Positions 1-64,000 of a stretch of 64,000 nt of DNA are shown here, piece by piece (the first letter of the stretch is position 1; each line of letters starts with the position of its first letter). The DNA lies in the NCBI RefSeq assembly GCF_044324875.1, contig NZ_CP172185.1; one strand, written 5' to 3'. The stretch comes from Escherichia coli (GTDB lineage: Bacteria; Pseudomonadota; Gammaproteobacteria; Enterobacterales; Enterobacteriaceae). Below the pieces are notes generated by a model. That model ran no database searches. It was not told where the DNA came from and saw only the letters and a program-made list of their open reading frames with translations. The position numbers were made by a program, and so were the translations under genes.

Positions 1-512
1 ACCACGGATTTGCACTGGTAACTGAAGAGCGCCGCTCAACGGGAATTTATGCCTATCTGGATATCGGTTTTAACTCGTTAATTTCCAATATTCGCAACTA
101 CAAAAATAAAGTTGGTTTACTGGATAACTCGCGGATGAAAAGCGATACCCAGTGGGTGATTGATTCGATGCGGGTAAAAACACCGGGGCATCGGACGCAA
201 ATTGGTTCGCTCTCCGGCGGTAATCAGCAAAAGGTGATTATTGGTCGCTGGCTACTAACGCAACCAGAAATATTAATGCTCGATGAACCGACGCGCGGTA
301 TTGATGTCGGAGCGAAGTTTGAAATTTATCAGTTAATTGCCGAGCTGGCGAAGAAAGGCAAGGGGATTATTATTATCTCCTCCGAAATGCCAGAGCTGTT
401 AGGGATAACAGACCGTATTCTGGTCATGAGCAATGGTCTCGTTTCTGGAATTGTCGATACAAAAACAACAACGCAAAACGAAATTCTGCGTCTTGCGTCT
501 TTGCACCTTTAA
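1..512 (+). CDS. mglA: Galactose/methyl-galactoside ABC transporter ATP-binding protein, C-terminal part (5' end outside window)
   Basis: Frame is open from the window edge to the stop at 510-512. It contains the ABC signature LSGGNQQKV and Walker B ILMLDEPT. The C-terminus ...[11 protein letters not shown] matches E. coli MglA as I recall it. mglC follows. Confidence 0.95.
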
Positions 513-527
513 GATTAGGGGCTTCCC

Positions 528-1538
528 ATGAGTGCGTTAAATAAGAAAAGTTTTCTTACTTACCTGAAAGAGGGCGGTATTTACGTCGTTCTTTTAGTTT
601 TGCTGGCGATTATTATTTTCCAGGACCCAACATTTTTAAGTCTGTTGAACTTAAGTAATATTCTCACCCAGTCATCGGTGCGTATTATTATCGCGCTCGG
701 TGTGGCAGGGTTAATTGTCACCCAGGGGACCGACCTTTCTGCGGGGCGTCAGGTAGGGCTGGCGGCAGTGGTGGCAGCGACATTATTGCAGTCCATGGAT
801 AACGCCAACAAAGTGTTCCCGGAAATGGCGACGATGCCGATTGCGCTGGTTATTCTGATTGTCTGTGCCATTGGTGCGGTGATCGGTTTGATTAACGGCC
901 TGATTATCGCTTATCTCAACGTGACGCCATTCATTACCACGCTCGGTACGATGATCATCGTCTATGGCATCAACTCGCTCTATTACGACTTTGTCGGGGC
1001 GTCGCCGATTTCTGGTTTCGACAGTGGCTTCTCTACCTTTGCTCAGGGCTTTGTCGCGCTGGGGAGTTTCCGTCTCTCTTACATCACCTTCTACGCGTTG
1101 ATTGCGGTGGCGTTCGTCTGGGTGTTGTGGAACAAAACCCGCTTCGGTAAGAACATTTTTGCCATTGGCGGTAACCCGGAAGCGGCAAAAGTATCTGGTG
1201 TCAACGTCGGCCTGAACCTGCTGATGATCTACGCGTTGTCTGGCGTGTTCTATGCCTTTGGCGGGATGTTAGAAGCCGGACGTATCGGCTCTGCCACCAA
1301 CAACCTCGGCTTTATGTATGAGCTGGATGCTATCGCGGCGTGCGTGGTAGGCGGCGTATCGTTCAGCGGCGGTGTAGGGACGGTGATTGGCGTGGTGACC
1401 GGGGTGATTATTTTTACCGTCATCAACTATGGCCTGACGTACATCGGCGTAAACCCATACTGGCAGTACATCATCAAAGGGGCGATTATTATCTTCGCTG
1501 TAGCGCTGGATTCACTGAAATACGCACGTAAGAAGTGA
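528..1538 (+). CDS. mglC: Galactose ABC transporter permease
   Basis: 336-aa polytopic hydrophobic ORF starting 15 bp after mglA. Sequence and synteny match E. coli MglC. Confidence 0.95.
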   Translation: MSALNKKSFLTYLKEGGIYVVLLVLLAIIIFQDPTFLSLLNLSNILTQSSVRIIIALGVAGLIVTQGTDLSAGRQVGLAAVVAATLLQSMDNANKVFPEMATMPIALVILIVCAIGAVIGLINGLIIAYLNVTPFITTLGTMIIVYGINSLYYDFVGASPISGFDSGFSTFAQGFVALGSFRLSYITFYALIAVAFVWVLWNKTRFGKNIFAIGGNPEAAKVSGVNVGLNLLMIYALSGVFYAFGGMLEAGRIGSATNNLGFMYELDAIAACVVGGVSFSGGVGTVIGVVTGVIIFTVINYGLTYIGVNPYWQYIIKGAIIIFAVALDSLKYARKK

Positions 1539-1553
1539 TGTGATTGTGGGTAT

Positions 1554-1794
1554 TGCCGGATGCGCTGCATCCGGCAATCGGTGCCAAATGCCGGATGCAA
1601 CGCTGGCGCGTTTTATCCGGCCTACAATGAGCGCAACATACTGATCTATATGGTTTTATATGCCGGATGCAACGCTGGCGCGTTTTATCCGGCCTACAAT
1701 GAGAACAACATATTGATTTATATGGTTTTGTAGGCCGGATAAGGCGTTCACGCCGCATCCGGCGACAGGAGCCAAATGCCGGATGCAACGCTGG
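1554..1794. repeat. REP/BIME cluster with a 72-bp unit repeated in tandem
   Basis: There are several GCCGGATG...CATCCGGC palindromic units. The string atgccggatgcaacgctggcgcgttttatccggcctacaatgag... starts at 1588 and again at 1660, with a partial third copy at 1776. Confidence 0.9.
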
Positions 1795-1796
1795 TT

Positions 1797-3032
1797 TTAC
1801 AACGTTACCGGGTGTTCTTTCTCTCCCTTCTTAAACTTCACTTCTCCGAGATCAATACAACCCACCGGGCAGACGTGACCACAAAGCAGGCAACCAACAC
1901 ATTTCTCGGTATTACAATGCGGTGTACGGGTTTTCTCGCTCCATTCCATCGCCTGGTGACCGCCGTCGTAACAGGAAATATAACAGCGTCCACAGCCAAC
2001 ACATTTATCGAGGTTGATGTTGGGATAGACAATATAACTGCGGTCTAAATCTTCCGCCGGAACAATATTGTGATTCGCCAGACCTACCATATCCTGCAAC
2101 GAATCAAATCCCTGATCGGCGAGATAATGCGACAACCCGCTCGCCATATCTTCTACGATGCGATAGCCGTACTGCATAATGCCGGTGGTCACCTGCAACG
2201 TCGCTGCACCGAGCAATAAAAACTCTGCCGCATCTTCCCAGGTTTCGATACCGCCGATACCGCTGATCGGGAAATCGCGCAGCTCTGGATGGGTGCGCAT
2301 TTGCTGAATAAAGCGCAGGGCGATCGGTTTTACCGCTTTACCGGAATATCCGGAAATACTCGATTTACCGTTAACGATCGGCATACCGATTTTCTGATTA
2401 AGATCGATATTGGTGATGGATTTAACGGTGTTAATCGCCGCAATGCCATCTGCGCCGCCGCGCTTCGCCGCCAGCGCCACTTCGCACATATCACCGATAT
2501 TCGGCGTCATCTTCGCCAGCATCGGCAGCGTAGAACCGCGTTTCACTGCCCGACAATATTTTTCGACCAGCTCCGGGCTTTGCCCGACATCGCTACCCAT
2601 CGCATGAGAAGTCATTTGCGGACAGGAGAAGTTACACTCGATCATATCCGCGCCAGCTTCTTGCACCAGGCGCGCCAGCTCCTCCCATTGCTGCTCATTT
2701 TCCCCCATGATCGAAGCGATCAATACTTTGTCCGGGTAATCTTCCTTCAGCCGACGCAGGGCGGCCAGATTCTCTTCCAACGGATGTTCAGCAATCTGCT
2801 CCATATTTTTGAAGCCGATAAAACCGGTATCTTCTTTCACCAGATGATCAAAACGCGGCGAGACTTCGTTGGCGATAAAAAAGCCGATCGTTTTAAACAC
2901 CACGCCGCCCCAACCTGTGTCGTAGGCTTTGGCACACATCTCATAGCAGTTGCCTACAGGCGAAGAAGAGAGGCAGAACGGATTGGGAAACTTCACGCCG
3001 CAAAAAGTAATCGAAAGATCTTTCGTTAACAT
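1797..3032 (-). CDS. preA: NAD-dependent dihydropyrimidine dehydrogenase subunit PreA
   Basis: 411 aa from [10 protein letters not shown]. It has a DHOD-like TIM barrel plus C-terminal 4Fe-4S motifs (CVGCGRC, CVGCLLC). Synteny with preT. Confidence 0.93.
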
Positions 3033-4264
3033 GAGCAAGCTCCCTCTAAATAGTGATGAATCGCCTCGGCGGCTTCTTTCCCGGTTTTCACGGCATAGAC
3101 CACGGTTTTGTCACCCTCAACAATATCGCCAGCAGCAAAGACTTGCGGATCGCGGGTCTGGTAATTTTGTGTATTGATGGTGTTACGCTGCGGCTCTAAC
3201 TCCGCAAAGGCATCCAGTCTGGCATGCTGACCGACGGCGAGAATAATTTTATCTGCCGTCATCGTCAGTTCGCCCGGTAACCGTACATGCTTAAACGTGA
3301 CTTTATTGCCTTCCACGGCTACTGGCGTAAATCCATCGATGATCGAAACGCCCAGCTCCCGGGCGCTGGCAAACTCTTTTTCGCTTGCCGGAAACTCATC
3401 TAACTCTTCACGCGCTACGCAAGTTACCGCCTGACAACCGAGAACTTTCAGCGTGCTGGCTACGTCCATCGCGACATCACCGCCGCCGATAATTAATGCG
3501 CTTTGTGGAATGCTGATATCGCCTTGCGCCTGTCGTGCACGTTGCAAGAAGTCGACGGCAATCTCAACGTCGCTATGCTCAAACAGTGGTAGCCCGGAAC
3601 CGCTAGATAACCCCACGGTGACCAGTACCGCGCGGTTTTCCGCTTTCAGCTGCTCCAGGGTGAGTGTTTTACCGATTTCGTTATTGCACTTAATGGTCAC
3701 GCCCATTTTTTCAATACGGGCGATTTCTGCATCCAGTACTGATTGCGGTAACCGGAATTGCGGAATGCCGTTACGCAACCAGCCACCGGGTTGTGCTTCT
3801 TTCTCATAGATCGTGACGTCATAACCCTGGTTTGTCAGCGTCACACTGGCCTGCAATCCGGCAGGACCTGCGCCAATAATGGCGACTTTGCCGAGCGTTT
3901 TAGTACCGGGCTGATAAATTTCCATCCCAGTTTGTTGTTCAAAATCAGTAACAAAACGCTGTAAGCGGCCGATATCAATGGGAGTATCAACACCGGCACG
4001 GGTACAACCGCTTTGGCATAATTTCTCCGTCGGGCACACTCTGGCACAAACGGCACCGAGGGCATTATTTTCACGAATTGTCTCGGCAGCGCCTTTAAAA
4101 TTACGAAAGTAGATTGAGCGAATAAATTTCCCCGGATCGGTCTGTGCCGGGCAAGCCTGACTACAGGGAGCGTCGTGACATAATAAGCAGCGAGAGGCTT
4201 CTTTAATCGCCAGTAACGGTGTAAAAGCCGGAGTGAGTTCATCCAGATAATTTTGTTGCGGCAT
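3026..4264 (-). CDS. preT: NAD-dependent dihydropyrimidine dehydrogenase subunit PreT
   Basis: 412-aa ORF with an N-terminal Fe-S Cys cluster and the dinucleotide fold [10 protein letters not shown]. It overlaps the preA start. Confidence 0.93.
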
Positions 4265-4311
4265 GTGATCTTCCTTAATGCTATGAGTAATTAAGGCGAA
4301 CGCTAAATATA

Positions 4312-4515
4312 CTCGTCATACTTCAAGTTGCATGTGCTGCGTCTGCGGGTTATTCGGCCCATCCATGGGCCTCACCCCTTATGGGGCCGCTGCAGGCAGC
4401 GTTCAAATCCGCTCCATGCGGATTTGTCGCTCACCCCAGTCACTTACTTATGTAAGCTCCTGGGGACTCACTCACTTGTCGCCTTCCTGCAACTTGAATT
4501 ATTTAGAGTATAAAT
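4312..4515. repeat. ERIC (IRU) element, extended form
   Basis: Contains the ERIC core cgctcaccccagtcacttacttatgtaagctcctgggga (complementary to the classical ERIC primer sequences). It is flanked by the inverted arms cttcaagttgca / tgcaacttgaa. Confidence 0.85.
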
Positions 4516-4660
4516 ATTGCGTGCTGATATTAAGGCTATGCGCGTGGGGAAATTTAAACTGTGAAAGGATTCACAAATAGCTGCGGTTCAGAATGTTATA
4601 TCCGCAGCTTATTGAGTGAAGTAATAATTATTCTCAATAATTAACAGAAAAGAGAAAATA

Positions 4661-6656
<1,996 letters not shown>

Positions 6657-6785
6657 GGCGTTGCCTCATAATCATGTAATGGGATAACAGTTTACGAACC
6701 CGTTATGGCTTTATATGTGATCTGAATCTCATTAATTATGCAACGCGTGAAACTTACATCAAAAATGCGCGACGCATCGCAAATT

Positions 6786-7912
<1,127 letters not shown>

Positions 7913-8114
7913 TTAATTCGTAAAACGTGCTACCGATCACATTAAGAAATCAGCGCTTATTTTTTCGCTCCCGGGCATTAAGCAATGAGCAGCGAACTCA
8001 GGCATACATCAAGCATAGAGAGGGATTGCAGTTTGCAGCAATCCCTCTTTGCAGACCTTTAATCCGCTGACCATAGGCGCTAACATAGCGCCTCATTTTT
8101 TTGCGGGTGATGAT

Positions 8115-9062
8115 ATGCGTGTGTTACTGGCACCGATGGAGGGTGTACTCGACTCTCTGGTGCGTGAATTGCTGACCGAAGTTAACGACTACGATCTGTG
8201 CATCACCGAGTTTGTCCGCGTGGTGGATCAACTGCTGCCAATAAAAGTCTTTCATCGCATTTGCCCTGAGCTACAAAATGCCAGCCGGACACCTTCCGGT
8301 ACGCTGGTGCGCGTGCAGTTGTTAGGTCAGTTCCCACAATGGCTGGCAGAGAATGCCGCCCGTGCGGTCGAGTTAGGTTCCTGGGGCGTGGATCTCAATT
8401 GCGGCTGCCCGTCGAAAACGGTTAACGGTAGCGGCGGTGGGGCGACGTTACTCAAAGATCCCGAACTCATCTACCAGGGTGCAAAAGCGATGCGTGAAGC
8501 TGTACCGGCGCATTTGCCCGTCAGCGTGAAAGTGCGTCTGGGATGGGACAGCGGTGAGAAGAAATTTGAAATCGCCGATGCGGTTCAACAGGCTGGTGCT
8601 ACAGAGCTGGTGGTGCATGGGCGGACGAAAGAGCAGGGTTACCGCGCGGAGCATATTGACTGGCAGGCGATTGGCGAGATTCGCCAGCGGCTGAATATTC
8701 CGGTGATTGCCAACGGTGAAATCTGGGACTGGCAGAGTGCGCAACAATGCATGACGATCAGCGGATGCGACGCAGTGATGATTGGTCGCGGGGCGCTCAA
8801 TATTCCCAACCTGAGCCGGGTGGTAAAATATAACGAACCGCGAATGCCGTGGCCGGAGGTAGTTGCTTTGCTGCAAAAATATACCCGTCTGGAAAAGCAG
8901 GGCGATACCGGGTTATATCACGTTGCGCGGATTAAACAGTGGTTGAGTTATTTGCGTAAAGAATACGATGAAGCAACGGAATTATTTCAGCATGTTCGGG
9001 TGTTGAATAATTCCCCTGATATTACAAGGGCTATTCAGGCAATTGATATCGAGAAACTCTAA
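8115..9062 (+). CDS. dusC: tRNA-dihydrouridine(16) synthase
   Basis: 315 aa from [13 protein letters not shown] with a Dus TIM-barrel motif (DLNCGCP). Start chosen inside the longer track ORF. Confidence 0.93.
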
Positions 9063-9134
9063 AAAACCATAGTGATGTTTTTTGACAATGTGTTAGCTCT
9101 TTATCAATAGGCCGCACGGTTGTTTGGTGGCGTC

Positions 9135-9325
9135 AAAATCGCCGAGGCGTTCCCCGAAGGCCGGGGCAGCCCACATGGATGTGGGCTGAGGGCGCGTTTT
9201 ACAGGGATGTTACCTCGCGCCCGACCCGGTAGCCGTAAGGGATAAGCCGAGGGCACCGCGCAGCGGCGATTTTGTTCGCCAGAGCCCGGGGGTGCAGGGG
9301 GCGGCGGCGATTGGTCGCCCCCTGC
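9135..9325. other. G+C-rich, highly structured intergenic element (unidentified repeat or ncRNA)
   Basis: A 10-bp outer stem (aaaatcgccg 9135-9144 with cggcgatttt 9264-9273) encloses three hairpins: ccccg/cgggg near 9152-9166, the perfect palindrome gcccacat-gg-atgtgggc at 9169-9186, and gggcgcg 9190-9196 with cgcgccc 9216-9222. A separate 10-bp hairpin follows (gcagggggcg 9294-9303 with cgccccctgc 9316-9325). Confidence 0.4.
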
Positions 9326-9434
9326 GCGCTCCTTGCGCCAGTGATTATATGAAGCAATGCACATGACAGGAGCGCAACAGGATGAGAGACTGAAATATTC
9401 TCGTTATTTTCGGATCTGATGACATTAATTAATT

Positions 9435-9518
9435 TTAAAATATCATCTTAAATACACCAGTCACCACCAGTAGCCCAATCAGGAAAATAATCAATACGGC
9501 CCAGAGTATAATTTTCAT
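9435..9518 (-). CDS. yohP: 27-aa small membrane protein YohP
   Basis: Manual translation gives MKIILWAVLIIFLIGLLVVTGVFKMIF followed by a stop. The ORF is too short for the track. Its position between dusC and mdtQ matches K-12. Confidence 0.8.
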   Translation of the reverse strand: MKIILWAVLIIFLIGLLVVTGVFKMIF

Positions 9519-9741
9519 TGGCGTTCCTTTATTTGTGAGTGCTGAATAAGTATAGGAAAAAACGAAGCCCTTTGCCGTTATCCATAAACTATTAAGATAA
9601 ATCAGAAGATATCATTCACTTAGTGTATATTTTTCTGGATATGTCGTTTTATTGCCACTGATGTATTGCCACGCGAAACTAAAAAATATATCGCAACACA
9701 CGGTAATCTCCGCGCACCTTTTCTTACCTGATTATTCCCCC

Positions 9742-11178
9742 ATGAATCGTGATTCTTTTTATCCAGCCATCGCCTGTTTTCCGCTGTTACTGATGCTGGC
9801 CGGGTGTGCGCCTATGCATGAAACCCGCCAGGCGTTAAGCCAGCAAACGCCCGCTTCACAAGTTGACACCGCATTACCCACGGCGCTGAAAAATGGTTGG
9901 CCAGACAGCCAATGGTGGCTGGAGTATCACGATAATCAACTCACTTCATTAATTAACAATGCACTACAGAACGCACCGGATATGCAGGTGGCTGAACAGC
10001 GCATTCAGCTGGCTGAAGCCCAGGCGAAGGCAGTTGCCACTCAGGATGGTCCGCAGATCGACTTTTCTGCGGATATGGAGCGGCAAAAAATGTCGGCAGA
10101 AGGGTTAATGGGGCCGTTTGCTCTGAACGATCCGGCCGCAGGTACGACCGGTCCGTGGTACACCAACGGTACTTTTGGCTTAACGGCGGGCTGGCATCTC
10201 GATATCTGGGGAAAGAATCGGGCGGAGGTAACTGCTCGCCTGGGTACGGTTAAAGCACGAGCGGCGGAACGCGAGCAAACCCGCCAATTGCTGGCTTGCA
10301 GCGTAGCCCGCCTGTACTGGGAGTGGCAAACCCAGGCGGCGTTAAACACTGTCTTACAGCAAATCGAAAAAGAGCAGAACACCATTATCGCCACCGATCG
10401 CCAGCTATATCAGAACGGGATTACTTCTTCAGTTGAAGGTGTGGAAACCGATATTAATGCCAGCAAAACCCGGCAGCAGCTCAACGATGTCGCGGGGAAA
10501 ATGAAAATTATTGAGGCACGGTTAAATGCACTCACAAATCACCAGACAAAGTCATTGAAGCTTAAATCGGTCGCATTGCCGAAAGTGGCAAGCCAGCTTC
10601 CTGATGAACTGGGGTACTCCTTACTGGCGCGGCGGGCAGATTTGCAGGCGGCGCACTGGTACGTTGAGTCATCGCTAAGCACCATTGATGCGGCAAAAGC
10701 GGCATTTTATCCTGACATCAACCTGATGGCCTTCCTGCAACAGGATGCGTTGCACTTAAGCGATCTGTTCCGTCATTCCGCGCAGCAAATGGGCGTTACG
10801 GCAGGCCTGACGCTACCCATTTTCGATAGTGGTCGTCTTAACGCCAACCTCGATATCGCAAAAGCCGAAAGCAACTTGTCTATCGCCAGCTACAACAAAG
10901 CGGTGGTTGAAGCGGTGAATGACGTGGCGCGGGCAGCCAGTCAGGTTCAGACACTGGCGGAGAAAAACCAGCATCAGGCGCAAATTGAGCGCGATGCCTT
11001 GCGTGTAGTAGGTCTTGCGCAGGCGCGCTTTAACGCGGGCATCATTGCCGGTTCCCGCGTCAGCGAAGCCAGAATCCCGGCGCTTCGCGAGCGGGCCAAT
11101 GGCCTGTTATTGCAAGGGCAGTGGCTGGATGCCTCCATTCAACTCACCGGTGCGCTGGGCGGGGGTTACAAACGCTGA
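9742..11178 (+). CDS. mdtQ: Outer-membrane efflux factor lipoprotein (NodT/OMF family), intact
   Basis: 478 aa from MNRDSFYPAIACFPLLLMLAGC (lipobox LAGC). The reading frame is continuous. Confidence 0.9.
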   Translation: MNRDSFYPAIACFPLLLMLAGCAPMHETRQALSQQTPASQVDTALPTALKNGWPDSQWWLEYHDNQLTSLINNALQNAPDMQVAEQRIQLAEAQAKAVATQDGPQIDFSADMERQKMSAEGLMGPFALNDPAAGTTGPWYTNGTFGLTAGWHLDIWGKNRAEVTARLGTVKARAAEREQTRQLLACSVARLYWEWQTQAALNTVLQQIEKEQNTIIATDRQLYQNGITSSVEGVETDINASKTRQQLNDVAGKMKIIEARLNALTNHQTKSLKLKSVALPKVASQLPDELGYSLLARRADLQAAHWYVESSLSTIDAAKAAFYPDINLMAFLQQDALHLSDLFRHSAQQMGVTAGLTLPIFDSGRLNANLDIAKAESNLSIASYNKAVVEAVNDVARAASQVQTLAEKNQHQAQIERDALRVVGLAQARFNAGIIAGSRVSEARIPALRERANGLLLQGQWLDASIQLTGALGGGYKR

Positions 11179-11230
11179 TGATATACGCGTCCTATACTTA
11201 ACGTTTATTCAGCGTTAAGTGGAGAACTCG

Positions 11231-11992
11231 ATGGCACAGGTCGCGATTATTACCGCCTCCGATTCGGGGATCGGCAAAGAGTGCGCGTTATTACTGGCGC
11301 AGCAGGGGTTTGATATTGGTATTACCTGGCACTCTGATGAAGAAGGGGCAAAAGATACCGCGCGTGAGGTGGTTAGCCACGGCGTAAGTGCGGAGATCGT
11401 GCAGCTGGATCTCGGCAATCTACCAGAAGGGGCACTGGCGCTGGAGAAACTCATTCAACGGCTGGGGCGTATTGATGTGCTGGTGAATAATGCGGGCGCA
11501 ATGACCAAAGCGCCGTTTCTTGATATGGCTTTCGATGAGTGGCGCAAGATTTTTACCGTTGATGTCGATGGTGCATTTTTATGCTCGCAAATTGCTGCCC
11601 GCCAGATGGTGAAACAAGGGCAGGGCGGTCGCATCATCAACATTACGTCGGTGCATGAACATACGCCGCTGCCGGATGCCAGCGCCTACACAGCCGCTAA
11701 ACATGCGCTCGGTGGGTTAACCAAAACGATGGCGCTGGAGCTGGTCAGGCATAAGATTTTGGTGAACGCAGTCGCACCTGGGGCGATCGCCACGCCAATG
11801 AATGGCATGGATGACGGGGATGTGAAGCCCGATGCGGAGCCTTCGATTCCCTTGCGGCGTTTTGGCGCAACGCATGAGATTGCCAGCCTGGTGGTGTGGC
11901 TTTGTTCGGAGGGCGCAAATTACACCACTGGGCAGTCGTTGATAGTGGATGGCGGCTTTATGCTGGCGAATCCGCAGTTCAACCCAGAATAG
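11231..11992 (+). CDS. yohF: Short-chain dehydrogenase/reductase YohF
   Basis: 253 aa from MAQVAIITASDSGIGKE (TGxxxGIG Rossmann motif) with a YxxxK catalytic motif (YTAAK). Confidence 0.92.
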   Translation: MAQVAIITASDSGIGKECALLLAQQGFDIGITWHSDEEGAKDTAREVVSHGVSAEIVQLDLGNLPEGALALEKLIQRLGRIDVLVNNAGAMTKAPFLDMAFDEWRKIFTVDVDGAFLCSQIAARQMVKQGQGGRIINITSVHEHTPLPDASAYTAAKHALGGLTKTMALELVRHKILVNAVAPGAIATPMNGMDDGDVKPDAEPSIPLRRFGATHEIASLVVWLCSEGANYTTGQSLIVDGGFMLANPQFNPE

Positions 11993-12023
11993 CGCAGTGA
12001 GGTGCGTGGATATTTCAATGGGT

Positions 12024-12102
12024 TAGGCCAGATAAGACACCAGCGTCGCATCAGGCATGGAACACCCGGTGCCGGATGTGGCGTGAATGCTTATCTGTGG
12101 CA
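12024..12102. repeat. REP pair (BIME)
   Basis: Inverted units ggccagataagacaccagcgtcgcatcaggca ... gccggatgtggcgtgaatgcttatctg. Confidence 0.8.
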
Positions 12103-12108
12103 ACTGCT

Positions 12109-12687
12109 TTACGCCTGATTATCCGGCTTTTTCTTCCCGCGTCGTTTCAGCCACCAGCGCACGCCTACCACCAGAACCACGACCAGAATCAACCAGACCC
12201 AGTGTTTCAAATGCTGGTCGAGATTGTGCAACCACGGCGCAATCACCTGACCACCAGCGTAACCGATAGTTGTAAAAATCAACGCCCAGGCAAATGCGCC
12301 AAGGATATTCAGTGGCAGAAAGATTTTCGGCGGCAGCTGGCTGGCACCAATCAGCGTCGGGCCAATCACCCGAAAGCCATACATAAAACGCGTACCAATG
12401 ACAAACAGATACGGATGGCGTTGGATAAGTTTCTGCGCCCGCTCAATTTTATCCTGATGTTTCGAGAAACGGCGTAATAGCTTGCCGCCAAAGCGCCGCC
12501 CGCACAGATAAAGCACCTGGTCGCCAATCATGCCGCCAAGCGCCACAGAAAGTACCACCAGCGGGAACTTTAATAGCCCCTGATGTGCCGCAACGCCTCC
12601 CAGCAAAGTCACGGTTTCACCTTCCGCCAGGCTACCGATCACCAGCGCGGCATAACCATATTGTGAGATGAGTGTATTGAGATCCAT
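12109..12687 (-). CDS. yohD: DedA-family inner-membrane protein YohD
   Basis: 192-aa polytopic ORF in K-12 synteny. Confidence 0.92.
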   Translation of the reverse strand: MDLNTLISQYGYAALVIGSLAEGETVTLLGGVAAHQGLLKFPLVVLSVALGGMIGDQVLYLCGRRFGGKLLRRFSKHQDKIERAQKLIQRHPYLFVIGTRFMYGFRVIGPTLIGASQLPPKIFLPLNILGAFAWALIFTTIGYAGGQVIAPWLHNLDQHLKHWVWLILVVVLVVGVRWWLKRRGKKKPDNQA

Positions 12688-12856
12688 AGGCCAGTCTGTC
12701 TCCCTTTAGTTGCCTGTAAGCATACACCCTGTGAATAGTTCACGCTGAAAAAGGACGTACATCAGACGGTGCAAATTACATGAGCGAACAAAAAATAATC
12801 ACAAGCTGACTTATACTTGAACTGTCAGGTTCATGAACTCACAACAAGGGGGCGGT

Positions 12857-13444
12857 ATGAGCCATGTCTGGGGACTGTTTTCCCATCCCGATCGTGAAAT
12901 GCAGGTGATTAATCGCGAAAACGAAACGATTTCTCACCATTACACCCACCACGTTTTGCTGATGGCGGCGATTCCGGTGATTTGCGCCTTCATTGGCACC
13001 ACACAAATTGGCTGGAATTTTGGCGATGGCACTATCCTGAAGTTATCCTGGTTTACCGGACTGGCGCTGGCTGTCTTGTTTTATGGCGTTATGCTGGCTG
13101 GGGTCGCGGTGATGGGGCGGGTCATCTGGTGGATGGCGCGCAATTATCCGCAGCGTCCGTCACTTGCGCACTGCATGGTCTTCGCGGGCTACGTTGCAAC
13201 TCCGCTGTTTTTAAGCGGTCTGGTGGCGCTTTATCCGCTGGTCTGGTTGTGTGCGCTGGTCGGCACGGTGGCACTGTTTTACACCGGTTACCTGCTTTAT
13301 CTCGGTATTCCGAGCTTCCTGAATATCAACAAAGAGGAAGGCCTTAGCTTCTCCAGTTCGACGCTGGCGATAGGCGTGCTGGTGCTGGAAGTGCTGCTCG
13401 CCCTTACCGTTATACTATGGGGTTACGGTTATCGTTTGTTCTAG
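12857..13444 (+). CDS. yohC: Yip1-family inner-membrane protein YohC
   Basis: 195 aa from MSHVWGLFSHP. The track ORF is extended by 8 codons. Confidence 0.9.
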   Translation: MSHVWGLFSHPDREMQVINRENETISHHYTHHVLLMAAIPVICAFIGTTQIGWNFGDGTILKLSWFTGLALAVLFYGVMLAGVAVMGRVIWWMARNYPQRPSLAHCMVFAGYVATPLFLSGLVALYPLVWLCALVGTVALFYTGYLLYLGIPSFLNINKEEGLSFSSSTLAIGVLVLEVLLALTVILWGYGYRLF

Positions 13445-13617
13445 AAAGTTCTTTTGTGTTGCATTGCTGGCGTAAATGTCAGCAATGCAGCATTTCCTCA
13501 CGATTCTCCTTTGACGATCGCACTTTTTGCTCGTTATGATGGCGTCGCTAGCCTCAGTAAATCCTTACTCCGGCGGTGCGCAACCCGTGCGCGTGAACCA
13601 CTATCTGAATGCTCATC

Positions 13618-14550
13618 ATGCCGAAATTTCGAGTTTCTTTATTTAGCCTGGCCCTGATGCTGGCTGTGCCTTTTGCACCGCAGGCCGTTGCGAAAACGGC
13701 AGCCGCTACCACCGCGTCACAGCCGGAAATTGCCTCCGGTAGCGCGATGATTGTTGATCTGAATACCAACAAAGTGATCTATTCGAACCACCCGGATCTG
13801 GTGCGTCCGATTGCGTCTATCAGCAAATTAATGACCGCGATGGTTGTGCTGGATGCACGACTGCCGCTGGATGAAAAACTAAAAGTGGATATCAGCCAGA
13901 CGCCGGAGATGAAAGGGGTCTATTCGCGCGTACGACTGAACAGCGAAATCAGCCGTAAAGATATGCTGTTGCTGGCGCTGATGTCTTCAGAAAACCGTGC
14001 GGCGGCAAGCCTTGCGCACCATTATCCCGGTGGTTACAAAGCCTTTATTAAGGCGATGAATGCGAAAGCGAAATCGCTCGGAATGAACAACACGCGCTTT
14101 GTTGAACCAACAGGATTGTCGGTGCATAACGTTTCAACTGCCCGTGACTTAACCAAACTGCTCATTGCCAGCAAACAATATCCGTTGATCGGTCAGTTAA
14201 GTACTACCAGGGAAGATATGGCAACCTTCTCTAACCCGACGTATACGCTGCCGTTCCGCAATACTAACCATCTGGTGTATCGCGATAACTGGAATATTCA
14301 GTTAACCAAAACCGGTTTTACCAATGCGGCGGGCCATTGTCTGGTGATGCGTACGGTTATCAATAATAAACCGGTGGCGCTGGTAGTGATGGACGCGTTT
14401 GGCAAATATACCCATTTTGCTGATGCCAGCCGCCTGCGTACCTGGATTGAGACCGGTAAAGTGATGCCTGTTCCGGCAGCAGCGTTAAGCTATAAAAAAC
14501 AAAAAGCCGCCCAAATGGCGGCGGCGGGGCAGACGGCACAGAACGATTAA
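13618..14550 (+). CDS. pbpG: D-alanyl-D-alanine endopeptidase PBP7
   Basis: 310 aa with a signal peptide and the SxxK motif (SISKLMT). Matches E. coli PbpG. Confidence 0.93.
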
Positions 14551-14557
14551 TTGAATG

Positions 14558-14590
14558 ACGGATGGCGATACTCTGCCATCCGTAATTTTT
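14558..14590. terminator. Bidirectional intrinsic terminator between convergent pbpG and dld
   Basis: 9-bp stem (acggatggc with gccatccgt), 8-nt loop, followed by aattttta. Confidence 0.7.
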
Positions 14591-16304
14591 ACTCCACTTC
14601 CTGCCAGTTTTTCCGCTTACTGGTTTTACCGATCCCCGGATTCATACTGTTGGTCGGATCGTTCTCGCGATAAAACTTCTGCAACGTCTCCGGTGCTTTA
14701 TACAAATGACCGACGTTATGTTCGGCAGGGTATTGCGCGCCGCGCTGCTGTAGCAGCTCCAGCATCTGTTCTTTCAACGCATGCACATCCACGCCTTTTT
14801 TAACGATGTAATCCTGATGGAAGACATAGCACATAAAATGGCCGTAATAGAGCTTGTGCACCAGCTGGCTGTCGATCTCCGGCGGTAAATGCTCATACCA
14901 CTCGGTGTCGTTACGCCGCAGAGCGATATCCAGCGCCAGAATGTCTTCGACTTCATCGGAATGCACCGCCTGATAACGAATTGCTGCGCCCGCAGCGGCG
15001 AAACGGTGTAAAAACGCTTTGCTACCTTCCTCCGGCGTACAGACAAAGAAATCGCCTTCGGCCTGTTTGAAATAATCCACCAGCCACGATTTGGCTTCAC
15101 CGACGCCATCGCCCGCCATTTTTAACAGCAGATGATGTTCATATTTATCGCGCCAGTTTTTCATGCGCGGCGGTAAATGGCTGGGGAACAGGTGACCGAA
15201 TTTTTGCATCGCACGGTCGGTAAAATGCGGACGGAAGAATTTCACTTTCTCCAGCATCGCATCGGTGCGCCCCTTGAGATTAAAGAAGAACGGCATCTTG
15301 TCGGTGCCTAACTTATCAATCATCAGGAAGGTGTCTTTGCCGTATTTTTCCGCAATATCGTAGATATCCCGGTGCATATATTCCCCGGCAACCGGTAGAT
15401 TTTCGAAATTAGCCAGAATATGACGGCGGATTTCGGTCAGTACTTCCGGCTGGTTGGTGCCGATATAAAACACCTGCTGATTTTTTTCCGCTTCGAAGGT
15501 ATCAAGACGTACCGCAAAGACGGCCAGCTTCCCGGCGCAACCAGAAGATTCAAATAACCGATCCGGATCGGCGTTATAACGTGCGGGCGTGTCGGCTTCA
15601 ATATCACGAACGCGGTGGACATAGTCATAATCGTGGGCGTGACGACCATCGTGGCGCACATCGTCATCTTTGATGCGATCGTCATCCAGCTTGCTAAGGA
15701 TCTGTTCCGGCGTTTCGCCCAGATCAATCCCCAGATGGTTAACCAGCGTCAGCTTGCCATCTTCATTTATACGCGCGAATAACGACATTTCGGTATACGC
15801 CGGGCCACGTTGCACCAGCGAGCCGCCGGAGTTGTTACAAATACCGCCGATGACCGATGCGCCTATACACGATGATCCAATCACCGAGTGCGGTTCGCGT
15901 CCCAGCGGTTTGAGGGCTTTTTCCAGCGAATAAAGCGTGGTGCCCGGATAGGCCAGCACCTGTTCGCCCTTGCCAAGAACGTGCAGCTTGTCGAGACGCA
16001 GGGTGCTGATGATCACTATATCGCGATCATAGTCGTTACCGTTTGGCGTCGAGCCTTCGGTCAGACCTGTATTGGCAGCCTGCATCAGAATAATTTTGTC
16101 GGCGGTGACGCAGGCTTTCAGCACCCGCCACAATTCCAGTAGTGAGCCAGGGAAAACGACAGCCAGTGCGTCGCCCTGACCAGAACGGAAGCCCTTGCGA
16201 TAGCGGGCCGTTTTTGCGGGATCGGTGAGCAGGTGTGAAGAACCCACCAGTCGGGCAAGTTCATTCAAAAAGGCTTTATTATCAGTTGTTGTCATGGAAG
16301 ACAT
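14589..16304 (-). CDS. dld: Quinone-dependent D-lactate dehydrogenase
   Basis: 571 aa from MSSMTTTDNKAFLNELARLVG. Matches E. coli Dld. Confidence 0.95.
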   Translation of the reverse strand: MSSMTTTDNKAFLNELARLVGSSHLLTDPAKTARYRKGFRSGQGDALAVVFPGSLLELWRVLKACVTADKIILMQAANTGLTEGSTPNGNDYDRDIVIISTLRLDKLHVLGKGEQVLAYPGTTLYSLEKALKPLGREPHSVIGSSCIGASVIGGICNNSGGSLVQRGPAYTEMSLFARINEDGKLTLVNHLGIDLGETPEQILSKLDDDRIKDDDVRHDGRHAHDYDYVHRVRDIEADTPARYNADPDRLFESSGCAGKLAVFAVRLDTFEAEKNQQVFYIGTNQPEVLTEIRRHILANFENLPVAGEYMHRDIYDIAEKYGKDTFLMIDKLGTDKMPFFFNLKGRTDAMLEKVKFFRPHFTDRAMQKFGHLFPSHLPPRMKNWRDKYEHHLLLKMAGDGVGEAKSWLVDYFKQAEGDFFVCTPEEGSKAFLHRFAAAGAAIRYQAVHSDEVEDILALDIALRRNDTEWYEHLPPEIDSQLVHKLYYGHFMCYVFHQDYIVKKGVDVHALKEQMLELLQQRGAQYPAEHNVGHLYKAPETLQKFYRENDPTNSMNPGIGKTSKRKNWQEVE

Positions 16305-16499
16305 TTTCCACTCCTTGTGGTGGCGAAAAAATATCACAAACTAGAATAGCGCCTTGTATGACAATTCAGCGAGTGAATATTTTGAAAATTCAGACAATAA
16401 ACTGAGCATTCTTTTTCTCTCTCTATCATGCTTATGGCAAACTACGGTTTTTGCACCATTTTCGCTGCCTCGTCGGGCAACAGAGGAAGAAAAATCCAT

Positions 16500-18797
16500 A
16501 TGAAATGGCTATGTTCAGTAGGAATCGCGGTGAGTCTGGCCCTGCAGCCAGCACTGGCGGATGATTTATTCGGCAACCATCCATTAACGCCCGAAGCGCG
16601 GGATGCGTTCGTCACCGAACTGCTTAAGAAAATGACAGTTGATGAGAAAATTGGTCAGCTGCGCTTAATCAGCGTCGGCCCGGATAATCCGAAAGAGGCG
16701 ATCCGCGAGATGATCAAAGACGGGCAGGTTGGGGCGATTTTCAACACCGTAACCCGTCAGGATATCCGCGCCATGCAGGATCAGGTGATGGAATTAAGCC
16801 GCCTGAAAATTCCTCTTTTCTTTGCTTACGACGTGCTGCACGGTCAGCGCACGGTGTTCCCGATTAGCCTCGGTCTGGCCTCGTCTTTTAACCTCGATGC
16901 GGTGAAAACGGTCGGACGTGTCTCTGCTTATGAAGCGGCAGATGATGGCCTGAATATGACCTGGGCACCAATGGTCGATGTTTCGCGCGATCCGCGCTGG
17001 GGACGTGCTTCCGAAGGTTTTGGCGAAGATACGTATCTCACCTCAATAATGGGTAAAACCATGGTGGAAGCGATGCAGGGTAAAAGTCCGGCAGATCGCT
17101 ACTCGGTGATGACCAGCGTCAAACACTTTGCCGCTTACGGCGCGGTAGAAGGCGGTAAAGAGTACAACACCGTCGATATGAGTCCGCAGCGCCTGTTTAA
17201 TGATTATATGCCGCCGTACAAAGCGGGGCTGGACGCAGGCAGCGGCGCGGTGATGGTGGCGCTGAACTCGCTGAACGGCACGCCAGCCACCTCCGATTCA
17301 TGGCTGCTGAAAGATGTTCTGCGCGACCAGTGGGGCTTTAAAGGCATCACCGTTTCCGATCACGGCGCAATCAAAGAGCTGATTAAACATGGCACGGCGG
17401 CAGACCCGGAAGATGCGGTGCGCGTGGCGCTGAAATCCGGCATCAACATGAGTATGAGCGACGAGTACTACTCGAAGTATCTGCCTGGGTTGATCAAATC
17501 CGGCAAAGTGACCATGGAAGAGCTGGACGATGCAGCCCGCCACGTATTGAACGTTAAATATGATATGGGGTTGTTTAACGACCCATACAGCCATTTGGGG
17601 CCGAAAGAGTCTGACCCGGTTGACACCAATGCCGAAAGCCGCTTGCACCGCAAAGAAGCGCGTGAAGTGGCGCGCGAAAGCCTGGTGTTGCTGAAAAACC
17701 GTCTCGAAACGTTACCGCTGAAAAAATCCGCAACCATTGCGGTGGTTGGCCCGCTGGCAGACAGCAAGCGTGACGTGATGGGAAGCTGGTCGGCGGCAGG
17801 TGTTGCCGATCAATCCGTGACCGTGCTGACCGGGATTAAAAATGCCGTCGGTGAAAACGGTAAAGTGCTGTATGCCAAAGGGGCGAACGTTACCAGTGAC
17901 AAAGGCATTATCGACTTCCTGAATCAGTATGAAGAAGCGGTAAAAGTCGATCCGCGCTCGCCGCAAGAGATGATTGATGAAGCGGTGCAAACCGCGAAAC
18001 AATCTGATGTGGTGGTGGCTGTGGTCGGTGAAGCACAGGGGATGGCGCACGAGGCTTCCAGCCGTACCGATATCACTATTCCGCAAAGCCAACGTGACTT
18101 GATTGCGGCGCTGAAAGCCACCGGTAAACCGCTGGTGCTGGTGCTGATGAATGGGCGTCCGCTGGCGCTGGTGAAAGAAGATCAGCAGGCTGATGCGATT
18201 CTGGAAACCTGGTTTGCGGGGACTGAAGGCGGTAATGCAATTGCCGATGTATTGTTTGGCGATTACAACCCGTCCGGCAAGCTGCCGATGTCCTTCCCGC
18301 GTTCTGTCGGGCAGATCCCGGTGTACTACAGCCATCTGAACACCGGGCGTCCGTATAACGCCGATAAGCCGAACAAATACACGTCGCGTTATTTTGATGA
18401 AGCTAACGGGGCGCTTTATCCGTTCGGCTATGGTCTGAGCTACACCACTTTCACCGTCTCTGATGTGAAACTTTCCGCGCCGACCATGAAGCGTGACGGC
18501 AAAGTAACTGCCAGCGTGCAGGTGACGAACACCGGTAAGCGCGAAGGGGCGACGGTAGTGCAGATGTACTTGCAGGATGTGACGGCTTCCATGAGTCGTC
18601 CGGTGAAGCAGCTGAAAGGCTTTGAGAAAATCACCCTGAAACCGGGCGAAACCCAGACCGTCAGCTTCCCGATTGATATCGAGGCGCTGAAGTTCTGGAA
18701 TCAACAGATGAAATATGACGCCGAGCCTGGCAAGTTCAATGTCTTTATCGGCACTGATTCCGCACGCGTTAAGAAAGGCGAGTTTGAGTTGCTGTAA
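16500..18797 (+). CDS. bglX: Periplasmic beta-glucosidase (GH3)
   Basis: 765 aa from MKWLCSVGIAVSLALQPALA (signal peptide). GH3 domains. Confidence 0.95.
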   Translation: MKWLCSVGIAVSLALQPALADDLFGNHPLTPEARDAFVTELLKKMTVDEKIGQLRLISVGPDNPKEAIREMIKDGQVGAIFNTVTRQDIRAMQDQVMELSRLKIPLFFAYDVLHGQRTVFPISLGLASSFNLDAVKTVGRVSAYEAADDGLNMTWAPMVDVSRDPRWGRASEGFGEDTYLTSIMGKTMVEAMQGKSPADRYSVMTSVKHFAAYGAVEGGKEYNTVDMSPQRLFNDYMPPYKAGLDAGSGAVMVALNSLNGTPATSDSWLLKDVLRDQWGFKGITVSDHGAIKELIKHGTAADPEDAVRVALKSGINMSMSDEYYSKYLPGLIKSGKVTMEELDDAARHVLNVKYDMGLFNDPYSHLGPKESDPVDTNAESRLHRKEAREVARESLVLLKNRLETLPLKKSATIAVVGPLADSKRDVMGSWSAAGVADQSVTVLTGIKNAVGENGKVLYAKGANVTSDKGIIDFLNQYEEAVKVDPRSPQEMIDEAVQTAKQSDVVVAVVGEAQGMAHEASSRTDITIPQSQRDLIAALKATGKPLVLVLMNGRPLALVKEDQQADAILETWFAGTEGGNAIADVLFGDYNPSGKLPMSFPRSVGQIPVYYSHLNTGRPYNADKPNKYTSRYFDEANGALYPFGYGLSYTTFTVSDVKLSAPTMKRDGKVTASVQVTNTGKREGATVVQMYLQDVTASMSRPVKQLKGFEKITLKPGETQTVSFPIDIEALKFWNQQMKYDAEPGKFNVFIGTDSARVKKGEFELL

Positions 18798-18806
18798 TGC
18801 TTTAGC

Positions 18807-18830
18807 AAGGGCGCGACGTTTGCGCCCTTT
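18807..18830 (+). terminator. Possible bglX terminator
   Basis: Stem aagggcgc with gcgccctt, 7-nt loop, only a short T tract. Confidence 0.45.
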
Positions 18831-18871
18831 GCCTGATGTTCATATCTTAACTTGCTGAATTTTCGCCCTTT

Positions 18872-18908
18872 GTAGGCCGGATAAGGCGCTCGCGCCGCAT
18901 CCGGCAGG
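18872..18908. repeat. REP element
   Basis: gtaggccggataaggcgctcgcgccgcatccggcagg. Confidence 0.85.
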
Positions 18909-19048
18909 AAACGCCGGACCGAATATGCCTCTTAAGTATTTATCTGATTCTGCAACTGAATCCGTCCGCTCAGGCTAACTCTGTCATTATCAACTATGCT
19001 TTTCTCTTAATTCGCTGAAAACAACAGTAAAAGAATGAGGAAAGCATC

Positions 19049-19966
19049 ATGCCACTCTTAAAACTCTGGGCAGGTTCACTGGTTATGTTGGCAGCCGTGA
19101 GCCTGCCGCTACAGGCGGCTTCCCCCGTTAAGGTCGGTTCAAAAATTGATACCGAAGGCGCGTTGCTCGGCAACATCATCTTGCAGGTACTCGAAAGCCA
19201 CAGCGTACCGACGGTGAATAAAGTGCAACTCGGAACGACTCCTGTGGTGCGCGGGGCGATTACTTCCGGTGAACTGGATATCTATCCGGAATATACCGGC
19301 AATGGCGCGTTTTTCTTTAAAGATGAAAACGATGCGGCATGGAAAAATGCCGGGCAAGGCTACGAGAAAGTCAAAAAACTCGATGCAGAGCAAAACAAGT
19401 TAATCTGGCTGACGCCCGCGCCTGCAAATAACACCTGGACTATCGCCGTGCGTCAGGATGTGGCAGAGAAAAACAAACTCACTTCGCTTGCCGACCTGAG
19501 TCGTTATCTGAAAGAGGGCGGCGCCTTCAAACTGGCGGCCTCGGCAGAATTTATTGAACGCGCCGATGCGTTACCCGCGTTTGAAAAAGCCTATGGCTTT
19601 AAGCTCGGTCAGGATCAGTTGCTGTCACTGGCTGGTGGCGACACGGCGGTGACGATCAAAGCCGCTGCCCAGCAAACCTCTGGCGTTAATGCGGCGATGG
19701 CTTACGGCACTGACGGCCCGGTCGCGGCGCTGGGGCTGCAAACCTTAAGCGATCCGCAAGGCGTGCAACCTATCTACGCGCCTGCACCAGTGGTGCGTGA
19801 GTCGGTGTTGAAAGAGTATCCACAAATGGCACAGTGGCTACAGCCAGTCTTCGCCAGCCTCGATGAAAAAACATTGCAGCAACTGAATGCCAGCATTGCT
19901 GTGGAAGGACTGGATGCCAAAAAAGTGGCTGCCGACTACCTGAAACAAAAAGGGTGGACGAAGTAA
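19049..19966 (+). CDS. osmF: Glycine betaine ABC transporter periplasmic binding protein
   Basis: 305 aa with a signal peptide. First gene of the osmF-yehYXW operon. Confidence 0.93.
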   Translation: MPLLKLWAGSLVMLAAVSLPLQAASPVKVGSKIDTEGALLGNIILQVLESHSVPTVNKVQLGTTPVVRGAITSGELDIYPEYTGNGAFFFKDENDAAWKNAGQGYEKVKKLDAEQNKLIWLTPAPANNTWTIAVRQDVAEKNKLTSLADLSRYLKEGGAFKLAASAEFIERADALPAFEKAYGFKLGQDQLLSLAGGDTAVTIKAAAQQTSGVNAAMAYGTDGPVAALGLQTLSDPQGVQPIYAPAPVVRESVLKEYPQMAQWLQPVFASLDEKTLQQLNASIAVEGLDAKKVAADYLKQKGWTK

Positions 19967-19972
19967 TTTCCC

Positions 19973-21130
19973 GTGACTTATTTCCGTATTAATCCTGTTC
20001 TGGCGCTGCTGCTGTTGCTGACGGCAATCGCAGCGGCGCTGCCGTTTATCAGTTACGCGCCTAATCGTTTAGTTTCGGGTGAGGGGCGTCATCTCTGGCA
20101 GCTGTGGCCGCAAACGATCTGGATGCTGGTGGGCGTTGGTTGCGCCTGGATGACAGCCTGTTTTATTCCCGCTAAAAAAGGCAGCATTTTTGCACTCATT
20201 CTGGCGCAATTCGTCTTCGTATTGCTGGTGTGGGGAGCAGGAAAGGCGGCGACACAACTGGCACAAAATGGCAGTGCGCTGGCGCGTACCAGCCTCGGCA
20301 GTGGTTTCTGGCTGGCTGCGGCGCTGGCATTGCTGGCCTGTAGCGATGCCATCCGCCGAATCTCCACGCATCTGCTGTGGCGCTGGTTGTTGCATATGCA
20401 GATTGCCATTATTCCGCTGTGGTTGCTGTACTCCGGCACGCTTAACGATCTCTCGCTAATGAAAGAATACGCCAACCGTCAGGATGTGTTTGACGACGCG
20501 CTGGCACAACATCTGACGTTGCTGTTTGGTGCGGTGCTGCCTGCGTTAGTGATTGGTGTGCCGTTGGGCGTCTGGTGCTACTTTTCCACTGCGCGGCAGG
20601 GGGCGATTTTTTCGCTACTCAATGTCATTCAGACCGTGCCTTCGGTGGCGCTCTTTGGCCTGTTGATTGCGCCGCTTGCCGCGCTGGTTACGGCCTTTCC
20701 GTGGCTGGGTAAGCTCGGCATAGCAGGAACCGGAATGACACCCGCACTGATTGCGCTGGTGCTCTATGCCTTGCTGCCGCTGGTGCGCGGCGTGGTAGTC
20801 GGCTTGAACCAGATCCCGCGCGATGTGCTGGAGAGCGCCAGAGCGATGGGCATGAGCGGGGCGCAGCGATTCCTGCATGTTCAGTTACCGCTGGCGTTAC
20901 CGGTATTTCTGCGTAGCCTGCGGGTGGTGATGGTGCAAACCGTCGGCATGGCGGTGATTGCGGCGTTAATCGGCGCAGGCGGTTTTGGTGCGCTGGTTTT
21001 CCAGGGGCTGCTAAGCAGTGCCATTGATTTAGTGTTGCTGGGGGTGATCCCGGTAATTGTTCTGGCGGTGCTGATCGATGCGCTGTTCGATTTGCTTATC
21101 GCACTGCTGAAGGTGAAACGTAATGATTGA
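19973..21130 (+). CDS. yehY: Glycine betaine ABC transporter permease YehY
   Basis: 385-aa polytopic ORF with a GTG start ([10 protein letters not shown]). Confidence 0.92.
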
Positions 21131-22049
21131 ATTTAGCCATGTCAGCAAACTGTTCGGCGCACAAAAAGCCGTTAACGATCTCAATCTCAATTTTCAGGAA
21201 GGGAGTTTTTCGGTGCTGATTGGTACATCAGGCTCCGGCAAATCCACCACCCTGAAAATGATCAACCGCCTGGTGGAGCATGACAGCGGCGTGATCCGCT
21301 TTGCCGGAGAAGAAATTCGCTCGCTGCCAGTACTGGAGTTGCGCCGCCGGATGGGCTACGCCATTCAATCTATTGGCCTGTTCCCCCACTGGAGCGTGGC
21401 GCAAAACATCGCTACCGTGCCGCAATTACAAAAATGGTCGCGGGCGCGGATTGACGATCGTATCGACGAATTAATGGCGCTACTGGGGCTGGAGCCAAAT
21501 TTGCGTGAGCGTTATCCGCATCAGCTTTCTGGCGGTCAGCAGCAACGTGTGGGAGTGGCGCGCGCACTGGCTGCCGATCCGCAAGTCTTACTGATGGATG
21601 AACCTTTTGGCGCACTGGACCCGGTAACGCGCGGCGCGTTGCAACAAGAGATGACGCGCATTCACCGTTTGCTGGGGCGCACTATTGTGCTGGTCACTCA
21701 TGATATTGATGAGGCGCTACGGCTGGCAGAACATCTGGTATTGATGGATCACGGTGAAGTGGTGCAGCAGGGCAATCCGCTGACGATGCTGACTCGTCCG
21801 GCGAATGATTTTGTCCGCCAGTTTTTTGGGCATAGTGAACTGGGTGTCCGCCTGCTTTCGTTACGTAGCGTGGCGGATTACGTGCGTCGCGAAGAACGGG
21901 CAGAAGGTGAGGCGCTGGCAGAAGAGATGACGCTACGCGATGCGCTCTCCCTGTTTGTCGCGCGGAGATGTGAAGTGCTGCCGGTGGTGAACACGCAGGG
22001 CGAGCCTTGCGGCACGCTGCATTTTCAGGATCTGCTGGTGGAGGCGTAA
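21123..22049 (+). CDS. yehX: Glycine betaine ABC transporter ATPase YehX
   Basis: 308 aa with Walker [10 protein letters not shown], signature LSGGQQQRV and a CBS-like tail. Confidence 0.93.
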
Positions 22050-22053
22050 GCGT

Positions 22054-22785
22054 ATGAAGATGTTGCGCGATCCGCTGTTCTGGCTCATTGCTCTGTTTGT
22101 GGCGCTGATTTTCTGGCTGCCTTACAGCCAGCCGCTGTTTGCCGCCTTGTTCCCACAACTGCCACGACCCGTTTATCAGCAAGAAAGTTTTGCAGTTCTG
22201 GCACTGGCTCATTTCTGGCTGGTGGGAATTTCGAGTTTGTTTGCGGTGATCATTGGTACTGGTGCCGGAATTGCTGTCACTCGCCCTTGGGGCGCGGAAT
22301 TTCGCCCACTGGTGGAAACTATTGCCGCCGTTGGACAGACTTTTCCGCCCGTCGCGGTGCTGGCGATTGCCGTTCCGGTGATCGGCTTTGGTCTGCAACC
22401 CGCGATTATCGCCTTGATCCTTTACGGCGTGCTGCCCGTCCTGCAGGCAACACTTGCCGGGCTGGGAGCGATTGATGCCAGCGTGACAGAAGTTGCGAAA
22501 GGTATGGGAATGAGCCGTGGTCAGCGACTGCGTAAGGTCGAGCTACCGCTGGCGGCTCCGGTGATTCTGGCGGGCGTGCGAACTTCGGTGATTATCAACA
22601 TTGGTACGGCGACGATCGCCTCAACGGTAGGGGCCAGCACGCTGGGTACGCCGATCATCATCGGGCTTAGCGGATTTAATACCGCGTATGTGATCCAGGG
22701 GGCGTTACTGGTGGCACTGGCGGCGATCATTGCAGACCGCCTGTTTGAAAGGCTGGTGCAGGCGCTTAGCCAGCACGCAAAATAA
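22054..22785 (+). CDS. yehW: Glycine betaine ABC transporter permease YehW
   Basis: 243-aa polytopic ORF. Confidence 0.92.
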
Positions 22786-22873
22786 AGGTATAACCTGCGA
22801 GCATGACGCCACCAATTCCGCCTAACGCCATAAACAGGAACAGGGCGATGACCCCAATTTTAGCTATGCGCAT
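22766..22873 (-). CDS. yohO: 35-aa small membrane protein YohO
   Basis: Manual translation gives [35 protein letters not shown] followed by a stop. It overlaps the yehW 3' end convergently, as in K-12. Confidence 0.8.
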
Positions 22874-22932
22874 AATGCACTCCTTATGTTAACGAAAGGA
22901 TTGTACAGTAAAGCGCATTTGTTAACGAATCA

Positions 22933-23622
22933 TTAAATGCCGAGTGGGAAAATATCATGGCCTTGTTCCTGCCAACTGGTAAGTTGCTGCTGTTGGGCGG
23001 AGGTTCGATTTTCACCGCACCACACCAGCAATGTACGGCCTTCGAACAGTTCAGGGCGTAGTTGATTGAGCGAGTGGGCGAGGACATCAATGCGCCATCC
23101 TTGTTGACTGGCAATCCAGCCCTCCAGCCATAGACGGGTGGTATCGTGAATATTCCAGCCAACCACCAGCGCATCTTTACCCTGTTTTTTACGTGCCGAA
23201 GCCAGGCAAATGGCGATGTAGTTGATCAGTACGCCGTCAAGGATCGCCAGCAGCGCCTGGAGGGTCGGTTGTTGGCACTGAAGTCGTCGGCGCAGAGGAA
23301 TAAACAGATGCGTGGTGAGTGTCTGGGCAGGGTAATCCTGACCGCGCTCTTTGATCCACGTTCGCAGGCTATGCAGATTGCCGCTTTGCAGGTAAGTCAG
23401 TAATGTTTCTTGCTGATCGCGCCAGCCGTTCTGCACATCAACATTTTCATTACTGAGCAGCATTTTAACTTTGCTGACCTGCACGCCGTTGTCGATCCAG
23501 CGTTTGATCTCGCGGATCCGGTCAATATCGGCATCGTTGAACAGCCGATGGCCGCCGTCTGTCCGTTGCGGTTTCAGCAATCCGTAACGCCTCTGCCACG
23601 CGCGTAACGTGACAGGGATTAA
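22933..23622 (-). pseudogene. mlrA: MerR-family curli regulator MlrA (YehV), 5'-truncated by prophage insertion
   Basis: The frame reads ...PVTLRAWQRRYGLLKPQRTDGGHRLFND... to ...GHDIFPLGI and a stop. From recall of the 243-aa protein (MALYTIGEVALLCDINPVTL...), the first ~15 codons, the start codon and the promoter are missing. Similarity ends at about 23,615-23,625, next to a phage integrase gene. Confidence 0.85.
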
Positions 23623-23654
23623 GGGTAAACTAACTGATTTTACAAGTTTTTATT

Positions 23655-24941
23655 TTACCCCACTTTCTTATGGGGCATACATGGGACACTTTCAGATAGT
23701 CTTTTGTTAAGGAGTTCTATCTGTTCGTGATTGTTGTCTTTCATCCATGCTCCGTAAACATTGAATACCATTTGTGCGTTTGTGTGGCCCATCTGGCTTG
23801 CGATAAAACTAGGATTAGCTCCAGCGGCAAGTGACCAGCATGCATAAGTATGCCTGGATTGGTACGATTTTCTGTGTCTCAGACCTGCGCGTTTTAAGAT
23901 ACTTGTCCATGACTCCCTGATGGAGTCAACCTTATAGTGCGGTCCGGAAAACTGCCGCTGTTTTATTACCTGAGGACTAAAAACAAAAGTGCATTTATGC
24001 ACAGTACTTCTCCCATATTCCCTCTGCTTTACCTCTACAGAATGTTGCTTTCCAAGCATGGTCATTTCCGCCTGACTTTTAAGAGCATCAATAGCTGGTT
24101 GAACCAGATGAATTGTCCTTCCGGTGCCAGCATCGGTTTTTGGTGGAGTGAATTCGCCAAGTTTTGTATAATTCCTACGGATGGTTATAGTCCTTGCTTT
24201 AAGGTCTATATCTTCCCATGCCAGCGATACCAACTCCCCGTGACGAATACCCGTGTATACAGCGAGAATCCACAGGTTTTTTGTTTGTTGATGACGGCAA
24301 GCCTCAATAAAACGAATAAATTCGTCACGGGTGAGAGGATCTGGTTTTACCTTGGACTTTTTTAAGGGAGCCAGACCGTTAAATGGGTTTCCTGAGGTAT
24401 AACCATTATCTGTTGCAAATTGAAACATTCCAGCTATGGTTGTCATATAGTAGTTTACCGTGACCACTGAGCGCCCTTTTATGGAAGAAGTCTTTCCATT
24501 AGAAAGCTTTTGGTAACCGGTCAACAAATCTCTCCTTACGAAAAGTAAATCCTCTTTTGTTATGGATGAAACCAGTTTTTTTTCACCTAACATTGGTAAC
24601 ATGTTTTTAATTACTGACTGGTAACGGTTAAGTGCATTCGCACAAATCTCAATTTTCTTAAGGTCCAACCATTTTTCCGAAAGTGCCTTAACGGTTATCT
24701 CTCTTTTTCCCAGACCAAAGTGTTTCAGGTTAGGGGAATTAGGGAACTGCGCGGCGTAGTCGAAACTCCCCATTCTGATTGCAAAACAAACGGAAGTGCG
24801 AAGTTCACCTGCGATCTTCCGGTTTTTGGCGGTGTCAGGAACACCGAGGTTTTCTCTGACACGTTTGCCATTATAGTGAAACCATATACGGAGTGATCCT
24901 CCATGGTTTTCAACGCCTGTCGGGTATGATACGTTACTCAT
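23655..24941 (-). CDS. int: Tyrosine-recombinase phage integrase
   Basis: 428 aa with C-terminal catalytic-domain motifs (GIRHGELVSLAWEDID, SRHTYACWSLAAG, GHTNAQMVFNVYGAW). It abuts the truncated mlrA. Confidence 0.93.
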   Translation of the reverse strand: MSNVSYPTGVENHGGSLRIWFHYNGKRVRENLGVPDTAKNRKIAGELRTSVCFAIRMGSFDYAAQFPNSPNLKHFGLGKREITVKALSEKWLDLKKIEICANALNRYQSVIKNMLPMLGEKKLVSSITKEDLLFVRRDLLTGYQKLSNGKTSSIKGRSVVTVNYYMTTIAGMFQFATDNGYTSGNPFNGLAPLKKSKVKPDPLTRDEFIRFIEACRHQQTKNLWILAVYTGIRHGELVSLAWEDIDLKARTITIRRNYTKLGEFTPPKTDAGTGRTIHLVQPAIDALKSQAEMTMLGKQHSVEVKQREYGRSTVHKCTFVFSPQVIKQRQFSGPHYKVDSIRESWTSILKRAGLRHRKSYQSRHTYACWSLAAGANPSFIASQMGHTNAQMVFNVYGAWMKDNNHEQIELLNKRLSESVPCMPHKKVG

Positions 24942-24974
24942 TAAACCTCCCAGACGTCCAGGAGCATTAACAGG

Positions 24975-25229
24975 TTAACCGGAACTTGCATTTTTGGCAC
25001 CTGGTTGTTTCTGGTTTTCGATCCATCGCATAATTTCTTCGATGTTGTACAGGCATTCACTGTAGTGCCCCGGATCACCTTCTACAGCGTAATGGCGGTA
25101 TTCTTTTCCCTGCATCCATGACTTTCTTCTTGCCCGCTCAATGGTGCCAGGCTTTAGCCCTGTTGATGCAATGAGGACTCTCTCCGTACACCATTTGCTG
25201 GGGGTTATCTGATAGATGATTGTCTGCAT
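24975..25229 (-). CDS. xis: Excisionase-like protein (DUF1233-type)
   Basis: 84 aa immediately upstream of int. The motif KWCTERVLIASTGLKPGTIERARRKSWMQGKEY resembles putative-excisionase family members I recall. Confidence 0.7.
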   Translation of the reverse strand: MQTIIYQITPSKWCTERVLIASTGLKPGTIERARRKSWMQGKEYRHYAVEGDPGHYSECLYNIEEIMRWIENQKQPGAKNASSG

Positions 25230-25247
25230 GCCAACCTCATAAAATTT

Positions 25248-25382
25248 TCATCCACGGCAGTGGCACCACACATCAAACATTCGCTTCACAACTTCACGAC
25301 AGTAGAAGCCGTCAACATCTCGCGTCAGGTCATAGCGATTGCCATAACGCTGGCGCACCCATAGTTCAAATGCTTTATTCAT
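25248..25382 (-). CDS. Hypothetical 44-aa protein
   Basis: Manual translation gives MNKAFELWVRQRYGNRYDLTRDVDGFYCREVVKRMFDVWCHCRG. It has an AAGGA Shine-Dalgarno-like sequence upstream and exactly fills the gap between its neighbours. Confidence 0.5.
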   Translation of the reverse strand: MNKAFELWVRQRYGNRYDLTRDVDGFYCREVVKRMFDVWCHCRG

Positions 25383-25385
25383 TCT

Positions 25386-25628
25386 TTACTTCCTTTTCAT
25401 GGCCCGTAATTTTTTCAGATGAGCTTCCTGCTCTGTTTCTGCCAGAATTTGTCGGTATTCCTGGTGATCGAGCCGTTCAAACAGTTCATTAAAATCGTTT
25501 ATTTTTACCGACTGTGTTCTCCCATCCATTCTTCTGTACAACACAGTGTTGTTTATGCAGCGAATAATTTTTACCGGGTAGCCAGCACTATCGGTGTATA
25601 TCTGACCACGTTGAATCAGAGCGAACAT
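25386..25628 (-). CDS. Hypothetical phage protein (DUF4222-like)
   Basis: 80-aa ORF, tightly packed in the leftward operon. The family assignment is from memory only. Confidence 0.65.
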   Translation of the reverse strand: MFALIQRGQIYTDSAGYPVKIIRCINNTVLYRRMDGRTQSVKINDFNELFERLDHQEYRQILAETEQEAHLKKLRAMKRK

Positions 25629-25632
25629 TCCT

Positions 25633-25719
25633 TTATCCCCAGCGGAAAAGCGAATACAGAATAAATGCCACCGCTATTGCAACTCCTACTGCGGTGAATG
25701 CTTCAGGCCAATTCATCAT
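25633..25719 (-). CDS. 28-aa single-TM peptide
   Basis: Manual translation gives MMNWPEAFTAVGVAIAVAFILYSLFRWG. GGAGG lies 5-8 nt upstream. The start overlaps the stop of the upstream 209-aa gene (ATGA). Confidence 0.55.
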   Translation of the reverse strand: MMNWPEAFTAVGVAIAVAFILYSLFRWG

Positions 25720-26345
25720 TTCACCTCCACGCCGATCCCGGCAATAACACAATCCCGTTTGATAGCTTCTTTCACCCAGCGTTTATAGGTTTCCGGATGG
25801 AATTTTGCGTTTTTTCCGGTACCGCTCCAGAATGCCTTTGATGTGATATCGGGCAGGGTGATGGTCAGGCCTTTCTTCTTGCTGCCTTCAGAACTTTTGC
25901 AAAAAGTTAATGCGTCGCGTAGTTCTTTAACACACGCATAGTTTTCTGCTTTCTCTGGGTCGCCGGTACGGTGTTCAGCTTCTTGTCTGCACCATTTGAT
26001 GACTTTCTCTGCGGCTGCGTGGAGACGCTGACGTTGCCAGTCGTATGTGTCGACCAGCCCATATGCGTGATTCTTTGCTTTGCTTAATTCAGCGACGAGG
26101 CATTCGGAATCAATCAAATTATTTTCCGCAGCGGACAGCGCTTGTTTAAGTCGCTCGATTTCTTGAGCCATGTAGTAGCCGGTTTTACTCCAGGTATCGA
26201 CATCATCGTCACTCATATCCAGTTCCATCGACGCCATCAGAACGGCGTCGTGATAGTTCTGGCTACCGCAGGTGATTGCAACGACGTAGGAGTCACTATT
26301 TTCTCGTTTATGGATAAGTACAACTGGGTTTTTGATCTTGCTCAT
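25716..26345 (-). CDS. Hypothetical phage early protein with central coiled coil (possibly Ead/Ea22-like)
   Basis: 209-aa ORF with a heptad-like segment EIERLKQALSAAENNLIDSECLVAELSKAKN. Confidence 0.7.
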   Translation of the reverse strand: MSKIKNPVVLIHKRENSDSYVVAITCGSQNYHDAVLMASMELDMSDDDVDTWSKTGYYMAQEIERLKQALSAAENNLIDSECLVAELSKAKNHAYGLVDTYDWQRQRLHAAAEKVIKWCRQEAEHRTGDPEKAENYACVKELRDALTFCKSSEGSKKKGLTITLPDITSKAFWSGTGKNAKFHPETYKRWVKEAIKRDCVIAGIGVEVK

Positions 26346-26353
26346 TCCGCACC

Positions 26354-26449
26354 TCAGTAATTCATTAAAAATTTATATTCAATCAGCGCACCGAAAACGA
26401 CGGACGCCAGCAGCAGACCAAACAGCATGGACAGGAGGAATGACTTCAT
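26354..26449 (-). CDS. 31-aa single-TM peptide
   Basis: Manual translation gives MKSFLLSMLFGLLLASVVFGALIEYKFLMNY. A GGGAGG Shine-Dalgarno sequence is present. The start overlaps the stop of the upstream 74-aa gene. Confidence 0.55.
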   Translation of the reverse strand: MKSFLLSMLFGLLLASVVFGALIEYKFLMNY

Positions 26450-26670
26450 CGCTTTGCCTCCCGCTGTACGATTTTGTAGGCGCGCAGGATGTCGCGTGTT
26501 TTTCCTGACAACGATGACTTAACCCAGAAAAAGCCGCTGCGGTTTTCATAGATCCCCTGTACATTAAACAGCACCGCATCAACAACGCGGTTATGCTTTT
26601 GCAATGTCAGGCAGGAACTGGTGATCACGATGTTCGCTACGGCGCCATAGTCCTTGTATTGGATTTTCAT
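26446..26670 (-). CDS. Hypothetical 74-aa protein
   Basis: ORF abuts the stop of the upstream gene with no intergenic gap. Confidence 0.6.
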   Translation of the reverse strand: MKIQYKDYGAVANIVITSSCLTLQKHNRVVDAVLFNVQGIYENRSGFFWVKSSLSGKTRDILRAYKIVQREAKR

Positions 26671-27009
26671 TTACATGTTCCCCATAACGGTATCGCTCAT
26701 GTCGTTAACCATGCTCTGCCAGATTTCTTTGCCGCTTTGCGTCAGCTCGTTTCCACGAACGCATTTGCTTAACAGCTGAATACCAACGGCTTCCCATTGG
26801 GGGTAATTTTCTTTGATAGCCTTCAGAGCATAACCATCGATTAAATCCCTGATACCTTTAACCCCACCGATGATGTTTACTCGTATGGATTGCCCATTGA
26901 CATTAATCATGAAATGATCTCCGTTGGTGGCGGATATGTGGTTGTGCAGTGCAGCCGCATACTGATTTGCCAGCGCATTGAGGCGGAAATTTTGTGTAAT
27001 GAGTGGCAT
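26671..27009 (-). CDS. Hypothetical 112-aa protein
   Basis: The start overlaps the stop of the upstream gene (TAATG). Confidence 0.65.
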   Translation of the reverse strand: MPLITQNFRLNALANQYAAALHNHISATNGDHFMINVNGQSIRVNIIGGVKGIRDLIDGYALKAIKENYPQWEAVGIQLLSKCVRGNELTQSGKEIWQSMVNDMSDTVMGNM

Positions 27010-27755
27010 TATTTACCCTCCCAACCAATCACCTGAAACAGCCCCATTTTCGGGTGATACCAGCGGGTACCGCGTGGCTCTGCCTCTGACATCATCTGAT
27101 GAAATGCTTTCATGAACGGCTCAAGCTCCACGATAGCCCGGCGAGAAAGAAGACCATCTGGCGTCATAAATTCGTGCGTATCGGTTGGGATGCTGTAGGC
27201 ATTGACCAGATTGCGGCACTTGGCATCAGTCATTCCGCTTTTGGCGACCACCTGGCGATAACCGACATATCCGGCGCGCATATTTCCGCGTTTGATGTTC
27301 TCCACAGCTTTGGTGACCGTTTCGATCTTCTCTTCAACATGACTCAGGCGCTTCTGCTGGCGAACGGCATCGGCGGCCATTGCAGCGATCATCTCCATTT
27401 CCGTCAGCGGCGCGTGAGTTCGGAAATAGCTGTTAACCAGTTCGCGCTGAACCTGCCATGCAAGAGTATCGTTAAAAGGCTTCGTCAACATCAGGTAACC
27501 AGACTCGAAAAGAATGATCCCTTTGGCAGTTCGCGCGGCAAAGGCATCAGAAAGTGACTCCGTACGTATTACGTCCGCAGTCATTTCAAGAAAATCCACC
27601 CCTTCGATAAAGTGAGAACGGTTGCGGTTAAACGCAGCACGGGCGGTACCTTCCGGGCGCTGGTGGACGTCATCAATCATTGCAAATGTCACAACACGCT
27701 GACCGCGATATTCGATTACCGGAAACTGTTTGTTGTTGATGGTTACAGTATTCAT
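27009..27755 (-). CDS. ORF6N/KilA-N-type DNA-binding protein (antirepressor-like)
   Basis: 248 aa from MNTVTINNKQFPVIEYRGQRVVTFAMIDDVHQRPEGTARAAFNRNRSHFIEGVDF (ORF6N-like N-terminus), with a GGAG Shine-Dalgarno sequence. The track ORF is extended upstream. Confidence 0.7.
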   Translation of the reverse strand: MNTVTINNKQFPVIEYRGQRVVTFAMIDDVHQRPEGTARAAFNRNRSHFIEGVDFLEMTADVIRTESLSDAFAARTAKGIILFESGYLMLTKPFNDTLAWQVQRELVNSYFRTHAPLTEMEMIAAMAADAVRQQKRLSHVEEKIETVTKAVENIKRGNMRAGYVGYRQVVAKSGMTDAKCRNLVNAYSIPTDTHEFMTPDGLLSRRAIVELEPFMKAFHQMMSEAEPRGTRWYHPKMGLFQVIGWEGK

Positions 27756-27798
27756 TTTTATCTCCAGACAGCCCGGCGTGTAATACCGGGCATATGTA

Positions 27799-28626
27799 TT
27801 ACTTAACCTGAATAAATGGTGTGTTGGCACCGCTGGTCATGTATTGCGGCAGTGTACCGTTCCACTTGTTGATGGCTTCCAGCTCCATAACGTTTGGGTT
27901 CTGGCGCAGAGCTTCACCGCGTAAACGAATAGCATCGGCTTCGGCCTGGGCTTTTGTGCGAATCGCATCTGCCTGTCCGGCAGCTTCCGCGCGCAACATG
28001 TTGGCTTCCGCTTCGCGCTGTTTTACTTCCTGCTCGCGTTGCAGGGTTTTCTGGTTGGCCGTGACTTTGGCATTAATGCTGTCGATAACAGTAGGCGGGT
28101 ACTCCGGCTTACCCACATATGAGAGGCTCATTACCTGAATACCGATGGGCGTCATTTCTTCCTGAATGTCTTTAAGAGCTGCATCCAGCAGCTCAGACTT
28201 GCCGCCGTCGATAAATTTGTCGGTGGTCATTTTGCTGGCCAGTCGGTTGAGTGCGTCGGCTATCTTCTGGCGCAGGTCGGTGTCGGTAATGTCGTCCACG
28301 CCTTTGCGGTAGGTCTGAAAGACTGTGGTAACTTTGGATGGATCAACTTTGTAGGCCACGCCGATGTGATAGCCGATGGTTGTACCGTCACTCATCTGGA
28401 AACTGAATGGATCATCGTAGGTCTTCATCTGCTTAAAGGTCGGGAAGATGTAAACCTCAGTGTTCCATCCCGTCCAGTAGCGCCCAACACCGACCACTTC
28501 ACCGACGCCTTTATCGTCGCCCAGTTTGTTTACTTTGATGCCCACATTACCAGGCTCAACGCGATCGCAACCGACAAGGCCAATGGTCGGCAGAACAATG
28601 GCTAAAGCAAAAAGTAATTTTTTCAT
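27799..28626 (-). CDS. SPFH/band-7 (prohibitin-like) lipoprotein, predicted inner-membrane anchored
   Basis: 275 aa with a signal peptide and the lipobox LVGC followed by Asp (+2). It has an SPFH-like core and an Ala/Glu/Gln-rich coiled coil (QREQEVKQREAEANMLRAEAAGQADAIRTKAQAEADAIRLRGEA). Confidence 0.8.
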   Translation of the reverse strand: MKKLLFALAIVLPTIGLVGCDRVEPGNVGIKVNKLGDDKGVGEVVGVGRYWTGWNTEVYIFPTFKQMKTYDDPFSFQMSDGTTIGYHIGVAYKVDPSKVTTVFQTYRKGVDDITDTDLRQKIADALNRLASKMTTDKFIDGGKSELLDAALKDIQEEMTPIGIQVMSLSYVGKPEYPPTVIDSINAKVTANQKTLQREQEVKQREAEANMLRAEAAGQADAIRTKAQAEADAIRLRGEALRQNPNVMELEAINKWNGTLPQYMTSGANTPFIQVK

Positions 28627-28811
28627 CTTTTATCCTTAGAAAAAGAAAGACCCTTATAAATGGCATAAATGCAGGGCGGGGTCAGACACGCCAGAGCAAA
28701 GCCAGAAATCACTGCTATCGTATCCTTCATGGATATAAGGAACGGAACGAGTAATCCGTAAATGCATGCGATAATTGCCAGTAAAATTACTATTGTGAAA
28801 TACAGTCTCAT
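28623..28811 (-). CDS. 62-aa two-TM membrane protein, translationally coupled to the SPFH gene
   Basis: Two hydrophobic spans (YFTIVILLAIIACIYGLLVPFLI and TIAVISGFALACLTPPCIYAIY). Its stop overlaps the SPFH ATG (ATGA). Confidence 0.6.
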   Translation of the reverse strand: MRLYFTIVILLAIIACIYGLLVPFLISMKDTIAVISGFALACLTPPCIYAIYKGLSFSKDKR

Positions 28812-28834
28812 TGGTCTGTGGTATCCCGATATTT

Positions 28835-28942
28835 TTAACCGACTGACAGCGCAATAAAGAGAATAATGATTTCTGTTAGTGTCAGCACTGTGGCAAGGAT
28901 TAAAATCAGTTTTACTCTGTTTAATTCACGGTTGCTTTTCAT
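28835..28942 (-). CDS. 35-aa single-TM peptide
   Basis: Manual translation gives MKSNRELNRVKLILILATVLTLTEIIILFIALSVG. The Shine-Dalgarno sequence is weak. It lies just downstream of a hairpin with a T-run. Confidence 0.35.
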   Translation of the reverse strand: MKSNRELNRVKLILILATVLTLTEIIILFIALSVG

Positions 28943-28954
28943 ATAAACGGTTAG

Positions 28955-28980
28955 TAAAAAACGGAAGAATTATTTTCTTC
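28955..28980 (-). terminator. Intrinsic-terminator-like hairpin inside the leftward operon
   Basis: The minus strand reads GAAGAA-AATAA-TTCTTC-C-GTTTTTT. Confidence 0.5.
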
Positions 28981-28987
28981 TTAATAT

Positions 28988-29569
28988 TTAATGTGTCACT
29001 GGCGCTTCTGGCATACCATGAGTATTCAGGTCGTGAATCATTTCATCCAGAAGGAGTTCAAGCCCTTCGCGCCCCATAGCAGAGAGAATGAAACCATTAT
29101 CAGGATCTGCGATGAGCATTTTTTGATAGAGAAACAGAACTCGCCCCATGCCTTCAGTTTCGCCATATTTTTCAATAAATCCCCATTCGACATGGTTTTG
29201 CAGGGCAATGCGAAGTGGTCCTGGGTATATACTTATGCAACCATGTTTCCCCTTGTAAATAACTGCGCGATCTGTCGTCCCGTTATCGTTAGGGATATCA
29301 ATAGTGCCGTTCTTGTCTTCCTCTTCACTGATAAACTTCATCACATACAGCCAGCGCCACTGAGCAACCTTCAGATCGACTGAAAATCTTCCCAGCAATC
29401 CGGCATCATCAGCTTCGGCAAGACATTGCATGATTCTTAAACCGTGCCAGTATGGATTATCGAATTCGCCATCATTAAGCCGCTGTACGGCCTGAATATA
29501 ATTAATGGTTGTATTACCAATTTTTATGCCATGTGGCGTTACTTCTGGTCGGAACTCTGAATGATTCAT
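28988..29569 (-). CDS. Hypothetical 193-aa protein
   Basis: ORF from MNHSEFRPEV, preceded by AAGGAG. It lies in an AT-rich block. I recognise no motif. Confidence 0.7.
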   Translation of the reverse strand: MNHSEFRPEVTPHGIKIGNTTINYIQAVQRLNDGEFDNPYWHGLRIMQCLAEADDAGLLGRFSVDLKVAQWRWLYVMKFISEEEDKNGTIDIPNDNGTTDRAVIYKGKHGCISIYPGPLRIALQNHVEWGFIEKYGETEGMGRVLFLYQKMLIADPDNGFILSAMGREGLELLLDEMIHDLNTHGMPEAPVTH

Positions 29570-29754
29570 AATATTTGCTCCTTTGCTGGTGGAATAATCG
29601 TGTAGCCAGCTCTTTTTGCCATCCACAGAAATGTATCCATGCAGCCAACGAATTCATTATCCAGCAGATGTTTTGAGTAAATTACTTCACCATTTTCAAT
29701 GGTTAGCAACACTCTTACTTTTTTATGTGTTATGTTTTGTTGTTTTTCTTCCAT
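29566..29754 (-). CDS. Hypothetical 62-aa protein
   Basis: ORF from MEEKQQNITH, preceded by GGGAG. Its stop overlaps the start of the next gene (ATGA). Confidence 0.6.
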   Translation of the reverse strand: MEEKQQNITHKKVRVLLTIENGEVIYSKHLLDNEFVGCMDTFLWMAKRAGYTIIPPAKEQIL

Positions 29755-29758
29755 TGAC

Positions 29759-29872
29759 TTATCTCCCATATGCTTTGCGCAAATACAGGTTGGCTATATG
29801 AAGATAAGAATCTCCATGTTGTGCAATGAGGCAGGCAGTTTTATACGATGCCTTATGTTTCAGGAAAGTCAT
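29759..29872 (-). CDS. Hypothetical 37-aa protein
   Basis: Manual translation gives MTFLKHKASYKTACLIAQHGDSYLHIANLYLRKAYGR. AGGAG lies 8 nt upstream. Confidence 0.4.
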   Translation of the reverse strand: MTFLKHKASYKTACLIAQHGDSYLHIANLYLRKAYGR

Positions 29873-29950
29873 AACATAATCTCCTGCGAATAAAGGTTGC
29901 AACAATCCCCGGCGATAAAACCGTAATAAACATTCAGGGAATATTTATTG

Positions 29951-30316
29951 TTATTGCGCTAATTCTTTTTCGGCAGCAGATTTTGCATATTCACATGCAA
30001 AATTCAGAATTTCGCTGCCAAGTGTTTTTGTTTCGTGATTACTGGACATATGTAATACCTGTGTTGCATGCAATAAATGATAAACATTTACCGCAAATGA
30101 GTCCGGCTCCAGACAAATGCCTTCATAATCATCTTGTTGTGAGGTTGTTTCTGTCATTGCTCCTGAAGTGCATGCGAGCCTGTTTTTGACAATTCTCTTT
30201 CCTCTAATCACTATATCGGCAACATCTATTGCCTTTACAACCTCCGGGAGAAGTTCCGGGTTTGTATAATCAAAGTCATCAACATGGAGAACAGTTATGT
30301 TTTCGAACTTTTTCAT
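29951..30316 (-). CDS. Hypothetical 121-aa protein
   Basis: ORF in the AT-rich block. I recognise no motif. Confidence 0.65.
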   Translation of the reverse strand: MKKFENITVLHVDDFDYTNPELLPEVVKAIDVADIVIRGKRIVKNRLACTSGAMTETTSQQDDYEGICLEPDSFAVNVYHLLHATQVLHMSSNHETKTLGSEILNFACEYAKSAAEKELAQ

Positions 30317-30557
30317 GGCTTCCTCAGCTGACTTATATGTTCTGCTATATAGCGAGTCTCAGAAGTGTTTTCATATTGAGACTGTTTCCGCAATGATTGA
30401 TAAAAATGTTCGCATGTACCTTGAGGGGCGAAGCGGCGATTATGTCACCATTGGTATTGGTTCTTCCGTAGAAGAGCTTCGCGAGATAAGGAGCAAACTT
30501 GTTGAGATGCGTCATGGTGTTGCTGCTCCTCACTTTTTGGTTGCTCCGGAGGAGTAA
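30297..30557 (+). CDS. Possible 86-aa protein encoded antisense to the leftward operon
   Basis: ORF MFSNFFMASSADLYVLLYSESQKCFHIETVSAMIDKN... with GGAGA 7 nt upstream. It overlaps the 5' end of the 121-aa gene and 113 bp of the 3' end of the HTH gene. Which strand is coding in the overlap cannot be settled by eye. Confidence 0.3.
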   Translation: MFSNFFMASSADLYVLLYSESQKCFHIETVSAMIDKNVRMYLEGRSGDYVTIGIGSSVEELREIRSKLVEMRHGVAAPHFLVAPEE

Positions 30558-30903
30558 CCTCGCCAGTTAACAGCCACATCGGATCACAGCCAAGAACATT
30601 AGCCAGAGGGATAATCTGGCTTGCCAGAGGCTCCCTCTTGCCACTTTCCCACTGGATGATAATTTCTTCATCGAGATTGAGCAGCCTGGCGAGTTCGGCG
30701 GTTGTTAAGCCGCAGGCTTCGCGTTGGGTGTCAATAGAGCGATATTTTTTGTTTCCAGAAGGTAACAGAACACGTTTTATCTGTTGGATTTTTTCTATTG
30801 CAACTTCAATGAGTATGTTGCGGTTTCTTTCTGATGCAGACTCCATGCTTTCATGAAGTAGTGATTCTGCTTGTTCGATAAGAATCAGTTGTAAAGAAGA
30901 CAT
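30445..30903 (-). CDS. XRE-family HTH protein with N-terminal helical extension; first gene of the PL operon
   Basis: 152 aa. The HTH segment is ACGLTTAELARLLNLDEEIIIQWESGKREPLASQIIPLANVLGCDPMWLLTGE. A GAGG Shine-Dalgarno sequence is present and a TTGACA promoter lies upstream. Confidence 0.75.
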   Translation of the reverse strand: MSSLQLILIEQAESLLHESMESASERNRNILIEVAIEKIQQIKRVLLPSGNKKYRSIDTQREACGLTTAELARLLNLDEEIIIQWESGKREPLASQIIPLANVLGCDPMWLLTGEVTPPEQPKSEEQQHHDASQQVCSLSREALLRKNQYQW

Positions 30904-30911
30904 AAGAAAAC

Positions 30912-30948
30912 CTCGTAACCAACATTTCGAAATCTAGGTTACGAGTGA
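30912..30948. promoter_or_regulatory. Candidate OL operator
   Basis: ctcgtaacc-N16-ggttacgag inverted repeat containing ATTTCGAAAT. It shares the 12-mer gaaatctaggtt with the OR region (31704-31715). Confidence 0.5.
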
Positions 30949-30964
30949 GTAATGTAGGTGTCAA
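30936..30964 (-). promoter_or_regulatory. Candidate PL promoter
   Basis: The minus strand reads TTGACA (30964-30959), a 17-nt spacer, then TAACCT (30941-30936). It overlaps an operator-like palindrome. Confidence 0.55.
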
Positions 30965-30988
30965 GTGTAATTGATAATTTTTTGTTGA

Positions 30989-31648
30989 TTAAATTTGCAT
31001 ACGCATCTCAACGACAACACCAAGAATTTCACAATCGCCATTGATAGGGATCAGTGGATAGCGTGGGTTTAGTGGTTTTAAGAAACATTGTCCTGCGTCT
31101 TCAATGTACTGTTTGAGGGTTGCTTCACCGGAATTTTTGAGTCTAGCGACAACATATTTTCCTGAAAAAACTTCTTTGTCAGGGTTTACAAGAATGTTCA
31201 TGCCTTCAAAGATTGAGAACTCCCCATTCTGTGACGTCATTGAGTCACCTTTTACCTCCAGCCAGAATCCGTTATCTCCTGCATATATATCGCTACCGAT
31301 CCAATCTTCTGGATAAGGTATGTAATCTTCGCAGTTCCAAGGGCCGGCGCTCACCCATGTTAATTTTGGGTATCTGTAACGCGTTGGAGAAGCTGGTTTG
31401 GGGTTTCGAACGTTTTGAATACTATCTGTAGGTGAAGGTTCGCTACCATCAAGGAGCCATTTAGGTGAGCATTTTAATGCATCTGCGATCCTGAATAGGT
31501 TTGACGATCTTGTGTCTTGTGAGTCTCCTAACTCTATTTTGCTGATTGTTACACGTGAGACACCCGTCAATTTTGCCAGGTCATCTTGTGACATGCCTAG
31601 CTGAACTCTACGCATTAACAATCTCTGTCCAAAACTATCGTGTTCCAT
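30989..31648 (-). CDS. cI: CI-type prophage repressor (XRE HTH + S24 LexA-like autopeptidase)
   Basis: 219 aa with an N-terminal HTH (MSQDDLAKLTGVSRVTISKIELG) and C-terminal S24 motifs (GDSM ... K). It is divergent from cro. Confidence 0.9.
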   Translation of the reverse strand: MEHDSFGQRLLMRRVQLGMSQDDLAKLTGVSRVTISKIELGDSQDTRSSNLFRIADALKCSPKWLLDGSEPSPTDSIQNVRNPKPASPTRYRYPKLTWVSAGPWNCEDYIPYPEDWIGSDIYAGDNGFWLEVKGDSMTSQNGEFSIFEGMNILVNPDKEVFSGKYVVARLKNSGEATLKQYIEDAGQCFLKPLNPRYPLIPINGDCEILGVVVEMRMQI

Positions 31649-31657
31649 CTTTTCTCT

Positions 31658-31748
31658 CCGTTGTCGAAATGATTTTTTCGAAACAAATATATCAAAAAAT
31701 ATTGAAATCTAGGTTTCGCAAAACTAAGATTGTTCGAAACAAACGTGT
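31658..31748. promoter_or_regulatory. Candidate tripartite OR operator region
   Basis: Three imperfect palindromes are built on TTCGAAA/TTTCG cores: ttgtcgaaatgattttttcgaaacaa, ttgaaatctaggtttcgcaa and ttgttcgaaacaa. Confidence 0.55.
31702..31730 (+). promoter_or_regulatory. Candidate PR promoter
   Basis: TTGAAA (31702-31707), a 17-nt spacer, then TAAGAT (31725-31730), about 28 nt upstream of the cro ATG. Confidence 0.5.
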
Positions 31749-31758
31749 CGAGGTCGAT

Positions 31759-31968
31759 ATGGATTTGTATGAAATTCTAAAAAACATATTTGGTTCGAAT
31801 GTTGAGATCGGTCGCCATTTTCCCCGAAAGGGAAGGGCTAGAACTGGACAGGCTGTAGGAAAGTGGAAAAAACAAGGGGTACCGGAGGATGTAGCGATTC
31901 TTTGCCATCTGGATCCCGCAATTCCTTATCAGCATCCGCCTCTCACGAACGGTAGTAATGGCGTATGA
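31759..31968 (+). CDS. cro: Cro-like repressor (YdaS/DUF1019-type HTH)
   Basis: 69 aa from MDLYEILKNIFGSNVEIGRHF. It is divergent from cI across the operator region. Confidence 0.75.
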   Translation: MDLYEILKNIFGSNVEIGRHFPRKGRARTGQAVGKWKKQGVPEDVAILCHLDPAIPYQHPPLTNGSNGV

Positions 31969-32281
31969 AATCTCTCCGGAGGGCTGTATGTCCCAGAGTT
32001 ACGTTCAGACAGAGATGCCATCTAGGTACTGTCAGGCAGACGAAGAGTGGATTCAGCAGCAGTTACAGGGGCTACCACCGTCACTGAGACGGAAGGTCGC
32101 CCTGAAATATGCGGAGGTATACGAAATCACTTTTGACGCTGAGCCTGTTTCATTCCGCAAGGAGAACAGAGCAAGGCACGAAGCAAACACAAGGCTCCGC
32201 TTGTTTGTGAGAAATCAGGGCAGAGCTTTACAGGGGTATGCAACTCAGCCGCCCCTGGCAGGAACGCAATCGCGCTCCTGA
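31958..32281 (+). CDS. Hypothetical 107-aa protein at the cII position
   Basis: ORF overlapping the cro stop. I do not recognise the family. Confidence 0.6.
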   Translation: MAYEISPEGCMSQSYVQTEMPSRYCQADEEWIQQQLQGLPPSLRRKVALKYAEVYEITFDAEPVSFRKENRARHEANTRLRLFVRNQGRALQGYATQPPLAGTQSRS

Positions 32282-32539
32282 TTGGTACCGGGCTTAAAGG
32301 TGTCCGGTGGCTGATTGAAAATGGTAAAAATATTTAGACGTCTATATGTCTGGATGTATTTACCACCCCCTAAATGTTTATGGGGGAAAGGGGGCGGTGT
32401 TGATCTTTTAGCGCGAAGCGCTGGAACAGGCTTTTCCAAGAAGACGGGTACATAGGTTAGGTAGATCTCTGTAAAGGGGAAATACCAGAAGATGTGCGGA
32501 CGCCTAGACGTCCAGATGTAAATGTTCAGAGGTGATTTT

Positions 32540-33142
32540 ATGGTTAACAGTTTTGATGGTGAAAAATGGCTTCCGGTTCCTGTTGCTCCGTATGGTGATG
32601 CTTACCTCGTTAGCTCGGCGGGACGCATCCGTGGGGTTAATCGAATTGCTGAATCGGAATTTTTTATTCGCCAAATTCGTGGCGTGTTCCTCAAGGGAAG
32701 AGTGCGCCGGGATGGATATAAAACCGTTAACCTGAGCTACAAACGTAATCGCCAAACTTTTGCCGTACACCGTCTGGTAGCGCTGGCTTTTTGCAGCAAC
32801 CCTTACAACCACCCTGAAGTGAACCATAAGGACGGCAACAAGCTGAATAACCATGCATCCAATCTGGAGTGGGTTAGCCATAGCGAAAACATTCAGCATT
32901 CTATTCACACCGGGCTGAATAATTCTCAGGGGGCGAACAACAAACAATTTAAGGGCCTGATTGTCGCCACAAATATTGCGACCAGGGAAGAGCAAACCTT
33001 TTGCGGGAAAAAGGCGCTAATTAGTGCCGGGTTTGATCACGGTAGTGTTTATGCTGTTATTGCTGGAAGAACAAAGTCTCATCGCGGTCACCATTTCAGG
33101 CGCCTCCCGCTGAACCATGGGGAGGCAGCACAATGCAGCTGA
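32540..33142 (+). CDS. HNH homing-type endonuclease (NUMOD4 + HNH_3 architecture)
   Basis: 200 aa from MVNSFDGEKWLPV... (NUMOD4-like) with the HNH core VNHKDGNKLNNHASNLEWVSHSEN. Confidence 0.8.
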   Translation: MVNSFDGEKWLPVPVAPYGDAYLVSSAGRIRGVNRIAESEFFIRQIRGVFLKGRVRRDGYKTVNLSYKRNRQTFAVHRLVALAFCSNPYNHPEVNHKDGNKLNNHASNLEWVSHSENIQHSIHTGLNNSQGANNKQFKGLIVATNIATREEQTFCGKKALISAGFDHGSVYAVIAGRTKSHRGHHFRRLPLNHGEAAQCS

Positions 33143-34791
33143 CAATCACGCCGAATTTTGCACAGGAGCGAGCGCTAAACATGTTGCGCCGTGACTGGAA
33201 GGCAAACGACACCTTCATGGTTTACTCGCCAACAGGTAGCGGTAAAACGGGTCTGGCAGCCTTCATAGTTGCTGGTTTTGTCAGCCGTGGTATGCGCGTT
33301 CTGTTCTGTGTTCCGTACACCATCCTGATTGGTCAGACGGCTAATCGGTTCGTGCAGTATGGTTTACCTGGAGATGAAATCGGTTATATCTGGGCGGATC
33401 ACCCTAACTACGATCCGGACCGGAAAATTCAGATTGCCAGCGCTGACACGCTTATTCGTCGTGTTTTTCCTGAAAATATCGATCTGCTGATTATCGACGA
33501 AGCGCACCTGCGTAAAAAACGCATCCTGAAGGATATCGAACGTCTGCGCGGCAAAGGCGTAAAGGTGATTGGCCTGTCGGGTACTCCGTTTTCTCCGTTC
33601 CTGGGCAAATACTATGACCGACTGATTAAGCCGACCACCATCGGCGAGTTAATCCAGCGTGGCGATCTGAGTAAATACGAATTTTACGCGCCAACTAAGC
33701 CGGATCTGAAAGGTGTTAAAACCACATCTTCGCTTGAGTACGGCCGCGATTACAACGAAACACAGCTGGCTGAAATCATGTGCGGCTCTACGCTGGTGGG
33801 CGACATCGTACAGAACTGGCTGGAGAATGGTCGGGATCTACCTACCATCGCTTTCTGCGTCAACGTAGCTCATGCCAATTATCTGACAATCCAGTTTAAC
33901 CTGGCGGGTGTTAACGCTGAGGTAATGACCGCCGACACTCCGGTAGATGAGCGCCAGACCATCATTCACCGCTTTGAAACCGGTGCAACGAAAATCATCG
34001 TTAGTGTGGGCGTTCTGGTAGCCGGATTCGATAGTGACGTTCGTTGCATCATCTACGCCAGACCAACAAAAAGCGAAATTCGCTGGTTGCAGGCACTCGG
34101 GCGTGGACTTCGCACCGCACCGGGTAAAGAGTCCTGCCTTATCTTCGATCACAGCGGCACCGTGCACCGTCTGGGTTATCCGGATTCAATCGAGTACGAC
34201 GATCTTCCCGGTAAGTCTGACGGCATGGAGGAAAGCACGCGCCGCGCAGTTGAGGAACGGGCCGAAAAATTGCCACATGAATGCCCTCAATGCCACTACA
34301 TGAAGCCAGCTGGCGTCTATGTTTGCCCGAAATGTGGACACAAGCCGCTGCGAGGTGAAGACGTTGATACTGACACTAGCCGCAAACTTAATAAGCTGGG
34401 TAAAAATCAGCATCAGTCCACGAAGGCAGAGAAACAGGCCTGGTGGAGTCAGATCAAATTTTATCAGCGCCAGCGTGCCTCACTGGGGCGTCCAGTCAGT
34501 GATGGATGGTGCGCTCACACTTTCAGGGAGAAATTCGGTGAATGGCCTGATGGGTTGAGTAGTTTCCCGATGGAAATAAGCCCAGAGGTAAGTAACTACA
34601 TCAGACACAAGCTGATCCGGTTTGCTAAAGGTCGTGAACGGACACGGAGGATGACGAAAAACTCATCCGAAGTGCTTTCTCTGCCACTGGTTGTTGGTGG
34701 CCGGTATGTTCCACCGGAAGAAAGTGAGGCTTGGCACATTATGCAGGCAAAGCAACAATTCCAGAAAAATATAAACAGTCTGAGTCAGTAA
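33133..34791 (+). CDS. SF2 DEAD/DEAH-box helicase with C-terminal zinc ribbon (replication)
   Basis: 552 aa with Walker A SPTGSGKTG, DEAH (IIDEAH), helicase-C motifs (QALGRGLR) and CPQC...CPKC. Confidence 0.88.
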   Translation: MQLTITPNFAQERALNMLRRDWKANDTFMVYSPTGSGKTGLAAFIVAGFVSRGMRVLFCVPYTILIGQTANRFVQYGLPGDEIGYIWADHPNYDPDRKIQIASADTLIRRVFPENIDLLIIDEAHLRKKRILKDIERLRGKGVKVIGLSGTPFSPFLGKYYDRLIKPTTIGELIQRGDLSKYEFYAPTKPDLKGVKTTSSLEYGRDYNETQLAEIMCGSTLVGDIVQNWLENGRDLPTIAFCVNVAHANYLTIQFNLAGVNAEVMTADTPVDERQTIIHRFETGATKIIVSVGVLVAGFDSDVRCIIYARPTKSEIRWLQALGRGLRTAPGKESCLIFDHSGTVHRLGYPDSIEYDDLPGKSDGMEESTRRAVEERAEKLPHECPQCHYMKPAGVYVCPKCGHKPLRGEDVDTDTSRKLNKLGKNQHQSTKAEKQAWWSQIKFYQRQRASLGRPVSDGWCAHTFREKFGEWPDGLSSFPMEISPEVSNYIRHKLIRFAKGRERTRRMTKNSSEVLSLPLVVGGRYVPPEESEAWHIMQAKQQFQKNINSLSQ

Positions 34792-34792
34792 G

Positions 34793-35761
34793 ATGAAAAC
34801 AGCAGATGCAGCGAAAGGCCGTTGGCCTGAAATATTAGAGCACTTCGGTCTGCCGCCGATAACCGGAAAAAATCACTTTAAGGGTGAATGCCCGGTATGC
34901 GGTGCACGTGGCAAGTTCCGAATTGACGACCGCGACGGTGCAGGAACGTGGATCTGTGTATGTGGTAGTGGCGATGGTATGAAACTTGTCACCCTGACAC
35001 AGGCGAAGCCATTTAACGAGATTTGTACCGAAATAGACCGCCTGATCGGTAATGATTACCAACGGGTTAAAATCCCGGTAACCAGCAGCGCCACCAGCTT
35101 ACGCAAACGGGTATTGAGCAAGTTTTCAAAACTGGAGGCACTGCGTGGTACATCCGGCGCCGCGTATCTTAATTCTCGTGGAATATTCAGTCTTCCTGCT
35201 GAGGCGATCAGGTTCAATGCCAGGCAGAGACACAACGGGAGTGTGTTCCAGTCTCTTTATTCACTTGCTACGGACGATAAAGGGGAGCTGTGCTATCTGC
35301 ATCAGACCCTGCTTGATGGTGATAAAAAAGCAGATATCGGTAGCAGTGCAAAGCGCCTCAAATCCCTGCAGGAAGATAACTATCTGGATCACGCTCGTTC
35401 TGTAGCTATCCGCATGTTTCCTGTCGCCAGCACTCTGGGTATCGCCGAAGGCATCGAAACAGCGCTGTCAGCGCACCAGATTTATAACGTGAACACCTGG
35501 GCAACCATTAACAGCGGCTTTATGAAAAAGTTCCGTGTACCAGCTGGTGTTCTGCATCTGATTATTTTTGCTGACCGTGACGAGAACAGCGCCACCGGGC
35601 TGGCTGCGGCTTGCGAATGTGCTCATGCCAATCTGATGGCAAAGAATGACCTGCAGCGCGTGAGCGTGTACTGGCCGGATCACGATGATTTCAACAATAT
35701 GCTCATGAACGGTGATCAGGTTCGGGAGCTGGTTTTCCATAAGAAAAAGGCGGTTGCGTAA
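34793..35761 (+). CDS. Zinc-ribbon/Toprim DNA primase
   Basis: 322 aa with a primase zinc ribbon (GECPVCGARGKFRID...WICVCG) and a Toprim-like region (IAEGIETALS, FADRDEN). Confidence 0.85.
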   Translation: MKTADAAKGRWPEILEHFGLPPITGKNHFKGECPVCGARGKFRIDDRDGAGTWICVCGSGDGMKLVTLTQAKPFNEICTEIDRLIGNDYQRVKIPVTSSATSLRKRVLSKFSKLEALRGTSGAAYLNSRGIFSLPAEAIRFNARQRHNGSVFQSLYSLATDDKGELCYLHQTLLDGDKKADIGSSAKRLKSLQEDNYLDHARSVAIRMFPVASTLGIAEGIETALSAHQIYNVNTWATINSGFMKKFRVPAGVLHLIIFADRDENSATGLAAACECAHANLMAKNDLQRVSVYWPDHDDFNNMLMNGDQVRELVFHKKKAVA

Positions 35762-36621
35762 TGCGTACTGATAACAACGAACATAAAGTACTATTCACCA
35801 TCCCGACGGCAGCGTACAGCTCCGCCCTCGCAAACATCAAGCCCCTGCCAGAGCAACGGAGAATCACCGGGCATAAGCAGACTGATGCTTATCTTTGGGT
35901 GCTGGAGGTTATCCGTCTGAACGAACCCGCACATCTGGATGCTGCTGAGGCTGCGCTGGTGAAAATTAAAATTTCCCCAAAAGAGGCTCAGGAACGCTAT
36001 TCGCGTTATCTGCTGGCGAATGGTTACGAACCTTTCCAGGTTGCGTTCGGCATCATCGGCATGGATAACCCGGCACAGGCAATCAGTATCGCCCGGGAGA
36101 ATATCAAAAAAGCAGCATCAGTCAGGGCTACGTTTGGTAGCTATGAAGCAGCACTCGAAGATGTGGAAGCCGAGCGAGTGATCAAGTCTTCCCAGAAATT
36201 TATCGACGATCATCTCTGGGGCTGGACTGCAGCCGAGAAGAAAGCGGGCAGAATTGACGGCATCCGTATGAATGAAATTGATGATCAGCGTCGTGCATAT
36301 GTTGATGGCTATCGTGATGTACTGCCAGAGCCTCATACATTGTCAGACGTAGTTCGTGAGTTTGTTTACTGGGACTGGCTCTACAGTGTTCGCCACACTG
36401 CAACTAAAGAACAGGGCGATGAGTTTGGTTACTTTGAGCATCACGAATCGGTATATGACCGCGAGCGCTACCTTGAAAAATTGCTGATGACCATCAAACC
36501 GGTGACACGGGCTGAAGCCGTGGAGGTGTGTCGTTGGTTTTTGGCAAGCGGAAAGGGCGAATATATGAAAGACAATAGCGCTGCGGTCATACTCAATCTG
36601 GTTGGGGAGTGTGAGCAATGA
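35761..36621 (+). CDS. Hypothetical 286-aa protein of the replication module
   Basis: The ATG overlaps the primase stop. I recognise no motif. Confidence 0.7.
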   Translation: MRTDNNEHKVLFTIPTAAYSSALANIKPLPEQRRITGHKQTDAYLWVLEVIRLNEPAHLDAAEAALVKIKISPKEAQERYSRYLLANGYEPFQVAFGIIGMDNPAQAISIARENIKKAASVRATFGSYEAALEDVEAERVIKSSQKFIDDHLWGWTAAEKKAGRIDGIRMNEIDDQRRAYVDGYRDVLPEPHTLSDVVREFVYWDWLYSVRHTATKEQGDEFGYFEHHESVYDRERYLEKLLMTIKPVTRAEAVEVCRWFLASGKGEYMKDNSAAVILNLVGECEQ

Positions 36622-36739
36622 AGCAGGGCTGGAAAGTTTGAAAAACTGGTGAAGGAGTTTACTGCGTGATGGCTGAATTTTTTCTCTATTCTGCCACGCT
36701 TTTTTGCAACAGGTGTGACTGGGTGGAAGGAGGGGACAG

Positions 36740-37111
36740 ATGCGTCTGGAATTTGTTTTGCCTTACCCGCCGCCGGTGAACACTTACTGGCACCGTCGTG
36801 GTGGTAAGTATTTTGTATCAAAAGCGGGGGAACGTTATCGTCGTGATGTCAGGCTTATTGTTCGCCAGCAGCAACTGAGATTAAGGCTGACCGGAAGACT
36901 GGGTATAAAAATCATCGCAGACCCGCCAGACAACCGCCGCCGTGACCTGGACAACATACTGAAAGTACCGCTGGATGCGCTGACCCATGCGGGGCTGCTT
37001 ATTGATGACGAACAGTTTGATGAAATTTATATCGTGCGTGGCGTGTCAGTACCTGACGGGCGTCTGGGAGTGAAGATTTACGAAATTACAGGTGGTAACA
37101 ATGGCGCGTGA
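36740..37111 (+). CDS. rusA: Holliday-junction resolvase RusA
   Basis: 123 aa ([17 protein letters not shown]...[27 protein letters not shown]). Matches the RusA family. Confidence 0.9.
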
Positions 37112-37526
37112 TATTCAGCAGGTTATGGAGCGATGGGGGGCATGGGTGGCGAATAACCACGAAGACGTGGAATGGTCATCCATTGCCGCCGGATTCAAGG
37201 GGCTGATACCGTCAAAAGTAAAATCGCGACCGCAGTGTTCCGATGATGACGCGATGATTATCTGTGGTTGTATGGCTCAACTGAACCGGAACAACAGTGA
37301 TTTGCATGAATTGCTGGTTGATTACTACGTGTGTGGGATGACGCTGATGAAGTTAGCAAGGAAACATGGATGTTCTGATACGCATATTGGAAAGCGTTTG
37401 CAAAAAGCTGAAGGAGTGGTTGATGGCATGTTGATGATGCTGGGAGTAAGACTTGAGATGGATCGGTATGTGAGCGTAAATTATTCGATGTGCCGTAAAA
37501 CTCCGTCCTTCAGGGCAGGGATATAA
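37101..37526 (+). CDS. Q: Late-gene antiterminator Q (933W-type Q family)
   Basis: 141 aa from [35 protein letters not shown]...[13 protein letters not shown]. It closely resembles the Q of Stx2 phage 933W as I recall it. Confidence 0.85.
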
Positions 37527-37540
37527 GGCGTACAGGATAA

Positions 37541-37565
37541 ATAAAAGAACGGGCGCAAAGCGCCC
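37541..37565 (-). terminator. Probable terminator of the porin gene
   Basis: The minus strand reads GGGCGC-TTT-GCGCCC followed by GTTCTTTTAT. Confidence 0.5.
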
Positions 37566-37709
37566 AAGTATAAACAACAAAAAACGGTAATAAATAACAG
37601 AAAGTCCGTTGGAAAAGTTAAGTACTGTCCAACGTTTTGCAGTGGCATGAGGGCACCACTTTATATGTCAGAAAAGTTTCACTCTCCCGACATATTCTTA
37701 CAAAACAAA

Positions 37710-38813
37710 TCAGAACTGATAAGTCAAACCAACAGCGACAATATCATCGGTTAATACATCAGTTCTTTCAGTGAATTGATTCTTATCAAGCAGGTTGATT
37801 TTATAGTCTACGTATGTAGACATATTTTTGTTGAAGTAATAAGCAGCACCGACTTCAATGAATTTTTCAATGTATCCGTCATTATGTTTTTCAGGGATAC
37901 CAGTTTTGGTGGAAAGGTCTTTGGCTTTCGACTGGATATAAGCAAGAGACGGGCGCAAACCAAAGTCGAACTGATACTGTGCAACTACAGCGAAATCTTC
38001 AGTTTTATTGGCTACACCGTTGTAGCCGCCGGGCGAGTACTTGATTGCGCGGGTATTACGTGTTTCACCATAAGTGGCTGCCAGGTACAGATTATTCGCG
38101 TCATATTTTACGCTGGTAGCCCACTGTTCAGCTTTTTTACCTTTACCAAAAGTCGTCGCTTCCTGTGCATTGGTGCGATCGGCTGCACCATATGCAGCTA
38201 CAAAACCAAAGCCTTCATATTCATAACTGACAGAGCCGCCAACACCGTCGCCGTTTGAAGTGCCTGCATTGTCACGCTCATTTTTACCCAGATACTGAAC
38301 CGCAAAGTTCAGTCCATCAACCAGACCGAAGAAGTCGGTATTACGGTAAGTGGCAACACCACCTACACGACCCACGAAGAAGTTATCCCCGTTAACAGAA
38401 CCAGGCCCAAATTCAGGGAGGACATCAGTATAGCTTAATGCGTCATACACCACGCCATAGTTACGACCATAATCCAGAGAGCCAATATTTTCTAGTTTCA
38501 GGCCAGCGTATGCCAGACGGGTTTTGTCTCCTGCAGAGCCATCTTTTTCTGCCTTGTTGCCTTTGAATTCATATTCCCATTGACCAAAACCAGTTAACTG
38601 ATTGTTGATTTGGGTTTCACCTTTGAATCCAAGACGGGCATAAGTTCCATCACCTTCTTCTTTGGCGTTAGAAGAAAAGTAATGTTTACCCACTACTTTG
38701 CCATATAAATCCAGTTTATTACTGTTTTTATTATATATTTCTGCTGCATTTGCAGACATTGCCAGAAATACTGATGCTGCTACAGCAGAAAGTGCCACTG
38801 TTAAATTTTTCAT
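37710..38813 (-). CDS. Prophage-encoded general porin (OmpC/OmpF/NmpC/Lc family)
   Basis: 367 aa with a signal peptide ...[10 protein letters not shown], the porin motifs LDLYGKV and GFGQWEYEF, and a C-terminal ...VGLTYQF. Confidence 0.92.
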
Positions 38814-39263
38814 TTTTTATCCTCTGGTGGGAGTTAATTGGACGACAAAATGCTATCAGGATGAAAATTTAATTTCTGTGTATAATGTATACAAGGAAAA
38901 TTAAGGAGTCCGATTCTTTATATGTGACCACCATCACAAAATAAGAAGTCATGCAAGCTAATAAATAGATGGCTATCTTTCACTCAAAAAATTAAGATCA
39001 ATCTTTTTTATTAGAAGTGCTAAATATATTTAATTATTTGGGGTTGTGAGTTATTTATATAACCTTAATAAAGACATTACTTTTGAAGAAAAATACGTGC
39101 ATAGAAGAATGCATAATCTTTAATTACATCTTGCCAAGCGTCGCAACAATCCAGAGATTGTATGTGGGGTGAATCATGCAGCATGCAGGGTATGAACAAA
39201 CACTTTACGATCGTAAAAGTATGCATATCATGGTAAGAGTGGTTCCTACGCCACACAACTTAA

Positions 39264-39285
39264 ACCCGCAGCCAGGCGGTTTTTT
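39264..39285 (+). terminator. Weak terminator-like hairpin plus T6 (possible tR'-type site)
   Basis: ccgc-agccag-gcgg followed by tttttt. The stem is only 4 bp. Confidence 0.3.
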
Positions 39286-39411
39286 ACATCGAAAATCTGC
39301 ACCGGACATTAAGCTCTTTGGCGGACCAGATAAGAGGTGCGCTTAGTTGGGTTTGTCGGGCTTTCTCTGAGATTTGCGGTATTAATCCCGTAACGTTATT
39401 ATGCTGCTCGA

Positions 39412-39487
39412 GGCCCTTTAGCTCAGTGGTGAGAGCGAGCGACTCATAATCGCAAGGGCGCTGGTTCAAATTCAGCAAGGGCCACCA
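39412..39487 (+). tRNA. tRNA with CAT anticodon (Ile2/lysidine type like phage ileZ, or Met)
   Basis: Manual cloverleaf: acceptor GGCCCTT/AAGGGCC, D arm GCTC/GAGC, anticodon loop CTCATAA, T loop TTCAAAT, encoded CCA. There is one A-A mismatch at the top of the anticodon stem, and 53-61 is G-T. Confidence 0.8.
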
Positions 39488-39488
39488 A

Positions 39489-39565
39489 CCGCTACTAGCT
39501 CATCAGGAAAGAGCGTCAACCCTTTAAGTTGAGTGCGCTAGGTTCGATTCCCCGCTGGCGGTCCA
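39489..39565 (+). pseudogene. Decayed tRNA-like gene
   Basis: Canonical spacing, intact D and anticodon stems, and an encoded CCA. However, the anticodon loop is CCTTTAA (C at position 33), there are two T-stem mismatches and a C-C pair at 7-66. Confidence 0.4.
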
Positions 39566-39567
39566 GC

Positions 39568-39640
39568 GCCGACTTACCTCAGTCGGCAGAACAGTTTAGT
39601 TGTAACCATCAGGCCACCACTTCAATTCCGGTAGTCGGCA
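39568..39640 (+). pseudogene. Strongly decayed tRNA-like gene
   Basis: Perfect 7-bp acceptor stem (GCCGACT with AGTCGGC), U8, and T loop TTCAATT. The D, anticodon and T stems do not pair. Confidence 0.3.
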
Positions 39641-39980
39641 CTAAATTTCCAAGCTCGTGCTCACGGCCTGCTTCATATCCGCGCCAGGTCCGTCGCGATT
39701 AAACCACAGGGCTTTTCAGGAGGGGCCACAGAGAGCGTCACACTGACCATTCCCTGTGGCTTGTGCTGAGATCCGGTCAGTGAAATTGTGCAAAGGGAAT
39801 CTTCGGGAGCTTTGGGCAGAATGTCAGTTATTGATGTTGACATCCTCCACACCCTGAAGGTCGGGGTTTTACGGCGCACTGGATAAAATACCTGAACAAA
39901 CAGCCTCTTCGTGCGGCTTTTTTATAACGAGATTCTGACTTGCTGCCGTCCGTAATGTCGGATGGCGGAGGTGAGGGACT

Positions 39981-40253
39981 ATGAGAATGGACGAACGATA
40001 CAGTAACGCTGCATACGGCAGCGCAGGACTTGTTGCGTTCTTTGCCAGCCTGTCACTGCAGGATTGGGGATTTATTATCGGCGTGGCGTTCAGTATCATT
40101 CTTGGCGTTCTTACTTATCGCCTTAACAAACGGGAGCAGGAAAAACGAACCCGCATATTGCTCGAAATTCTGGAACGAACTAATGCCGGTAATGTTCCGG
40201 CTACGGCACATGCTGTGGCTGAGATTGCGAAAAAGGCACCAAAAGAAATATGA
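39981..40253 (+). CDS. Class II (two-TM, pinholin-like) holin with dual-start motif
   Basis: 90 aa. The protein begins M-R-M (like lambda S, which begins M-K-M). It has two TM spans (AAYGSAGLVAFFASLSL and WGFIIGVAFSIILGVLTY) and a charged tail. A GGAGGTGAGGG Shine-Dalgarno region lies upstream. Confidence 0.75.
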   Translation: MRMDERYSNAAYGSAGLVAFFASLSLQDWGFIIGVAFSIILGVLTYRLNKREQEKRTRILLEILERTNAGNVPATAHAVAEIAKKAPKEI

Positions 40254-40409
40254 CGAATATCCCGGGAGTGAGGGGATAATATACCTTTTAACAAAATCCG
40301 GGAACATGAAACGCCCGGAACGTTTCATGAGGCATGCCCCGTGGGGAGCAGGGCATAACTGTGCGGAATAGCTTTCATTGTGATATCAATAATCACGGTA
40401 TTCAAAATA

Positions 40410-40787
40410 TTACGGGCCTGTGGGATCAGGTTGTTTTTTGTCTGATTCCAGAGGGAAGGGACGCTGTTTCGGTTCTCTGAACTTTAGTGATAATGAATTG
40501 AAAATCCTCATTTTTTGCTGCCATGCATAATGTCTGTCCCATGAACAGGGGGGGCTCAATTCTTCATTCACCCATGCGTTAATATCTTGTTTCAGGTGTT
40601 GAAGCATACGGGGTGTTAATGCACTCATAATAATATCCAGCGTTTTATGCGAGAGTTTACCGTAAGGGTCTGCAAGGATGCTGCTCGTTGCTTCGTTATT
40701 ATCCACCATAAGTGGAAGTAGCGCTGATTTAACTTTTTCTGTCATTAGTTGCAAAAATCTACTGCGCAAATTTTCTTTACTGTTCAT
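40410..40787 (-). CDS. Hypothetical 125-aa protein, reverse-strand moron inside the lysis cassette
   Basis: ORF on the opposite strand between holin and endolysin. I recognise no motif. Confidence 0.6.
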   Translation of the reverse strand: MNSKENLRSRFLQLMTEKVKSALLPLMVDNNEATSSILADPYGKLSHKTLDIIMSALTPRMLQHLKQDINAWVNEELSPPCSWDRHYAWQQKMRIFNSLSLKFREPKQRPFPLESDKKQPDPTGP

Positions 40788-40910
40788 TTCTGAAGCCTCA
40801 TCTGTTGTCGTTTGGTTTTCCTGAACGGGTATGTTTATGAGACATGCTGGTACTGGATTATATACCTGATATATCCAGGATTATAAACCTTTAGATCCTG
40901 ATAAATATAC

Positions 40911-41444
40911 ATGAACGCAAAAATCAGATACGGCCTGTCGGCTGCCGTTCTGGCGCTGATTGGTGCTGGCGCATCTGCTCCTCAGATACTTGATCAGTTT
41001 CTGGACGAAAAAGAGGGTAACCACACAACGGCATACCGCGATGGGTCCGGCATCTGGACCATCTGTCGGGGTGCCACGATGGTGGATGGAAAACCCGTTT
41101 TTCCCGGAATGAAGCTGTCGAAGGAAAAATGCGACCAGGTTAACGCTATTGAACGTGATAAGGCACTGGCATGGGTGGAGCGCAATATTAAAGTACCTCT
41201 GACCGAACCACAGAAAGCGGGTATTGCGTCATTCTGTCCCTATAACATTGGCCCCGGTAAGTGTTTCCCGTCGACGTTTTATAAGCGGCTTAATGCCGGT
41301 GATCGAAAAGGCGCCTGCGAGGCGATTCGCTGGTGGATAAAGGATGGTGGGCGTGACTGCCGTATCCGTTCAAATAACTGCTATGGACAGGTTATTCGTC
41401 GTGACCAGGAAAGCGCATTAGCCTGTTGGGGGATAGATCAGTGA
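40911..41444 (+). CDS. R: SAR endolysin (GH24 lysozyme, P21 R type)
   Basis: 177 aa. The N-terminal weakly hydrophobic Gly/Ala-rich segment [21 protein letters not shown] is SAR-like. The catalytic region is [20 protein letters not shown]. Confidence 0.88.
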
Positions 41445-41908
41445 GCAGAGTCGCCGCGATTATTTATGCTCTGGTTATCTGCATCATCGTCTGCCTGTCG
41501 TTGGCGGTCAATCATTACCGTGATAACGCCATAGCCTACAAAGAACAACGTGATAAAAAAGTCAGTGAGCTGAAGCAGGCGACCGCCACCATCGCTGACA
41601 TGCAGCAGCGTCAGCGTGATGTTGCTGCGCTCGATGCAAAATACACGAAGGAGTTAGCTGATGCGAAAGCTGAAAATGATGCTCTTCGGCGCAAGCTTGA
41701 TAATGGTGGCAGGGTGCTCGTCAAAGGAAAATGCCCTGTGCCATCCTCAGCCGAAACCTCCAGCGCCTCCGGCATGGGCAATGATGCCACCGTCGAACTC
41801 TCTCCAGTTGCTGGACGAAACGTTCTCGGTATCCGGGACGGAATTATCCGCGACCAGACAGCACTGAGAACGCTTCAGGAATACATCAGGACGCAATGCC
41901 TTCGATGA
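41441..41908 (+). CDS. Rz: Spanin, inner-membrane subunit Rz
   Basis: 155 aa from a GTG start ([31 protein letters not shown]...). Very close to lambda Rz as I recall it. Confidence 0.88.
41661..41867 (+). CDS. Rz1: Spanin, outer-membrane lipoprotein subunit Rz1 (embedded in Rz, +1 frame)
   Basis: [19 protein letters not shown] lipobox followed by a proline-rich segment [11 protein letters not shown], as in lambda Rz1. Confidence 0.8.
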
Positions 41909-42082
41909 TAGCGATAATTTTACTCATCATCCTTCACATCTGGCTCTGTAGACAGGGTGGTGATCACTTCTGGAGTGAATCCAGATTAAACATCTCATTG
42001 CTGATGCTTGATATTGAGCATCTGGCGCGCGGTAAGGGGCTGCGTTGAGATAAGAGCCAGTCATTAAAAATACCTGGATTTA

Positions 42083-42109
42083 GCCTCGCATTCGCGGGGC
42101 TTTTTTATT
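42083..42109 (+). terminator. Intrinsic terminator after the lysis cassette
   Basis: gcctcgc-attc-gcggggc stem-loop followed by ttttttatt. Confidence 0.75.
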
Positions 42110-42540
42110 GCCATTACAAAAGCCACTCCCTACAGAGTGGCTTTGATAATGGCTTATACCCTACACGGGATAACTTAACTGATATCCCTTTTAACGGATA
42201 AAGGTATTCAAGCCTGACACATCATGCGCTGTATCGTCGCTGTATTCCCGCATTAACCATGACCGTAGCCCGACGGGGAACTCCTTCTGCGCGAGTGTGC
42301 GGGAATAATCAAAAACGATGCACACCGGGTTTTTACCGCGCTAATGATTCGCGGGTTTGTCCCTCATGCTCGCCAGTCCGGTGCGATGGTGGAAGAAACC
42401 GGAAGCTGTATTACAGAAAGTGCTACTACTGTATCCTGATGCGATGTATGTAATGTGAGTCAGATAATGGCACAGGATGTGGTGATGTGGCAGTCTGGAA
42501 CACAGGATATATTGTCAGAATAAGACCCGTAGGAATAAAA

Positions 42541-42867
42541 ATGAAAAGACGCCTTTCACTACTTTTTCTGTTATCTGCCCTGGCAGTGGGATGCTCGCAG
42601 CAAAAAGCTGATGAGCCCCGGCAATTAGTGACGGTGTATCCACGATATCCGGAATATGCTGCAGCAAATTATATCAAGGGGCTGGTTGAGGTTAAGTTCG
42701 ATATTGGTGCTGACGGGACTGTGACACGGATCGTTTTTCTCCGCTCAGAGCCTCATAATTTGTTTCGTGATGAAGTGGTGAAGGCCATGGCGAAATGGAG
42801 ATTTGAAAAGAATAGTCCCCGTCAGGGAGTGAAGAGACAATTTATCTTTACGCCATCACGTCCCTGA
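42541..42867 (+). CDS. Lipoprotein consisting of a TonB C-terminal-like domain
   Basis: 108 aa. The signal peptide has the lipobox LAVGC followed by Ser (+2). The segment YPRYPEYAAANYIKGLVEVKFDIGADGTVTRIVFLRSEPHNLFRDEVVKAMAKWRFEK parallels the E. coli TonB CTD ([54 protein letters not shown]) as I recall it. Confidence 0.8.
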   Translation: MKRRLSLLFLLSALAVGCSQQKADEPRQLVTVYPRYPEYAAANYIKGLVEVKFDIGADGTVTRIVFLRSEPHNLFRDEVVKAMAKWRFEKNSPRQGVKRQFIFTPSRP

Positions 42868-43231
42868 TGCTTCCAGGTAGAGAGGGGCTGGAAGCAGGAG
42901 AAAAATGAAAGAGCCAGCGGTTATATTTTTGTCATGGCTGACGAGAAATGATGGAAGAAGGCGTTGTATGCCACACAACGCCTCACTGTTCATTTCTTCT
43001 TTTTCTCTGGTGTAACCCGATGAATAAGAGTTGCACTGGTTTCCGATGAGATGGCGATATGCTCGGGCAAAGTATGCTGGCAGTTTTCCAACTGGTCAAA
43101 AATACCTGCTCTCGTCTGTTGCAATGCCTGCAGCATGCGGCGGCAATGCGCCTTTGCTTTTGCTAACCATCTTTCCTTACTCTATCAGTCGCTGCGTGAA
43201 CTCATCATGGAATACCAGGTAAATGCGGATG

Positions 43232-43483
43232 TTATCGGTTTTGGCTACGCAGCATAGTACAAAACGGACAGGTGCATCCCGGAATGGGGGAGGCGTCACA
43301 TGTCCCTGTGATGGTTGTTCCGGGTAATGCACTGTGTGGGGCATAAAAATGTCCGATAATTTTACTTTCTACCGCAGTTAGTTGATTCGTTGGTCCTGGT
43401 AGCACATTGGGCGAGGGTTTAAATGCCAGGCAACTGAAGGATGATGTTGCAAGGGAGATAGCGAGAATATTTCTGATTTTCAT
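43232..43483 (-). CDS. Secreted 83-aa Cys-rich protein of unknown function
   Basis: From MKIRNILAISLATSSFSCLA (signal peptide). The mature part contains GTCDASPIPGCTCPFC. The track ORF is extended upstream. Confidence 0.6.
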   Translation of the reverse strand: MKIRNILAISLATSSFSCLAFKPSPNVLPGPTNQLTAVESKIIGHFYAPHSALPGTTITGTCDASPIPGCTCPFCTMLRSQNR

Positions 43484-43602
43484 TTGATGATGCCTCTGTG
43501 TGAAATGACGGTAAACGACGCACTTGTGCCGGCACATAATAGCAAGCATCAGAATAGATCAGATTCGATTCTTGCTGTAAGTGATAATTATTCTCGTTTT
43601 TT

Positions 43603-43730
43603 TCGGGTCCTTTCCGGCGATCCAACAGGTTACGGGGCGTCGACCTCGCGCAAAACAACTCCTTATGAAATTTTTACGGGAAATTCAGATCCGTTCTTCT
43701 TTCTTGTAAGTCATTGTGTATATTGAATTT
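43603..43730 (+). other. cos: cos region (cosQ-cosN-cosB); cosN 12-nt cohesive-end sequence at 43635-43646
   Basis: tcctttccggcgatccaacaggttacg|GGGCGTCGACCT|cgcg... parallels the lambda right-end and left-end sequences (...GATCCGACAGGTTACG | GGGCGGCGACCTCGCGGG), with one mismatch in the 12-mer. Confidence 0.85.
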
Positions 43731-43838
43731 TATTTGTTCTGAGAAAGGATCTGATAAGGCTTCGTTTCGCCTGAAAAGGCAGTTTTAAGATCCTTTCTTA
43801 AAAAAACGGGTCATTTTCTTGCTGGAGGGGATGCTGGT

Positions 43839-44387
43839 GTGAGGGTTAACAAGAAAAAGCTGGCTGAGATTTTTGATGTTGATGTGCGGACTATATCCAC
43901 CTGGCAAAATCAGGGGCTGCCGCTGATATCAGGCGGCGGGAAAGGGAATGAAGCGATTTTTGATACGGGAAAAGCGATTGAGTGGTTCGCTCAGCGTGAG
44001 GCCGACATTGAAAATGAAAAACTTCGTAAGGAAGTCGACGATATGCGCGTGGCTGCTGAGTCGGATCTGCAGCCCGGTACGATTGATTACGAACGCTACC
44101 GTCTCACAAAAGCACAGGCAGATGCGCAGGAACTGAAAAATGCTCGTGAGGAAGGGCTGGTTCTTGAAACGGAATTATTTACCTACATTTTTCAGCGAGT
44201 TGCGCAGAATATATCCGGGATCCTTGTTCGTGTTCCGCAGACACTGCAGCGTAAATACCCTGATATATCACCAGCACATCTTGATGCTGTGAAAACTGAA
44301 ATCGCGAAAGCATCCGATGTGGCTTCTGAATCAGGTGAGAATGTGTGCAGGTGGATTGATGATTTCAGACGAGCTGAGGGCGGCTAA
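43839..44387 (+). CDS. nu1: Terminase small subunit
   Basis: 182 aa with a GTG start after GGAGGGG. Resembles lambda Nu1 (…NKKKLAEIF…GGGKGNE…IENEKLR…[25 protein letters not shown]). Confidence 0.9.
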
Positions 44388-46287
44388 CTCTACAGGAGCG
44401 ATAACGACTGGTCTCCTTGCGCTAAAAATTCCTGTACCCCTGACGACAGTTCAGTGGGCAGATCAACATTATTACCTGCCGAAAGAGTCGTCTTACACAC
44501 CAGGGCGGTGGGAAACATTGCCGTTTCAGGTTGCCATAATGAACAGTATGGGTAATGACCTGATCCGCACTGTTAATCTGATTAAATCTGCCCGTGTTGG
44601 TTATACAAAAATGCTGTTGGGAGTGGAGGCTTATTTTATTGAGCATAAATCCCGCAACAGTCTGCTTTTTCAGCCCACGGACTCAGCTGCTGAAGATTTT
44701 ATGAAATCTCATGTTGAGCCAACGATAAGGGATGTTCCTGCATTGCTGGAGCTGGCTCCATGGTTCGGAAGAAAACACCGCGATAATACGCTCACCCTGA
44801 AGCGTTTTTCCTCCGGTGTGGGGTTCTGGTGTCTGGGTGGTGCGGCAGCAAAAAATTACCGTGAAAAATCCGTGGATGTGGTCTGTTATGACGAGCTTTC
44901 CTCGTTCGAACCGGATGTTGAAAAAGAGGGCTCGCCAACCCTGCTGGGGGATAAGCGTATTGAGGGCTCTGTATGGCCAAAATCCATTCGCGGCTCGACG
45001 CCTAAAATCAAAGGCTCCTGCCAGATCGAAAAAGCCGCTAACGAGTCGGCACATTTCATGCGTTTTTATGTGCCCTGCCCGCACTGTGGGGAGGAGCAGT
45101 ATCTGAAATTTGGTGATGATGCCTCGCCTTTCGGTCTTAAGTGGGAGAAGGACAGCCCCGAAAGCGTTTTCTACCTTTGTGAGCATCATGGCTGTGTGAT
45201 CCATCAGTCTGAGCTTGACCAGAGTAACGGGCGGTGGATCTGTGAAAACACGGGGATGTGGACCCGTGACGGCCTGATGTTTTTCAGCGCCCGGGGTGAT
45301 GAAATTCCGCCGCCGCGCTCCATCACTTTCCATATCTGGACGGCGTACAGTCCGTTCACCACCTGGGTACAGATAGTCTATGACTGGCTGGATGCACTGA
45401 AAGATCCCAACGGCCTGAAAACCTTTGTGAACACCACGCTGGGCGAGACCTGGGAAGAGGCCGTGGGCGAAAAACTCGATCACCAGGTACTGATGGATAA
45501 GGTTGTGCGTTACACGGCGGCGGTGCCTGCCCGGGTGGTTTATCTGACGGCGGGCATTGACTCGCAGCGAAACCGTTTTGAGATGTATGTCTGGGGATGG
45601 GCTCCGGGAGAGGAAGCCTTTCTGGTGGATAAAATCATTATTATGGGGCGTCCCGATGAGGAAGAGACGCTGTTACGTGTGGATGCAGCGATCAACAAAA
45701 AATACTGCCATGCAGACGGAACCGAAATGACCATTTCCCGTGTCTGCTGGGACATCGGGGGGATCGATGGAGAAATCGTTTATCAGAGGTCAAAAAAACA
45801 CGGTGTTTTCCGGGTGCTGCCGGTAAAAGGCGCATCTGTCTATGGCAAGCCGGTGATCACCATGCCAAAAACCCGCAATCAGCGGGGCGTGTATCTGTGT
45901 GAAGTGGGCACGGACACCGCAAAAGAAATTCTCTATGCCCGTATGAAAGCCGCTCCCACGCCTGCGGATGAATCCACGTCGTATGCCATCCGTTTTCCTG
46001 ATGATCCGGAGATTTTTTCGCAGACAGAGGCGCAGCAACTGGTCGCGGAAGAGCTTGTGGAGAAGTGGGAAAAAGGAAAGATGCGTCTGCTGTGGGATAA
46101 CAAAAAGCGGCGTAACGAAGCGCTGGACTGCCTGGTGTATGCCTACGCGGCATTACGTGTGTCCGTGCAACGCTGGCAGCTTGATCTGGCTGTACTGGCA
46201 AAATCCCGGGAAGAAGAGACGACCCGGCCAACCCTTAAAGAACTGGCAGCGAAGCTGTCCGGAGGAGTGAATGGTTACAGTCGCTGA
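44359..46287 (+). CDS. A: Terminase large subunit
   Basis: 642 aa from [10 protein letters not shown], colinear with lambda gpA (…[22 protein letters not shown]…, KRRNEALDC…). Confidence 0.93.
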
Positions 46288-46477
46288 ACTGCAGGCGCTG
46301 CGTCAGGCGCGCCTTGATTTATTAACCGGTAAACGGGTGGTGTCTGTCCAGAAAGATGGTCGCAGAATTGAATATACGGCGGCTTCTCTGGATGAGCTTA
46401 ACCGGGCGATCAATGATGCGGAGTCGGTACTGGGGACAACCCGACGTCGCCGTCGTCCGCTGGGAGTGAGGTTATGA
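46271..46477 (+). CDS. W: Head-tail joining protein W
   Basis: 68 aa with LTGKRVVSVQKDGRRIEYTA, as in lambda gpW. Confidence 0.88.
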   Translation: MVTVAELQALRQARLDLLTGKRVVSVQKDGRRIEYTAASLDELNRAINDAESVLGTTRRRRRPLGVRL

Positions 46478-48066
46478 AAAGAACGCCTGTCCTGATTGAT
46501 GTGAACGGCGTTCCGCTTCGTGAGAGTCTCAGCTACAACGGGGGCGGCGCAGGATTTGGCGGGCAAATGGCGGAGTGGTTGCCACCGGCGCAGAGTGTCG
46601 ATGCGGCCCTGCTGCCCGCGTTGCGTCTGGGGAATGCCCGGGCAGATGATCTGGTGCGCAATAACGGAATAGCGGCTAATGCGGTGGCCCTGCATAAGGA
46701 TCACATAGTCGGGCATATGTTTCTGATCAGCTACCGTCCGAACTGGCGCTGGCTGGGGATGCGGGAGACCGCAGCAAAAAGCTTTGTCGATGAGGTGGAG
46801 GCGGCCTGGTCGGAATACGCCGAAGGGATGTCTGGCGAGATCGACGTGGAAGGAAAACGCACGTTCACGGAATTTATCCGGGAAGGCGTGGGCGTTCATG
46901 CGTTTAACGGCGAAATCTTTGTGCAGCCGGTCTGGGATGCGGAGACTACGCAGCTGTTTCGTACGCGTTTTAAAGCCGTGAGTCCGAAACGGGTGGACAC
47001 GCCTGGACACGGTATGGGGAACCGCTTTCTGCGGGCCGGGGTGGAGGTCGATCGGCATGGACGGGCCGTTGCGTACCATATCTGTGAGGATGATTTTCCG
47101 CTCTCTGGTAGTGGACGATGGGAACGGATCCCGCGTGAACTTCCCACCGGGCGTCCGGCCATGCTGCATATTTTCGAGCCGGTTGAGGACGGGCAGACCC
47201 GTGGGGCTAATCAGTTTTACAGCGTCATGGAACGGCTGAAAATGCTCGATTCCCTGCAGGCAACACAGCTTCAGTCAGCCATAGTGAAGGCGATGTATGC
47301 AGCGACGATTGAAAGTGAACTTGATACCGAAAAGGCCTTTGAATATATCGCCGGTGCGCCGGAGGGGCAGAAGGATAATCCGCTTATTAATATTCTGGAG
47401 AAGTTCTCCAGCTGGTATGACACGAATAACGTGACACTGGGCGGTGTCAAAATTCCGCACCTTTTCCCCGGTGATGATCTGAAACTACAGACTGCGCAGG
47501 ATTCAGACAATGGATTTTCTGCGCTTGAACAGGCGCTGCTGCGGTATATCGCCGCCGGTCTTGGCGTTTCCTACGAACAGTTGTCCCGTGATTACTCGAA
47601 GGTCAGTTATTCAAGTGCCCGCGCCTCCGCCAATGAGTCGTGGCGCTATTTTATGGGGCGGCGAAAATTTATTGCGGCCCGGCTGGCCACGCAGATGTTT
47701 TCCTGCTGGCTGGAAGAGGCTCTTCTGCGGGGGATTATTCGTCCGCCACGGGCGCGTTTTGATTTTTATCAGGCGCGTTCATCCTGGTCACGGGCAGAGT
47801 GGATTGGAGCCGGAAGAATGGCCATTGACGGGCTCAAGGAGGTCCAGGAATCGGTGATGCGCATTGAGGCCGGACTGAGCACGTATGAGAAAGAGCTGGC
47901 GCTGATGGGTGAGGATTATCAGGACATTTTCCGCCAGCAGGTCAGGGAATCTGCAGAGCGGGAAAAAGCCGGACTCTCACGTCCGGTGTGGATAGCGCAG
48001 GCGTATCAGCAGCAGATAGCGGCGAGTCGCAGGCCGGAAGAGGAGACAACACCACGTGAGACGTAA
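46474..48066 (+). CDS. B: Portal protein
   Basis: 530 aa in the position of lambda gpB, with similar length and sequence. Confidence 0.92.
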   Translation: MKRTPVLIDVNGVPLRESLSYNGGGAGFGGQMAEWLPPAQSVDAALLPALRLGNARADDLVRNNGIAANAVALHKDHIVGHMFLISYRPNWRWLGMRETAAKSFVDEVEAAWSEYAEGMSGEIDVEGKRTFTEFIREGVGVHAFNGEIFVQPVWDAETTQLFRTRFKAVSPKRVDTPGHGMGNRFLRAGVEVDRHGRAVAYHICEDDFPLSGSGRWERIPRELPTGRPAMLHIFEPVEDGQTRGANQFYSVMERLKMLDSLQATQLQSAIVKAMYAATIESELDTEKAFEYIAGAPEGQKDNPLINILEKFSSWYDTNNVTLGGVKIPHLFPGDDLKLQTAQDSDNGFSALEQALLRYIAAGLGVSYEQLSRDYSKVSYSSARASANESWRYFMGRRKFIAARLATQMFSCWLEEALLRGIIRPPRARFDFYQARSSWSRAEWIGAGRMAIDGLKEVQESVMRIEAGLSTYEKELALMGEDYQDIFRQQVRESAEREKAGLSRPVWIAQAYQQQIAASRRPEEETTPRET

Positions 48067-49561
48067 TCTTTCACACATTATTGCCGCAGCATTCAATGAA
48101 CCGCTGCTTCTGGAGCCCGCCTATGCGCGGGTTTTCTTTTGCGCGCTCGGGCGCGAGATGGGGGCAGCAAGTCTTTCGGTACCACAACAGCAGGTACAGC
48201 TTGATGCTCCCGGAATGCTGGCTGAAACGGACGAGTACATGGCCGGAGGTAAACGACCGGCCCGTGTTTACCGGGTGGTGAACGGTATTGCTGTACTGCC
48301 GGTGACCGGCATGCTGGTGCACCGGCTGGGTGGTATGCGGCCATTTTCCGGAATGACAGGCTATGACGGCATTGTCGCCTGTCTTCAGCAGGCAATGGCG
48401 GACACCGCTGTCCGGGGCGTACTGCTGGACATTGACAGTCCGGGCGGGCAGGCCGCAGGCGCGTTTGACTGTGCTGACATGATTTACCGCCTCCGTCAGC
48501 AGAAGCCGGTCTGGGCACTGTGCAATGACACGGCCTGTTCTGCAGCCATGCTGCTGGCGTCGGCCTGCTCCCGACGGCTGGTTACCCAGACATCCCGTAT
48601 CGGCTCCATTGGCGTGATGATGAGCCATCTCAGCTATGCCGGTCATCTGGCGCAGGCCGGTGTGGATATCACGCTGATTTATGCCGGGGCGCACAAGGTG
48701 GATGGCAATCAGTTTGAAGCCTTACCGGAAGAGGTGCGTCAGGACATGCAGCAGCGCATTGATGCGGCACACCGGATGTTTGCCGAAAAAGTGGCGATGT
48801 ATACCGGGCTGTCTGTGGATGTGGTCACGGGAACAGAGGCCGCCGTTTTTGAAGGTCAGTCCGGCATTGAGGCCGGGCTGGCGGATGAATTAGTCAATGC
48901 GTCGGATGCCATCAGTGTGATGACCACGGCGCTGTACACACATGATACAGGAGGCACTATGCCGCAATTAACTGCAACGGAAGCCGCCGTGCAGGAGAAC
49001 CAGCGAGTGATGGGGATCCTGACGAGTAAGGAAGCGAAAGGACGTGAACAGCTTGCCACGATGCTGGCGGGACAACAGGGCATGAGCGTTGAACAGGCCC
49101 GGGAGATCCTGGCCGCGGCGGCACCACAGCAGCCGGTGGCATCCGCGCAGAGTGAAGCCGATCGCATTATGGCGTGTGAAGAGGCGAAAGGTCGTGAACA
49201 ACTGGCGGCAACGCTGGCGGCGATGCCGGAGATGACGGTGGAAAAAGCCCGCCCGATCCTGGCAGCTTCACCGCAGGCGGATGCCGGACCATCACTCCGT
49301 GATCAGATCATGGCCCTGGATGAGGCAAAAGGGGCTGAGGCGCAGGCTGAACAGCTGGCTGCCTGCCCGGGAATGACCGTGGAGAACGCCCGGGCTGTGC
49401 TGGCTGCGGGGTCAGGTAAGGCAGAACCGGTCTCTGCATCCACAACCGCCATGTTTGAACATTTCATGGCGAACCATTCACCGGCAGCGGTACAGGGTGG
49501 CGTGCCACAGACGTCAGCAGACGGTGATGCGGACGTGAAAATGCTCATGGCCATGCCATGA
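48056..49561 (+). CDS. C: Head maturation protease C with nested scaffold (Nu3) region; C-terminal motif triplicated
   Basis: 501 aa with a GTG start. It has a ClpP/SppA-like core (…NEPLLLEPAYARVFFCAL…DSPGGQAAGAFDCAD…). The C-terminal ~47-aa motif occurs three times. Confidence 0.9.
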   Translation: MRRNLSHIIAAAFNEPLLLEPAYARVFFCALGREMGAASLSVPQQQVQLDAPGMLAETDEYMAGGKRPARVYRVVNGIAVLPVTGMLVHRLGGMRPFSGMTGYDGIVACLQQAMADTAVRGVLLDIDSPGGQAAGAFDCADMIYRLRQQKPVWALCNDTACSAAMLLASACSRRLVTQTSRIGSIGVMMSHLSYAGHLAQAGVDITLIYAGAHKVDGNQFEALPEEVRQDMQQRIDAAHRMFAEKVAMYTGLSVDVVTGTEAAVFEGQSGIEAGLADELVNASDAISVMTTALYTHDTGGTMPQLTATEAAVQENQRVMGILTSKEAKGREQLATMLAGQQGMSVEQAREILAAAAPQQPVASAQSEADRIMACEEAKGREQLAATLAAMPEMTVEKARPILAASPQADAGPSLRDQIMALDEAKGAEAQAEQLAACPGMTVENARAVLAAGSGKAEPVSASTTAMFEHFMANHSPAAVQGGVPQTSADGDADVKMLMAMP

Positions 49562-49597
49562 AGTCAGTGCTGACCATCAATATGAGGTTTTGACAAT

Positions 49598-49945
49598 ATG
49601 GTGACGAAAACCATCACTGAACAGCGTGCGGAAGTACGTATTTTTGCCGGTAATGATCCGGCTCACACCGCCACAGGCAGCAGCGGGATTTCCTCGGCAA
49701 CACCGGCACTGACGCCCCTGATGCTGGATGAAGCCACCGGGAAACTGGTGGTCTGGGACGGACAGAAAGCCGGAGGTGCGGTTGGCATACTGGTACTGCC
49801 GCTTGAAGGCACAGAGACGGTGCTGACGTATTACAAGTCGGGGACTTTTGCGACGGAGGCAATCCGCTGGCCTGACAGTGTGGATGAACACAAAAAGGCC
49901 AACGCCTTTGCCGGGAGTGCCCTGAGTCACGCGGCGCTGCCGTAA
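49598..49945 (+). CDS. D: Head decoration protein
   Basis: 115 aa with DPAHTAT...TPLMLD...YKSGTF, as in lambda gpD. Confidence 0.9.
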   Translation: MVTKTITEQRAEVRIFAGNDPAHTATGSSGISSATPALTPLMLDEATGKLVVWDGQKAGGAVGILVLPLEGTETVLTYYKSGTFATEAIRWPDSVDEHKKANAFAGSALSHAALP

Positions 49946-50002
49946 CACGTTATCAGGCCACCGCGGTGGCCTGACTGATTTCAGAATGAAAGGAACTGAT
50001 TT

Positions 50003-51031
50003 ATGGGATTGTTTACGACCCGCCAGTTACTCGGTTATACCGAACAAAAAGTGAAATTTCGTGCGCTGTTTCTGGAGCTGTTTTTCCGCCGTACGGTGAA
50101 TTTCCATACCGAAGAGGTGATGCTGGACAAAATTACCGGAAAAACGCCGGTGGCGGCCTATGTCTCCCCGGTTGTTGAAGGAAAAGTGCTGCGTCATCGT
50201 GGTGGTGAAACCCGCGTCTTGCGTCCGGGCTACGTCAAGCCGAAACACGAATTTAATTCCCGGCAGGCGGTTGAGCGCCTTCCTGGTGAAGATCCGGCTC
50301 AACTGAACGATCCGGCTTACCGCCGTCTGCGTATCATTACCGATAACCTCAAACAGGAAGAGCACGCGATTGTCCAGGTGGAAGAAATGCAGGCGGTAAA
50401 TGCCGTGCTGTATGGCAAATACACCATGGAAGGAGACCAGTTCGAGAAAATTGAGGTCGATTTTGGCAGATCGCCGGCGAATAACATTACGCAGGCCAGT
50501 GGTAAAAAATGGTCTGAGCACGATCGTGACACGTTCGATCCTGCGCATGATATTGACCTCTACTGCGACCAGGCCAGCGGCCTTGTGAATATTGCCATTA
50601 TGGACGGTACCGTCTGGCGTCTGCTGAATGGTTTTAAGCTGTTCCGCGAAAAACTGGATACCCGTCGCGGTTCAAATTCGCAACTCGAAACGGCAGTGAA
50701 AGACCTGGGGGCGGTGGTGTCTTTCAAAGGGTATTACGGTGATCTGGCCATTGTGGTGGCGAAAACGTCTTATGTGGCAGAGGACGGTACCGAAAAACGT
50801 TATCTGCCAGACGGCACGCTGGTCCTGGGGAATACTGCTGCAGATGGGATCCGTTGTTACGGTGCCATTCAGGATGCACAGGCGTTGTCTGAAGGAGTGG
50901 TGGCCTCTTCCCGTTATCCGAAACACTGGCTGACGGTGGGGGATCCCGGCCGTGAATTTACCATGACGCAGTCCGCGCCGCTGATGGTGTTGCCGGACCC
51001 GGATGAGTTTGTGGTGGTACAGGTGAAATAA
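50003..51031 (+). CDS. E: Major capsid protein
   Basis: 342 aa, with the length and position of lambda gpE. Confidence 0.93.
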   Translation: MGLFTTRQLLGYTEQKVKFRALFLELFFRRTVNFHTEEVMLDKITGKTPVAAYVSPVVEGKVLRHRGGETRVLRPGYVKPKHEFNSRQAVERLPGEDPAQLNDPAYRRLRIITDNLKQEEHAIVQVEEMQAVNAVLYGKYTMEGDQFEKIEVDFGRSPANNITQASGKKWSEHDRDTFDPAHDIDLYCDQASGLVNIAIMDGTVWRLLNGFKLFREKLDTRRGSNSQLETAVKDLGAVVSFKGYYGDLAIVVAKTSYVAEDGTEKRYLPDGTLVLGNTAADGIRCYGAIQDAQALSEGVVASSRYPKHWLTVGDPGREFTMTQSAPLMVLPDPDEFVVVQVK

Positions 51032-51039
51032 TCCGTGAG

Positions 51040-51068
51040 CGGGGGCGAAATGCCCCCGTGTCTTTTTT
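51040..51068 (+). terminator. Intrinsic terminator immediately after the major capsid gene
   Basis: cgggggc-gaaat-gcccccg followed by tgtctttttt. Confidence 0.7.
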
Positions 51069-51082
51069 CACAGGGGGCTGAT

Positions 51083-51445
51083 ATGGCAACGAAAGAGCAA
51101 AATCTGAAACGGCTTGATGAACTGGCCCGGATTCTGGGGCGTGAGCCGGATATATCCGGGAGTGCCGCAGAGATAGCGCAGCGGGTGGCGGAATGGGAAG
51201 AGGAAGCAGAGGACAAAAACCAGGAGAGTGATGAGAACGAAAGGCATTTGATGACGTATAGCTACTCCACTGGCGGGGATGAAATGAGCACTGTTCGTGT
51301 ACTCAAAACCCTGCATGTGGCGGGAAAACATCCGCATGATGACAGTGATATGGAGATTGTTGTTACAGGTATGACTGTCAGAGTTGATCCAGTGAATGTT
51401 GCGGAACTTGTCCTGGAGGGGCTTGTTACAGATGAAAGTTATTAA
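51083..51445 (+). CDS. FI: DNA-packaging/head accessory protein FI
   Basis: 120 aa from MATKEQNLKRLDEL, at the FI position. The central region is acidic. Confidence 0.75.
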   Translation: MATKEQNLKRLDELARILGREPDISGSAAEIAQRVAEWEEEAEDKNQESDENERHLMTYSYSTGGDEMSTVRVLKTLHVAGKHPHDDSDMEIVVTGMTVRVDPVNVAELVLEGLVTDESY

Positions 51446-51794
51446 TATCAGGGATAACGGTTTTGATACAGCCATTGCCCGGGCTGATGAAACGATACGC
51501 GGGCATATGGGAACGTCAGCCACCATTACATCCGGTGAGCAGCCCGGCGCAGTAATACGTGGTGTTTTTGATGACCCTGAAAATATCAGCTATGCCGGAC
51601 AGGGCGTGCGCGTTGAAGGCTCCAGCCCGTCCCTGTTTGTCCGGACTGATGATGTGCGGCAACTGCGGCGTGGAGACACGCTGACCATCGGTGAGGAAAA
51701 CTTCTGGATAGACCGGGTTTCGCCGGATGATGGCGGAAGCTGTCATCTGTGGCTGGAGCGGGGAGCGCCGCCTGCCACGGCGCGCCGACGCTGA
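51432..51794 (+). CDS. FII: Head-tail connector FII
   Basis: 120 aa. ...AIARADETIRGHMGTSATITSGEQPGAVIRGVFDDPENISYAGQGVRVEGSSPSLFVRTD... is nearly identical to lambda gpFII as I recall it. Confidence 0.9.
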   Translation: MKVINIRDNGFDTAIARADETIRGHMGTSATITSGEQPGAVIRGVFDDPENISYAGQGVRVEGSSPSLFVRTDDVRQLRRGDTLTIGEENFWIDRVSPDDGGSCHLWLERGAPPATARRR

Positions 51795-52114
51795 GGGAGT
51801 GAGTATGTATATCCGGGGTATGGAAAATGCCATTGAAAACCTGAGCCGTATTAACCGCAGTGCGGTACCCGGTGCGGCGGCGATGGCCTTAAACCGGCTG
51901 GGTTCTGCAGTCACTGCGCAATCGGCATCACAGGTATCCCGTGAGGTCAAAATCCCACGGAAATTTGTCCGTGAAAGGATGAAGCTAAAAAAGGCCACAC
52001 CAAAAAATCAGTCTGTCCGGATCTAGACTGGCCCCCTGAATCTCCAGACAACCAGTATCACTTAAATAAGTGATAGTCTTAATACTAGTTTTTAGACTAG
52101 TCATTGGAGAACAG

Positions 52115-52480
52115 ATGATTGATGTCTTAGGGCCGGAGAAACGCAGACGGCGTACCACACAGGAAAAGATCGCAATTGTTCAGCAGAGCTTTGAACCGGG
52201 GATGACGGTCTCCCTCGTTGCCCGGCAACATGGTGTAGCAGCCAGCCAGTTATTTCTCTGGCGTAAGCAATACCAGGAAGGAAGTCTTACTGCTGTCGCC
52301 GCCGGAGAACAGGTTGTTCCTGCCTCTGAACTTGCTGCCGCCATGAAGCAGATTAAAGAACTCCAGCGCCTGCTCGGCAAGAAAACGATGGAAAATGAAC
52401 TCCTCAAAGAAGCCGTTGAATATGGACGGGCAAAAAAGTGGATAGCGCACGCGCCCTTATTGCCCGGGGATGGGGAGTAA
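52115..52480 (+). CDS. insC: IS2 transposase OrfA (InsC)
   Basis: 121 aa ([26 protein letters not shown]...). Confidence 0.92.
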
Positions 52481-53343
52481 GCTTAGTCAGCCGTTGTCTC
52501 CGGGTGTCGCGTGCGCAGTTGCACGTCATTCTCAGACGAACCGATGACTGGATGGATGGCCGCCGCAGTCGTCACACTGATGATACGGATGTGCTTCTCC
52601 GTATACACCATGTTATCGGAGAGCTGCCAACGTATGGTTATCGTCGGGTATGGGCGCTGCTTCGCAGACAGGCAGAACTTGATGGTATGCCTGCGATCAA
52701 TGCCAAACGTGTTTACCGGATCATGCGCCAGAATGCGCTGTTGCTTGAGCGAAAACCTGCTGTACCGCCATCGAAACGGGCACATACAGGCAGAGTGGCT
52801 GTGAAAGAAAGTAATCAGCGATGGTGCTCTGACGGGTTCGAGTTCCGCTGTGATAACGGAGAAAAACTGCGAGTCACGTTCGCGCTGGACTGCTGTGACC
52901 GTGAGGCACTGCACTGGGCGGTCACTACGGGCGGCTTCAACAGTGAAACAGTACAGGACGTCATGCTGGGAGCGGTGGAACGCCGCTTCGGCAACGAGCT
53001 TCCGGCGTCTCCAGTAGAGTGGCTGACGGATAATGGTTCATGCTACCGGGCTAATGAAACACGGCAGTTTGCCCGGATGTTGGGGCTTGAACCGAAGAGC
53101 ACGGCGGTGCGGAGTCCGGAGAGTAACGGCATAGCAGAGAGCTTCGTGAAAACGATAAAGCGTGACTACATCAGTGTCATGCCCAAACCAGACGGGTTAA
53201 CGGCAGCAAAGAACCTTGCAGAGGCGTTCGAGCATTATAACGAATGGCATCCGCATAGTGCACTGGGTTATCGCTCGCCACGGGAATATCTACGGCAGCA
53301 AGCCAGTAATGGGTTAAGTGATAACAGGTGTCTGGAAATATAG
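52438..53343 (+). CDS. insD: IS2 transposase OrfB (InsD), normally expressed as an OrfAB frameshift fusion
   Basis: 301-aa DDE/RNase-H-fold ORF overlapping insC in the -1 frame. Confidence 0.92.
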
Positions 53344-53718
53344 GGGCAAATCCAGGATCGTGGTTAACCGGGGCGATTTTCCGGTGATCAAACTGGGTAA
53401 CGCCAGACTGCGACTGTCCAGGCGTAAACGTCGTCGAAAGGGCGAGCGTTCAGCCGAGAAAGGCGGAGGAAGTGTTCTTGTCGTGGGGAACCGCCGTATT
53501 CCGGGGGCTTTTATCCAGAGACTTAAAAACGGTCGCTGGCATGTTATGCAGCGGGAAGCAGGCCGAAATCGTTATCCTATTGATGTGGTGAAAATACCGA
53601 TGCAGGCTCCGCTGACGTCAGGGGTGCAGGAGAATATCACACGGTTGTACAGGGATAAGTTTCCCGCAGAACTGGCTGCCGCACTGAAACAGAAGATACG
53701 AATGGAGGTGAAAAAGCG

Positions 53719-54114
53719 ATGAAGCATACTGATATCCGCAATGCCGTGCTGAATGCGCTGGAGGAGACTACCGAGGGTGTGACGCTGTATGACGGACTGC
53801 CCGCCGTTATCGAAGACGGGGATTTTCCGGTTATTGCCGTTTATATCACGGATGCTGCATATACAGGTGAGGTGCTTGATGCGGATACGTGGGAGGCCAC
53901 TCTGCATATTAATCTGTTTCTTCCGGTCCAGGTTCCTGATGCTGAACTGGATGACTGGATGGAAAAACGCATTTATCCGGCGATTGAAAATATCCCCGCT
54001 CTGGCCGGACTGATAACCACCATGGTACCGCAGGGCTATGATTACCAGCGTGATCAGGACATGGGGTCATGGAGTGCGGCAGATCTGACTTATACCATTA
54101 CATACGATATGTGA
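53719..54114 (+). CDS. U: Tail tube terminator protein U
   Basis: 131 aa (MKHTDIRNAVLNALE...DLTYTITYDM), as in lambda gpU. Confidence 0.9.
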   Translation: MKHTDIRNAVLNALEETTEGVTLYDGLPAVIEDGDFPVIAVYITDAAYTGEVLDADTWEATLHINLFLPVQVPDAELDDWMEKRIYPAIENIPALAGLITTMVPQGYDYQRDQDMGSWSAADLTYTITYDM

Positions 54115-54123
54115 GGCTGAATA

Positions 54124-54861
54124 ATGACAACACCGAATCCGGCAGCACCGGTAAAAGGTGCAGGAACCACGCTCTGGGTATACACCGGAAAAGGGGATCC
54201 GTATGCGAATCCACTGTCCGATGTTGACTGGGAGCGTCTGGCAAAAGTGAAGGATCTGGCTCCCGGTGATATGACCGCTGAGTATTATGATGATAATTAT
54301 CTTGATGACGACGATGCGGACTGGGTTTCCACAGGGCAGGGGCAGAAGTCAGCAGGAGATACCAGTTTTACGCTGGCATGGAAACCCGGCGAAAACGGGC
54401 AGCGAGGGTTACTGGCATGGTTCGATCAGGGGGATGTTCGTGCCTATAAAATCCGCTTTCCGAACGGCACGGTGGATGTTTTTCGTGGCTGGGTGAGCAG
54501 TATTGGCAAAGCGATTACTGCAAAGGATGTTATCACGCGTACTGTAAAAGTGACCAATGTCGGACGTCCGTCTCTGGCGGAAGATCAGGGCAGTGTTACG
54601 GCGCTCACCGGTATTACCCTGACACCATCCACTCATACCTTGGCGAAGAACAGCACTGTGGATCTGACCGTGGCACTCCAGCCTGCGCGGGCTACCGATA
54701 AAACTTTCCGTGCCATTTCCACCGACACATCAAAAGCGACGATCAGCGTTAATGATATGACCATCACAGTGAAGGGCATCGCTGCGGGTAAATCGCAGAT
54801 CCTGGCCATCAGTGGTGACGGTCAGTTTGCGGCTGTCGCAGAAATCAATGTTACGGGCTGA
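54124..54861 (+). CDS. V: Major tail tube protein V (with C-terminal Ig-like domain)
   Basis: 245 aa with the position and length of lambda gpV. Confidence 0.9.
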
Positions 54862-54896
54862 TATCAGGCCTTTCTGCTTTTTCCGGAGTTTTACCG

Positions 54897-55301
54897 ATGT
54901 TTCTCAAAAATGAACCGTTTGAATATAACGGGCAGTCCGTCACGCTCACGGAACTGTCAGCCCTGCAGCGTATCAGCCACCTTGCCTTCCTGAAAGCGCG
55001 TGAAGAGGCTGAGGGGGGTGATGATATACAGGTGGCACTGGATGACACTATCCGGGAGGGGGCATACCTTGTGGCTATGTCACTGTGGCATACCCATCCT
55101 GTAAAGGGGACGCTGGGATCGCCGGAAGACGAAGAACGACAACTGATGAATGAGGTATTGCAGAGATGGCCGGTGGAGGCCATCTCTGCAGCATTCAGTC
55201 GTGTCATTGTTCTGTCGGGAATGGTGACCCCGGTACGGACCGCGCCGGAAGAGGAGGAGACTGAAGCGGTGACGGCGGGAAAGCCTTCGACAGTGAACTG
55301 A
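54897..55301 (+). CDS. G: Tail assembly chaperone G
   Basis: 134 aa. The slippery site lies near its 3' end. Confidence 0.88.
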   Translation: MFLKNEPFEYNGQSVTLTELSALQRISHLAFLKAREEAEGGDDIQVALDDTIREGAYLVAMSLWHTHPVKGTLGSPEDEERQLMNEVLQRWPVEAISAAFSRVIVLSGMVTPVRTAPEEEETEAVTAGKPSTVN

Positions 55302-55729
55302 ATTTTGTCCTGAGACTGGCGCGTGAGATGGGAAGACCCGACTGGCGCGCCATGCTGGCGGATATGTCATCAACGGAATATGCCGACTGGCATCAGTTTT
55401 ACCGTACGCATTATTTTCATGATGTGCTGCTGGATCAGCATTTTGCTGGGCTGACGTATACCGTGCTCAGCCTGTTTTTCAGCGATCCGGATATGCATCC
55501 GCTGGATTTCAGTCTGCTGAACCGGCGTGAGGCTGACGAAGAGCCTGAAGATGACGTGCTGATGCAGAAAGCAGCAGGGCTTGCCGGAGGGGTTCGTTTT
55601 GACCCTGCGGGGAATAAAGTCATCTGCATTGCCTCTGATGTGGAGGATATGACGGGGGATGGTGTCATGCTGATGACGATATCGGAAGGTATAGCAGGAG
55701 GTAGACGGTATGGCTCAACCGGTCAGTGA
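54897..55729 (+). CDS. G-T: Tail assembly chaperone G-T (-1 programmed frameshift product)
   Basis: The -1 frame from 55283 reads ...GKAFDSELNFVLRLAREMGRPDWRAMLADMSSTEYADWH... to the stop at 55727-55729, colinear with lambda gpGT. Confidence 0.8.
55277..55283 (+). promoter_or_regulatory. G GGA AAG -1 ribosomal frameshift heptamer
   Basis: The heptamer is in the correct X XXY YYZ phase of the G frame (codons GGA 55278-55280 and AAG 55281-55283). Confidence 0.85.
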
Positions 55730-56882
55730 TCTTGTCGTTGATATGACGCTGGATGCCACCCGGTTCAGCGAACAGATCAAAAAGGTCAGGCAGCATTTTC
55801 AGCAGGTGGACAGTGATGCAGGAAAAACGGCTGTTGCTGTTGAGCAATCCATGTCCCGGCAGGCGGAAGCTGCCCGCCGTGCCGGGATATCCATCGGTCA
55901 GTATAAGGCTGCGATGCGCACTCTGCCCGCGCAGTTTACTGATATCGCCACGCAACTGGCCGGTGGTCAGAGTCCATGGCTGATCCTGTTGCAGCAGGGC
56001 GGTCAGGTGAAGGACTCCTTCGGCGGACTGATCCCCATGTTCCGGGGACTTGCGGGGGCCGTTTCGTTACCAGCTGTCGGGGTGGGGGCTTTGGCTGCAG
56101 CGACAGGAGCGCTGGCGTATGCCTGGTACCAGGGTGACTCAATCCTGTCTGATTTCAGTAAAACGCTCGTATTGTCCGGTAATCAGGCAGGACTGACGGC
56201 AGATCGTATGCTGGCCCTGTCCAGAGCCGGGCAGGCAGCAGGGCTGACGTTTAACCAGACCAGCGAATCACTCAGTGCACTGGTTAAGGCGGGGGTACGC
56301 GGTGAGGCTCAGATTGCATCCATCAGCCAGAGTGTGGCGCGTTTCTCCTCTGCATCCGGCGTGGAGGTGGACAGGGTCGCTGAAGCCTTCGGGAAGCTGA
56401 CCTCTGACCCGACATCGGGGCTGACGGCGATGGCGCGCCAGTTCCATAACGTGACGGCGGAGCAGATTGCGTATGTTGCTCAGTTGCAGCGTTCCGGCGA
56501 TGAAGCAGGGGCATTGCAGGCGGCAAACGAGGCCGCAACGAAAGGGTTTGATGACCAGACCCGTCGACTGAAAGAGAACATGGGCACACTGGAGACCTGG
56601 GCAGACAAAACTGCCGGAGCGTTCAGAAGCATGTGGGACGCTATTCTGGATATTGGTCGCCCGGAGTCCTCTGCTGACATACTGGATAAGGCGCAGAAAG
56701 CCTTTGATGAAGCAGATAAAAAATGGCAGTGGTATCAGAGCCGCAGTCACCGACGGGGTAAAACATCTTCATTTCGTGCGAATCTTCAGGGCGCGTGGGA
56801 TGACAGAGTAAATGCGCAACTGGGGCTTTCAGCGGCCACACTGCAGGCTGATCTTGAAAAAGCCAGTGAGATGGCTGCAAAA

Positions 56883-57020
56883 TGGCATCTGAATCGATCG
56901 CAGTTTGGCATTCGAATCGATCATGATTTGGCATCCATCTCCGATCACAGTTTGGCATCACAATCGATCACGATTTGGCATGCTTCCGATCATTGATTGG
57001 CATCCTGCCAGTCACTCCGG
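56883..57020 (+). repeat. Six tandem ~23-bp subterminal repeats (TGGCAT-N4-8-(T)CGATCA-N3-5)
   Basis: The units are tggcatctgaatcgatcgcagtt, tggcattcgaatcgatcatgatt, tggcatccatctccgatcacagtt, tggcatcacaatcgatcacgatt, tggcatgcttccgatcattgat and tggcatcctgcc... About three related inverted copies lie at 59444-59514. Confidence 0.85.
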
Positions 57021-57077
57021 GAATTAACTCTTTTCACCACAGTCTCCATTGCCGTGTTTAAACCAGTGGAGACGTCA

Positions 57078-58643
57078 ATGTCCAGAAAGAGAAAATCCAG
57101 GAGCACTATGGAAACCTGTTTTAAGATCCTTCAGCTCAAGTTCGACAAGAAGCTGACTAACCGTTGTATCGGACTGACGTTACACATCAGCGCCTCAACC
57201 GTTTTTGAGGTTCTTGCCCGCTTCAAAGCCTCTTCTCTGTCATGGCCATTACCTGCTGATATATCCCATGACACGCTGGAGAAACTCATTTTTCCGCCCA
57301 AAGACACCTTTGCATCAGAGCTTGTAATGCCTGACATGTTGTACTTCGATACGGAAATGAGAAAACCAGGTGTGACGCGGCAACTGTTGTGGATGGAATA
57401 CAAGGCACAGGCGGGTAACAAAGCGATGGGATACTCGCACTTCTGCCGTTGCTACCGGGAGTGGAAAAAAACGCGACGTCTCTCCATGCGCCAGGAGCAT
57501 CGTGCCGGCGAAAAGCTTTTTATCGACTTCTGTGGTCCTACGGTTCCTGTTATTAATCCGGACACCGGTGAGATACGCCGCGTGGCAATCTTCGTGGCCG
57601 TAATGGGGGCGTCCAACTATACCTACGTTGAAGCGTGCGAAGGTCAGGACATGATGTCATGGTTAAATGCCCACAGCCGTTGCCTGACCTTCCTGGGCGG
57701 CGTACCGAAGCTGCTCATCCCCGATAACCTCAGAAGCGCAGTGAAAAAGGCCGATCGATATGAGCCTGTCATCAACGACAGTTATCAGGCACTGGCTGAG
57801 CACTATGGCACGGTTATCATCCCGGCCCGACCACGCAAACCTAAAGATAAACCAAAAGCAGAAAACGGCGTCCTCATCGTTGAACGATGGCTTCTTGCCC
57901 GCATCCGTAATGAAACCTTCCACACGCTCAGGGCGCTGAATGCGCGCCTTAGGGAGTTACTGACAGACATGAATAACCGGCCAATGAAGGGGTACGGCAA
58001 TCAAACCCGTGCAGAACGCTTCCGCATACTGGATGCGCCAGCACTCTCTCCGCTGCCTCTGGCACCTTATGAATACACGGAATACAAAGCTGTGAAGGTT
58101 GGCCCTGACTACCACGTTGAATATGCCCGTCACTGGTACTCCGTTCCACACGAACTGGTCGGTCAGCGTCTGTCACTGAAGGCGGGGCAGTCGGTGGTAC
58201 AGCTCTGGCACAAGGGGCAGTGTGTGGCGCAACATCCGCGCAGCACACATGAATATAAACACACAACCAATCCGCTTCACATGCCAGAGCGCCACCGGCA
58301 GCACGGGACATGGACACCGGAACGCCTGATCGAGCAGGGAAAACGTACGGGCCCGTCCACAGGCCGGGTGGTTGAATCCATGCTGAAGGCAAAACCCCAT
58401 CCGGAACTGGCTTATCGTGCAGTTCTGGGGCTGCTGGCACTTCAGAAAAAATACGGCCCGGAACGGCTGGAAAAGGCCTGTTACGTTGCCCTGCACTATA
58501 ACGCCCCTGACAGACGCTTTATCGACAATCTGCTGCGTCACCATCGGGAGAACCTGGAGCTTCCATTATCCCGCCAGGGCGAACAACATCCGGCATATGC
58601 TTCAGAGCATGAAAACCTGCGTGGTCCGGGCTACTACCACTGA
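57078..58643 (+). CDS. istA: IS21-family transposase IstA
   Basis: 521 aa from MSRKRKSRSTMETCFKILQLKF (HTH) with a DDE integrase core. The track ORF is extended upstream into the terminal repeats. Confidence 0.88.
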   Translation: MSRKRKSRSTMETCFKILQLKFDKKLTNRCIGLTLHISASTVFEVLARFKASSLSWPLPADISHDTLEKLIFPPKDTFASELVMPDMLYFDTEMRKPGVTRQLLWMEYKAQAGNKAMGYSHFCRCYREWKKTRRLSMRQEHRAGEKLFIDFCGPTVPVINPDTGEIRRVAIFVAVMGASNYTYVEACEGQDMMSWLNAHSRCLTFLGGVPKLLIPDNLRSAVKKADRYEPVINDSYQALAEHYGTVIIPARPRKPKDKPKAENGVLIVERWLLARIRNETFHTLRALNARLRELLTDMNNRPMKGYGNQTRAERFRILDAPALSPLPLAPYEYTEYKAVKVGPDYHVEYARHWYSVPHELVGQRLSLKAGQSVVQLWHKGQCVAQHPRSTHEYKHTTNPLHMPERHRQHGTWTPERLIEQGKRTGPSTGRVVESMLKAKPHPELAYRAVLGLLALQKKYGPERLEKACYVALHYNAPDRRFIDNLLRHHRENLELPLSRQGEQHPAYASEHENLRGPGYYH

Positions 58644-58659
58644 CAGAAGGAACAACAGT

Positions 58660-59415
58660 ATGAGTGATAACCTGTTAAACAAACTGACCCAACTGAAACT
58701 CCCGGCGATGGCCGGGAGCCTGATACGGCAGCGGGAAACGCCTCAGACCTACGACGAACTGTCGTTCGAGGAAAGGCTGACGCTGCTGGTTGATGACGAG
58801 CTTCTGAGCAGGGAAAACAGCCGTGTGGCACGGTTGAGAAAAAATGCCGGCCTGAAATACCAGGCAACACCGGAAGGGCTGCGCTATCCGGCCTCAAGAG
58901 GTCTGCGGGCTGAACAGATGAGAGAACTGCTGAACGGCCACTACATAACCCACAGGAAAAACCTGCTGATAACCGGTCCGACAGGATGTGGCAAGAGCTG
59001 GATAGCCAATGCGCTGGGCGAACAGGCATGTCGACAGAAACACAGCGTCCGGTACTGTAGAACCGGGCGATTACTGGAACAACTGGCTCAGGGACGTGTT
59101 GATGGCAGCTGGCTGAAATATCTGAAACAGTTGCAAAAAATACAGGTTCTAATCCTGGACGATCTGGGGCTGGAACAGTTAAGTAACGCCCAGTGTAATG
59201 ACCTTCTGGAGCTCATAGAGGATCGTTACGGACAAAGCAGCACGATAGTGGTAAGCCAGTTCCCGGTAGATAAATGGCATGGTCTGATGGAGAACCCAAC
59301 AACAGCAGATGCCATCCTGGACAGACTGGTACATAACTCACACCGAGTGGTCCTTCAGGGAGAGTCACTGAGGAAAAATCCCCCGGTAGTGGAAAGCAGC
59401 GAAAAAACGCGTTAA
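58660..59415 (+). CDS. istB: IS21-family helper ATPase IstB
   Basis: 251 aa from MSDNLLNKLTQLKLPAMA with Walker A GPTGCGKS and Walker B LILDDLG. Confidence 0.9.
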   Translation: MSDNLLNKLTQLKLPAMAGSLIRQRETPQTYDELSFEERLTLLVDDELLSRENSRVARLRKNAGLKYQATPEGLRYPASRGLRAEQMRELLNGHYITHRKNLLITGPTGCGKSWIANALGEQACRQKHSVRYCRTGRLLEQLAQGRVDGSWLKYLKQLQKIQVLILDDLGLEQLSNAQCNDLLELIEDRYGQSSTIVVSQFPVDKWHGLMENPTTADAILDRLVHNSHRVVLQGESLRKNPPVVESSEKTR

Positions 59416-60931
59416 AAAGCGGTAGAAAAAGTTAAGTTCCCGGTTGATCGAATGGATGCGAATCGCTGATCGGACTTCGATGCCAATCCGTGATCGAATA
59501 GAGCGGAATACGCAAGATGGCTGCAAAAGATCGTGCCGAATCAGAGGCTTCACGACTCAGGTACACTGAAGAGGCGCAGAAGGCTTACGAACGGCTGCAG
59601 ACACCGCTGGAAAAATATACCGCCCGTCAGGAAGAACTGAACAAGGCACTGAAAGACGGGAAAATCCTGCAGGCAGATTACAACACGCTGATGGCGGCGG
59701 CGAAAAAGGATTATGAAGCGACGCTGAAAAAGCCGAAACAGTCCGGCGTGAAGGTGTCTGCGGGCGATCGTCAGGAAGACAGTGCTCATGCTGCCCTGCT
59801 GACGCTTCAGGCTGAACTCCGGACGCTGGAGAAGCATGCCGGAGCAAATGAGAAAATCAGCCAGCAGCGCCGGGATTTGTGGAAGGCGGAGAGTCAGTTC
59901 GCGGTACTGGAGGAGGCGGCGCAACGTCGCCAGCTGTCTGCACAGGAGAAATCCCTGCTGGCGCATAAAGATGAGACGCTGGAGTACAAACGCCAGCTGG
60001 CGGAACTTGGCGATAAGATTGAACACCAGAAACGGCTGAACGAACTGGTACAGCAGGCGGAGAAATTCGCACAGCAGCAACGGGCAAAACGGGCCGCCAT
60101 TGATGCGAAAAGCCGGGGACTGACTGACCGGCAGGCAGCGCGGGAAGCCACGGAACAGCGCCTGAAGGAACAGTATGGCGATAATCCGCTGGCGCTGAAT
60201 AACGTCATGTCAGAGCAGAAAAAGACCTGGGCGGCTGAAGACCTGCTTCGCGGGAGCTGGATGGCAGGCCTGAAGTCCGGCTGGAGTGAGTGGGAAGAGA
60301 GCGCCACGGACAGTATGTCGCAGGTTAAAAGTGCTGCCACGCAGACCTTTGATGGTATTGCGCAGAATATGGCGGCGATGCTGACCGGCAGTGAACAGAA
60401 CTGGCGCAGCTTCACCCGCTCCGTGCTGTCCATGATGACAGAAATTCTGGTTAAGCAGGCAATGGTGGGGATTGTCGGGAGTATCGGCAGCGTCATTGGC
60501 GGTGCTGCCGGTGGTGGCGCATCAGTGTCAGGCGGTACAGCCATTCAGGCCGCTGCGGCAAAATTCCATTTTGCGACCGGGGGATTTACGGGAACCGGCG
60601 GCAAATATGAGCCAGCGGGGATTGTTCACCGTGGTGAATTTGTCTTCACGAAGGAGGCAACCAGCCGGATTGGTGTCGGCAACCTGTACCGCCTGATGCG
60701 GGGCTATGCGGAAGGTGGTTATGTGGGCGGTGCCGGAAGTCCGGCGCAGATGCGGCGGGCTGAAGGCATTAATTTTAATCAGAACAATCACGTGGTGATT
60801 CAGAACGACGGTACGAATGGTCTGCCAGGTCCACAGATGATGAAGGCAGTGTATGACATGGCCCGCAAGGGTGCCCGTGATGAAATTCAGGCACAGATGC
60901 GCGATGGTGGTCTGTTCTCCGGAGGTGGACG

Positions 60932-61261
60932 ATGAAAACCTTCCGCTGGAAAGTGAAACCCGGTATGGATGTGGCTTCGGCCCCTTCTGTAAGAAAGGTG
61001 CGCTTTGGTGATGGCTATTCCCAGCGAGCGCCTGCCGGGCTGAATGCCAACCTGAAAACGTACAGCGTGACGCTTTCTGTTCCCCGTTGGGAGGCCACGG
61101 CGCTGGAGTCGTTTCTGGCTGAGCACGGGGGCTGGAAGGCCTTTCTGTGGACGCCGCCTTATGAGTGGCGGCAGATAAAGGTGACCTGCGCAAAATGGTC
61201 GTCGCGGGTCAGTATGCTGCGTGTTGAGTTCAGCGCAGAGTTTGAACAGGTGGTGAACTGA
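60932..61261 (+). CDS. M: Tail tip protein M
   Basis: 109 aa at the lambda gpM position. Confidence 0.88.
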   Translation: MKTFRWKVKPGMDVASAPSVRKVRFGDGYSQRAPAGLNANLKTYSVTLSVPRWEATALESFLAEHGGWKAFLWTPPYEWRQIKVTCAKWSSRVSMLRVEFSAEFEQVVN

Positions 61262-61959
61262 TGCAGGATATCCGGCAGGAAACACTGAATGAATGCACCC
61301 GTGCGGAGCAGTCGGCCAGCGTGGTGCTCTGGGAAATCGATCTGACAGAGGTCGGTGGCGAACGTTATTTTTTCTGTAATGAGCAGAACGAAAAAGGTGA
61401 GCCGGTCACCTGGCAGGAGCGGCAGTATCAGCCGTATCCCATTCAGGGGAGTGGTTTTGAACTGAATGGCAAAGGTACCAGTACGCGCCCCACGCTGACG
61501 GTTTCTAACCTGTACGGTATGGTCACCGGTATGGTGGAAGATATGCAGAGTCTGGTCGGCGGAACGGTGGTCCGGCGTAAAGTTTATGCCCGTTTTCTGG
61601 ATGCGGTGAACTTCGTCAACGGAAACCGTGACGCCGATCCGGAGCAGGAGGTGATCAGCCGCTGGCGCATCGAGCAGTGCAGTGATTTGACAGCGGTCAG
61701 CGCGACCTTTGTACTGGCCACGCCGACGGAAACGGACGGCGCTGTTTTTCCGGGACGTATTATGCTGGCCAACACCTGCACCTGGACCTATCGCGGCGAT
61801 GAGTGCGGTTATAGCGGTCCGGCGGTCGCGGATGAATATGACCAGCCGACGTCCGATATCACGAAGGATAAATGCAGCAAATGCCTGAGTGGCTGTAAGT
61901 TCCGCAATAACGTCGGCAACTTTGGCGGTTTTCTTTCCATTCACAAACTTTCGCAGTAA
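61261..61959 (+). CDS. L: Tail tip protein L
   Basis: 232 aa at the lambda gpL position, with C-terminal Cys residues. Confidence 0.9.
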   Translation: MQDIRQETLNECTRAEQSASVVLWEIDLTEVGGERYFFCNEQNEKGEPVTWQERQYQPYPIQGSGFELNGKGTSTRPTLTVSNLYGMVTGMVEDMQSLVGGTVVRRKVYARFLDAVNFVNGNRDADPEQEVISRWRIEQCSDLTAVSATFVLATPTETDGAVFPGRIMLANTCTWTYRGDECGYSGPAVADEYDQPTSDITKDKCSKCLSGCKFRNNVGNFGGFLSIHKLSQ

Positions 61960-61963
61960 TTCC

Positions 61964-62707
61964 ATGACAGAGACAGAATCAGCGATTCTGGCGCACGCCC
62001 GGCGATGTGCGCCAGCGGAGTCGTGCGGCTTCGTGGTGAGAGCGCCGGAGGGGGAAAGATATTTCCCCTGCGTGAATATCTCCGGTGAGCCGGAGGCGTA
62101 TTTCCGGATGTCGCCGGAGGACTGGCTGCAGGCAGAGATGCAGGGTGAGATTGTGGCACTGGTCCACAGTCACCCCGGTGGTCTGCCCTGGCTGAGTTAG
62201 GCCGACCGGCGGCTGCAGGTGCAGAGTGATTTGCCGTGGTGGCTGGTCTGCCGGGGGGCGATTCACAAGTTCCGCTGTGTGCCGCATCTCACCGGGCGGT
62301 GCTTTGAGCACGGGGTGACGGACTGTTACACGCTGTTCCGGGATGCTTACCATCTGGCGGGAATTGAGATGCCGGATTTTCATCGCGGGGATGACTGGTG
62401 GCGTAACGGTCAGAATCTCTATCTTGACAATATGGAGGCGACTGGTTTTTACCGTGTCGCACTGACAGAGGCGCAGCCCGGCGACGTGCTGCTGTGCTGT
62501 TTTGGTTCATCGGTGCCGAATCATGCCGCCATTTACTGCGGCGACGGCGGGCTGCTGCACCATATTCCTGAACAACTGAGCAAACGAGAGAGGTATACCG
62601 ACAAATGGCAGCGACGCACACACTCCCTCTGGCGTCACCGGGCATGGCACGCATCTGCCTTTACGGGGATTTGCAACGATTTGGCCGCCGCATCGACCTT
62701 CGTGTGA
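61964..62707 (+). pseudogene. K: Tail tip assembly protein K with in-frame amber codon
   Basis: MTETESAILAHARRCAPAESCGF...HPGGLPWLS is followed by TAG (62198-62200), then ADRRLQVQSDLPWWLV... in the same frame. Lambda gpK has Glu at this position (…PWLSEADRRLQ…), as I recall. Confidence 0.85.
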
Positions 62708-63252
62708 AAACGGGAGCCGAAGCCATCCGGGCGCTGGCCACGCAGCTCCCTGCGTTTCGTCAGAAACTGAGCGACGGCTGGTATCAGGTGCGTATTGCCG
62801 GGCGTGATACAGGCGAAAACGAATTATCAGCCCGTCTTAATGAACCGCTGGCAAATGGTGCCGTGATCCACATCGTGCCGCGTCTGGCGGGAGCCAAACG
62901 TGGTGGTGTGTTTCAGGCAGTGCTGGGCGCGGCGCTGATTGCGGTGGCATGGTGGAACCCTGCAGGCTGGCTGGGGGCTGCGGCTTTATCGGGCATGTAT
63001 GCGGCAGGGGCCAGTATGGTGCTCGGTGGTGTGGCGCAGATGCTGGCACCGAAAGCCAAAACCCCCCGCACACAGACAACGGATAACGGCAAACAGAACA
63101 CCTATTTTTCTTCACTGGATAACATGGTTGCCCAGGGGAATGCTCTGCCCGTTCTGTACGGTGAAATGCGCGTGGGGTCACGGGTAATTTCGCAGGAGAT
63201 CAGCACAGCGGATGAGGGGGATGGCGTCCGGGTTGTGGTGATTGGTCGCTGA
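62605..63252 (+). CDS. I: Tail tip assembly protein I
   Basis: 215 aa. MAATHTLPLASPGMARICLYGDLQRFGRRIDLRVKTGAEAIRALATQLPAFRQKL is identical to the lambda gpI N-terminus as I recall it. Confidence 0.9.
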   Translation: MAATHTLPLASPGMARICLYGDLQRFGRRIDLRVKTGAEAIRALATQLPAFRQKLSDGWYQVRIAGRDTGENELSARLNEPLANGAVIHIVPRLAGAKRGGVFQAVLGAALIAVAWWNPAGWLGAAALSGMYAAGASMVLGGVAQMLAPKAKTPRTQTTDNGKQNTYFSSLDNMVAQGNALPVLYGEMRVGSRVISQEISTADEGDGVRVVVIGR

Positions 63253-63312
63253 TGCAAAATGTTTTATGTGAAACCGCCTCCGGGCGGTTTTGTCGTTTAT
63301 GGAGCGTGAGGA

Positions 63313-64000
63313 ATGGGTAAAGGCAGCAGTAAGGGGCATACCCCGCGCGAAGCGAAGGACAACCTGAAGTCCACGCAGTTGCTGAGTGTGATCGATGTCA
63401 TCAGCGAAGGGCCGATACAAGGACCGGTGGATGGATTAAAAAGCGTGCTGCTGAACGGTACGCCGGTGCTGGACAGTGAGGGGAATACCAACATCTCCGG
63501 TGTCACGGTGGTGTTCCGTGCCGGTGAGCAGGAGCAGACACCGCCGGAGGGGTTTGAATCCTCCGGCTCCGAGACGGTGCTGGGTACGGAAGTGAAGTAC
63601 GACACGCCGATTACCCGGACCATCACGTCGGCAAACATCGACCGTCTGCGCCTGACCTTCGGTGTGCAGGCACTGGTGGAAACCACCTCAAAGGGGGACC
63701 GGAATCCGTCGGAAGTCCGCCTGCTGGTTCAGATACAGCGTAACGGTCGCTGGTTAACGGAAAAAGACATCACCATTAAGGGCAAAACCACCTCGCAGTA
63801 TCTGGCCTCGGTGGTGGTGGGTAACCTGCCGCCGCGCCCGTTCAGTATCCGGATGCGCAGGATGACGCCGGACAGCACCACAGACCAGCTGCAGAACAAA
63901 ACGCTCTGGTCGTCATACACCGAAATCATCGATGTGAAACAGTGCTACCCGAACACGGCACTGGTCGGTGTGCAGGTGGATTCGGAGCAGTTCGGCAGCC
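63313..64000 (+). CDS. J: Tail tip/host-specificity protein J, N-terminal part (continues beyond window)
   Basis: The frame is open from ATG 63313 (MGKGSSKGHTPREAKDNLKSTQLLSVIDVISEGPI...) to the window end, as in lambda gpJ. Confidence 0.9.
   Translation, partial: MGKGSSKGHTPREAKDNLKSTQLLSVIDVISEGPIQGPVDGLKSVLLNGTPVLDSEGNTNISGVTVVFRAGEQEQTPPEGFESSGSETVLGTEVKYDTPITRTITSANIDRLRLTFGVQALVETTSKGDRNPSEVRLLVQIQRNGRWLTEKDITIKGKTTSQYLASVVVGNLPPRPFSIRMRRMTPDSTTDQLQNKTLWSSYTEIIDVKQCYPNTALVGVQVDSEQFGS

What the first reader, a model, noticed from the sequence alone, without database searches (positions are those of the whole stretch)
27799..28980. Insulated three-gene membrane cassette: 35-aa TM peptide, 62-aa two-TM protein and an inner-membrane SPFH/band-7 lipoprotein
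Seen in sequence:
- The 275-aa ORF has a signal peptide with lipobox L-V-G-C and Asp at +2.
- It has an SPFH-like core and a long Ala/Glu/Gln coiled coil.
- Its ATG overlaps the stop (ATGA) of a 62-aa ORF with two clear TM spans, which is preceded by a 35-aa TM ORF.
- The trio sits directly downstream of a hairpin plus T-run (28955-28980), inside an otherwise tightly packed PL operon. It therefore looks like a self-contained moron.

Established knowledge:
- Asp+2 is the E. coli Lol-avoidance (inner-membrane retention) signal.
- Cellular SPFH proteins usually work with a small membrane partner (NfeD/YqiJ type).
- The SPFH pair HflK/C controls FtsH, the protease that degrades lambda CII/CIII.

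Inference: a prophage-borne periplasm-facing SPFH scaffold with small TM partners could do one of two things. It could tune FtsH and so the lysis-lysogeny decision. Or it could act at the inner membrane as a superinfection-exclusion or abortive-infection device. I know of no described phage-defence or lysogeny-control system with this composition.
Basis: partly seen in the sequence, partly recalled or inferred. Interest (0 to 1): 0.68.

Follow-up and report, generated by a model that had tools for sequence, protein, structure and literature searches.

The report
Phage SPFH lipoprotein with two-TM partner
This is a real, conserved two-gene unit (not three): a small membrane protein plus a prohibitin/HflKC-like lipoprotein, the same pair as genes 19-20 of coliphage N4, found in hundreds of temperate and virulent phages with no known function.

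Summary
The sequence features are all at the stated coordinates. Only two of the three ORFs form a conserved unit.

**What is real**
- The 275-aa ORF is a true SPFH/Band-7 protein (Pfam 8e-31; AlphaFold pLDDT 91). Its closest solved relatives are the cage-forming HflK/C, prohibitin, erlin and stomatin. It has a lipobox and Asp+2.
- The 62-aa two-TM ORF is under purifying selection.
- A homologue of it lies just upstream of the SPFH gene in 75 of 80 diverse viral contigs and most of 80 diverse bacterial genomes. In many bacteria the two are fused into one protein.
- The pair matches coliphage N4 gp19/gp20 (35% and 63% identity). It also occurs in P2-like, P1-like and SSU5/pMT1-like elements and in several virulent phage groups.

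**What is not supported**
- The 35-aa ORF and the hairpin/T-run occur only in the phiP27-type context. The hairpin is weak (-4.3 kcal/mol).
- There is no PADLOC hit and the partner has no NfeD domain.

**Interpretation**
- The pair sits in early lytic operons and in strictly virulent phages. This argues against a lysis-lysogeny role.
- It favours an inner-membrane scaffold acting during infection. The function remains unknown.

It is a new variant of the SPFH-plus-partner theme, of moderate interest.

The parts
27799..28626 (-). Gene for the 275-aa SPFH (prohibitin/HflKC-like) lipoprotein, a homologue of N4 gp20 and phiP27 L05
   Evidence: ORF. Pfam Band_7 8e-31. phrog_200 2e-115. AlphaFold pLDDT 90.9. 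Foldseek top hits are HflK/C, PHB1/2, erlin and stomatin. 63% identical to N4 gp20. pN/pS 0.03.
28564..28626 (-). Signal peptide, lipobox L-V-G-C (Cys20) and Asp+2
   Evidence: Read directly from the sequence. Cys20 is invariant in 62 diverse homologues, including the fused ones. Asp is at +2 in about 100 of 120 close homologues.
27901..28095 (-). Single 65-residue Ala/Glu/Gln-rich helix (aa 178-242), the presumed oligomerisation or cage wall
   Evidence: DSSP on the AlphaFold model. It aligns with the coiled-coil helices of the HflK/C and prohibitin cage protomers.
27802..27879 (-). Conserved C-terminal tail (E-A-I-x-K-W-N/D-G-x-L-P ... P-F)
   Evidence: W255 and G257 are invariant and P260 nearly invariant in alignment A1. 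pLDDT is low in the monomer model.
28623..28811 (-). Gene for the 62-aa two-TM inner-membrane partner, a homologue of N4 gp19
   Evidence: ORF. phrog_1130 4.7e-23. pN/pS 0.22-0.24 against 0.9-1.4 in the off-frames. 35% identical to N4 gp19, E=2e-7. Aligns without gaps in the core to the N-terminal domains of fused homologues. Adjacent to the SPFH gene in 75 of 80 viral contigs.
28623..28626 (-). ATGA stop/start overlap (translational coupling)
   Evidence: Read directly. Kept in all 80 near-identical loci and in P88. An 8-nt overlap occurs in N4 and Moo19.
28835..28942 (-). 35-aa hydrophobic ORF. Lineage-specific and doubtful; not part of the conserved unit.
   Evidence: No family hit. Found only in phiP27-type loci. 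pN/pS 0.56. No recognisable Shine-Dalgarno sequence.
28956..28980 (-). Weak hairpin plus T6 downstream of the L06-like gene. Lineage-specific.
   Evidence: -4.3 kcal/mol, z=-1.57. Missed by the terminator scan. Absent from the other upstream contexts.
27771..27791 (-). GC-rich hairpin just after the SPFH stop, with no T-run. It marks the mosaic junction with neighbouring DNA.
   Evidence: -13.7 kcal/mol, z=-1.46. Homology to other prophages starts at window 27770, 27786 or 27799 (query positions 71, 87 or 100).

Best explanation
**What it is**
The functional unit is a two-gene operon (28811 to 27799, - strand). It is the E. coli-prophage copy of the coliphage N4 gp19-gp20 module.

- Gene 1 encodes a 62-aa hairpin of two TM helices. 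Both ends are in the cytoplasm, and a short conserved loop (P-x-L-I/V-S-x-x-D/S-T) faces the periplasm.
- Gene 2 is translationally coupled to gene 1. It encodes a prohibitin/HflKC-like SPFH protein that is exported, lipid-modified at Cys20, and held at the periplasmic face of the inner membrane (Asp+2).

**What is shown**
- The fold.
- The conservation of the pair.
- The fusions of the two proteins.
- The distribution across phages and bacteria.

**What is inferred**
- The SPFH protein assembles into a ring or cage over a patch of inner membrane, as its solved relatives do. It would use its 65-residue helix and its conserved C-terminal W-x-G-x-x-P tail.
- The two-TM protein is its stoichiometric membrane partner or anchor.
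- The pair sits in early lytic transcription units of four unrelated temperate backbones and in strictly virulent phages. Partnered copies also sit in housekeeping contexts in several bacterial phyla.
- It is therefore most likely a borrowed cellular membrane scaffold that phages express during lytic growth. It would organise or shield inner-membrane proteins, keeping the membrane functional until programmed lysis. FtsH-type quality control is the leading candidate client, by analogy with prohibitin and HflK/C.
- It is probably not a lysogeny switch.
- The 35-aa ORF and the hairpin are local features of the phiP27 lineage.
For: **SPFH identity and fold**
- Pfam and PHROG hits.
- AlphaFold pLDDT 90.9.
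- Full-length Foldseek matches to the cage protomers HflK/C, PHB1/2, erlin, stomatin, flotillin and QmcA.
- In a sequence-profile search of the PDB, prohibitin is best at 5e-9, then HflK and QmcA.

**Partner linkage**
- The ATGA overlap is kept in all close loci and in P88.
- 18 representatives of 322-392 aa are natural fusions of the form 2TM + signal-like TM with Cys + SPFH. Continuous fused ORFs also occur in fetched DNA (L100, L104, four viral loci).
- The alignment of the 62-aa protein with the fused N-termini has no gaps in the core.
- An HMM built from those seeds finds a homologue immediately upstream on the same strand in 32 of 80 diverse genomes, and in 53 of 80 after iteration.
- The same seed HMM finds one in 75 of 80 diverse viral contigs, with only 77 hits among 8,533 ORF segments.

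**Membrane orientation**
- The positive-inside pattern is read directly from the sequences.
- The Arg/Lys-rich linkers of the fused forms place the SPFH domain outside.
- Cys20 is invariant, and Asp+2 is present in about 100 of 120 close homologues.

**Lytic-phase context**
- N4 gp19/gp20.
- Moo19, Pokken, Seu621, PaP4 and SunLIRen.
- P88, between cox and A.
- RCS47, where the pair replaces tciABC inside the C1-controlled ban operon.
- The window's own leftward operon, running from the repressor to int.

**Cellular origin**
- The nearest genes in 55 distant chromosomal loci are housekeeping genes.
- They are conserved within Leptospira and within Hymenobacter.
Against: - There are no expression, localisation or phenotype data of any kind.
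- Oligomerisation is inferred from relatives that share only 14-18% identity.
- Interaction with FtsH is pure analogy: the NCBIfam HflK and HflC models score far below their cut-offs.
- A moron-type promoter in the phiP27-type context is not excluded. Many relatives carry a perfect TATAAT inside the hairpin, so prophage expression is possible.
- About 20 of the 80 genome loci, a lipoprotein clade with the CTRIDAG motif, mostly Bacteroidota, lack the partner. The SPFH protein can therefore work alone.
- In some virulent phages one or two unrelated genes separate the two partners.
Confidence: 0.5

Rival explanations
1. Superinfection-exclusion or abortive-infection device. The periplasmic SPFH ring with its two-TM partner blocks DNA entry of incoming phages at the inner membrane, or triggers membrane collapse. 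It would be expressed from the prophage, or early in infection as with T4 Imm/Sp and T5 Llp.
For: - It is an envelope-located accessory gene pair that moves between unrelated phages.
- It lies next to a gene annotated 'superinfection exclusion' (P22 gp17-like) in N4 and Moo19 and in PhiSH19 (PMC3220722).
- In P1-like phages it occupies the slot of tciABC, the TerB-like tellurite/colicin-resistance genes.
- Virulent phages also encode exclusion lipoproteins (established knowledge).
Against: - No PADLOC hit, and no PHROG exclusion family hit.
- Partnered homologues sit in conserved housekeeping contexts in Leptospira, Hymenobacter and Acidobacteriota. This points to a general cellular role, not an anti-phage one.
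- In temperate backbones the pair lies in repressor-controlled early operons, so it may not be expressed in lysogens at all.
Confidence: 0.2
2. HflK/C mimic that tunes FtsH, and through it CII/CIII stability and the lysis-lysogeny decision of the carrier prophage.
For: - It has the same predicted orientation as HflK/C and prohibitin.
- Its closest solved relatives work with FtsH-family proteases.
- There are weak NCBIfam matches to HflC and HflK.
- A CII-like regulator lies in the same operon.
Against: - The same pair is in strictly virulent phages that have no lysogeny decision.
- HflK and HflC model scores are 24-26 bits against cut-offs of 134-159.
- There is a single SPFH gene, not a K/C pair, and a lipid anchor instead of an N-terminal TM helix.
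Confidence: 0.07
3. Lysis-timing control. The periplasmic cage delays or sharpens holin triggering, or protects against lysis from without, by stabilising the energised membrane.
For: - It is a periplasm-facing inner-membrane protein expressed with early genes of lytic programmes.
- N4 is known for very delayed lysis (own knowledge, not tested here).
Against: - The pair is not linked to lysis cassettes in any locus examined.
- Chromosomal homologues occur in non-phage contexts.
Confidence: 0.1
4. One reading: a self-contained, terminator-insulated three-gene moron expressed from the prophage. This could include a lysogenic-conversion or virulence lipoprotein, as reported for a Pasteurella prophage HflK/C-like protein.
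For: - The hairpin plus T6 upstream and the GC hairpin downstream flank the genes in this lineage.
- Many relatives have a TATAAT within the upstream hairpin.
- PM0222 is a 25-35 kDa prophage HflK/C-like protein of P. multocida. It is found in outer-membrane vesicles, signals through TLR1/2 and affects virulence (PMC9872710).
Against: - The 35-aa ORF and the hairpin are absent from the other contexts of the same pair.
- The hairpin is weak, and promoter-like sites are not above chance.
- Homology of PM0222 to this family was not tested.
Confidence: 0.08

Closest known systems
Coliphage N4 gp19 (membrane protein) / gp20 (lipoprotein). Equivalents: phiP27 L05, P88 gp11/gp12, Y. pestis pMT1-type plasmid genes (PHROG 1130 / PHROG 200).
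   Same: - The same two genes in the same order with overlapping stop and start.
- 63% (SPFH) and 35% (2TM) identity to N4.
- 97.8% identity to phiP27 L05 and 92.8% to P88 gp12.
   Different: Nothing essential: this is a member of that family. The phiP27 lineage adds a 35-aa ORF and a weak hairpin upstream. No function is known for any member (PMC13239085).
HflK/HflC-FtsH complex of E. coli
   Same: - SPFH1/2 domains plus a long helix.
- Top structural matches.
- The large domain is predicted to face the periplasm while anchored in the inner membrane.
   Different: - 16-18% identity, with scores far below the HflK and HflC family cut-offs.
- One gene instead of a K/C heteropair.
- A lipid anchor instead of an N-terminal TM helix.
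- A dedicated two-TM partner.
- No evidence of FtsH binding.
Prohibitin (PHB1/2) and bacterial 'p-prohibitins' (SPFH4 of Hinderhofer et al. 2009)
   Same: - The best sequence-profile match in the PDB.
- Some annotators call relatives 'prohibitin family protein'.
- SPFH4 is proposed to face the periplasm and has no NfeD partner (PMC2636767).
   Different: - That paper mentions no lipoprotein anchor, no two-TM partner and no phage carriage (0 occurrences of 'lipoprotein' or 'phage').
- Assignment to SPFH4 was not tested with their models.
SPFH-NfeD operons (QmcA-YbbJ, YqiK-YqiJ, YuaG-YuaF)
   Same: An SPFH gene in an operon with a small membrane-protein gene. Fusions and co-inheritance argue for a complex.
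   Different: - The partner has only two TM helices and no NfeD/OB domain (no Pfam hit).
- QmcA and YqiK face the cytoplasm (established knowledge), whereas this protein is exported.
Phage envelope lipoproteins used for exclusion (T5 Llp, Cor, TP-J34 Ltp)
   Same: A phage-encoded lipoprotein acting in the envelope, also carried by virulent phages.
   Different: - No sequence relationship appeared in the PHROG or PADLOC scans.
- Those are small receptor or tape-measure blockers, not SPFH scaffolds.

Membership tests
SPFH / Band 7 superfamily (Pfam PF01145) | Sequence match to the Band_7 model above its gathering score | tested here: met
   107.9 bits against a cut-off of 23.6; E=8e-31; residues 22-208.
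SPFH / Band 7 superfamily (Pfam PF01145) | SPFH alpha/beta fold followed by a long helix, as in the cage-forming members | tested here: met
   AlphaFold pLDDT 90.9, helix at 178-242. Foldseek probability 1.0 to HflK/C, PHB, erlin, stomatin, flotillin and QmcA over 240-300 columns.
SPFH / Band 7 superfamily (Pfam PF01145) | Assembly into a large ring or cage on a membrane | not testable with these tools
   Only a monomer could be modelled. The invariant C-terminal W255/G257 is suggestive only.
HflK / HflC (FtsH modulators) | Match to the HflK or HflC equivalog models at their trusted cut-offs | tested here: not met
   TIGR01932 scores 26 bits against 134.4. TIGR01933 scores 23.6 against 159.4.
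HflK / HflC (FtsH modulators) | Two paralogous SPFH genes forming a heteromer, each with an N-terminal TM anchor | tested here: not met
   There is a single SPFH gene with a cleavable lipoprotein signal. The neighbour is a 62-aa two-TM protein.
HflK / HflC (FtsH modulators) | Binding and regulation of FtsH | not testable with these tools
   This needs co-purification or substrate half-life assays.
SPFH-NfeD operon | The partner carries an NfeD (OB-fold) domain | tested here: not met
   The 62-aa protein has no Pfam or NCBIfam hit at E<=0.1, and 62 aa is too short for an OB domain.
N4 gp19/gp20-type pair (PHROG 1130 + PHROG 200) | Both proteins homologous and adjacent in the same order | tested here: met
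   phrog_200 2e-115 and phrog_1130 4.7e-23. BLASTP to N4 gp20 1e-131 and to gp19 2e-7. Overlapping genes in both.
Bacterial lipoprotein retained in the inner membrane | Lipobox [LVI][ASTVI][GAS]C after a signal peptide | tested here: met
   L-V-G-C at residues 17-20. The Cys is invariant in 62 homologues.
Bacterial lipoprotein retained in the inner membrane | Lol-avoidance residue (Asp at +2 in E. coli) | tested here: met
   Asp21 is present here and in about 100 of 120 close homologues. Its strength with Arg at +3 was not assessed.
Bacterial lipoprotein retained in the inner membrane | Actual acylation and inner-membrane localisation | not testable with these tools
   This needs globomycin or palmitate labelling and membrane fractionation.
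Known anti-phage defence systems (PADLOC-DB v2.0.0) | Match of any component to a defence-system model | tested here: not met
   No hits at E<=0.1 for the three ORFs or for three neighbours. Newer catalogues were not available.
Moron (autonomous promoter-gene-terminator insert in a phage operon) | Own promoter and own terminator flanking the genes | tested here: inconclusive
   The upstream hairpin folds at -4.3 kcal/mol with z=-1.6. The downstream hairpin lacks a T-run. Promoter-like sites number 5 against 8.7 expected. These features are absent in other contexts of the same pair.

The most novel reading that the evidence does not exclude
The N4 gp19/gp20-type pair is a phage-wide inner-membrane cage system with a dedicated role in phage-phage or phage-host conflict. 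It might shield the energised membrane of the infected cell from depolarising abortive-infection effectors or from superinfecting phages.

Its biogenesis may also be unusual. The lipobox Cys is invariant even in the fused forms. The two-TM domain could therefore act as a cleavable pro-domain that signal peptidase II releases from the lipidated SPFH protein.
Probability: 0.2. Interest if true: 0.75.

Novelty: new variant of a known kind. Interest (0 to 1): 0.45.

Why it matters
**How widespread it is**
- SPFH genes related to this one are in 809 of 50,697 phage records. Of these, 84 are at least 60% identical; the rest are more distant.
- They are in 675 plasmid records, mostly P1-like and SSU5/pMT1-like phage-plasmids.
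- They are in about 10% of complete E. coli genomes (547 of 5,426).
- A 2026 paper still states that the reason phages carry them is unclear.

**What this analysis adds**
- It defines the unit as two genes.
- It identifies a partner family that is not NfeD.
- It supplies Rosetta-stone fusions as evidence that the two proteins form a complex.
- It points to N4, a genetically tractable model phage, as the place to find the function.

**What a result would mean**
If the protein proves to be a periplasmic prohibitin-like cage, it would extend the SPFH-partner theme to lipoproteins and to phage biology. As it stands, this is a well-defined family of unknown function, not a demonstrated new system.

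Tried and rejected
- **PADLOC:** the scan of the three ORFs and three neighbours found nothing.
- **Rfam:** the scan of 26000-32000 found nothing.
- **Pfam and NCBIfam on the small ORFs:** no hits, so an NfeD-type partner is rejected.
- **Pfam on ten fused homologues:** only Band_7 was found, so the two-TM domain is not a described family.
- **Literature searches:**
  - Terms tried were SPFH with prophage, anti-phage, phage defense, superinfection exclusion, lipoprotein or N4-like, and bacteriophage N4 with gp19/gp20.
  - No functional study turned up.
  - The only phenotype found was for a Pasteurella prophage HflK/C-like protein, whose homology to this family I could not test.
- **First genome scan:** the 62-sequence alignment failed because it had no conserved stretch. 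A 12-sequence alignment worked.
- **Iterated two-TM HMM:** this carries a risk of drift toward generic TM helices, so I rely on the non-iterated seed HMM for the headline counts. All iterated hits still fell directly upstream of the SPFH gene.
- **Small genes between the partners in PaP4, SunLIRen and Seu621:** they are unrelated to each other and mostly soluble, so they are not a third component.
- **P88 gp07:** this 37-aa TM peptide is not similar to the 35-aa ORF.
- **Strong intrinsic terminator upstream:** rejected.
Full report
**1. What is in the sequence**

On the - strand, the ORF listing and the raw sequence show the following.
- A 275-aa ORF at 27799-28626 begins MKKLLFALAIVLPTIGLVGC|DRVEPG. 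This is a lipoprotein signal with the lipobox LVGC and Asp at +2.
- A 62-aa ORF at 28623-28811 has a TGA that overlaps the ATG of the large ORF (ATGA).
- A 35-aa hydrophobic ORF lies at 28835-28942.
- A 6-bp hairpin plus T6 lies at 28980-28956, just after the stop (28988-28990) of the upstream gene.

**2. The large ORF is an SPFH protein of the cage-forming type**

- Pfam Band_7 matches at 8e-31.
- PHROG 200, annotated 'lipoprotein', matches at 2e-115.
- An AlphaFold model built on 62 diverse homologues has mean pLDDT 90.9. It shows the signal helix, the SPFH beta/alpha core, one 65-residue helix (178-242), a short helix and a low-confidence tail.
- Foldseek against the PDB gives full-length matches (probability 1.0) to HflK/HflC, prohibitin 1/2, erlin 1/2, stomatin, flotillin and QmcA.
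- A sequence profile puts prohibitin first (5e-9), then HflK and QmcA.
- It is not an HflK or HflC orthologue. It scores 24-26 bits against trusted cut-offs of 134-159.

**3. The 62-aa ORF is a real gene and the obligate neighbour of the SPFH gene**

*Selection.* Among 80 near-identical viral loci the ORF is always intact with the ATGA overlap. pN/pS is 0.22-0.24, against 0.9-1.4 in the two off-frames; the SPFH gene gives 0.03. These pairwise values are not independent and are only indicative.

*Other phage backbones.*
- In the P2-like phage P88, a divergent 67-aa two-TM protein (gp11) overlaps the SPFH gene gp12 in the same way.
- In the P1-like phage RCS47, an unannotated 78-aa homologue overlaps the SPFH gene.

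*Fusions.* An exhaustive HMMER search of 1.84 billion representatives found 230 relatives at E<=1e-30.
- 18 of the listed relatives, 322-392 aa long, carry an N-terminal extension. This extension is the two-TM protein fused to the SPFH protein through a basic linker and a third, signal-like TM helix that still ends in a lipobox Cys.
- The window's 62-aa protein aligns to these N-termini without gaps in the core. They share the motif P-x-L/M-I/V-S-x-x-D/S-T between the helices.

*Co-occurrence test with an HMM built from these seeds.*
- In 80 diverse bacterial genome loci (Enterobacterales to Leptospira, Bacteroidota and Acidobacteriota), it finds a homologue immediately upstream on the same strand in 32 loci at E<=1e-3, and in 53 after iteration.
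- At least four more loci have a partner that the HMM missed.
- About 20 of the 80 loci, a lipoprotein clade with the CTRIDAG motif, mostly Bacteroidota, have no partner.
- In 80 diverse metagenomic viral contigs fetched afterwards, the unchanged seed HMM hits 75 loci: 62 adjacent, 9 within 1 kb upstream and 4 fused. There are only 77 hits among 8,533 ORF segments on both strands.

This is strong evidence of a functional, probably physical, link between the two proteins.

**4. The 35-aa ORF and the insulation do not hold up**

- The same gene pair has at least three upstream contexts among near-identical loci. Only the phiP27-type context has the hairpin and the 35-aa ORF. In 33 loci the pair follows another gene directly, with an AGGAGG Shine-Dalgarno sequence.
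- Homologues of the 35-aa peptide exist only in phiP27 and 46 close loci, and in none of 160 diverse loci.
- One locus has ATG changed to ATA, and pN/pS is 0.56 against 0.77-1.2 off-frame. The ORF may be a lineage-specific small protein or nothing; the data cannot tell.
- The hairpin folds at only -4.3 kcal/mol (z=-1.6) and is missed by the terminator scan. Its T-run is interrupted in several relatives.
- Promoter-like sites are not above chance. However, many relatives carry a perfect TATAAT inside the hairpin, so a weak promoter is not excluded.
- A GC-rich hairpin (27771-27791, -13.7 kcal/mol, no T-run) follows the SPFH stop. It coincides with the point where homology to other prophages begins.

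**5. Where the pair occurs**

*Host and prophage.*
- The host is E. coli: the flanking yehW-mlrA region is 99.3% identical to E. coli genomes. The prophage lies at mlrA/yehV.
- The prophage is phiP27-like. The pair lies in the leftward gene string between the repressor region and xis/int.

*Match to N4.* The SPFH protein is 63% identical to coliphage N4 gp20 (1e-131). The 62-aa protein is 35% identical to N4 gp19 (2e-7). The gene overlap is the same.

*Phages (tblastn).* 809 phage records match, 84 of them at 60% identity or more.
- Temperate: phiP27-like Stx phages, P88, P1-like phages, Burkholderia phi1026b.
- Strictly virulent: N4-like Moo19 and Pokken, Vequintavirinae, Ounavirinae, Bruynoghevirus, jumbo phages.
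- The two-TM partner was found beside or near the SPFH gene in the virulent phages examined.

*Plasmids and genomes.*
- 675 plasmid records match, 634 of them non-mobilizable. Their sizes are typical of P1-like and SSU5/pHCM2/Y. pestis pMT1-like phage-plasmids.
- 547 of 5,426 complete E. coli genomes carry a DNA-level relative.

*Position in temperate backbones.*
- In P88 the pair sits in the early operon between cox and the replication gene A.
- In RCS47 it takes the place of tciA-tciB-tciC of P1, inside the C1-controlled ban operon.

*Bacterial chromosomes.* In distant chromosomes the neighbours are housekeeping genes, conserved within Leptospira and within Hymenobacter. The module is therefore also a stable cellular gene pair.

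**6. How it most likely works**

*Shown:*
- the fold;
- the lipobox with its invariant Cys;
- Asp+2 in about 100 of 120 close homologues;
- the partner linkage and the fusions.

*Read from the sequences:* the positive-inside pattern puts both ends of the 62-aa protein in the cytoplasm and its conserved loop in the periplasm. In the fused forms, the basic linker and the third helix put the SPFH domain outside. This agrees with inner-membrane retention independently of the +2 rule.

*Inferred:*
- Like its solved relatives, the protein forms a ring or cage on the periplasmic face of the inner membrane, with the two-TM protein as a stoichiometric membrane partner.
- The pair lies in early lytic units and in virulent phages, and has cellular relatives. 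I therefore favour an auxiliary membrane scaffold used during infection. It would shield or organise inner-membrane proteins, with FtsH-type quality control the leading candidate by analogy, and keep the membrane functional until lysis.
- I put this at about 0.5 overall. The architecture is much more secure than the physiological role.

*Rivals:*
- exclusion or abortive infection, 0.2;
- lysis-timing control, 0.1;
- a prophage-expressed moron or virulence lipoprotein, 0.08;
- lambda-type FtsH/CII tuning, 0.07.

The last is disfavoured because virulent phages carry the same pair.

**7. Comparison with what is known, and novelty**

- The pair belongs to the N4 gp19/gp20 family (PHROG 1130 and PHROG 200).
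- It works like the SPFH-partner operons, but the partner lacks an NfeD domain. The SPFH protein is an exported lipoprotein, not a cytoplasm-facing or TM-anchored protein.
- The survey of prokaryotic SPFH families (PMC2636767) mentions neither lipoproteins nor phages.
- A 2026 paper says the reason for SPFH genes in phages is unclear (PMC13239085).
- No defence model matches.
- I rate it a new variant of a known kind, of moderate interest. It is a common, well-delimited phage accessory module of unknown function, and N4 offers an obvious experimental entry point.

Noticed in passing
window 22933-23650: The prophage is integrated at mlrA (yehV), a classic Stx-phage attachment site. Homology to E. 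coli chromosomes ends at about 23622, and the mlrA reading frame (a 215-aa ORF here) appears cut at its 5' end.
   Followed up: partly
L084 4222-5000 and L085 (Shigella flexneri and E. coli representative genomes): A roughly 770-bp IS1-like element with a 9-bp target duplication (GGATAAAAG) is inserted exactly at the junction between the two-TM gene and the SPFH gene. It breaks the stop/start overlap.
   Followed up: partly
L003 3775-4011 (- strand), phage RCS47; compare L251 15234-15930, phage P1: An unannotated 78-aa two-TM gene precedes the RCS47 SPFH gene. Together they occupy the slot that holds tciA-tciB-tciC (TerB-like tellurite/colicin resistance) in P1, inside the C1-controlled ban operon.
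   Followed up: yes
proteins (e.g. N-termini ...GIIGYDRVEPG...GLVGWDRV...GLVGFDRV): Several clusters of close homologues have the lipobox Cys replaced by Tyr, Trp or Phe. This would leave an uncleaved signal anchor instead of a lipid anchor.
   Followed up: no
fused homologues P0151-P0252: All fused 2TM-SPFH proteins keep a lipobox-like Cys after the third TM helix. They may therefore be cleaved and lipidated internally, which is an unusual biogenesis if true.
   Followed up: no
window 27799-28811 compared with close loci: Synonymous divergence is about three times higher in the SPFH gene (pS 0.20) than in the adjacent 62-aa gene (pS 0.06) within the phiP27-type loci. DNA matches to P88 and P1-like phages cover only 27832-28578. 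This suggests recombination breakpoints inside the SPFH gene.
   Followed up: partly
window 27009-27830 (likely start 27755), - strand: The gene directly downstream is an ORF6N-domain anti-repressor-like protein (Pfam 3e-13, phrog_1726). Only one E. coli genome in the list shares this junction; most relatives diverge right after the SPFH stop.
   Followed up: no
window 39412-39565, + strand: Two adjacent tRNA genes (Met-CAT and Lys-TTT) lie inside the prophage.
   Followed up: no
window 28988-29769, - strand: The L07-like ORF (29566-29769) overlaps the L06-like ORF (28988-29626) by 61 nt if the GTG start at 29626 is used. The true start of the L06-like gene is probably further downstream.
   Followed up: no
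L250 669-983 (N4 gp18), L164 1891-2205 (Moo19 gp29): In N4-like phages the pair lies directly after a gene annotated as superinfection exclusion (P22 gp17-like). The Vi01-like phage PhiSH19 also lists an SPFH gene next to a 'superinfection exclusion protein' (PMC3220722).
   Followed up: no

What the first reader, a model, noticed from the sequence alone, without database searches (positions are those of the whole stretch)
32282..33142. Free-standing HNH homing-type endonuclease with an upstream structured non-coding leader, inserted just before the replication helicase
Seen in sequence:
- A NUMOD4/HNH ORF overlaps the helicase start by 10 nt.
- It is preceded by 258 bp of non-coding DNA.
- That leader contains a strong G/C hairpin (accaccccct-N17-agggggcggtg, about 32362-32399) followed by a T-rich stretch.
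- The leader also contains two copies of TAGACGTC followed by C(A/TG)GATGTA, at 32335-32358 and 32505-32520.

Established knowledge: such endonucleases are selfish elements that home into conserved phage genes, and they can exclude competing phages during co-infection.

Inference: the hairpin may be the tR1-type terminator of the PR operon. The repeated motif could be a recognition, regulatory or origin-related site. The endonuclease may target the helicase allele of related phages.
Basis: partly seen in the sequence, partly recalled or inferred. Interest (0 to 1): 0.33.

Follow-up and report, generated by a model that had tools for sequence, protein, structure and literature searches.

The report
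Optional HNH nuclease gene before phage helicase
An I-HmuI-like HNH endonuclease gene sits as an optional, horizontally exchanged passenger just upstream of a prophage's replication helicase, and the "leader" in front of it is really part of a strongly conserved non-coding region that precedes this helicase in nearly all related phages examined, with or without the nuclease.

Summary
ORF 32540-33142 is a NUMOD4+HNH protein, homologous to the homing nickase I-HmuI (PDB 1u3e, E 1e-17). It overlaps the SF2 helicase start by 10 nt and follows 258 nt of non-coding DNA. The two TAGACGTC..GATGTA copies are non-random.

The gene is optional: 6 of 86 E. coli genomes with this junction carry it. Other relatives have nothing there, or an unrelated 122-aa BamHI-like PD-(D/E)XK gene, or a 91-aa NUMOD4-only remnant. 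HNH homologues down to 52% identity always occupy this same slot, and HNH and helicase divergence disagree. That fits a slot-specific selfish nuclease gene.

The leader is not the nuclease's own. It is the widely shared 5' half of a ~415-nt non-coding spacer in front of Eru1-type helicase-primase modules. That spacer is more conserved than neighbouring synonymous sites, and it holds covarying hairpins, a G-tract and two dyad elements. The G/C hairpin is not terminator-like (17-nt loop, z -0.49).

The spacer's function is unknown: replication origin or transcribed regulatory leader. Overall this is an ordinary homing-type nuclease in an undescribed, interesting setting.

The parts
31958..32281 (+). 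Upstream gene in the cII position (107 aa). Function unknown.
   Evidence: PHROG phrog_852, E 3.7e-41, unknown function. 98% identical to phi467 from 31980 up to 32314. Its 3' end carries a conserved CGCGCTCCTGA that resembles boxA; that resemblance rests on my own knowledge.
32287..32308 (+). Hairpin ACCGGGC-[TTAAAGGT]-GTCCGGT. The 8-nt loop is invariant; relatives have one or two copies.
   Evidence: About 28 distinct stem variants (several unrelated stem families) share the same loop across loci. Stem mismatches are 17 G.U against 3 A.C, so it acts on the + (sense) strand.
32315..32407 (+). First donor-type patch: d1 hairpin, C-arm and G-tract. It differs from phi467/N61-type relatives and matches the L104/L106/L113 leaders.
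   Evidence: Homology to phi467 stops at 32314 and resumes at 32408. This stretch is identical in L104 and related in L106 and L113.
32322..32365 (+). Dyad element d1: a 44-nt hairpin whose apex is motif copy 1 (TAGACGTCTATATGTCTGGATGTA, 32335-32358).
   Evidence: -19.1 kcal/mol, z -6.0. Salmonella L106 has compensatory changes (TGGTAAA/TTTACCA becomes TGGTGAG/CTCACCA) and an apical insertion that itself folds as a hairpin.
32362..32399 (+).
   Evidence: repeat I4. z -0.49. The G-tract is present in nearly all spacer types examined. The C-arm occurs only in the AGACGT-class leaders.
32410..32422 (+). GAA-triloop mini-hairpin AGCGC-GAA-GCGCT.
   Evidence: -9.8 kcal/mol, z -2.65. It covaries: AGTGC/GCACT in phi467, Fels-1 and Klebsiella; AGCCC/GGGCT in L103 and L021.
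32408..32486 (+). Conserved core of the spacer (CTGGAACAGGCTTTTCCAA..GGTTAGGTAGATC).
   Evidence: 89% identical to phi467. The GGTTA(A/G)GTAGATC or ACAGATAGATC core is found in 17 of 19 representative relatives, including TL-2011c. The exact pattern is not found in Morganella L017 or Pectobacterium L018, which have looser GATC-containing cores.
32487..33118 (+). Second donor-type patch: d2, the Shine-Dalgarno sequence and nearly all of the HNH ORF.
   Evidence: No homology to phi467 or N61 across this stretch. Collinear with L104 at 96.6% over 31980-36136.
32498..32520 (+). Dyad element d2: GGACG-CCTAGA-CGTCC, overlapping motif copy 2 (32505-32520). It reads as three 8-nt units: GGACGCCT AGACGTCC AGATGTAA.
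   Evidence: -7.5 kcal/mol, z -1.8. Homologous AGACGT-type elements occur at the same position in L104, L106, L113, L103, L021 and L017.
32540..33142 (+). NUMOD4-HNH-HTH endonuclease gene (200 aa) of the I-HmuI family. Its stop codon lies 10 nt inside the helicase ORF.
   Evidence: dN/dS is 0.08-0.10 against L104 and L106.
33133..34791 (+). SF2 (DEAD/ResIII) replication helicase, Eru1A-like.
   Evidence: Pfam. 66.7% identical to the TL-2011c helicase, which is the helicase defined as eru1A in PMC8044961.
34793..35761 (+). Zn-ribbon/Toprim primase, Eru1B-like.
   Evidence: Pfam Zn_Ribbon_Prim, DUF7146 and Toprim_3.

Best explanation
The window holds a lambdoid prophage whose replication module is of the Eru1 kind: an SF2 helicase plus a Toprim primase, with no O/P genes.

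The gene. Directly 5' of the helicase gene is a slot that holds different things in different relatives: nothing, a small BamHI-like PD-(D/E)XK gene, or an I-HmuI-family HNH gene. The window carries the HNH version.

How it is expressed (inferred). The gene would be read from the early rightward transcript. It is translationally coupled to the helicase, because its stop codon lies 10 nt inside the helicase ORF.

How it spreads (inferred, not shown). When an HNH-bearing phage meets an HNH-less relative, the enzyme would nick or cut the HNH-less allele near the slot. Recombinational repair would then copy the gene, plus short flanking patches, into that genome. The window itself is such a mosaic. 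It has L104-type sequence at 32315-32407 and 32487-33118, set in a phi467-type backbone that resumes at 33119.

The leader. The 258-nt 'leader' is not part of the mobile gene. It is the widely shared half of a ~415-nt conserved non-coding region in front of the helicase. That region contains a hairpin with an invariant loop, a G-tract, a GATC-containing core and two dyad elements. The region most likely acts as a cis element of the replication module, either an origin or a regulatory leader. The HNH gene has simply replaced its dispensable 3' half.
For: Family:
- NUMOD4 and HNH_3 domains.
- Match to PDB 1u3e (I-HmuI) at E 9.6e-18 over residues 47-188. The equivalents of His75 and Asn96 are kept, and the C-terminal HTH region aligns.
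- PADLOC 'homing endonuclease' model, E 1.4e-23.

Optional cargo:
- 6 of 86 E. coli genomes with this junction carry it.
- The slot survey gave 69 loci with no cargo, 23 with the PD gene, 14 with a full HNH gene and 2 with NUMOD4 only. Eleven of the 14 HNH loci (L104-L114) were fetched with HNH as the query, so that count is biased upward.
- Deposited phage genomes lack any cargo: YP3 (wastewater), Fostie (inlet water sediment) and ENT39118.

Same slot in distant hosts:
- Homologues at 89, 86, 59 and 56% identity, from E. coli, Salmonella, Serratia and Yersinia, all abut the helicase.

Horizontal movement:
- HNH against helicase identity is 88.8 vs 98.9% (window-L104), 85.8 vs 76.4% (window-L106) and 53.3 vs 80.0% (L106-L109).
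- The closest helicases are HNH-less.
- The same HNH is linked to at least 3 different cro types.

Second nuclease fold in the same slot:
- The 122-aa cargo modelled at pLDDT 85.6.

Degeneration stage:
- A 91-aa NUMOD4-only ORF occupies the slot in L103 and L021.

Leader independent of the HNH gene:
- The spacer is present in cargo-less relatives.
- Its mean pairwise identity is 0.935, against 0.798 at third codon positions of the adjacent helicase. For divergent pairs the figures are 0.894 against 0.657.
Against: - No cleavage or homing has been shown, and no target site can be read from the sequences.
- The residue equivalent to the I-HmuI metal ligand Asp74 is Asn throughout this clade, so full activity is not certain.
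- Strong purifying selection acts on the HNH gene (dN/dS 0.08-0.10) and on the nuclease-less NUMOD4-only ORF (dN/dS 0.05). With the invariable coupling to the helicase, this also fits a protein that serves the phage.
- In E. coli complete genomes the gene is found only at this one locus, so there is no direct sign of recent spread between sites.
Confidence: 0.6

Rival explanations
1. The nuclease gene is a domesticated accessory of the replication module rather than a selfish passenger. Its NUMOD4 domain would bind the AGACGT-type dyads of the leader. The protein would then regulate or assist initiation, for example by nicking at an origin or by autoregulating the helicase operon.
For: - The gene is always in the same slot and always translationally coupled to the helicase, from E. 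coli to Yersinia and Serratia.
- dN/dS is 0.08-0.10 for the HNH gene and 0.05 for the NUMOD4-only ORF that has lost the nuclease domain.
- AGACGT-class dyads accompany NUMOD4 proteins in E. coli, Salmonella and Serratia.
- From my own knowledge: I-HmuI is a nickase, and I-TevI doubles as an autorepressor.
Against: - 69 loci have no cargo at all, including the deposited phage genomes YP3, Fostie and ENT39118.
- Morganella L017 has AGACGT-class dyads without any NUMOD4 gene. The Yersinia HNH lineage has GTAC-class dyads.
- An unrelated PD-(D/E)XK gene can occupy the same slot.
Confidence: 0.2
2. The slot is a cargo hot spot for exclusion or defence genes. The HNH and the PD-(D/E)XK nucleases would mainly protect the lysogen or the phage by degrading competing phage DNA, without copying themselves.
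For: - Two unrelated nuclease folds alternate at one intergenic position next to a conserved gene.
- The prophage setting fits.
- The HNH matches a PADLOC entry.
Against: - The PADLOC entry is simply 'homing endonuclease'. The PD cargo has no defence-family hit.
- No partner, immunity or methylase gene lies in the slot.
- The genes sit inside the early lytic operon, so they should be repressed in a lysogen (inference).
- The mosaic flanks look like co-conversion.
Confidence: 0.12
3. The G/C hairpin 32362-32399 would be the tR1-type terminator of the PR operon. The repeated motif would be a recognition or origin site tied to the HNH gene.
For: - The hairpin exists and is followed by UUGAUCUUUU.
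- No gap separates the cro-position and cII-position genes, so any early terminator or nut region would have to lie after the cII-position gene.
- The C-arm plus G-arm pair is conserved in the L104, L106 and L113 leaders.
Against: - The loop is 17 nt, and the hairpin is not picked up by the terminator scan.
- Its stability equals that of shuffles, z -0.49.
- The C-arm is absent from most relatives, where only the G-tract is kept.
- No + strand terminator-like site is found in the cargo-less spacer either.
- The motif class is not tied to the HNH gene.
Confidence: 0.1

Closest known systems
I-HmuI (phage SPO1 HNH homing endonuclease, PDB 1u3e)
   Same: - Same domain order: an N-terminal DNA-binding sheet (NUMOD4 region), the HNH motif, then a helical linker and a C-terminal HTH.
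- Sequence match at E 9.6e-18 over 142 residues.
- The equivalents of His75 and Asn96 are kept.
   Different: - I-HmuI is encoded inside a group I intron of a DNA polymerase gene. This gene stands free between genes.
- The Asp74 equivalent is Asn here.
- Nicking activity and the target site are untested here.
Free-standing homing endonuclease genes of T-even phages (seg and mob genes). This comparison rests on my own knowledge.
   Same: - An intergenic nuclease gene next to a conserved essential gene.
- Present in some relatives and absent from others.
- Different nuclease families alternate at one position.
- Flanks are mosaic, as expected from co-conversion.
   Different: - The host is a temperate lambdoid prophage.
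- The slot lies inside a conserved non-coding region of the replication module.
- The gene is translationally coupled to the downstream helicase.
- No cleavage data exist.
Eru1 replication unit of Stx phages (TL-2011c; Llarena et al. 2021, PMC8044961)
   Same: - An SF2 DEAD/DEAH helicase followed by a Toprim primase, downstream of cI/cro.
- The window helicase is 66.7% identical to the TL-2011c helicase, defined as eru1A in the paper.
- TL-2011c also has a small gene (gp29, PD-(D/E)XK-like) overlapping the helicase start. It also has the G-tract and the GGTTAGGTAGATC core.
   Different: - The third gene differs: a 286-aa protein of unknown function here, against DUF1367/NinB in TL-2011c.
- The two Eru papers I searched do not mention the slot gene, the nuclease cargo or the non-coding spacer.
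Lambda nutR/tR1 region. This comparison rests on my own knowledge.
   Same: - It lies downstream of the early rightward genes.
- A CGCTCCTGA sequence resembling boxA is followed a few nt later by a stem-loop with an invariant loop and free stem sequence. That is the way boxB behaves.
   Different: - It lies after, not before, the cII-position gene.
- The loop is 8 nt (UUAAAGGU), not a GNRA-like pentaloop.
- No N-like protein was identified.
- A search of the whole window on both strands found no second copy of the loop motif in the early left region near cI.
- No convincing terminator follows.

Membership tests
HNH homing endonuclease, I-HmuI type | HNH (beta-beta-alpha-metal) motif with the catalytic His and the metal-binding Asn | tested here: met
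   Pfam HNH_3 E 9.8e-9. In the alignment to 1u3e, His75 aligns to His and Asn96 to Asn. Asp74 aligns to Asn, a change kept across the clade.
HNH homing endonuclease, I-HmuI type | Accessory DNA-binding modules: an N-terminal NUMOD4-type region and a C-terminal HTH | tested here: met
   NUMOD4 E 4.6e-9. The C-terminus aligns with the I-HmuI HTH region, residues 130-170. Close homologues carry PF22083 I-HmuI_NUMOD-like.
HNH homing endonuclease, I-HmuI type | Sporadic presence at one homologous site in related genomes, with empty alleles | tested here: met
   In 6 of 86 E. coli genomes. 69 cargo-less loci. Same slot in Salmonella, Serratia and Yersinia. Identities discordant with the helicase.
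HNH homing endonuclease, I-HmuI type | Site-specific nicking or cleavage of the gene-less allele, and gene conversion into it | not testable with these tools
   Only indirect evidence exists: mosaic patches at 32315-32407 and 32487-33118 in a phi467-type backbone.
HNH homing endonuclease, I-HmuI type | Encoded within a self-splicing intron, as I-HmuI itself is | tested here: not met
   The gene lies between ORFs. The flanking helicase and upstream gene are intact. No Rfam intron or any other RNA family matches in 31600-33300.
Rho-independent (tR1-type) terminator | A G+C-rich stem with a short loop, followed at once by a U-run, and more stable than background | tested here: not met
   17-nt loop. 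Not reported by the terminator scan. z -0.49. A U-rich tail is present (UUGAUCUUUU).
Rho-independent (tR1-type) terminator | Conserved at the same place in relatives | tested here: inconclusive
   The C-arm is kept in the L104, L106 and L113 leaders but is absent from the GTAC-class and TL-2011c spacers, where only the G-tract remains.
Eru1-type phage replication unit | SF2 DEAD/DEAH helicase followed by a Toprim primase, downstream of cI/cro | tested here: met
   Pfam. 66.7% identity to the TL-2011c helicase, defined as eru1A in PMC8044961.
Eru1-type phage replication unit | Third gene eru1C (DUF1367/NinB-like) | tested here: not met
   The window has a 286-aa protein (phrog_6204, no Pfam hit) after the primase. 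TL-2011c has NinB/Orf there.
Lambda-type nut site | boxA followed by a boxB stem-loop, with a cognate N protein and a second site in the left operon | tested here: inconclusive
   A hairpin with an invariant loop and covarying stems, with 17 G.U against 3 A.C mismatches, supports a sense-strand RNA element. No matching hairpin was found in the early left region near cI, and no N-like protein was recognised.

The most novel reading that the evidence does not exclude
The conserved ~415-nt non-coding spacer would be the so far unmapped origin or initiation region of Eru1-type helicase-primase modules. These modules encode no recognisable initiator.

Initiation would be driven by transcription. 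The G-rich sense strand (GGGGG-N3-GGGGG, up to seven G-runs) would favour an R-loop. The hairpins with invariant loops, and the paired dyads, would form on the displaced strand or on the RNA and direct helicase and primase loading.

In this reading, the small nucleases encoded right at its edge are not mere passengers. These are the I-HmuI-like nickase, the BamHI-like protein and the NUMOD4-only protein. They would be origin-associated factors that evolved from, or alternate with, homing endonucleases.
Probability: 0.15. Interest if true: 0.7.

Novelty: new member of a known kind. Interest (0 to 1): 0.36.

Why it matters
The HNH gene on its own is one more homing-type nuclease in a phage genome.

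What is less ordinary is its setting. The same intergenic slot, across Escherichia, Salmonella, Klebsiella, Yersinia and Serratia prophages, alternates between four states: an HNH gene, an unrelated restriction-fold gene, a truncated NUMOD4-only gene kept under purifying selection, and nothing.

The slot lies inside a non-coding region that is more conserved than the neighbouring synonymous sites. This replication module type (Eru1) is the one carried by the Stx2a phages of the O104:H4 and O103:H25 outbreak strains. Neither its origin nor its early regulation was mentioned in the two Eru papers I searched.

The spacer elements mapped here give concrete candidates for origin mapping. They also offer a system for studying how selfish nucleases live next to, or are recruited by, a replication module.

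Tried and rejected
- Rfam. Neither the gathering threshold on the whole window nor E<=10 on 31600-33300 gave any family for the leader.
- Nut-like partner. I searched the window for a second TTAAAGGT hairpin in the left operon and found none near cI.
- Dyads as cI/Cro operators. Rejected. The cI-cro intergenic region uses TTCGAAAC-type sites. L106 and L107 share the leader but have different repressors.
- A replication protein that covaries with the dyad class. None found. Window and phi467 are 96.7% identical over helicase, primase and the 286-aa gene, yet they differ in dyad class. Only a hypervariable linker in the helicase (aa ~503-532) tracks the classes, and it also varies within a class.
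- Dyads specified by the cargo gene. Rejected as a rule. There are counter-examples: Yersinia HNH with GTAC dyads, and Morganella with AGACGT dyads and no cargo.
- 'Empty' spacers as deletion derivatives of the PD cargo. There is only a suggestive 15/17 match (CTTCCTGGAAGAGTGATTT against CTCCTGGAAGAGCAATT). The global alignment is not convincing, so I do not claim this.
- Covariation within the cargo-less spacer type. There is too little variation: covariation term -1.09, and 4 of 88 pairs with changes on both sides. Support for structure comes only from comparisons across spacer types.
- A long-range helix between motif copy 1 and the HNH ribosome-binding region. It is predicted for the window, and a long-range helix is also predicted for L113. 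It is not predicted for L104 or L106, where the local d1 hairpin wins. Not pursued.
- Sequence searches for the 122-aa cargo. Pfam, NCBIfam, PADLOC and PDB sequence searches gave nothing. Only the fold comparison identified it.
- Literature. The two Eru papers do not mention the HNH gene, the slot gene or the spacer. The other full-text searches I ran did not turn up a description of an HNH gene at this helicase.
Full report
**What is in the window**

The region is the early right arm of a lambdoid prophage.

| Coordinates | Strand | Feature | Evidence |
|---|---|---|---|
| 30989-31648 | - | S24/HTH repressor | |
| 31759-31968 | + | small gene in the cro position | |
| 31958-32281 | + | 107-aa gene in the cII position, function unknown (phrog_852) | |
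| 32282-32539 | + | 258 nt with no supported gene | |
| 32540-33142 | + | NUMOD4/HNH ORF | |
| 33133-34791 | + | SF2 helicase | |
| 34793-35761 | + | Zn-ribbon/Toprim primase | |
| 35761-36621 | + | 286-aa protein of unknown function | |

This helicase-plus-primase arrangement is the 'Eru1' replication unit described for Stx phages such as TL-2011c (PMC8044961). The window helicase is 66.7% identical to the TL-2011c helicase.

**Checking the observation**

- Pfam gives NUMOD4 (E 4.6e-9) and HNH_3 (E 9.8e-9).
- The ORF ends 10 nt inside the helicase ORF.
- ATG 32540 is the likely start, because GAGGTG lies 5 nt upstream.
- The inverted repeat ACCACCCCCT/AGGGGGCGGT, with 17 nt between the arms, is found. 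As RNA it is no more stable than shuffled sequence: -15.9 kcal/mol, z -0.49. The terminator scan does not report it.
- The composite motif TAGACGTC-N(0-10)-GATGTA occurs exactly twice in 64 kb, at the stated positions. The expectation from shuffles is 0.00.

**Is the HNH gene optional?**

Yes.
- Among complete E. coli genomes, 86 contain this cII-helicase junction, but only 6 contain the HNH segment. Each has it once, at this locus.
- Phage phi467 shares the upstream gene up to 32314 (98%). It also shares a middle piece, 32408-32486 (89%), and everything from 33119 on (96.7% over 3.5 kb). In place of the HNH it has a different 122-aa gene.
- Other genomes have no gene at all there, only a 413-430-nt non-coding spacer.

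I fetched about 100 further loci through the helicase protein and classified the slot.

| Slot state | Loci |
|---|---|
| No cargo | 69 |
| 122-125-aa PD gene | 23 |
| Full-length HNH | 14 |
| 91-aa NUMOD4-only ORF | 2 |

Eleven of the 14 HNH loci (L104-L114) were fetched with HNH as the query, so that count is biased upward. The deposited phage genomes YP3, Fostie and ENT39118 have the cargo-less spacer, so the cargo appears dispensable.

**What the HNH protein is**

It matches I-HmuI, the SPO1 intron-encoded HNH homing nickase (PDB 1u3e), at E 9.6e-18 over residues 47-188.
- The equivalents of His75 and Asn96 are conserved. Asp74 is replaced by Asn. The roles of these residues are from my own knowledge of the I-HmuI structure.
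- The C-terminal HTH region aligns.
- PADLOC files it only under 'homing endonuclease'.
- Similar genes are annotated as HNH homing endonucleases in over 2,500 phage records, but none exceeds about 41% identity over most of its length.

**The lineage is tied to this slot**

Homologues were found at 89% (E. coli), 86% (Salmonella), 59% (Serratia) and 56% (Yersinia) identity. The list runs down to 52%. All four whose genomic context was examined lie immediately upstream of, and overlap or abut, the same kind of helicase.

Divergence of HNH and helicase is discordant.

| Pair | HNH identity | Helicase identity |
|---|---|---|
| window vs L104 | 88.8% | 98.9% |
| window vs L106 | 85.8% | 76.4% |
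| L106 vs L109 | 53.3% | 80.0% |

The nearest helicase relatives of each HNH+ phage are HNH-less. The identical HNH is found next to at least three different cro types. So the gene moves relative to its neighbours, but always into the same place.

The window is a recombinant. L104-like sequence runs to 33118, then a phi467-like helicase begins. The join is in the GGGGAGGCAGC Shine-Dalgarno region.

In L103 (E. coli) and L021 (Salmonella) only the first 91 codons remain, so the nuclease domain is gone.

**The alternative cargo is also a nuclease fold**

TL-2011c gp29 and Fels-1 STM0899 belong to this family.

Two unrelated nuclease folds alternating at one intergenic position is what free-standing homing endonuclease genes do in T-even phages (my own knowledge).

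**Selection**

dN/dS is 0.08-0.10 among the E. coli and Salmonella HNH genes. It is 0.05 for the NUMOD4-only ORF, at dS of about 1.

An actively homing gene can be under such constraint. The constraint on a nuclease-less remnant, however, is the main reason to keep open a 'recruited by the phage' rival.

**The leader**

The 258 nt are not specific to the HNH gene. They correspond to the 5' half of the spacer found in relatives. In order, the spacer contains:

1. One or two hairpins with the invariant 8-nt loop TTAAAGGT. The stems are free to vary: about 28 distinct stem variants in several unrelated stem families. Stem mismatches are 17 G.U against 3 A.C, so the element works on the sense strand as RNA or as displaced DNA.
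2. Dyad element d1.
3. A G-tract, from GGGGGAAAGGGGG in the window to seven G-runs in the cargo-less type.
4. In several types, a GAA-triloop mini-hairpin with compensatory changes: AGCGC/GCGCT, AGTGC/GCACT, AGCCC/GGGCT.
5. A core, CTTTTCCAA..GGTTA(A/G)GTAGATC, with GATC sites.
6. Dyad element d2.
7. The cargo, or in its absence further hairpins and a short upstream ORF that ends inside the helicase start.

In the cargo-less type the spacer is more conserved than synonymous positions next door. Mean pairwise identity is 0.935 against 0.798 at third codon positions. For divergent pairs it is 0.894 against 0.657. Within that type there is too little variation to show covariation.

The window has lost item 7 to the HNH gene. 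Several PD-cargo phages lack it too, so that half is dispensable.

**The repeated motif**

d1 and d2 resemble each other within a phage but differ between lineages.

| Dyad class | Form | Where found |
|---|---|---|
| GTAC | GTACTA-N6-TAGTAC | cargo-less, phi467/Fels-1/Klebsiella, and Yersinia HNH phages |
| AGACGT | TAGACGTCTA / AGACGT-type | window, L104, L106-108, L113 and cargo-less Morganella L017; d2 only in L103/L021 |
| TAGTTG | TTAGTTGC..GCAACTAA and ATAGTT..AACTAT | TL-2011c |

- The class does not follow the immunity region. L106 and L107 have the same leader but different repressors.
- It does not follow the replication proteins. Window and phi467 are 96.7% identical there.
- It does not strictly follow the cargo.
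- d1 is a real hairpin. Salmonella L106 keeps it through compensatory changes and an apical insertion that folds on itself.

What they bind, or whether they pair with each other, remains open.

**Terminator idea**

The cro-position and cII-position genes overlap.

A CGCTCCTGA sequence followed by the invariant-loop hairpin looks like a boxA/boxB pair (my own knowledge). Against this:
- No partner site was found in the early left region near cI, and no N-like protein was recognised.
- The G/C hairpin fails the usual terminator criteria.
- The cargo-less spacer has no + strand terminator-like site either.

**Conclusion**

The most likely account, at confidence 0.6, is a slot-specific, horizontally exchanged I-HmuI-type homing nuclease gene. 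It has replaced the dispensable 3' half of a conserved non-coding cis region of an Eru1-type replication module, and it is translated in tandem with the helicase.

Shown: family membership, optional presence, fixed slot, discordant phylogeny, recombination boundaries, and independence and conservation of the leader.

Inferred: nuclease activity, homing, and the role of the spacer.

I could not decide between an origin and a transcribed regulatory leader for the spacer. The G-rich sense strand, the lack of any initiator gene and the clustered GATC sites make a transcription-dependent origin an attractive but unproven reading.

I found no description of the slot, its nuclease cargo or the spacer in the two Eru papers or in the other literature searches I ran.

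Noticed in passing
L002:3319-3731 (and equivalents in about 60 loci); window 32282-32539 is its 5' half: A ~415-nt non-coding spacer in front of Eru1-type helicases is more conserved than adjacent synonymous sites (0.935 against 0.798 identity). It contains a run of up to seven G-tracts on the sense strand.
   Followed up: partly
L103:2646-2921 and L021 at about 3730-4010: A 91-aa NUMOD4-only ORF (the HNH domain is deleted) sits in the same slot and overlaps the helicase start. dN/dS is 0.05 between the E. coli and Salmonella copies, so it is maintained rather than decaying.
   Followed up: partly
L001:4553-4921 (phi467), L115:1964-2341 (TL-2011c gp29), L116:2017-2385 (Fels-1 STM0899): The alternative slot gene (120-125 aa, annotated as hypothetical) is predicted to have a BamHI-like restriction-endonuclease fold, with invariant E72 and D74. 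It has no sequence-family assignment.
   Followed up: yes
L049, L057, L065, L068, L070, L074, L076, L087, L099, L019 (contig ends): About ten public contigs start 281-325 nt upstream of the helicase ATG, inside the G-tract of the spacer. These are probably assembly breaks at poly-G, but real DNA ends were not excluded.
   Followed up: no
L002 at about 3655-3665 (GGGGAGGCCACCAGCCATG); absent from the window: The complement of the E. coli Chi site (CCACCAGC) is conserved in the 3' half of the cargo-less and phi467-type spacers, just upstream of a short 19-codon ORF that ends inside the helicase start.
   Followed up: no
window 34639-34728 (helicase aa ~503-532): A hypervariable linker lies near the helicase C-terminus. 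Window and L104 share one version, while phi467 and N61 have others. The rest of the protein is over 98% identical.
   Followed up: partly
window 13533-13613 (+): Rfam Peptidase-S11 RNA motif, 72.8 bits against a gathering score of 34.8. It lies in the part of the window to the left of the prophage early region.
   Followed up: no
window 39412-39565 (+): Two adjacent tRNA genes, tRNA-Met(CAT) and tRNA-Lys(TTT), lie downstream of the replication module. Stx-type phages often have tRNA genes ahead of the late region.
   Followed up: no
NZ_CP083847.1 17658-18069 (Enterobacter asburiae, 42.9-kb record): The cargo-less spacer occurs at 92.5% identity on a 42.9-kb non-mobilizable 'plasmid' record. 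This may be an episomal or circularised phage of this replication type.
   Followed up: no
L017:3700-4000 (Morganella morganii): A distant, cargo-less relative (helicase about 70% identical) has AGACGT-class elements at both dyad positions: AGACGTTTAGCCGTCCAGATGG and AGACGTATAGACGTCC. They look like 8-nt tandem units.
   Followed up: partly

Follow-up and report, generated by a model that had tools for sequence, protein, structure and literature searches.

What does a 108-aa lipoprotein that consists of little besides the C-terminal domain of TonB do in a lambdoid prophage of Escherichia coli? The question is raised by a gene in the window, that is, the whole 64,000-nucleotide stretch of E. 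coli contig NZ_CP172185.1 that was analysed here. The gene and its similarity to TonB are known from existing annotation and are not new. The same gene in phage 21 is CPT_21_73, named "TonB C-terminal domain protein", the copy in prophage Perceval is called "TonB fragment", and the NCBI name is "TonB family protein". The TonB-like label dates from the O157:H7 genome annotation, and the product name 'partial tonB-like' persists in one phage record. The literature searched yielded no work on the function of a natural TonB_C lipoprotein encoded by a phage. The gene, its parts and its surroundings are listed in Table 1.

Table 1. Features of the TonB_C gene and its surroundings in the window.
Feature	Position	Strand	Basis or remark
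Endolysin	40911-41444	+	ORF; PGAP name in 99.5%-identical stretch of E. coli LH50-c
Rz i-spanin	41426-41908	+	ORF; PGAP name in LH50-c relative
Rz1 o-spanin lipoprotein, embedded in Rz	41661-41867	+	ORF; PGAP name in LH50-c relative
Intrinsic-terminator-like hairpin (42082-42101) with T-run	42082-42111	+	downstream of lysis cassette
Candidate own promoter region	42463-42521	+	GATAAT 42463-42468; extended -10-like TGTCAGAAT 42513-42521
TonB_C-only lipoprotein precursor gene	42541-42867	+	108 aa; WP_029400675.1-type, 'TonB family protein'
Lipoprotein signal peptide (residues 1-17) and putatively lipidated Cys18, lipobox A-V-G-C	42541-42594	+	sequence reading
TonB C-terminal domain, residues 26-103	42616-42849	+	equivalent to E. 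coli TonB 153-230; HMMER alignment to 1u07, 2gsk, 2grx and DSSP of model
cosN cohesive-end sequence GGGCGTCGACCT	43635-43646	+	alignment to both ends of linear phage 21 genome
Terminase small subunit	43839-44387	+	ORF; annotation of LH50-c relative
Terminase large subunit	44317-46287	+	ORF; annotation of LH50-c relative

The ORF starts with ATG, and a ribosome-binding site (AGGA) can be read 8-11 nt 5' of the gene. The N-terminus of the precursor reads MKRRLSLLFLLSALAVGC followed by SQQ and comprises a basic n-region, a hydrophobic core and the lipobox, with Cys18 followed by Ser at +2 and Gln at +3. The lipobox LAVGC and Ser+2 had been pointed out in the initial annotation, and direct reading of the 108-aa ORF agrees with it. 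The stretch LSALAVG-C, judged by eye rather than with a dedicated predictor, is [LVI][ASTVI][GAS]C-like and common to all alleles, and the lipobox is retained by the two E. coli subfamilies as well as by short relatives at a greater distance. By the Lol rule, a +2 residue other than Asp leads to default sorting to the outer membrane. Asp occupies +2 in no allele or distant short relative; the residue is Ser here and Thr or Ala in the relatives. Ser+2 and Gln+3 predict that the lipoprotein would be sorted by Lol to the outer membrane.

The mature part, which had been aligned by eye with TonB, was confirmed as a TonB C-terminal domain (CTD) by profile, PDB and model comparisons. It matches Pfam TonB_C (PF03544; E=2.6e-13, 50.7 bits against a cutoff of 24.6) and TIGR01352 tonB_Cterm (E=7.5e-13, 48.6 bits against a cutoff of 27.1), both above the curated thresholds. 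HMMER aligned query residues 22-103 with the E. coli TonB chains 1u07, 1xx3, 2gsk_B and 2grx_C at E of about 1e-14. The protein shares 38-41% amino acid identity with E. coli TonB over 80 residues. The NCBIfam TonB equivalogs NF008080-84 scored 46-67 bits against cutoffs of 265-448, with matches restricted to the last ~80 profile positions. No full-length equivalog match was therefore obtained, and by this measure the protein is not a TonB energy transducer. The 108-aa sequence contains a 17-residue signal peptide, the cysteine, a linker of just 8 residues between Cys18 and the domain start, and then the TonB_C domain. As the initial annotation had stated, the N-terminal TM anchor, the ExbB/ExbD-coupling motif and the proline-rich periplasmic spacer of TonB are absent.

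An AlphaFold2 model built from an 11-sequence family alignment reached a pLDDT of 86.4, with values >92 in the domain; a single-sequence run (pLDDT 48.6) was discarded. Foldseek comparison of the model with E. coli TonB CTD chains gave target-normalised TM scores of 0.89-0.92 and rmsd values of 1.0-1.4 Å, which bears out the fold assignment that the initial annotation had asked to be checked. The model superimposed on BtuB-bound TonB (2gsk_B) with an rmsd of 1.1 Å and on FhuA-bound TonB (2grx_C) with an rmsd of 1.0 Å, and, compared with these two chains and 1u07, it has the three-stranded sheet packed on two helices of the TonB CTD fold. A Foldseek search of the model against viral structures (BFVD) returned nothing at E<=1e-3.

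Numbering in the alignment is offset by 127, so that query residue n pairs with TonB n+127. The phage protein is identical to TonB at Y163, P164, F180, G186, F202, W213 and F230, and Y215 is replaced by F. These eight TonB residues are functionally important according to the mutagenesis literature. Three contact positions are altered: R158 is replaced by T, Q160 by Y (L in subfamily 2) and R166 by Y. In TonB these three residues have been linked by genetics or crystal structures to side-chain contacts with transporters. The phage protein is thus homologous to the CTD of E. coli TonB (P02929, ~150-239), with the same alpha/beta fold, YP motif, core aromatic residues and beta3 edge. It differs from TonB in these replaced residues, in its predicted lipid anchor in the opposite membrane, in lacking the TM helix with the ExbB/ExbD part and the proline-rich spacer, and in its Pro-rich tail, which ends at the position corresponding to TonB 235. 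The beta3 strand is present at residues 94-103, and beta3 of TonB forms an inter-protein sheet with the TonB box (PMC11658791).

The gene order on the late strand is holin, endolysin, Rz/Rz1, terminator-like hairpin, TonB_C gene, cosN and terminase. The cosN cut falls between 43634 and 43635, and cosN lies 767 bp 3' of the TonB_C stop codon, so the gene does sit between the lysis cassette terminator and cos, as had been proposed. The initial annotation had further placed it at the bor position. This holds insofar as the gene occupies the same lysis-to-cos moron zone as lambda bor, and fails insofar as it was meant as a replacement of bor. In phage 21, bor is located between Rz and the TonB_C gene, on the opposite strand to the latter, and the two genes occur together in 46 of 80 related viral loci from IMG/VR. 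They usually co-occur rather than alternate, and the TonB_C gene is therefore the usual neighbour of bor, not its substitute. Comparison with phage 21 found no bor within the window. Lambda Bor/Iss is an outer-membrane lipoprotein of lysogenic conversion, as is predicted for the TonB_C lipoprotein, but it has no similarity to the latter.

The block 42225-43634 shares 96% identity with the right end of phage 21. The lysis region is common to phage mEp460 up to 42403, beyond which mEp460 diverges and has no TonB_C gene, indicating that the gene is part of a module transferred together with the 21-type cos end. Around cosN, the cohesive end and the sequence to its left are 21-like, 43647-43941 (cosB and the 5' end of the small terminase gene) cannot be aligned to phage 21, and the alignment picks up again at 43942 (87%). 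This pattern suggests that a different cosB/Nu1 specificity may have been joined to a 21-type cosQ/cosN end. The flanking small ORFs matched PHROG families of unknown function or none, and no partner gene emerged among them. A dubious ORF at 42259-42453 has a weak partial match to a 'Rz-like spanin' PHROG family (E=6e-8). On the minus strand, an internal start in ORF 43232-43549 gives MKIRNILAISLATSSFSCLAFKP..., which resembles a signal peptide; this ORF has no PHROG match and no annotation in the related genome, and is possibly not a real gene.

LF82_160, the homologue in prophage Perceval, is transcribed 8-fold over the prophage background in the LF82 lysogen (PMC9928086), in line with the behaviour of a lysogenic-conversion gene. 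The gene thus resembles a moron in its variable position, in its absence from the close relative mEp460 and in the repressed-prophage expression known from the LF82 homologue. A stringent sigma-70 scan found no plus-strand promoter near the TonB_C gene. In a relaxed scan combined with an alignment of JLK-2012 and phage 21, both of the weak -10-like elements listed in Table 1 proved to be shared by the two subfamilies, whose upstream regions have otherwise diverged, and the region that holds them may be the gene's own promoter. The location in the late operon implies that Q-antiterminated transcription should also express the gene in lytic growth. No Fur box was found in 42100-42560, where the best match was only 11/19, so that iron regulation is unsupported.

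The position of the gene just 3' of Rz/Rz1 on the late strand, together with the lipoprotein nature of its product, also brings a spanin-like accessory role in lysis into consideration. The PHROGs family that holds the TonB_C lipoprotein, phrog_1267, is labelled 'Rz-like spanin' and matches over the full length (E=2e-40). The window, however, already has a complete Rz with embedded Rz1, which provide this function, and the globular TonB_C fold is not that of a spanin, nor is the protein a short proline-rich o-spanin. Expression of the homologue in a lysogen and the existence of some chromosomal homologues outside phages also argue against a role in lysis, which we regard as very improbable and close to refuted. 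The PHROG label most likely derives from gene position and lipobox. It is likely an annotation error that will spread to phage genome annotations.

The TonB_C gene was identified in 1,615 of 5,426 complete E. coli genomes (about 30%). In 1,224 of these it shares at least 95% identity with the gene in the window, and in 391 it shares 60-80%; the latter form a second subfamily that includes O157:H7. Among the matches listed in E. coli genomes, all are annotated "TonB family protein". Phage records with the gene are only 15 of 50,697, and comprise phage 21, ev017, Perceval, three PhiR phages, Stx1a phages, JLK-2012, Lys8385Vzw and a Klebsiella phage, whose copy is 41% identical. In the phage contexts inspected, the lysis genes always precede the TonB_C gene and the gene for the small terminase subunit always follows it. 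A survey of the cos-proximal site, which the initial annotation had called for, covered 80 IMG/VR loci, 69 of them with flanks long enough to judge the arrangement; the lysis-to-terminase order was found in 64 of the 69.

The ORF is intact in all 80 viral loci, which encode four protein alleles. A comparison of the two E. coli subfamilies gave a dN/dS of 0.12 (dS about 1.5), for signal peptide and mature part alike, and the gene is under strong purifying selection. Given this dN/dS value and the intact loci, the names "TonB fragment" and "partial tonB-like" are misleading.

Those database names are all that speaks for a dead remnant of a captured tonB. Such a remnant is hardly credible for a gene that has acquired a signal peptide and lipobox, is present in 1,615 genomes, is transcribed and has stayed intact in every viral locus sampled, and the selection analysis refutes it.

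An exhaustive HMMER search revealed a wider set of short proteins (107-133 aa) with a lipobox or signal peptide and a single TonB_C domain. In the genome scan, homologues with 39-49% identity were retrieved from Raoultella, Klebsiella sp., Erwinia and Sodalis. These proteins have the same lipobox and single-domain layout as the phage protein but differ from it in their mostly non-phage chromosomal neighbourhoods. The Sodalis homologue is flanked by an endolysin gene and a terminase gene. In Klebsiella, Raoultella and Erwinia, the chromosomal neighbours include lacZ, lacI, alpha/beta hydrolase, GNAT, panE and ABC permease genes, suggesting that the family has some phage-independent role. In Raoultella spp. 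and Klebsiella sp. R390, a gene for a secreted glycine-zipper protein (Rick_17kDa_Anti, SlyB-like) is located directly 5' on the same strand. The two genes are possibly a conserved pair that might hint at the native role.

The chromosomal homologues bear on the reading that the protein belongs to the envelope and uses the TonB_C fold outside the TonB system, for instance to bind peptidoglycan or some other component of the outer membrane, and could thereby have a Bor-like effect on envelope robustness, serum resistance or colonisation. Anabaena SjdR, a short TonB-like protein, acts on septal peptidoglycan and not in siderophore transport (PMC8597729). The unconserved R158, Q160 and R166, the frequent adjacency of bor (46/80 loci) and the lack of a Fur box in 42100-42560 are in keeping with an envelope role as well. 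SjdR, however, has an inner-membrane anchor and is no more than a distant relative. Moreover, the domain is closest to genuine enterobacterial TonB, with its best partial matches to the NCBIfam TonB equivalogs and ~40% identity; its beta3 edge is complete and its core aromatic residues are retained. We consider an envelope role unlikely on the present evidence, yet a serious contender.

The reading that we favour, if only tentatively, is that the gene encodes an accessory (moron) outer-membrane lipoprotein acting as a decoy for the TonB boxes of transporters or colicins. The Lol-sorted domain would hang from the inner leaflet of the outer membrane on its 8-residue tether, which would place it where the TonB boxes of transporters and of incoming TonB-dependent colicins emerge. 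Its free beta3 edge would pair with TonB-box strands as TonB does, and the domain would be unable to transmit force because it lacks the proline-rich rod, the TM helix and the ExbB/ExbD contact. It would therefore compete with host TonB as a natural dominant-negative form. Heterologous phages (T1, phi80, HK022 or N15 types), colicins and microcins that depend on TonB for entry would be expected to enter less readily, at the price of some loss of siderophore and B12 uptake. Being encoded in the late operon, the product might be abundant during lytic growth as well.

The initial annotation was not aware of any such mechanism. The principle, however, was already established for artificial exported TonB fragments: when TonB 33-239, 103-239 or 122-239 is delivered to the periplasm, transport that depends on TonB is inhibited (Howard, Herrmann, Stratilo and Braun 2001, described in PMC9841981 and bioRxiv 10.1101/2020.01.05.895219). 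According to these citing sources, the engineered fragments, with which the Postle laboratory repeated the experiment, inhibit ferrichrome and ferric citrate transport and are likewise energy-uncoupled and periplasmic. They are described there as artificial, soluble, overexpressed and longer (the shortest being 122-239), whereas the phage protein is natural, shorter and predicted to be tethered to the outer membrane. Given this precedent, the decoy mechanism would appear mechanistically sound. In work of the Postle laboratory (bioRxiv 10.1101/2020.01.05.895219), the contact between ExbD and TonB was disturbed by the soluble fragment, and it was proposed that this may be how such fragments inhibit, which leaves the target of inhibition under debate. 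This contact is probably out of reach for a domain tethered to the outer membrane, which would be confined to the transporter side.

Natural phage lipoproteins offer a second comparison. Cor (phi80, N15, HK022, mEp167) and T5 Llp are, as is predicted for the TonB_C protein, small phage lipoproteins of the outer-membrane inner leaflet, and they act on the periplasmic face of FhuA, a surface also occupied by TonB. They form their own family, with fold and sequence unrelated to TonB_C, and are FhuA-specific and allosteric; their genes lie near tail genes or are expressed early, in contrast to the TonB_C gene between the lysis genes and cos. PHROG and Pfam searches with the TonB_C lipoprotein did not return the Cor/Llp family, and PADLOC defence models gave no match. 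The C-terminus of phage 21 J resembles lambda J (47% identity), and the matches listed for it include no record of phi80, HK022 or N15. Nothing in this comparison indicates that the carrier phages themselves use FhuA or TonB.

In favour of the decoy are the complete domain with its beta3 edge and retained core residues, the lipobox, the purifying selection, the presence in 1,615 genomes, the survival of an intact copy in this IS-disrupted prophage, the transcription in LF82 and the precedents of the fragments and of Llp and Cor. Against it are the replacement of R158, Q160 and R166, the chromosomal homologues in Klebsiella, Raoultella and Erwinia, the possible ExbD-TonB target of the soluble fragments, and the negative Fur-box and PADLOC results. 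Stoichiometry also has to be considered. Transporters are far more numerous than TonB, so that masking of TonB boxes needs many copies, and lysogenic expression is modest.

Copy number bears equally on a different target, namely TonB itself. The tethered domain could poison TonB by holding the host TonB CTD in an unproductive heterodimer or by competing for partners such as Lpp. E. coli TonB CTD fragments crystallise as dimers, and 1u07, with two E. coli TonB CTD chains, is among the matches. The physiological relevance of these dimers is disputed, however, which counts against sequestration, and at 38-41% identity the dimer interface may be lost, leaving heterodimers a conjecture. Fewer copies would be needed in this case, TonB being far scarcer than the transporters (Higgs et al. 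2002, as cited in PMC9841981), and TonB-Lpp cross-links form in vivo (bioRxiv 10.1101/2020.01.05.895219). Taking both sides together, sequestration of TonB is improbable.

Returning to the decoy, its broadest form is rather doubtful: a prophage-borne dominant-negative TonB, carried by ~30% of complete E. coli genomes with O157:H7 and AIEC LF82 among them, that excludes TonB-dependent phages, colicins and microcins broadly and whatever their receptor, and perhaps retunes iron uptake. If the decoy mechanism holds, all TonB-dependent transporters would be affected at once, and the protein would represent a new class of prophage exclusion or immunity that mimics the host energy transducer rather than modifying one receptor. 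In its broadest form it would be the generalist counterpart of the FhuA-specific Cor/Llp and an anti-phage and anti-bacteriocin mechanism not yet described, and the homologues in the chromosomes of Klebsiella, Raoultella and Erwinia would act as brakes on TonB-dependent transport that the hosts themselves encode. In carrier strains, roughly one third of E. coli, a decoy would have consequences for phage therapy (T1-like phages and others that depend on TonB), for siderophore-conjugate antibiotics (cefiderocol, albomycin) and for the ecology of colicins and microcins. A natural inhibitor on the outer-membrane side could also separate transporter masking from ExbD interference. Even if the decoy reading is wrong, the gene encodes a very common, conserved and expressed prophage lipoprotein for which the names "TonB fragment" and "Rz-like spanin" need correction.

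Co-carriage with a metal importer was observed in a subset of the phages. All seven phage records with the 96%-identical gene (phage 21, ev017 twice, Perceval, PhiR47_2, PhiR57_1 and PhiR63_2) also have sitABCD, an inner-membrane Fe/Mn importer, located at 21967-25416 in phage 21 (OL657228). The window has no sitA, the carriers of subfamily 2 are without sitA, and 20 phage records have sitA without the TonB_C gene. SitABCD could offset a lowered TonB-dependent iron uptake, or the co-carriage may simply reflect common ancestry.

The prophage in the window starts near the mlrA-side integrase and is mosaic. An IS21-family element (56997-59415), with an istA-like ORF (56997-58643; rve and Mu-transposase C domains) and an IstB ATPase ORF (58417-59415), cuts the tape-measure gene into an N-terminal part (55710-56996; TMP_2) and a C-terminal part (59517-60935; Tape_meas_lam_C). 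A second insertion is marked by an IS3-type transposase ORF (52438-53343; HTH_21 and rve), which lies ~0.5 kb into the gap 51897-55274 where the alignment with the E. coli LH50-c prophage stops. These two IS insertions, one of which splits the tape-measure gene, indicate that the prophage is defective; the TonB_C gene is intact despite them. The related LH50-c prophage also has, with Q on one side and the tRNA genes and lysis cassette on the other, a gene for an NmpC/OmpC-like porin that is read from the opposite strand, and by homology a putative counterpart is placed at ~38000-39200 in the window. In Perceval, an NmpC porin moron is expressed alongside the TonB fragment.
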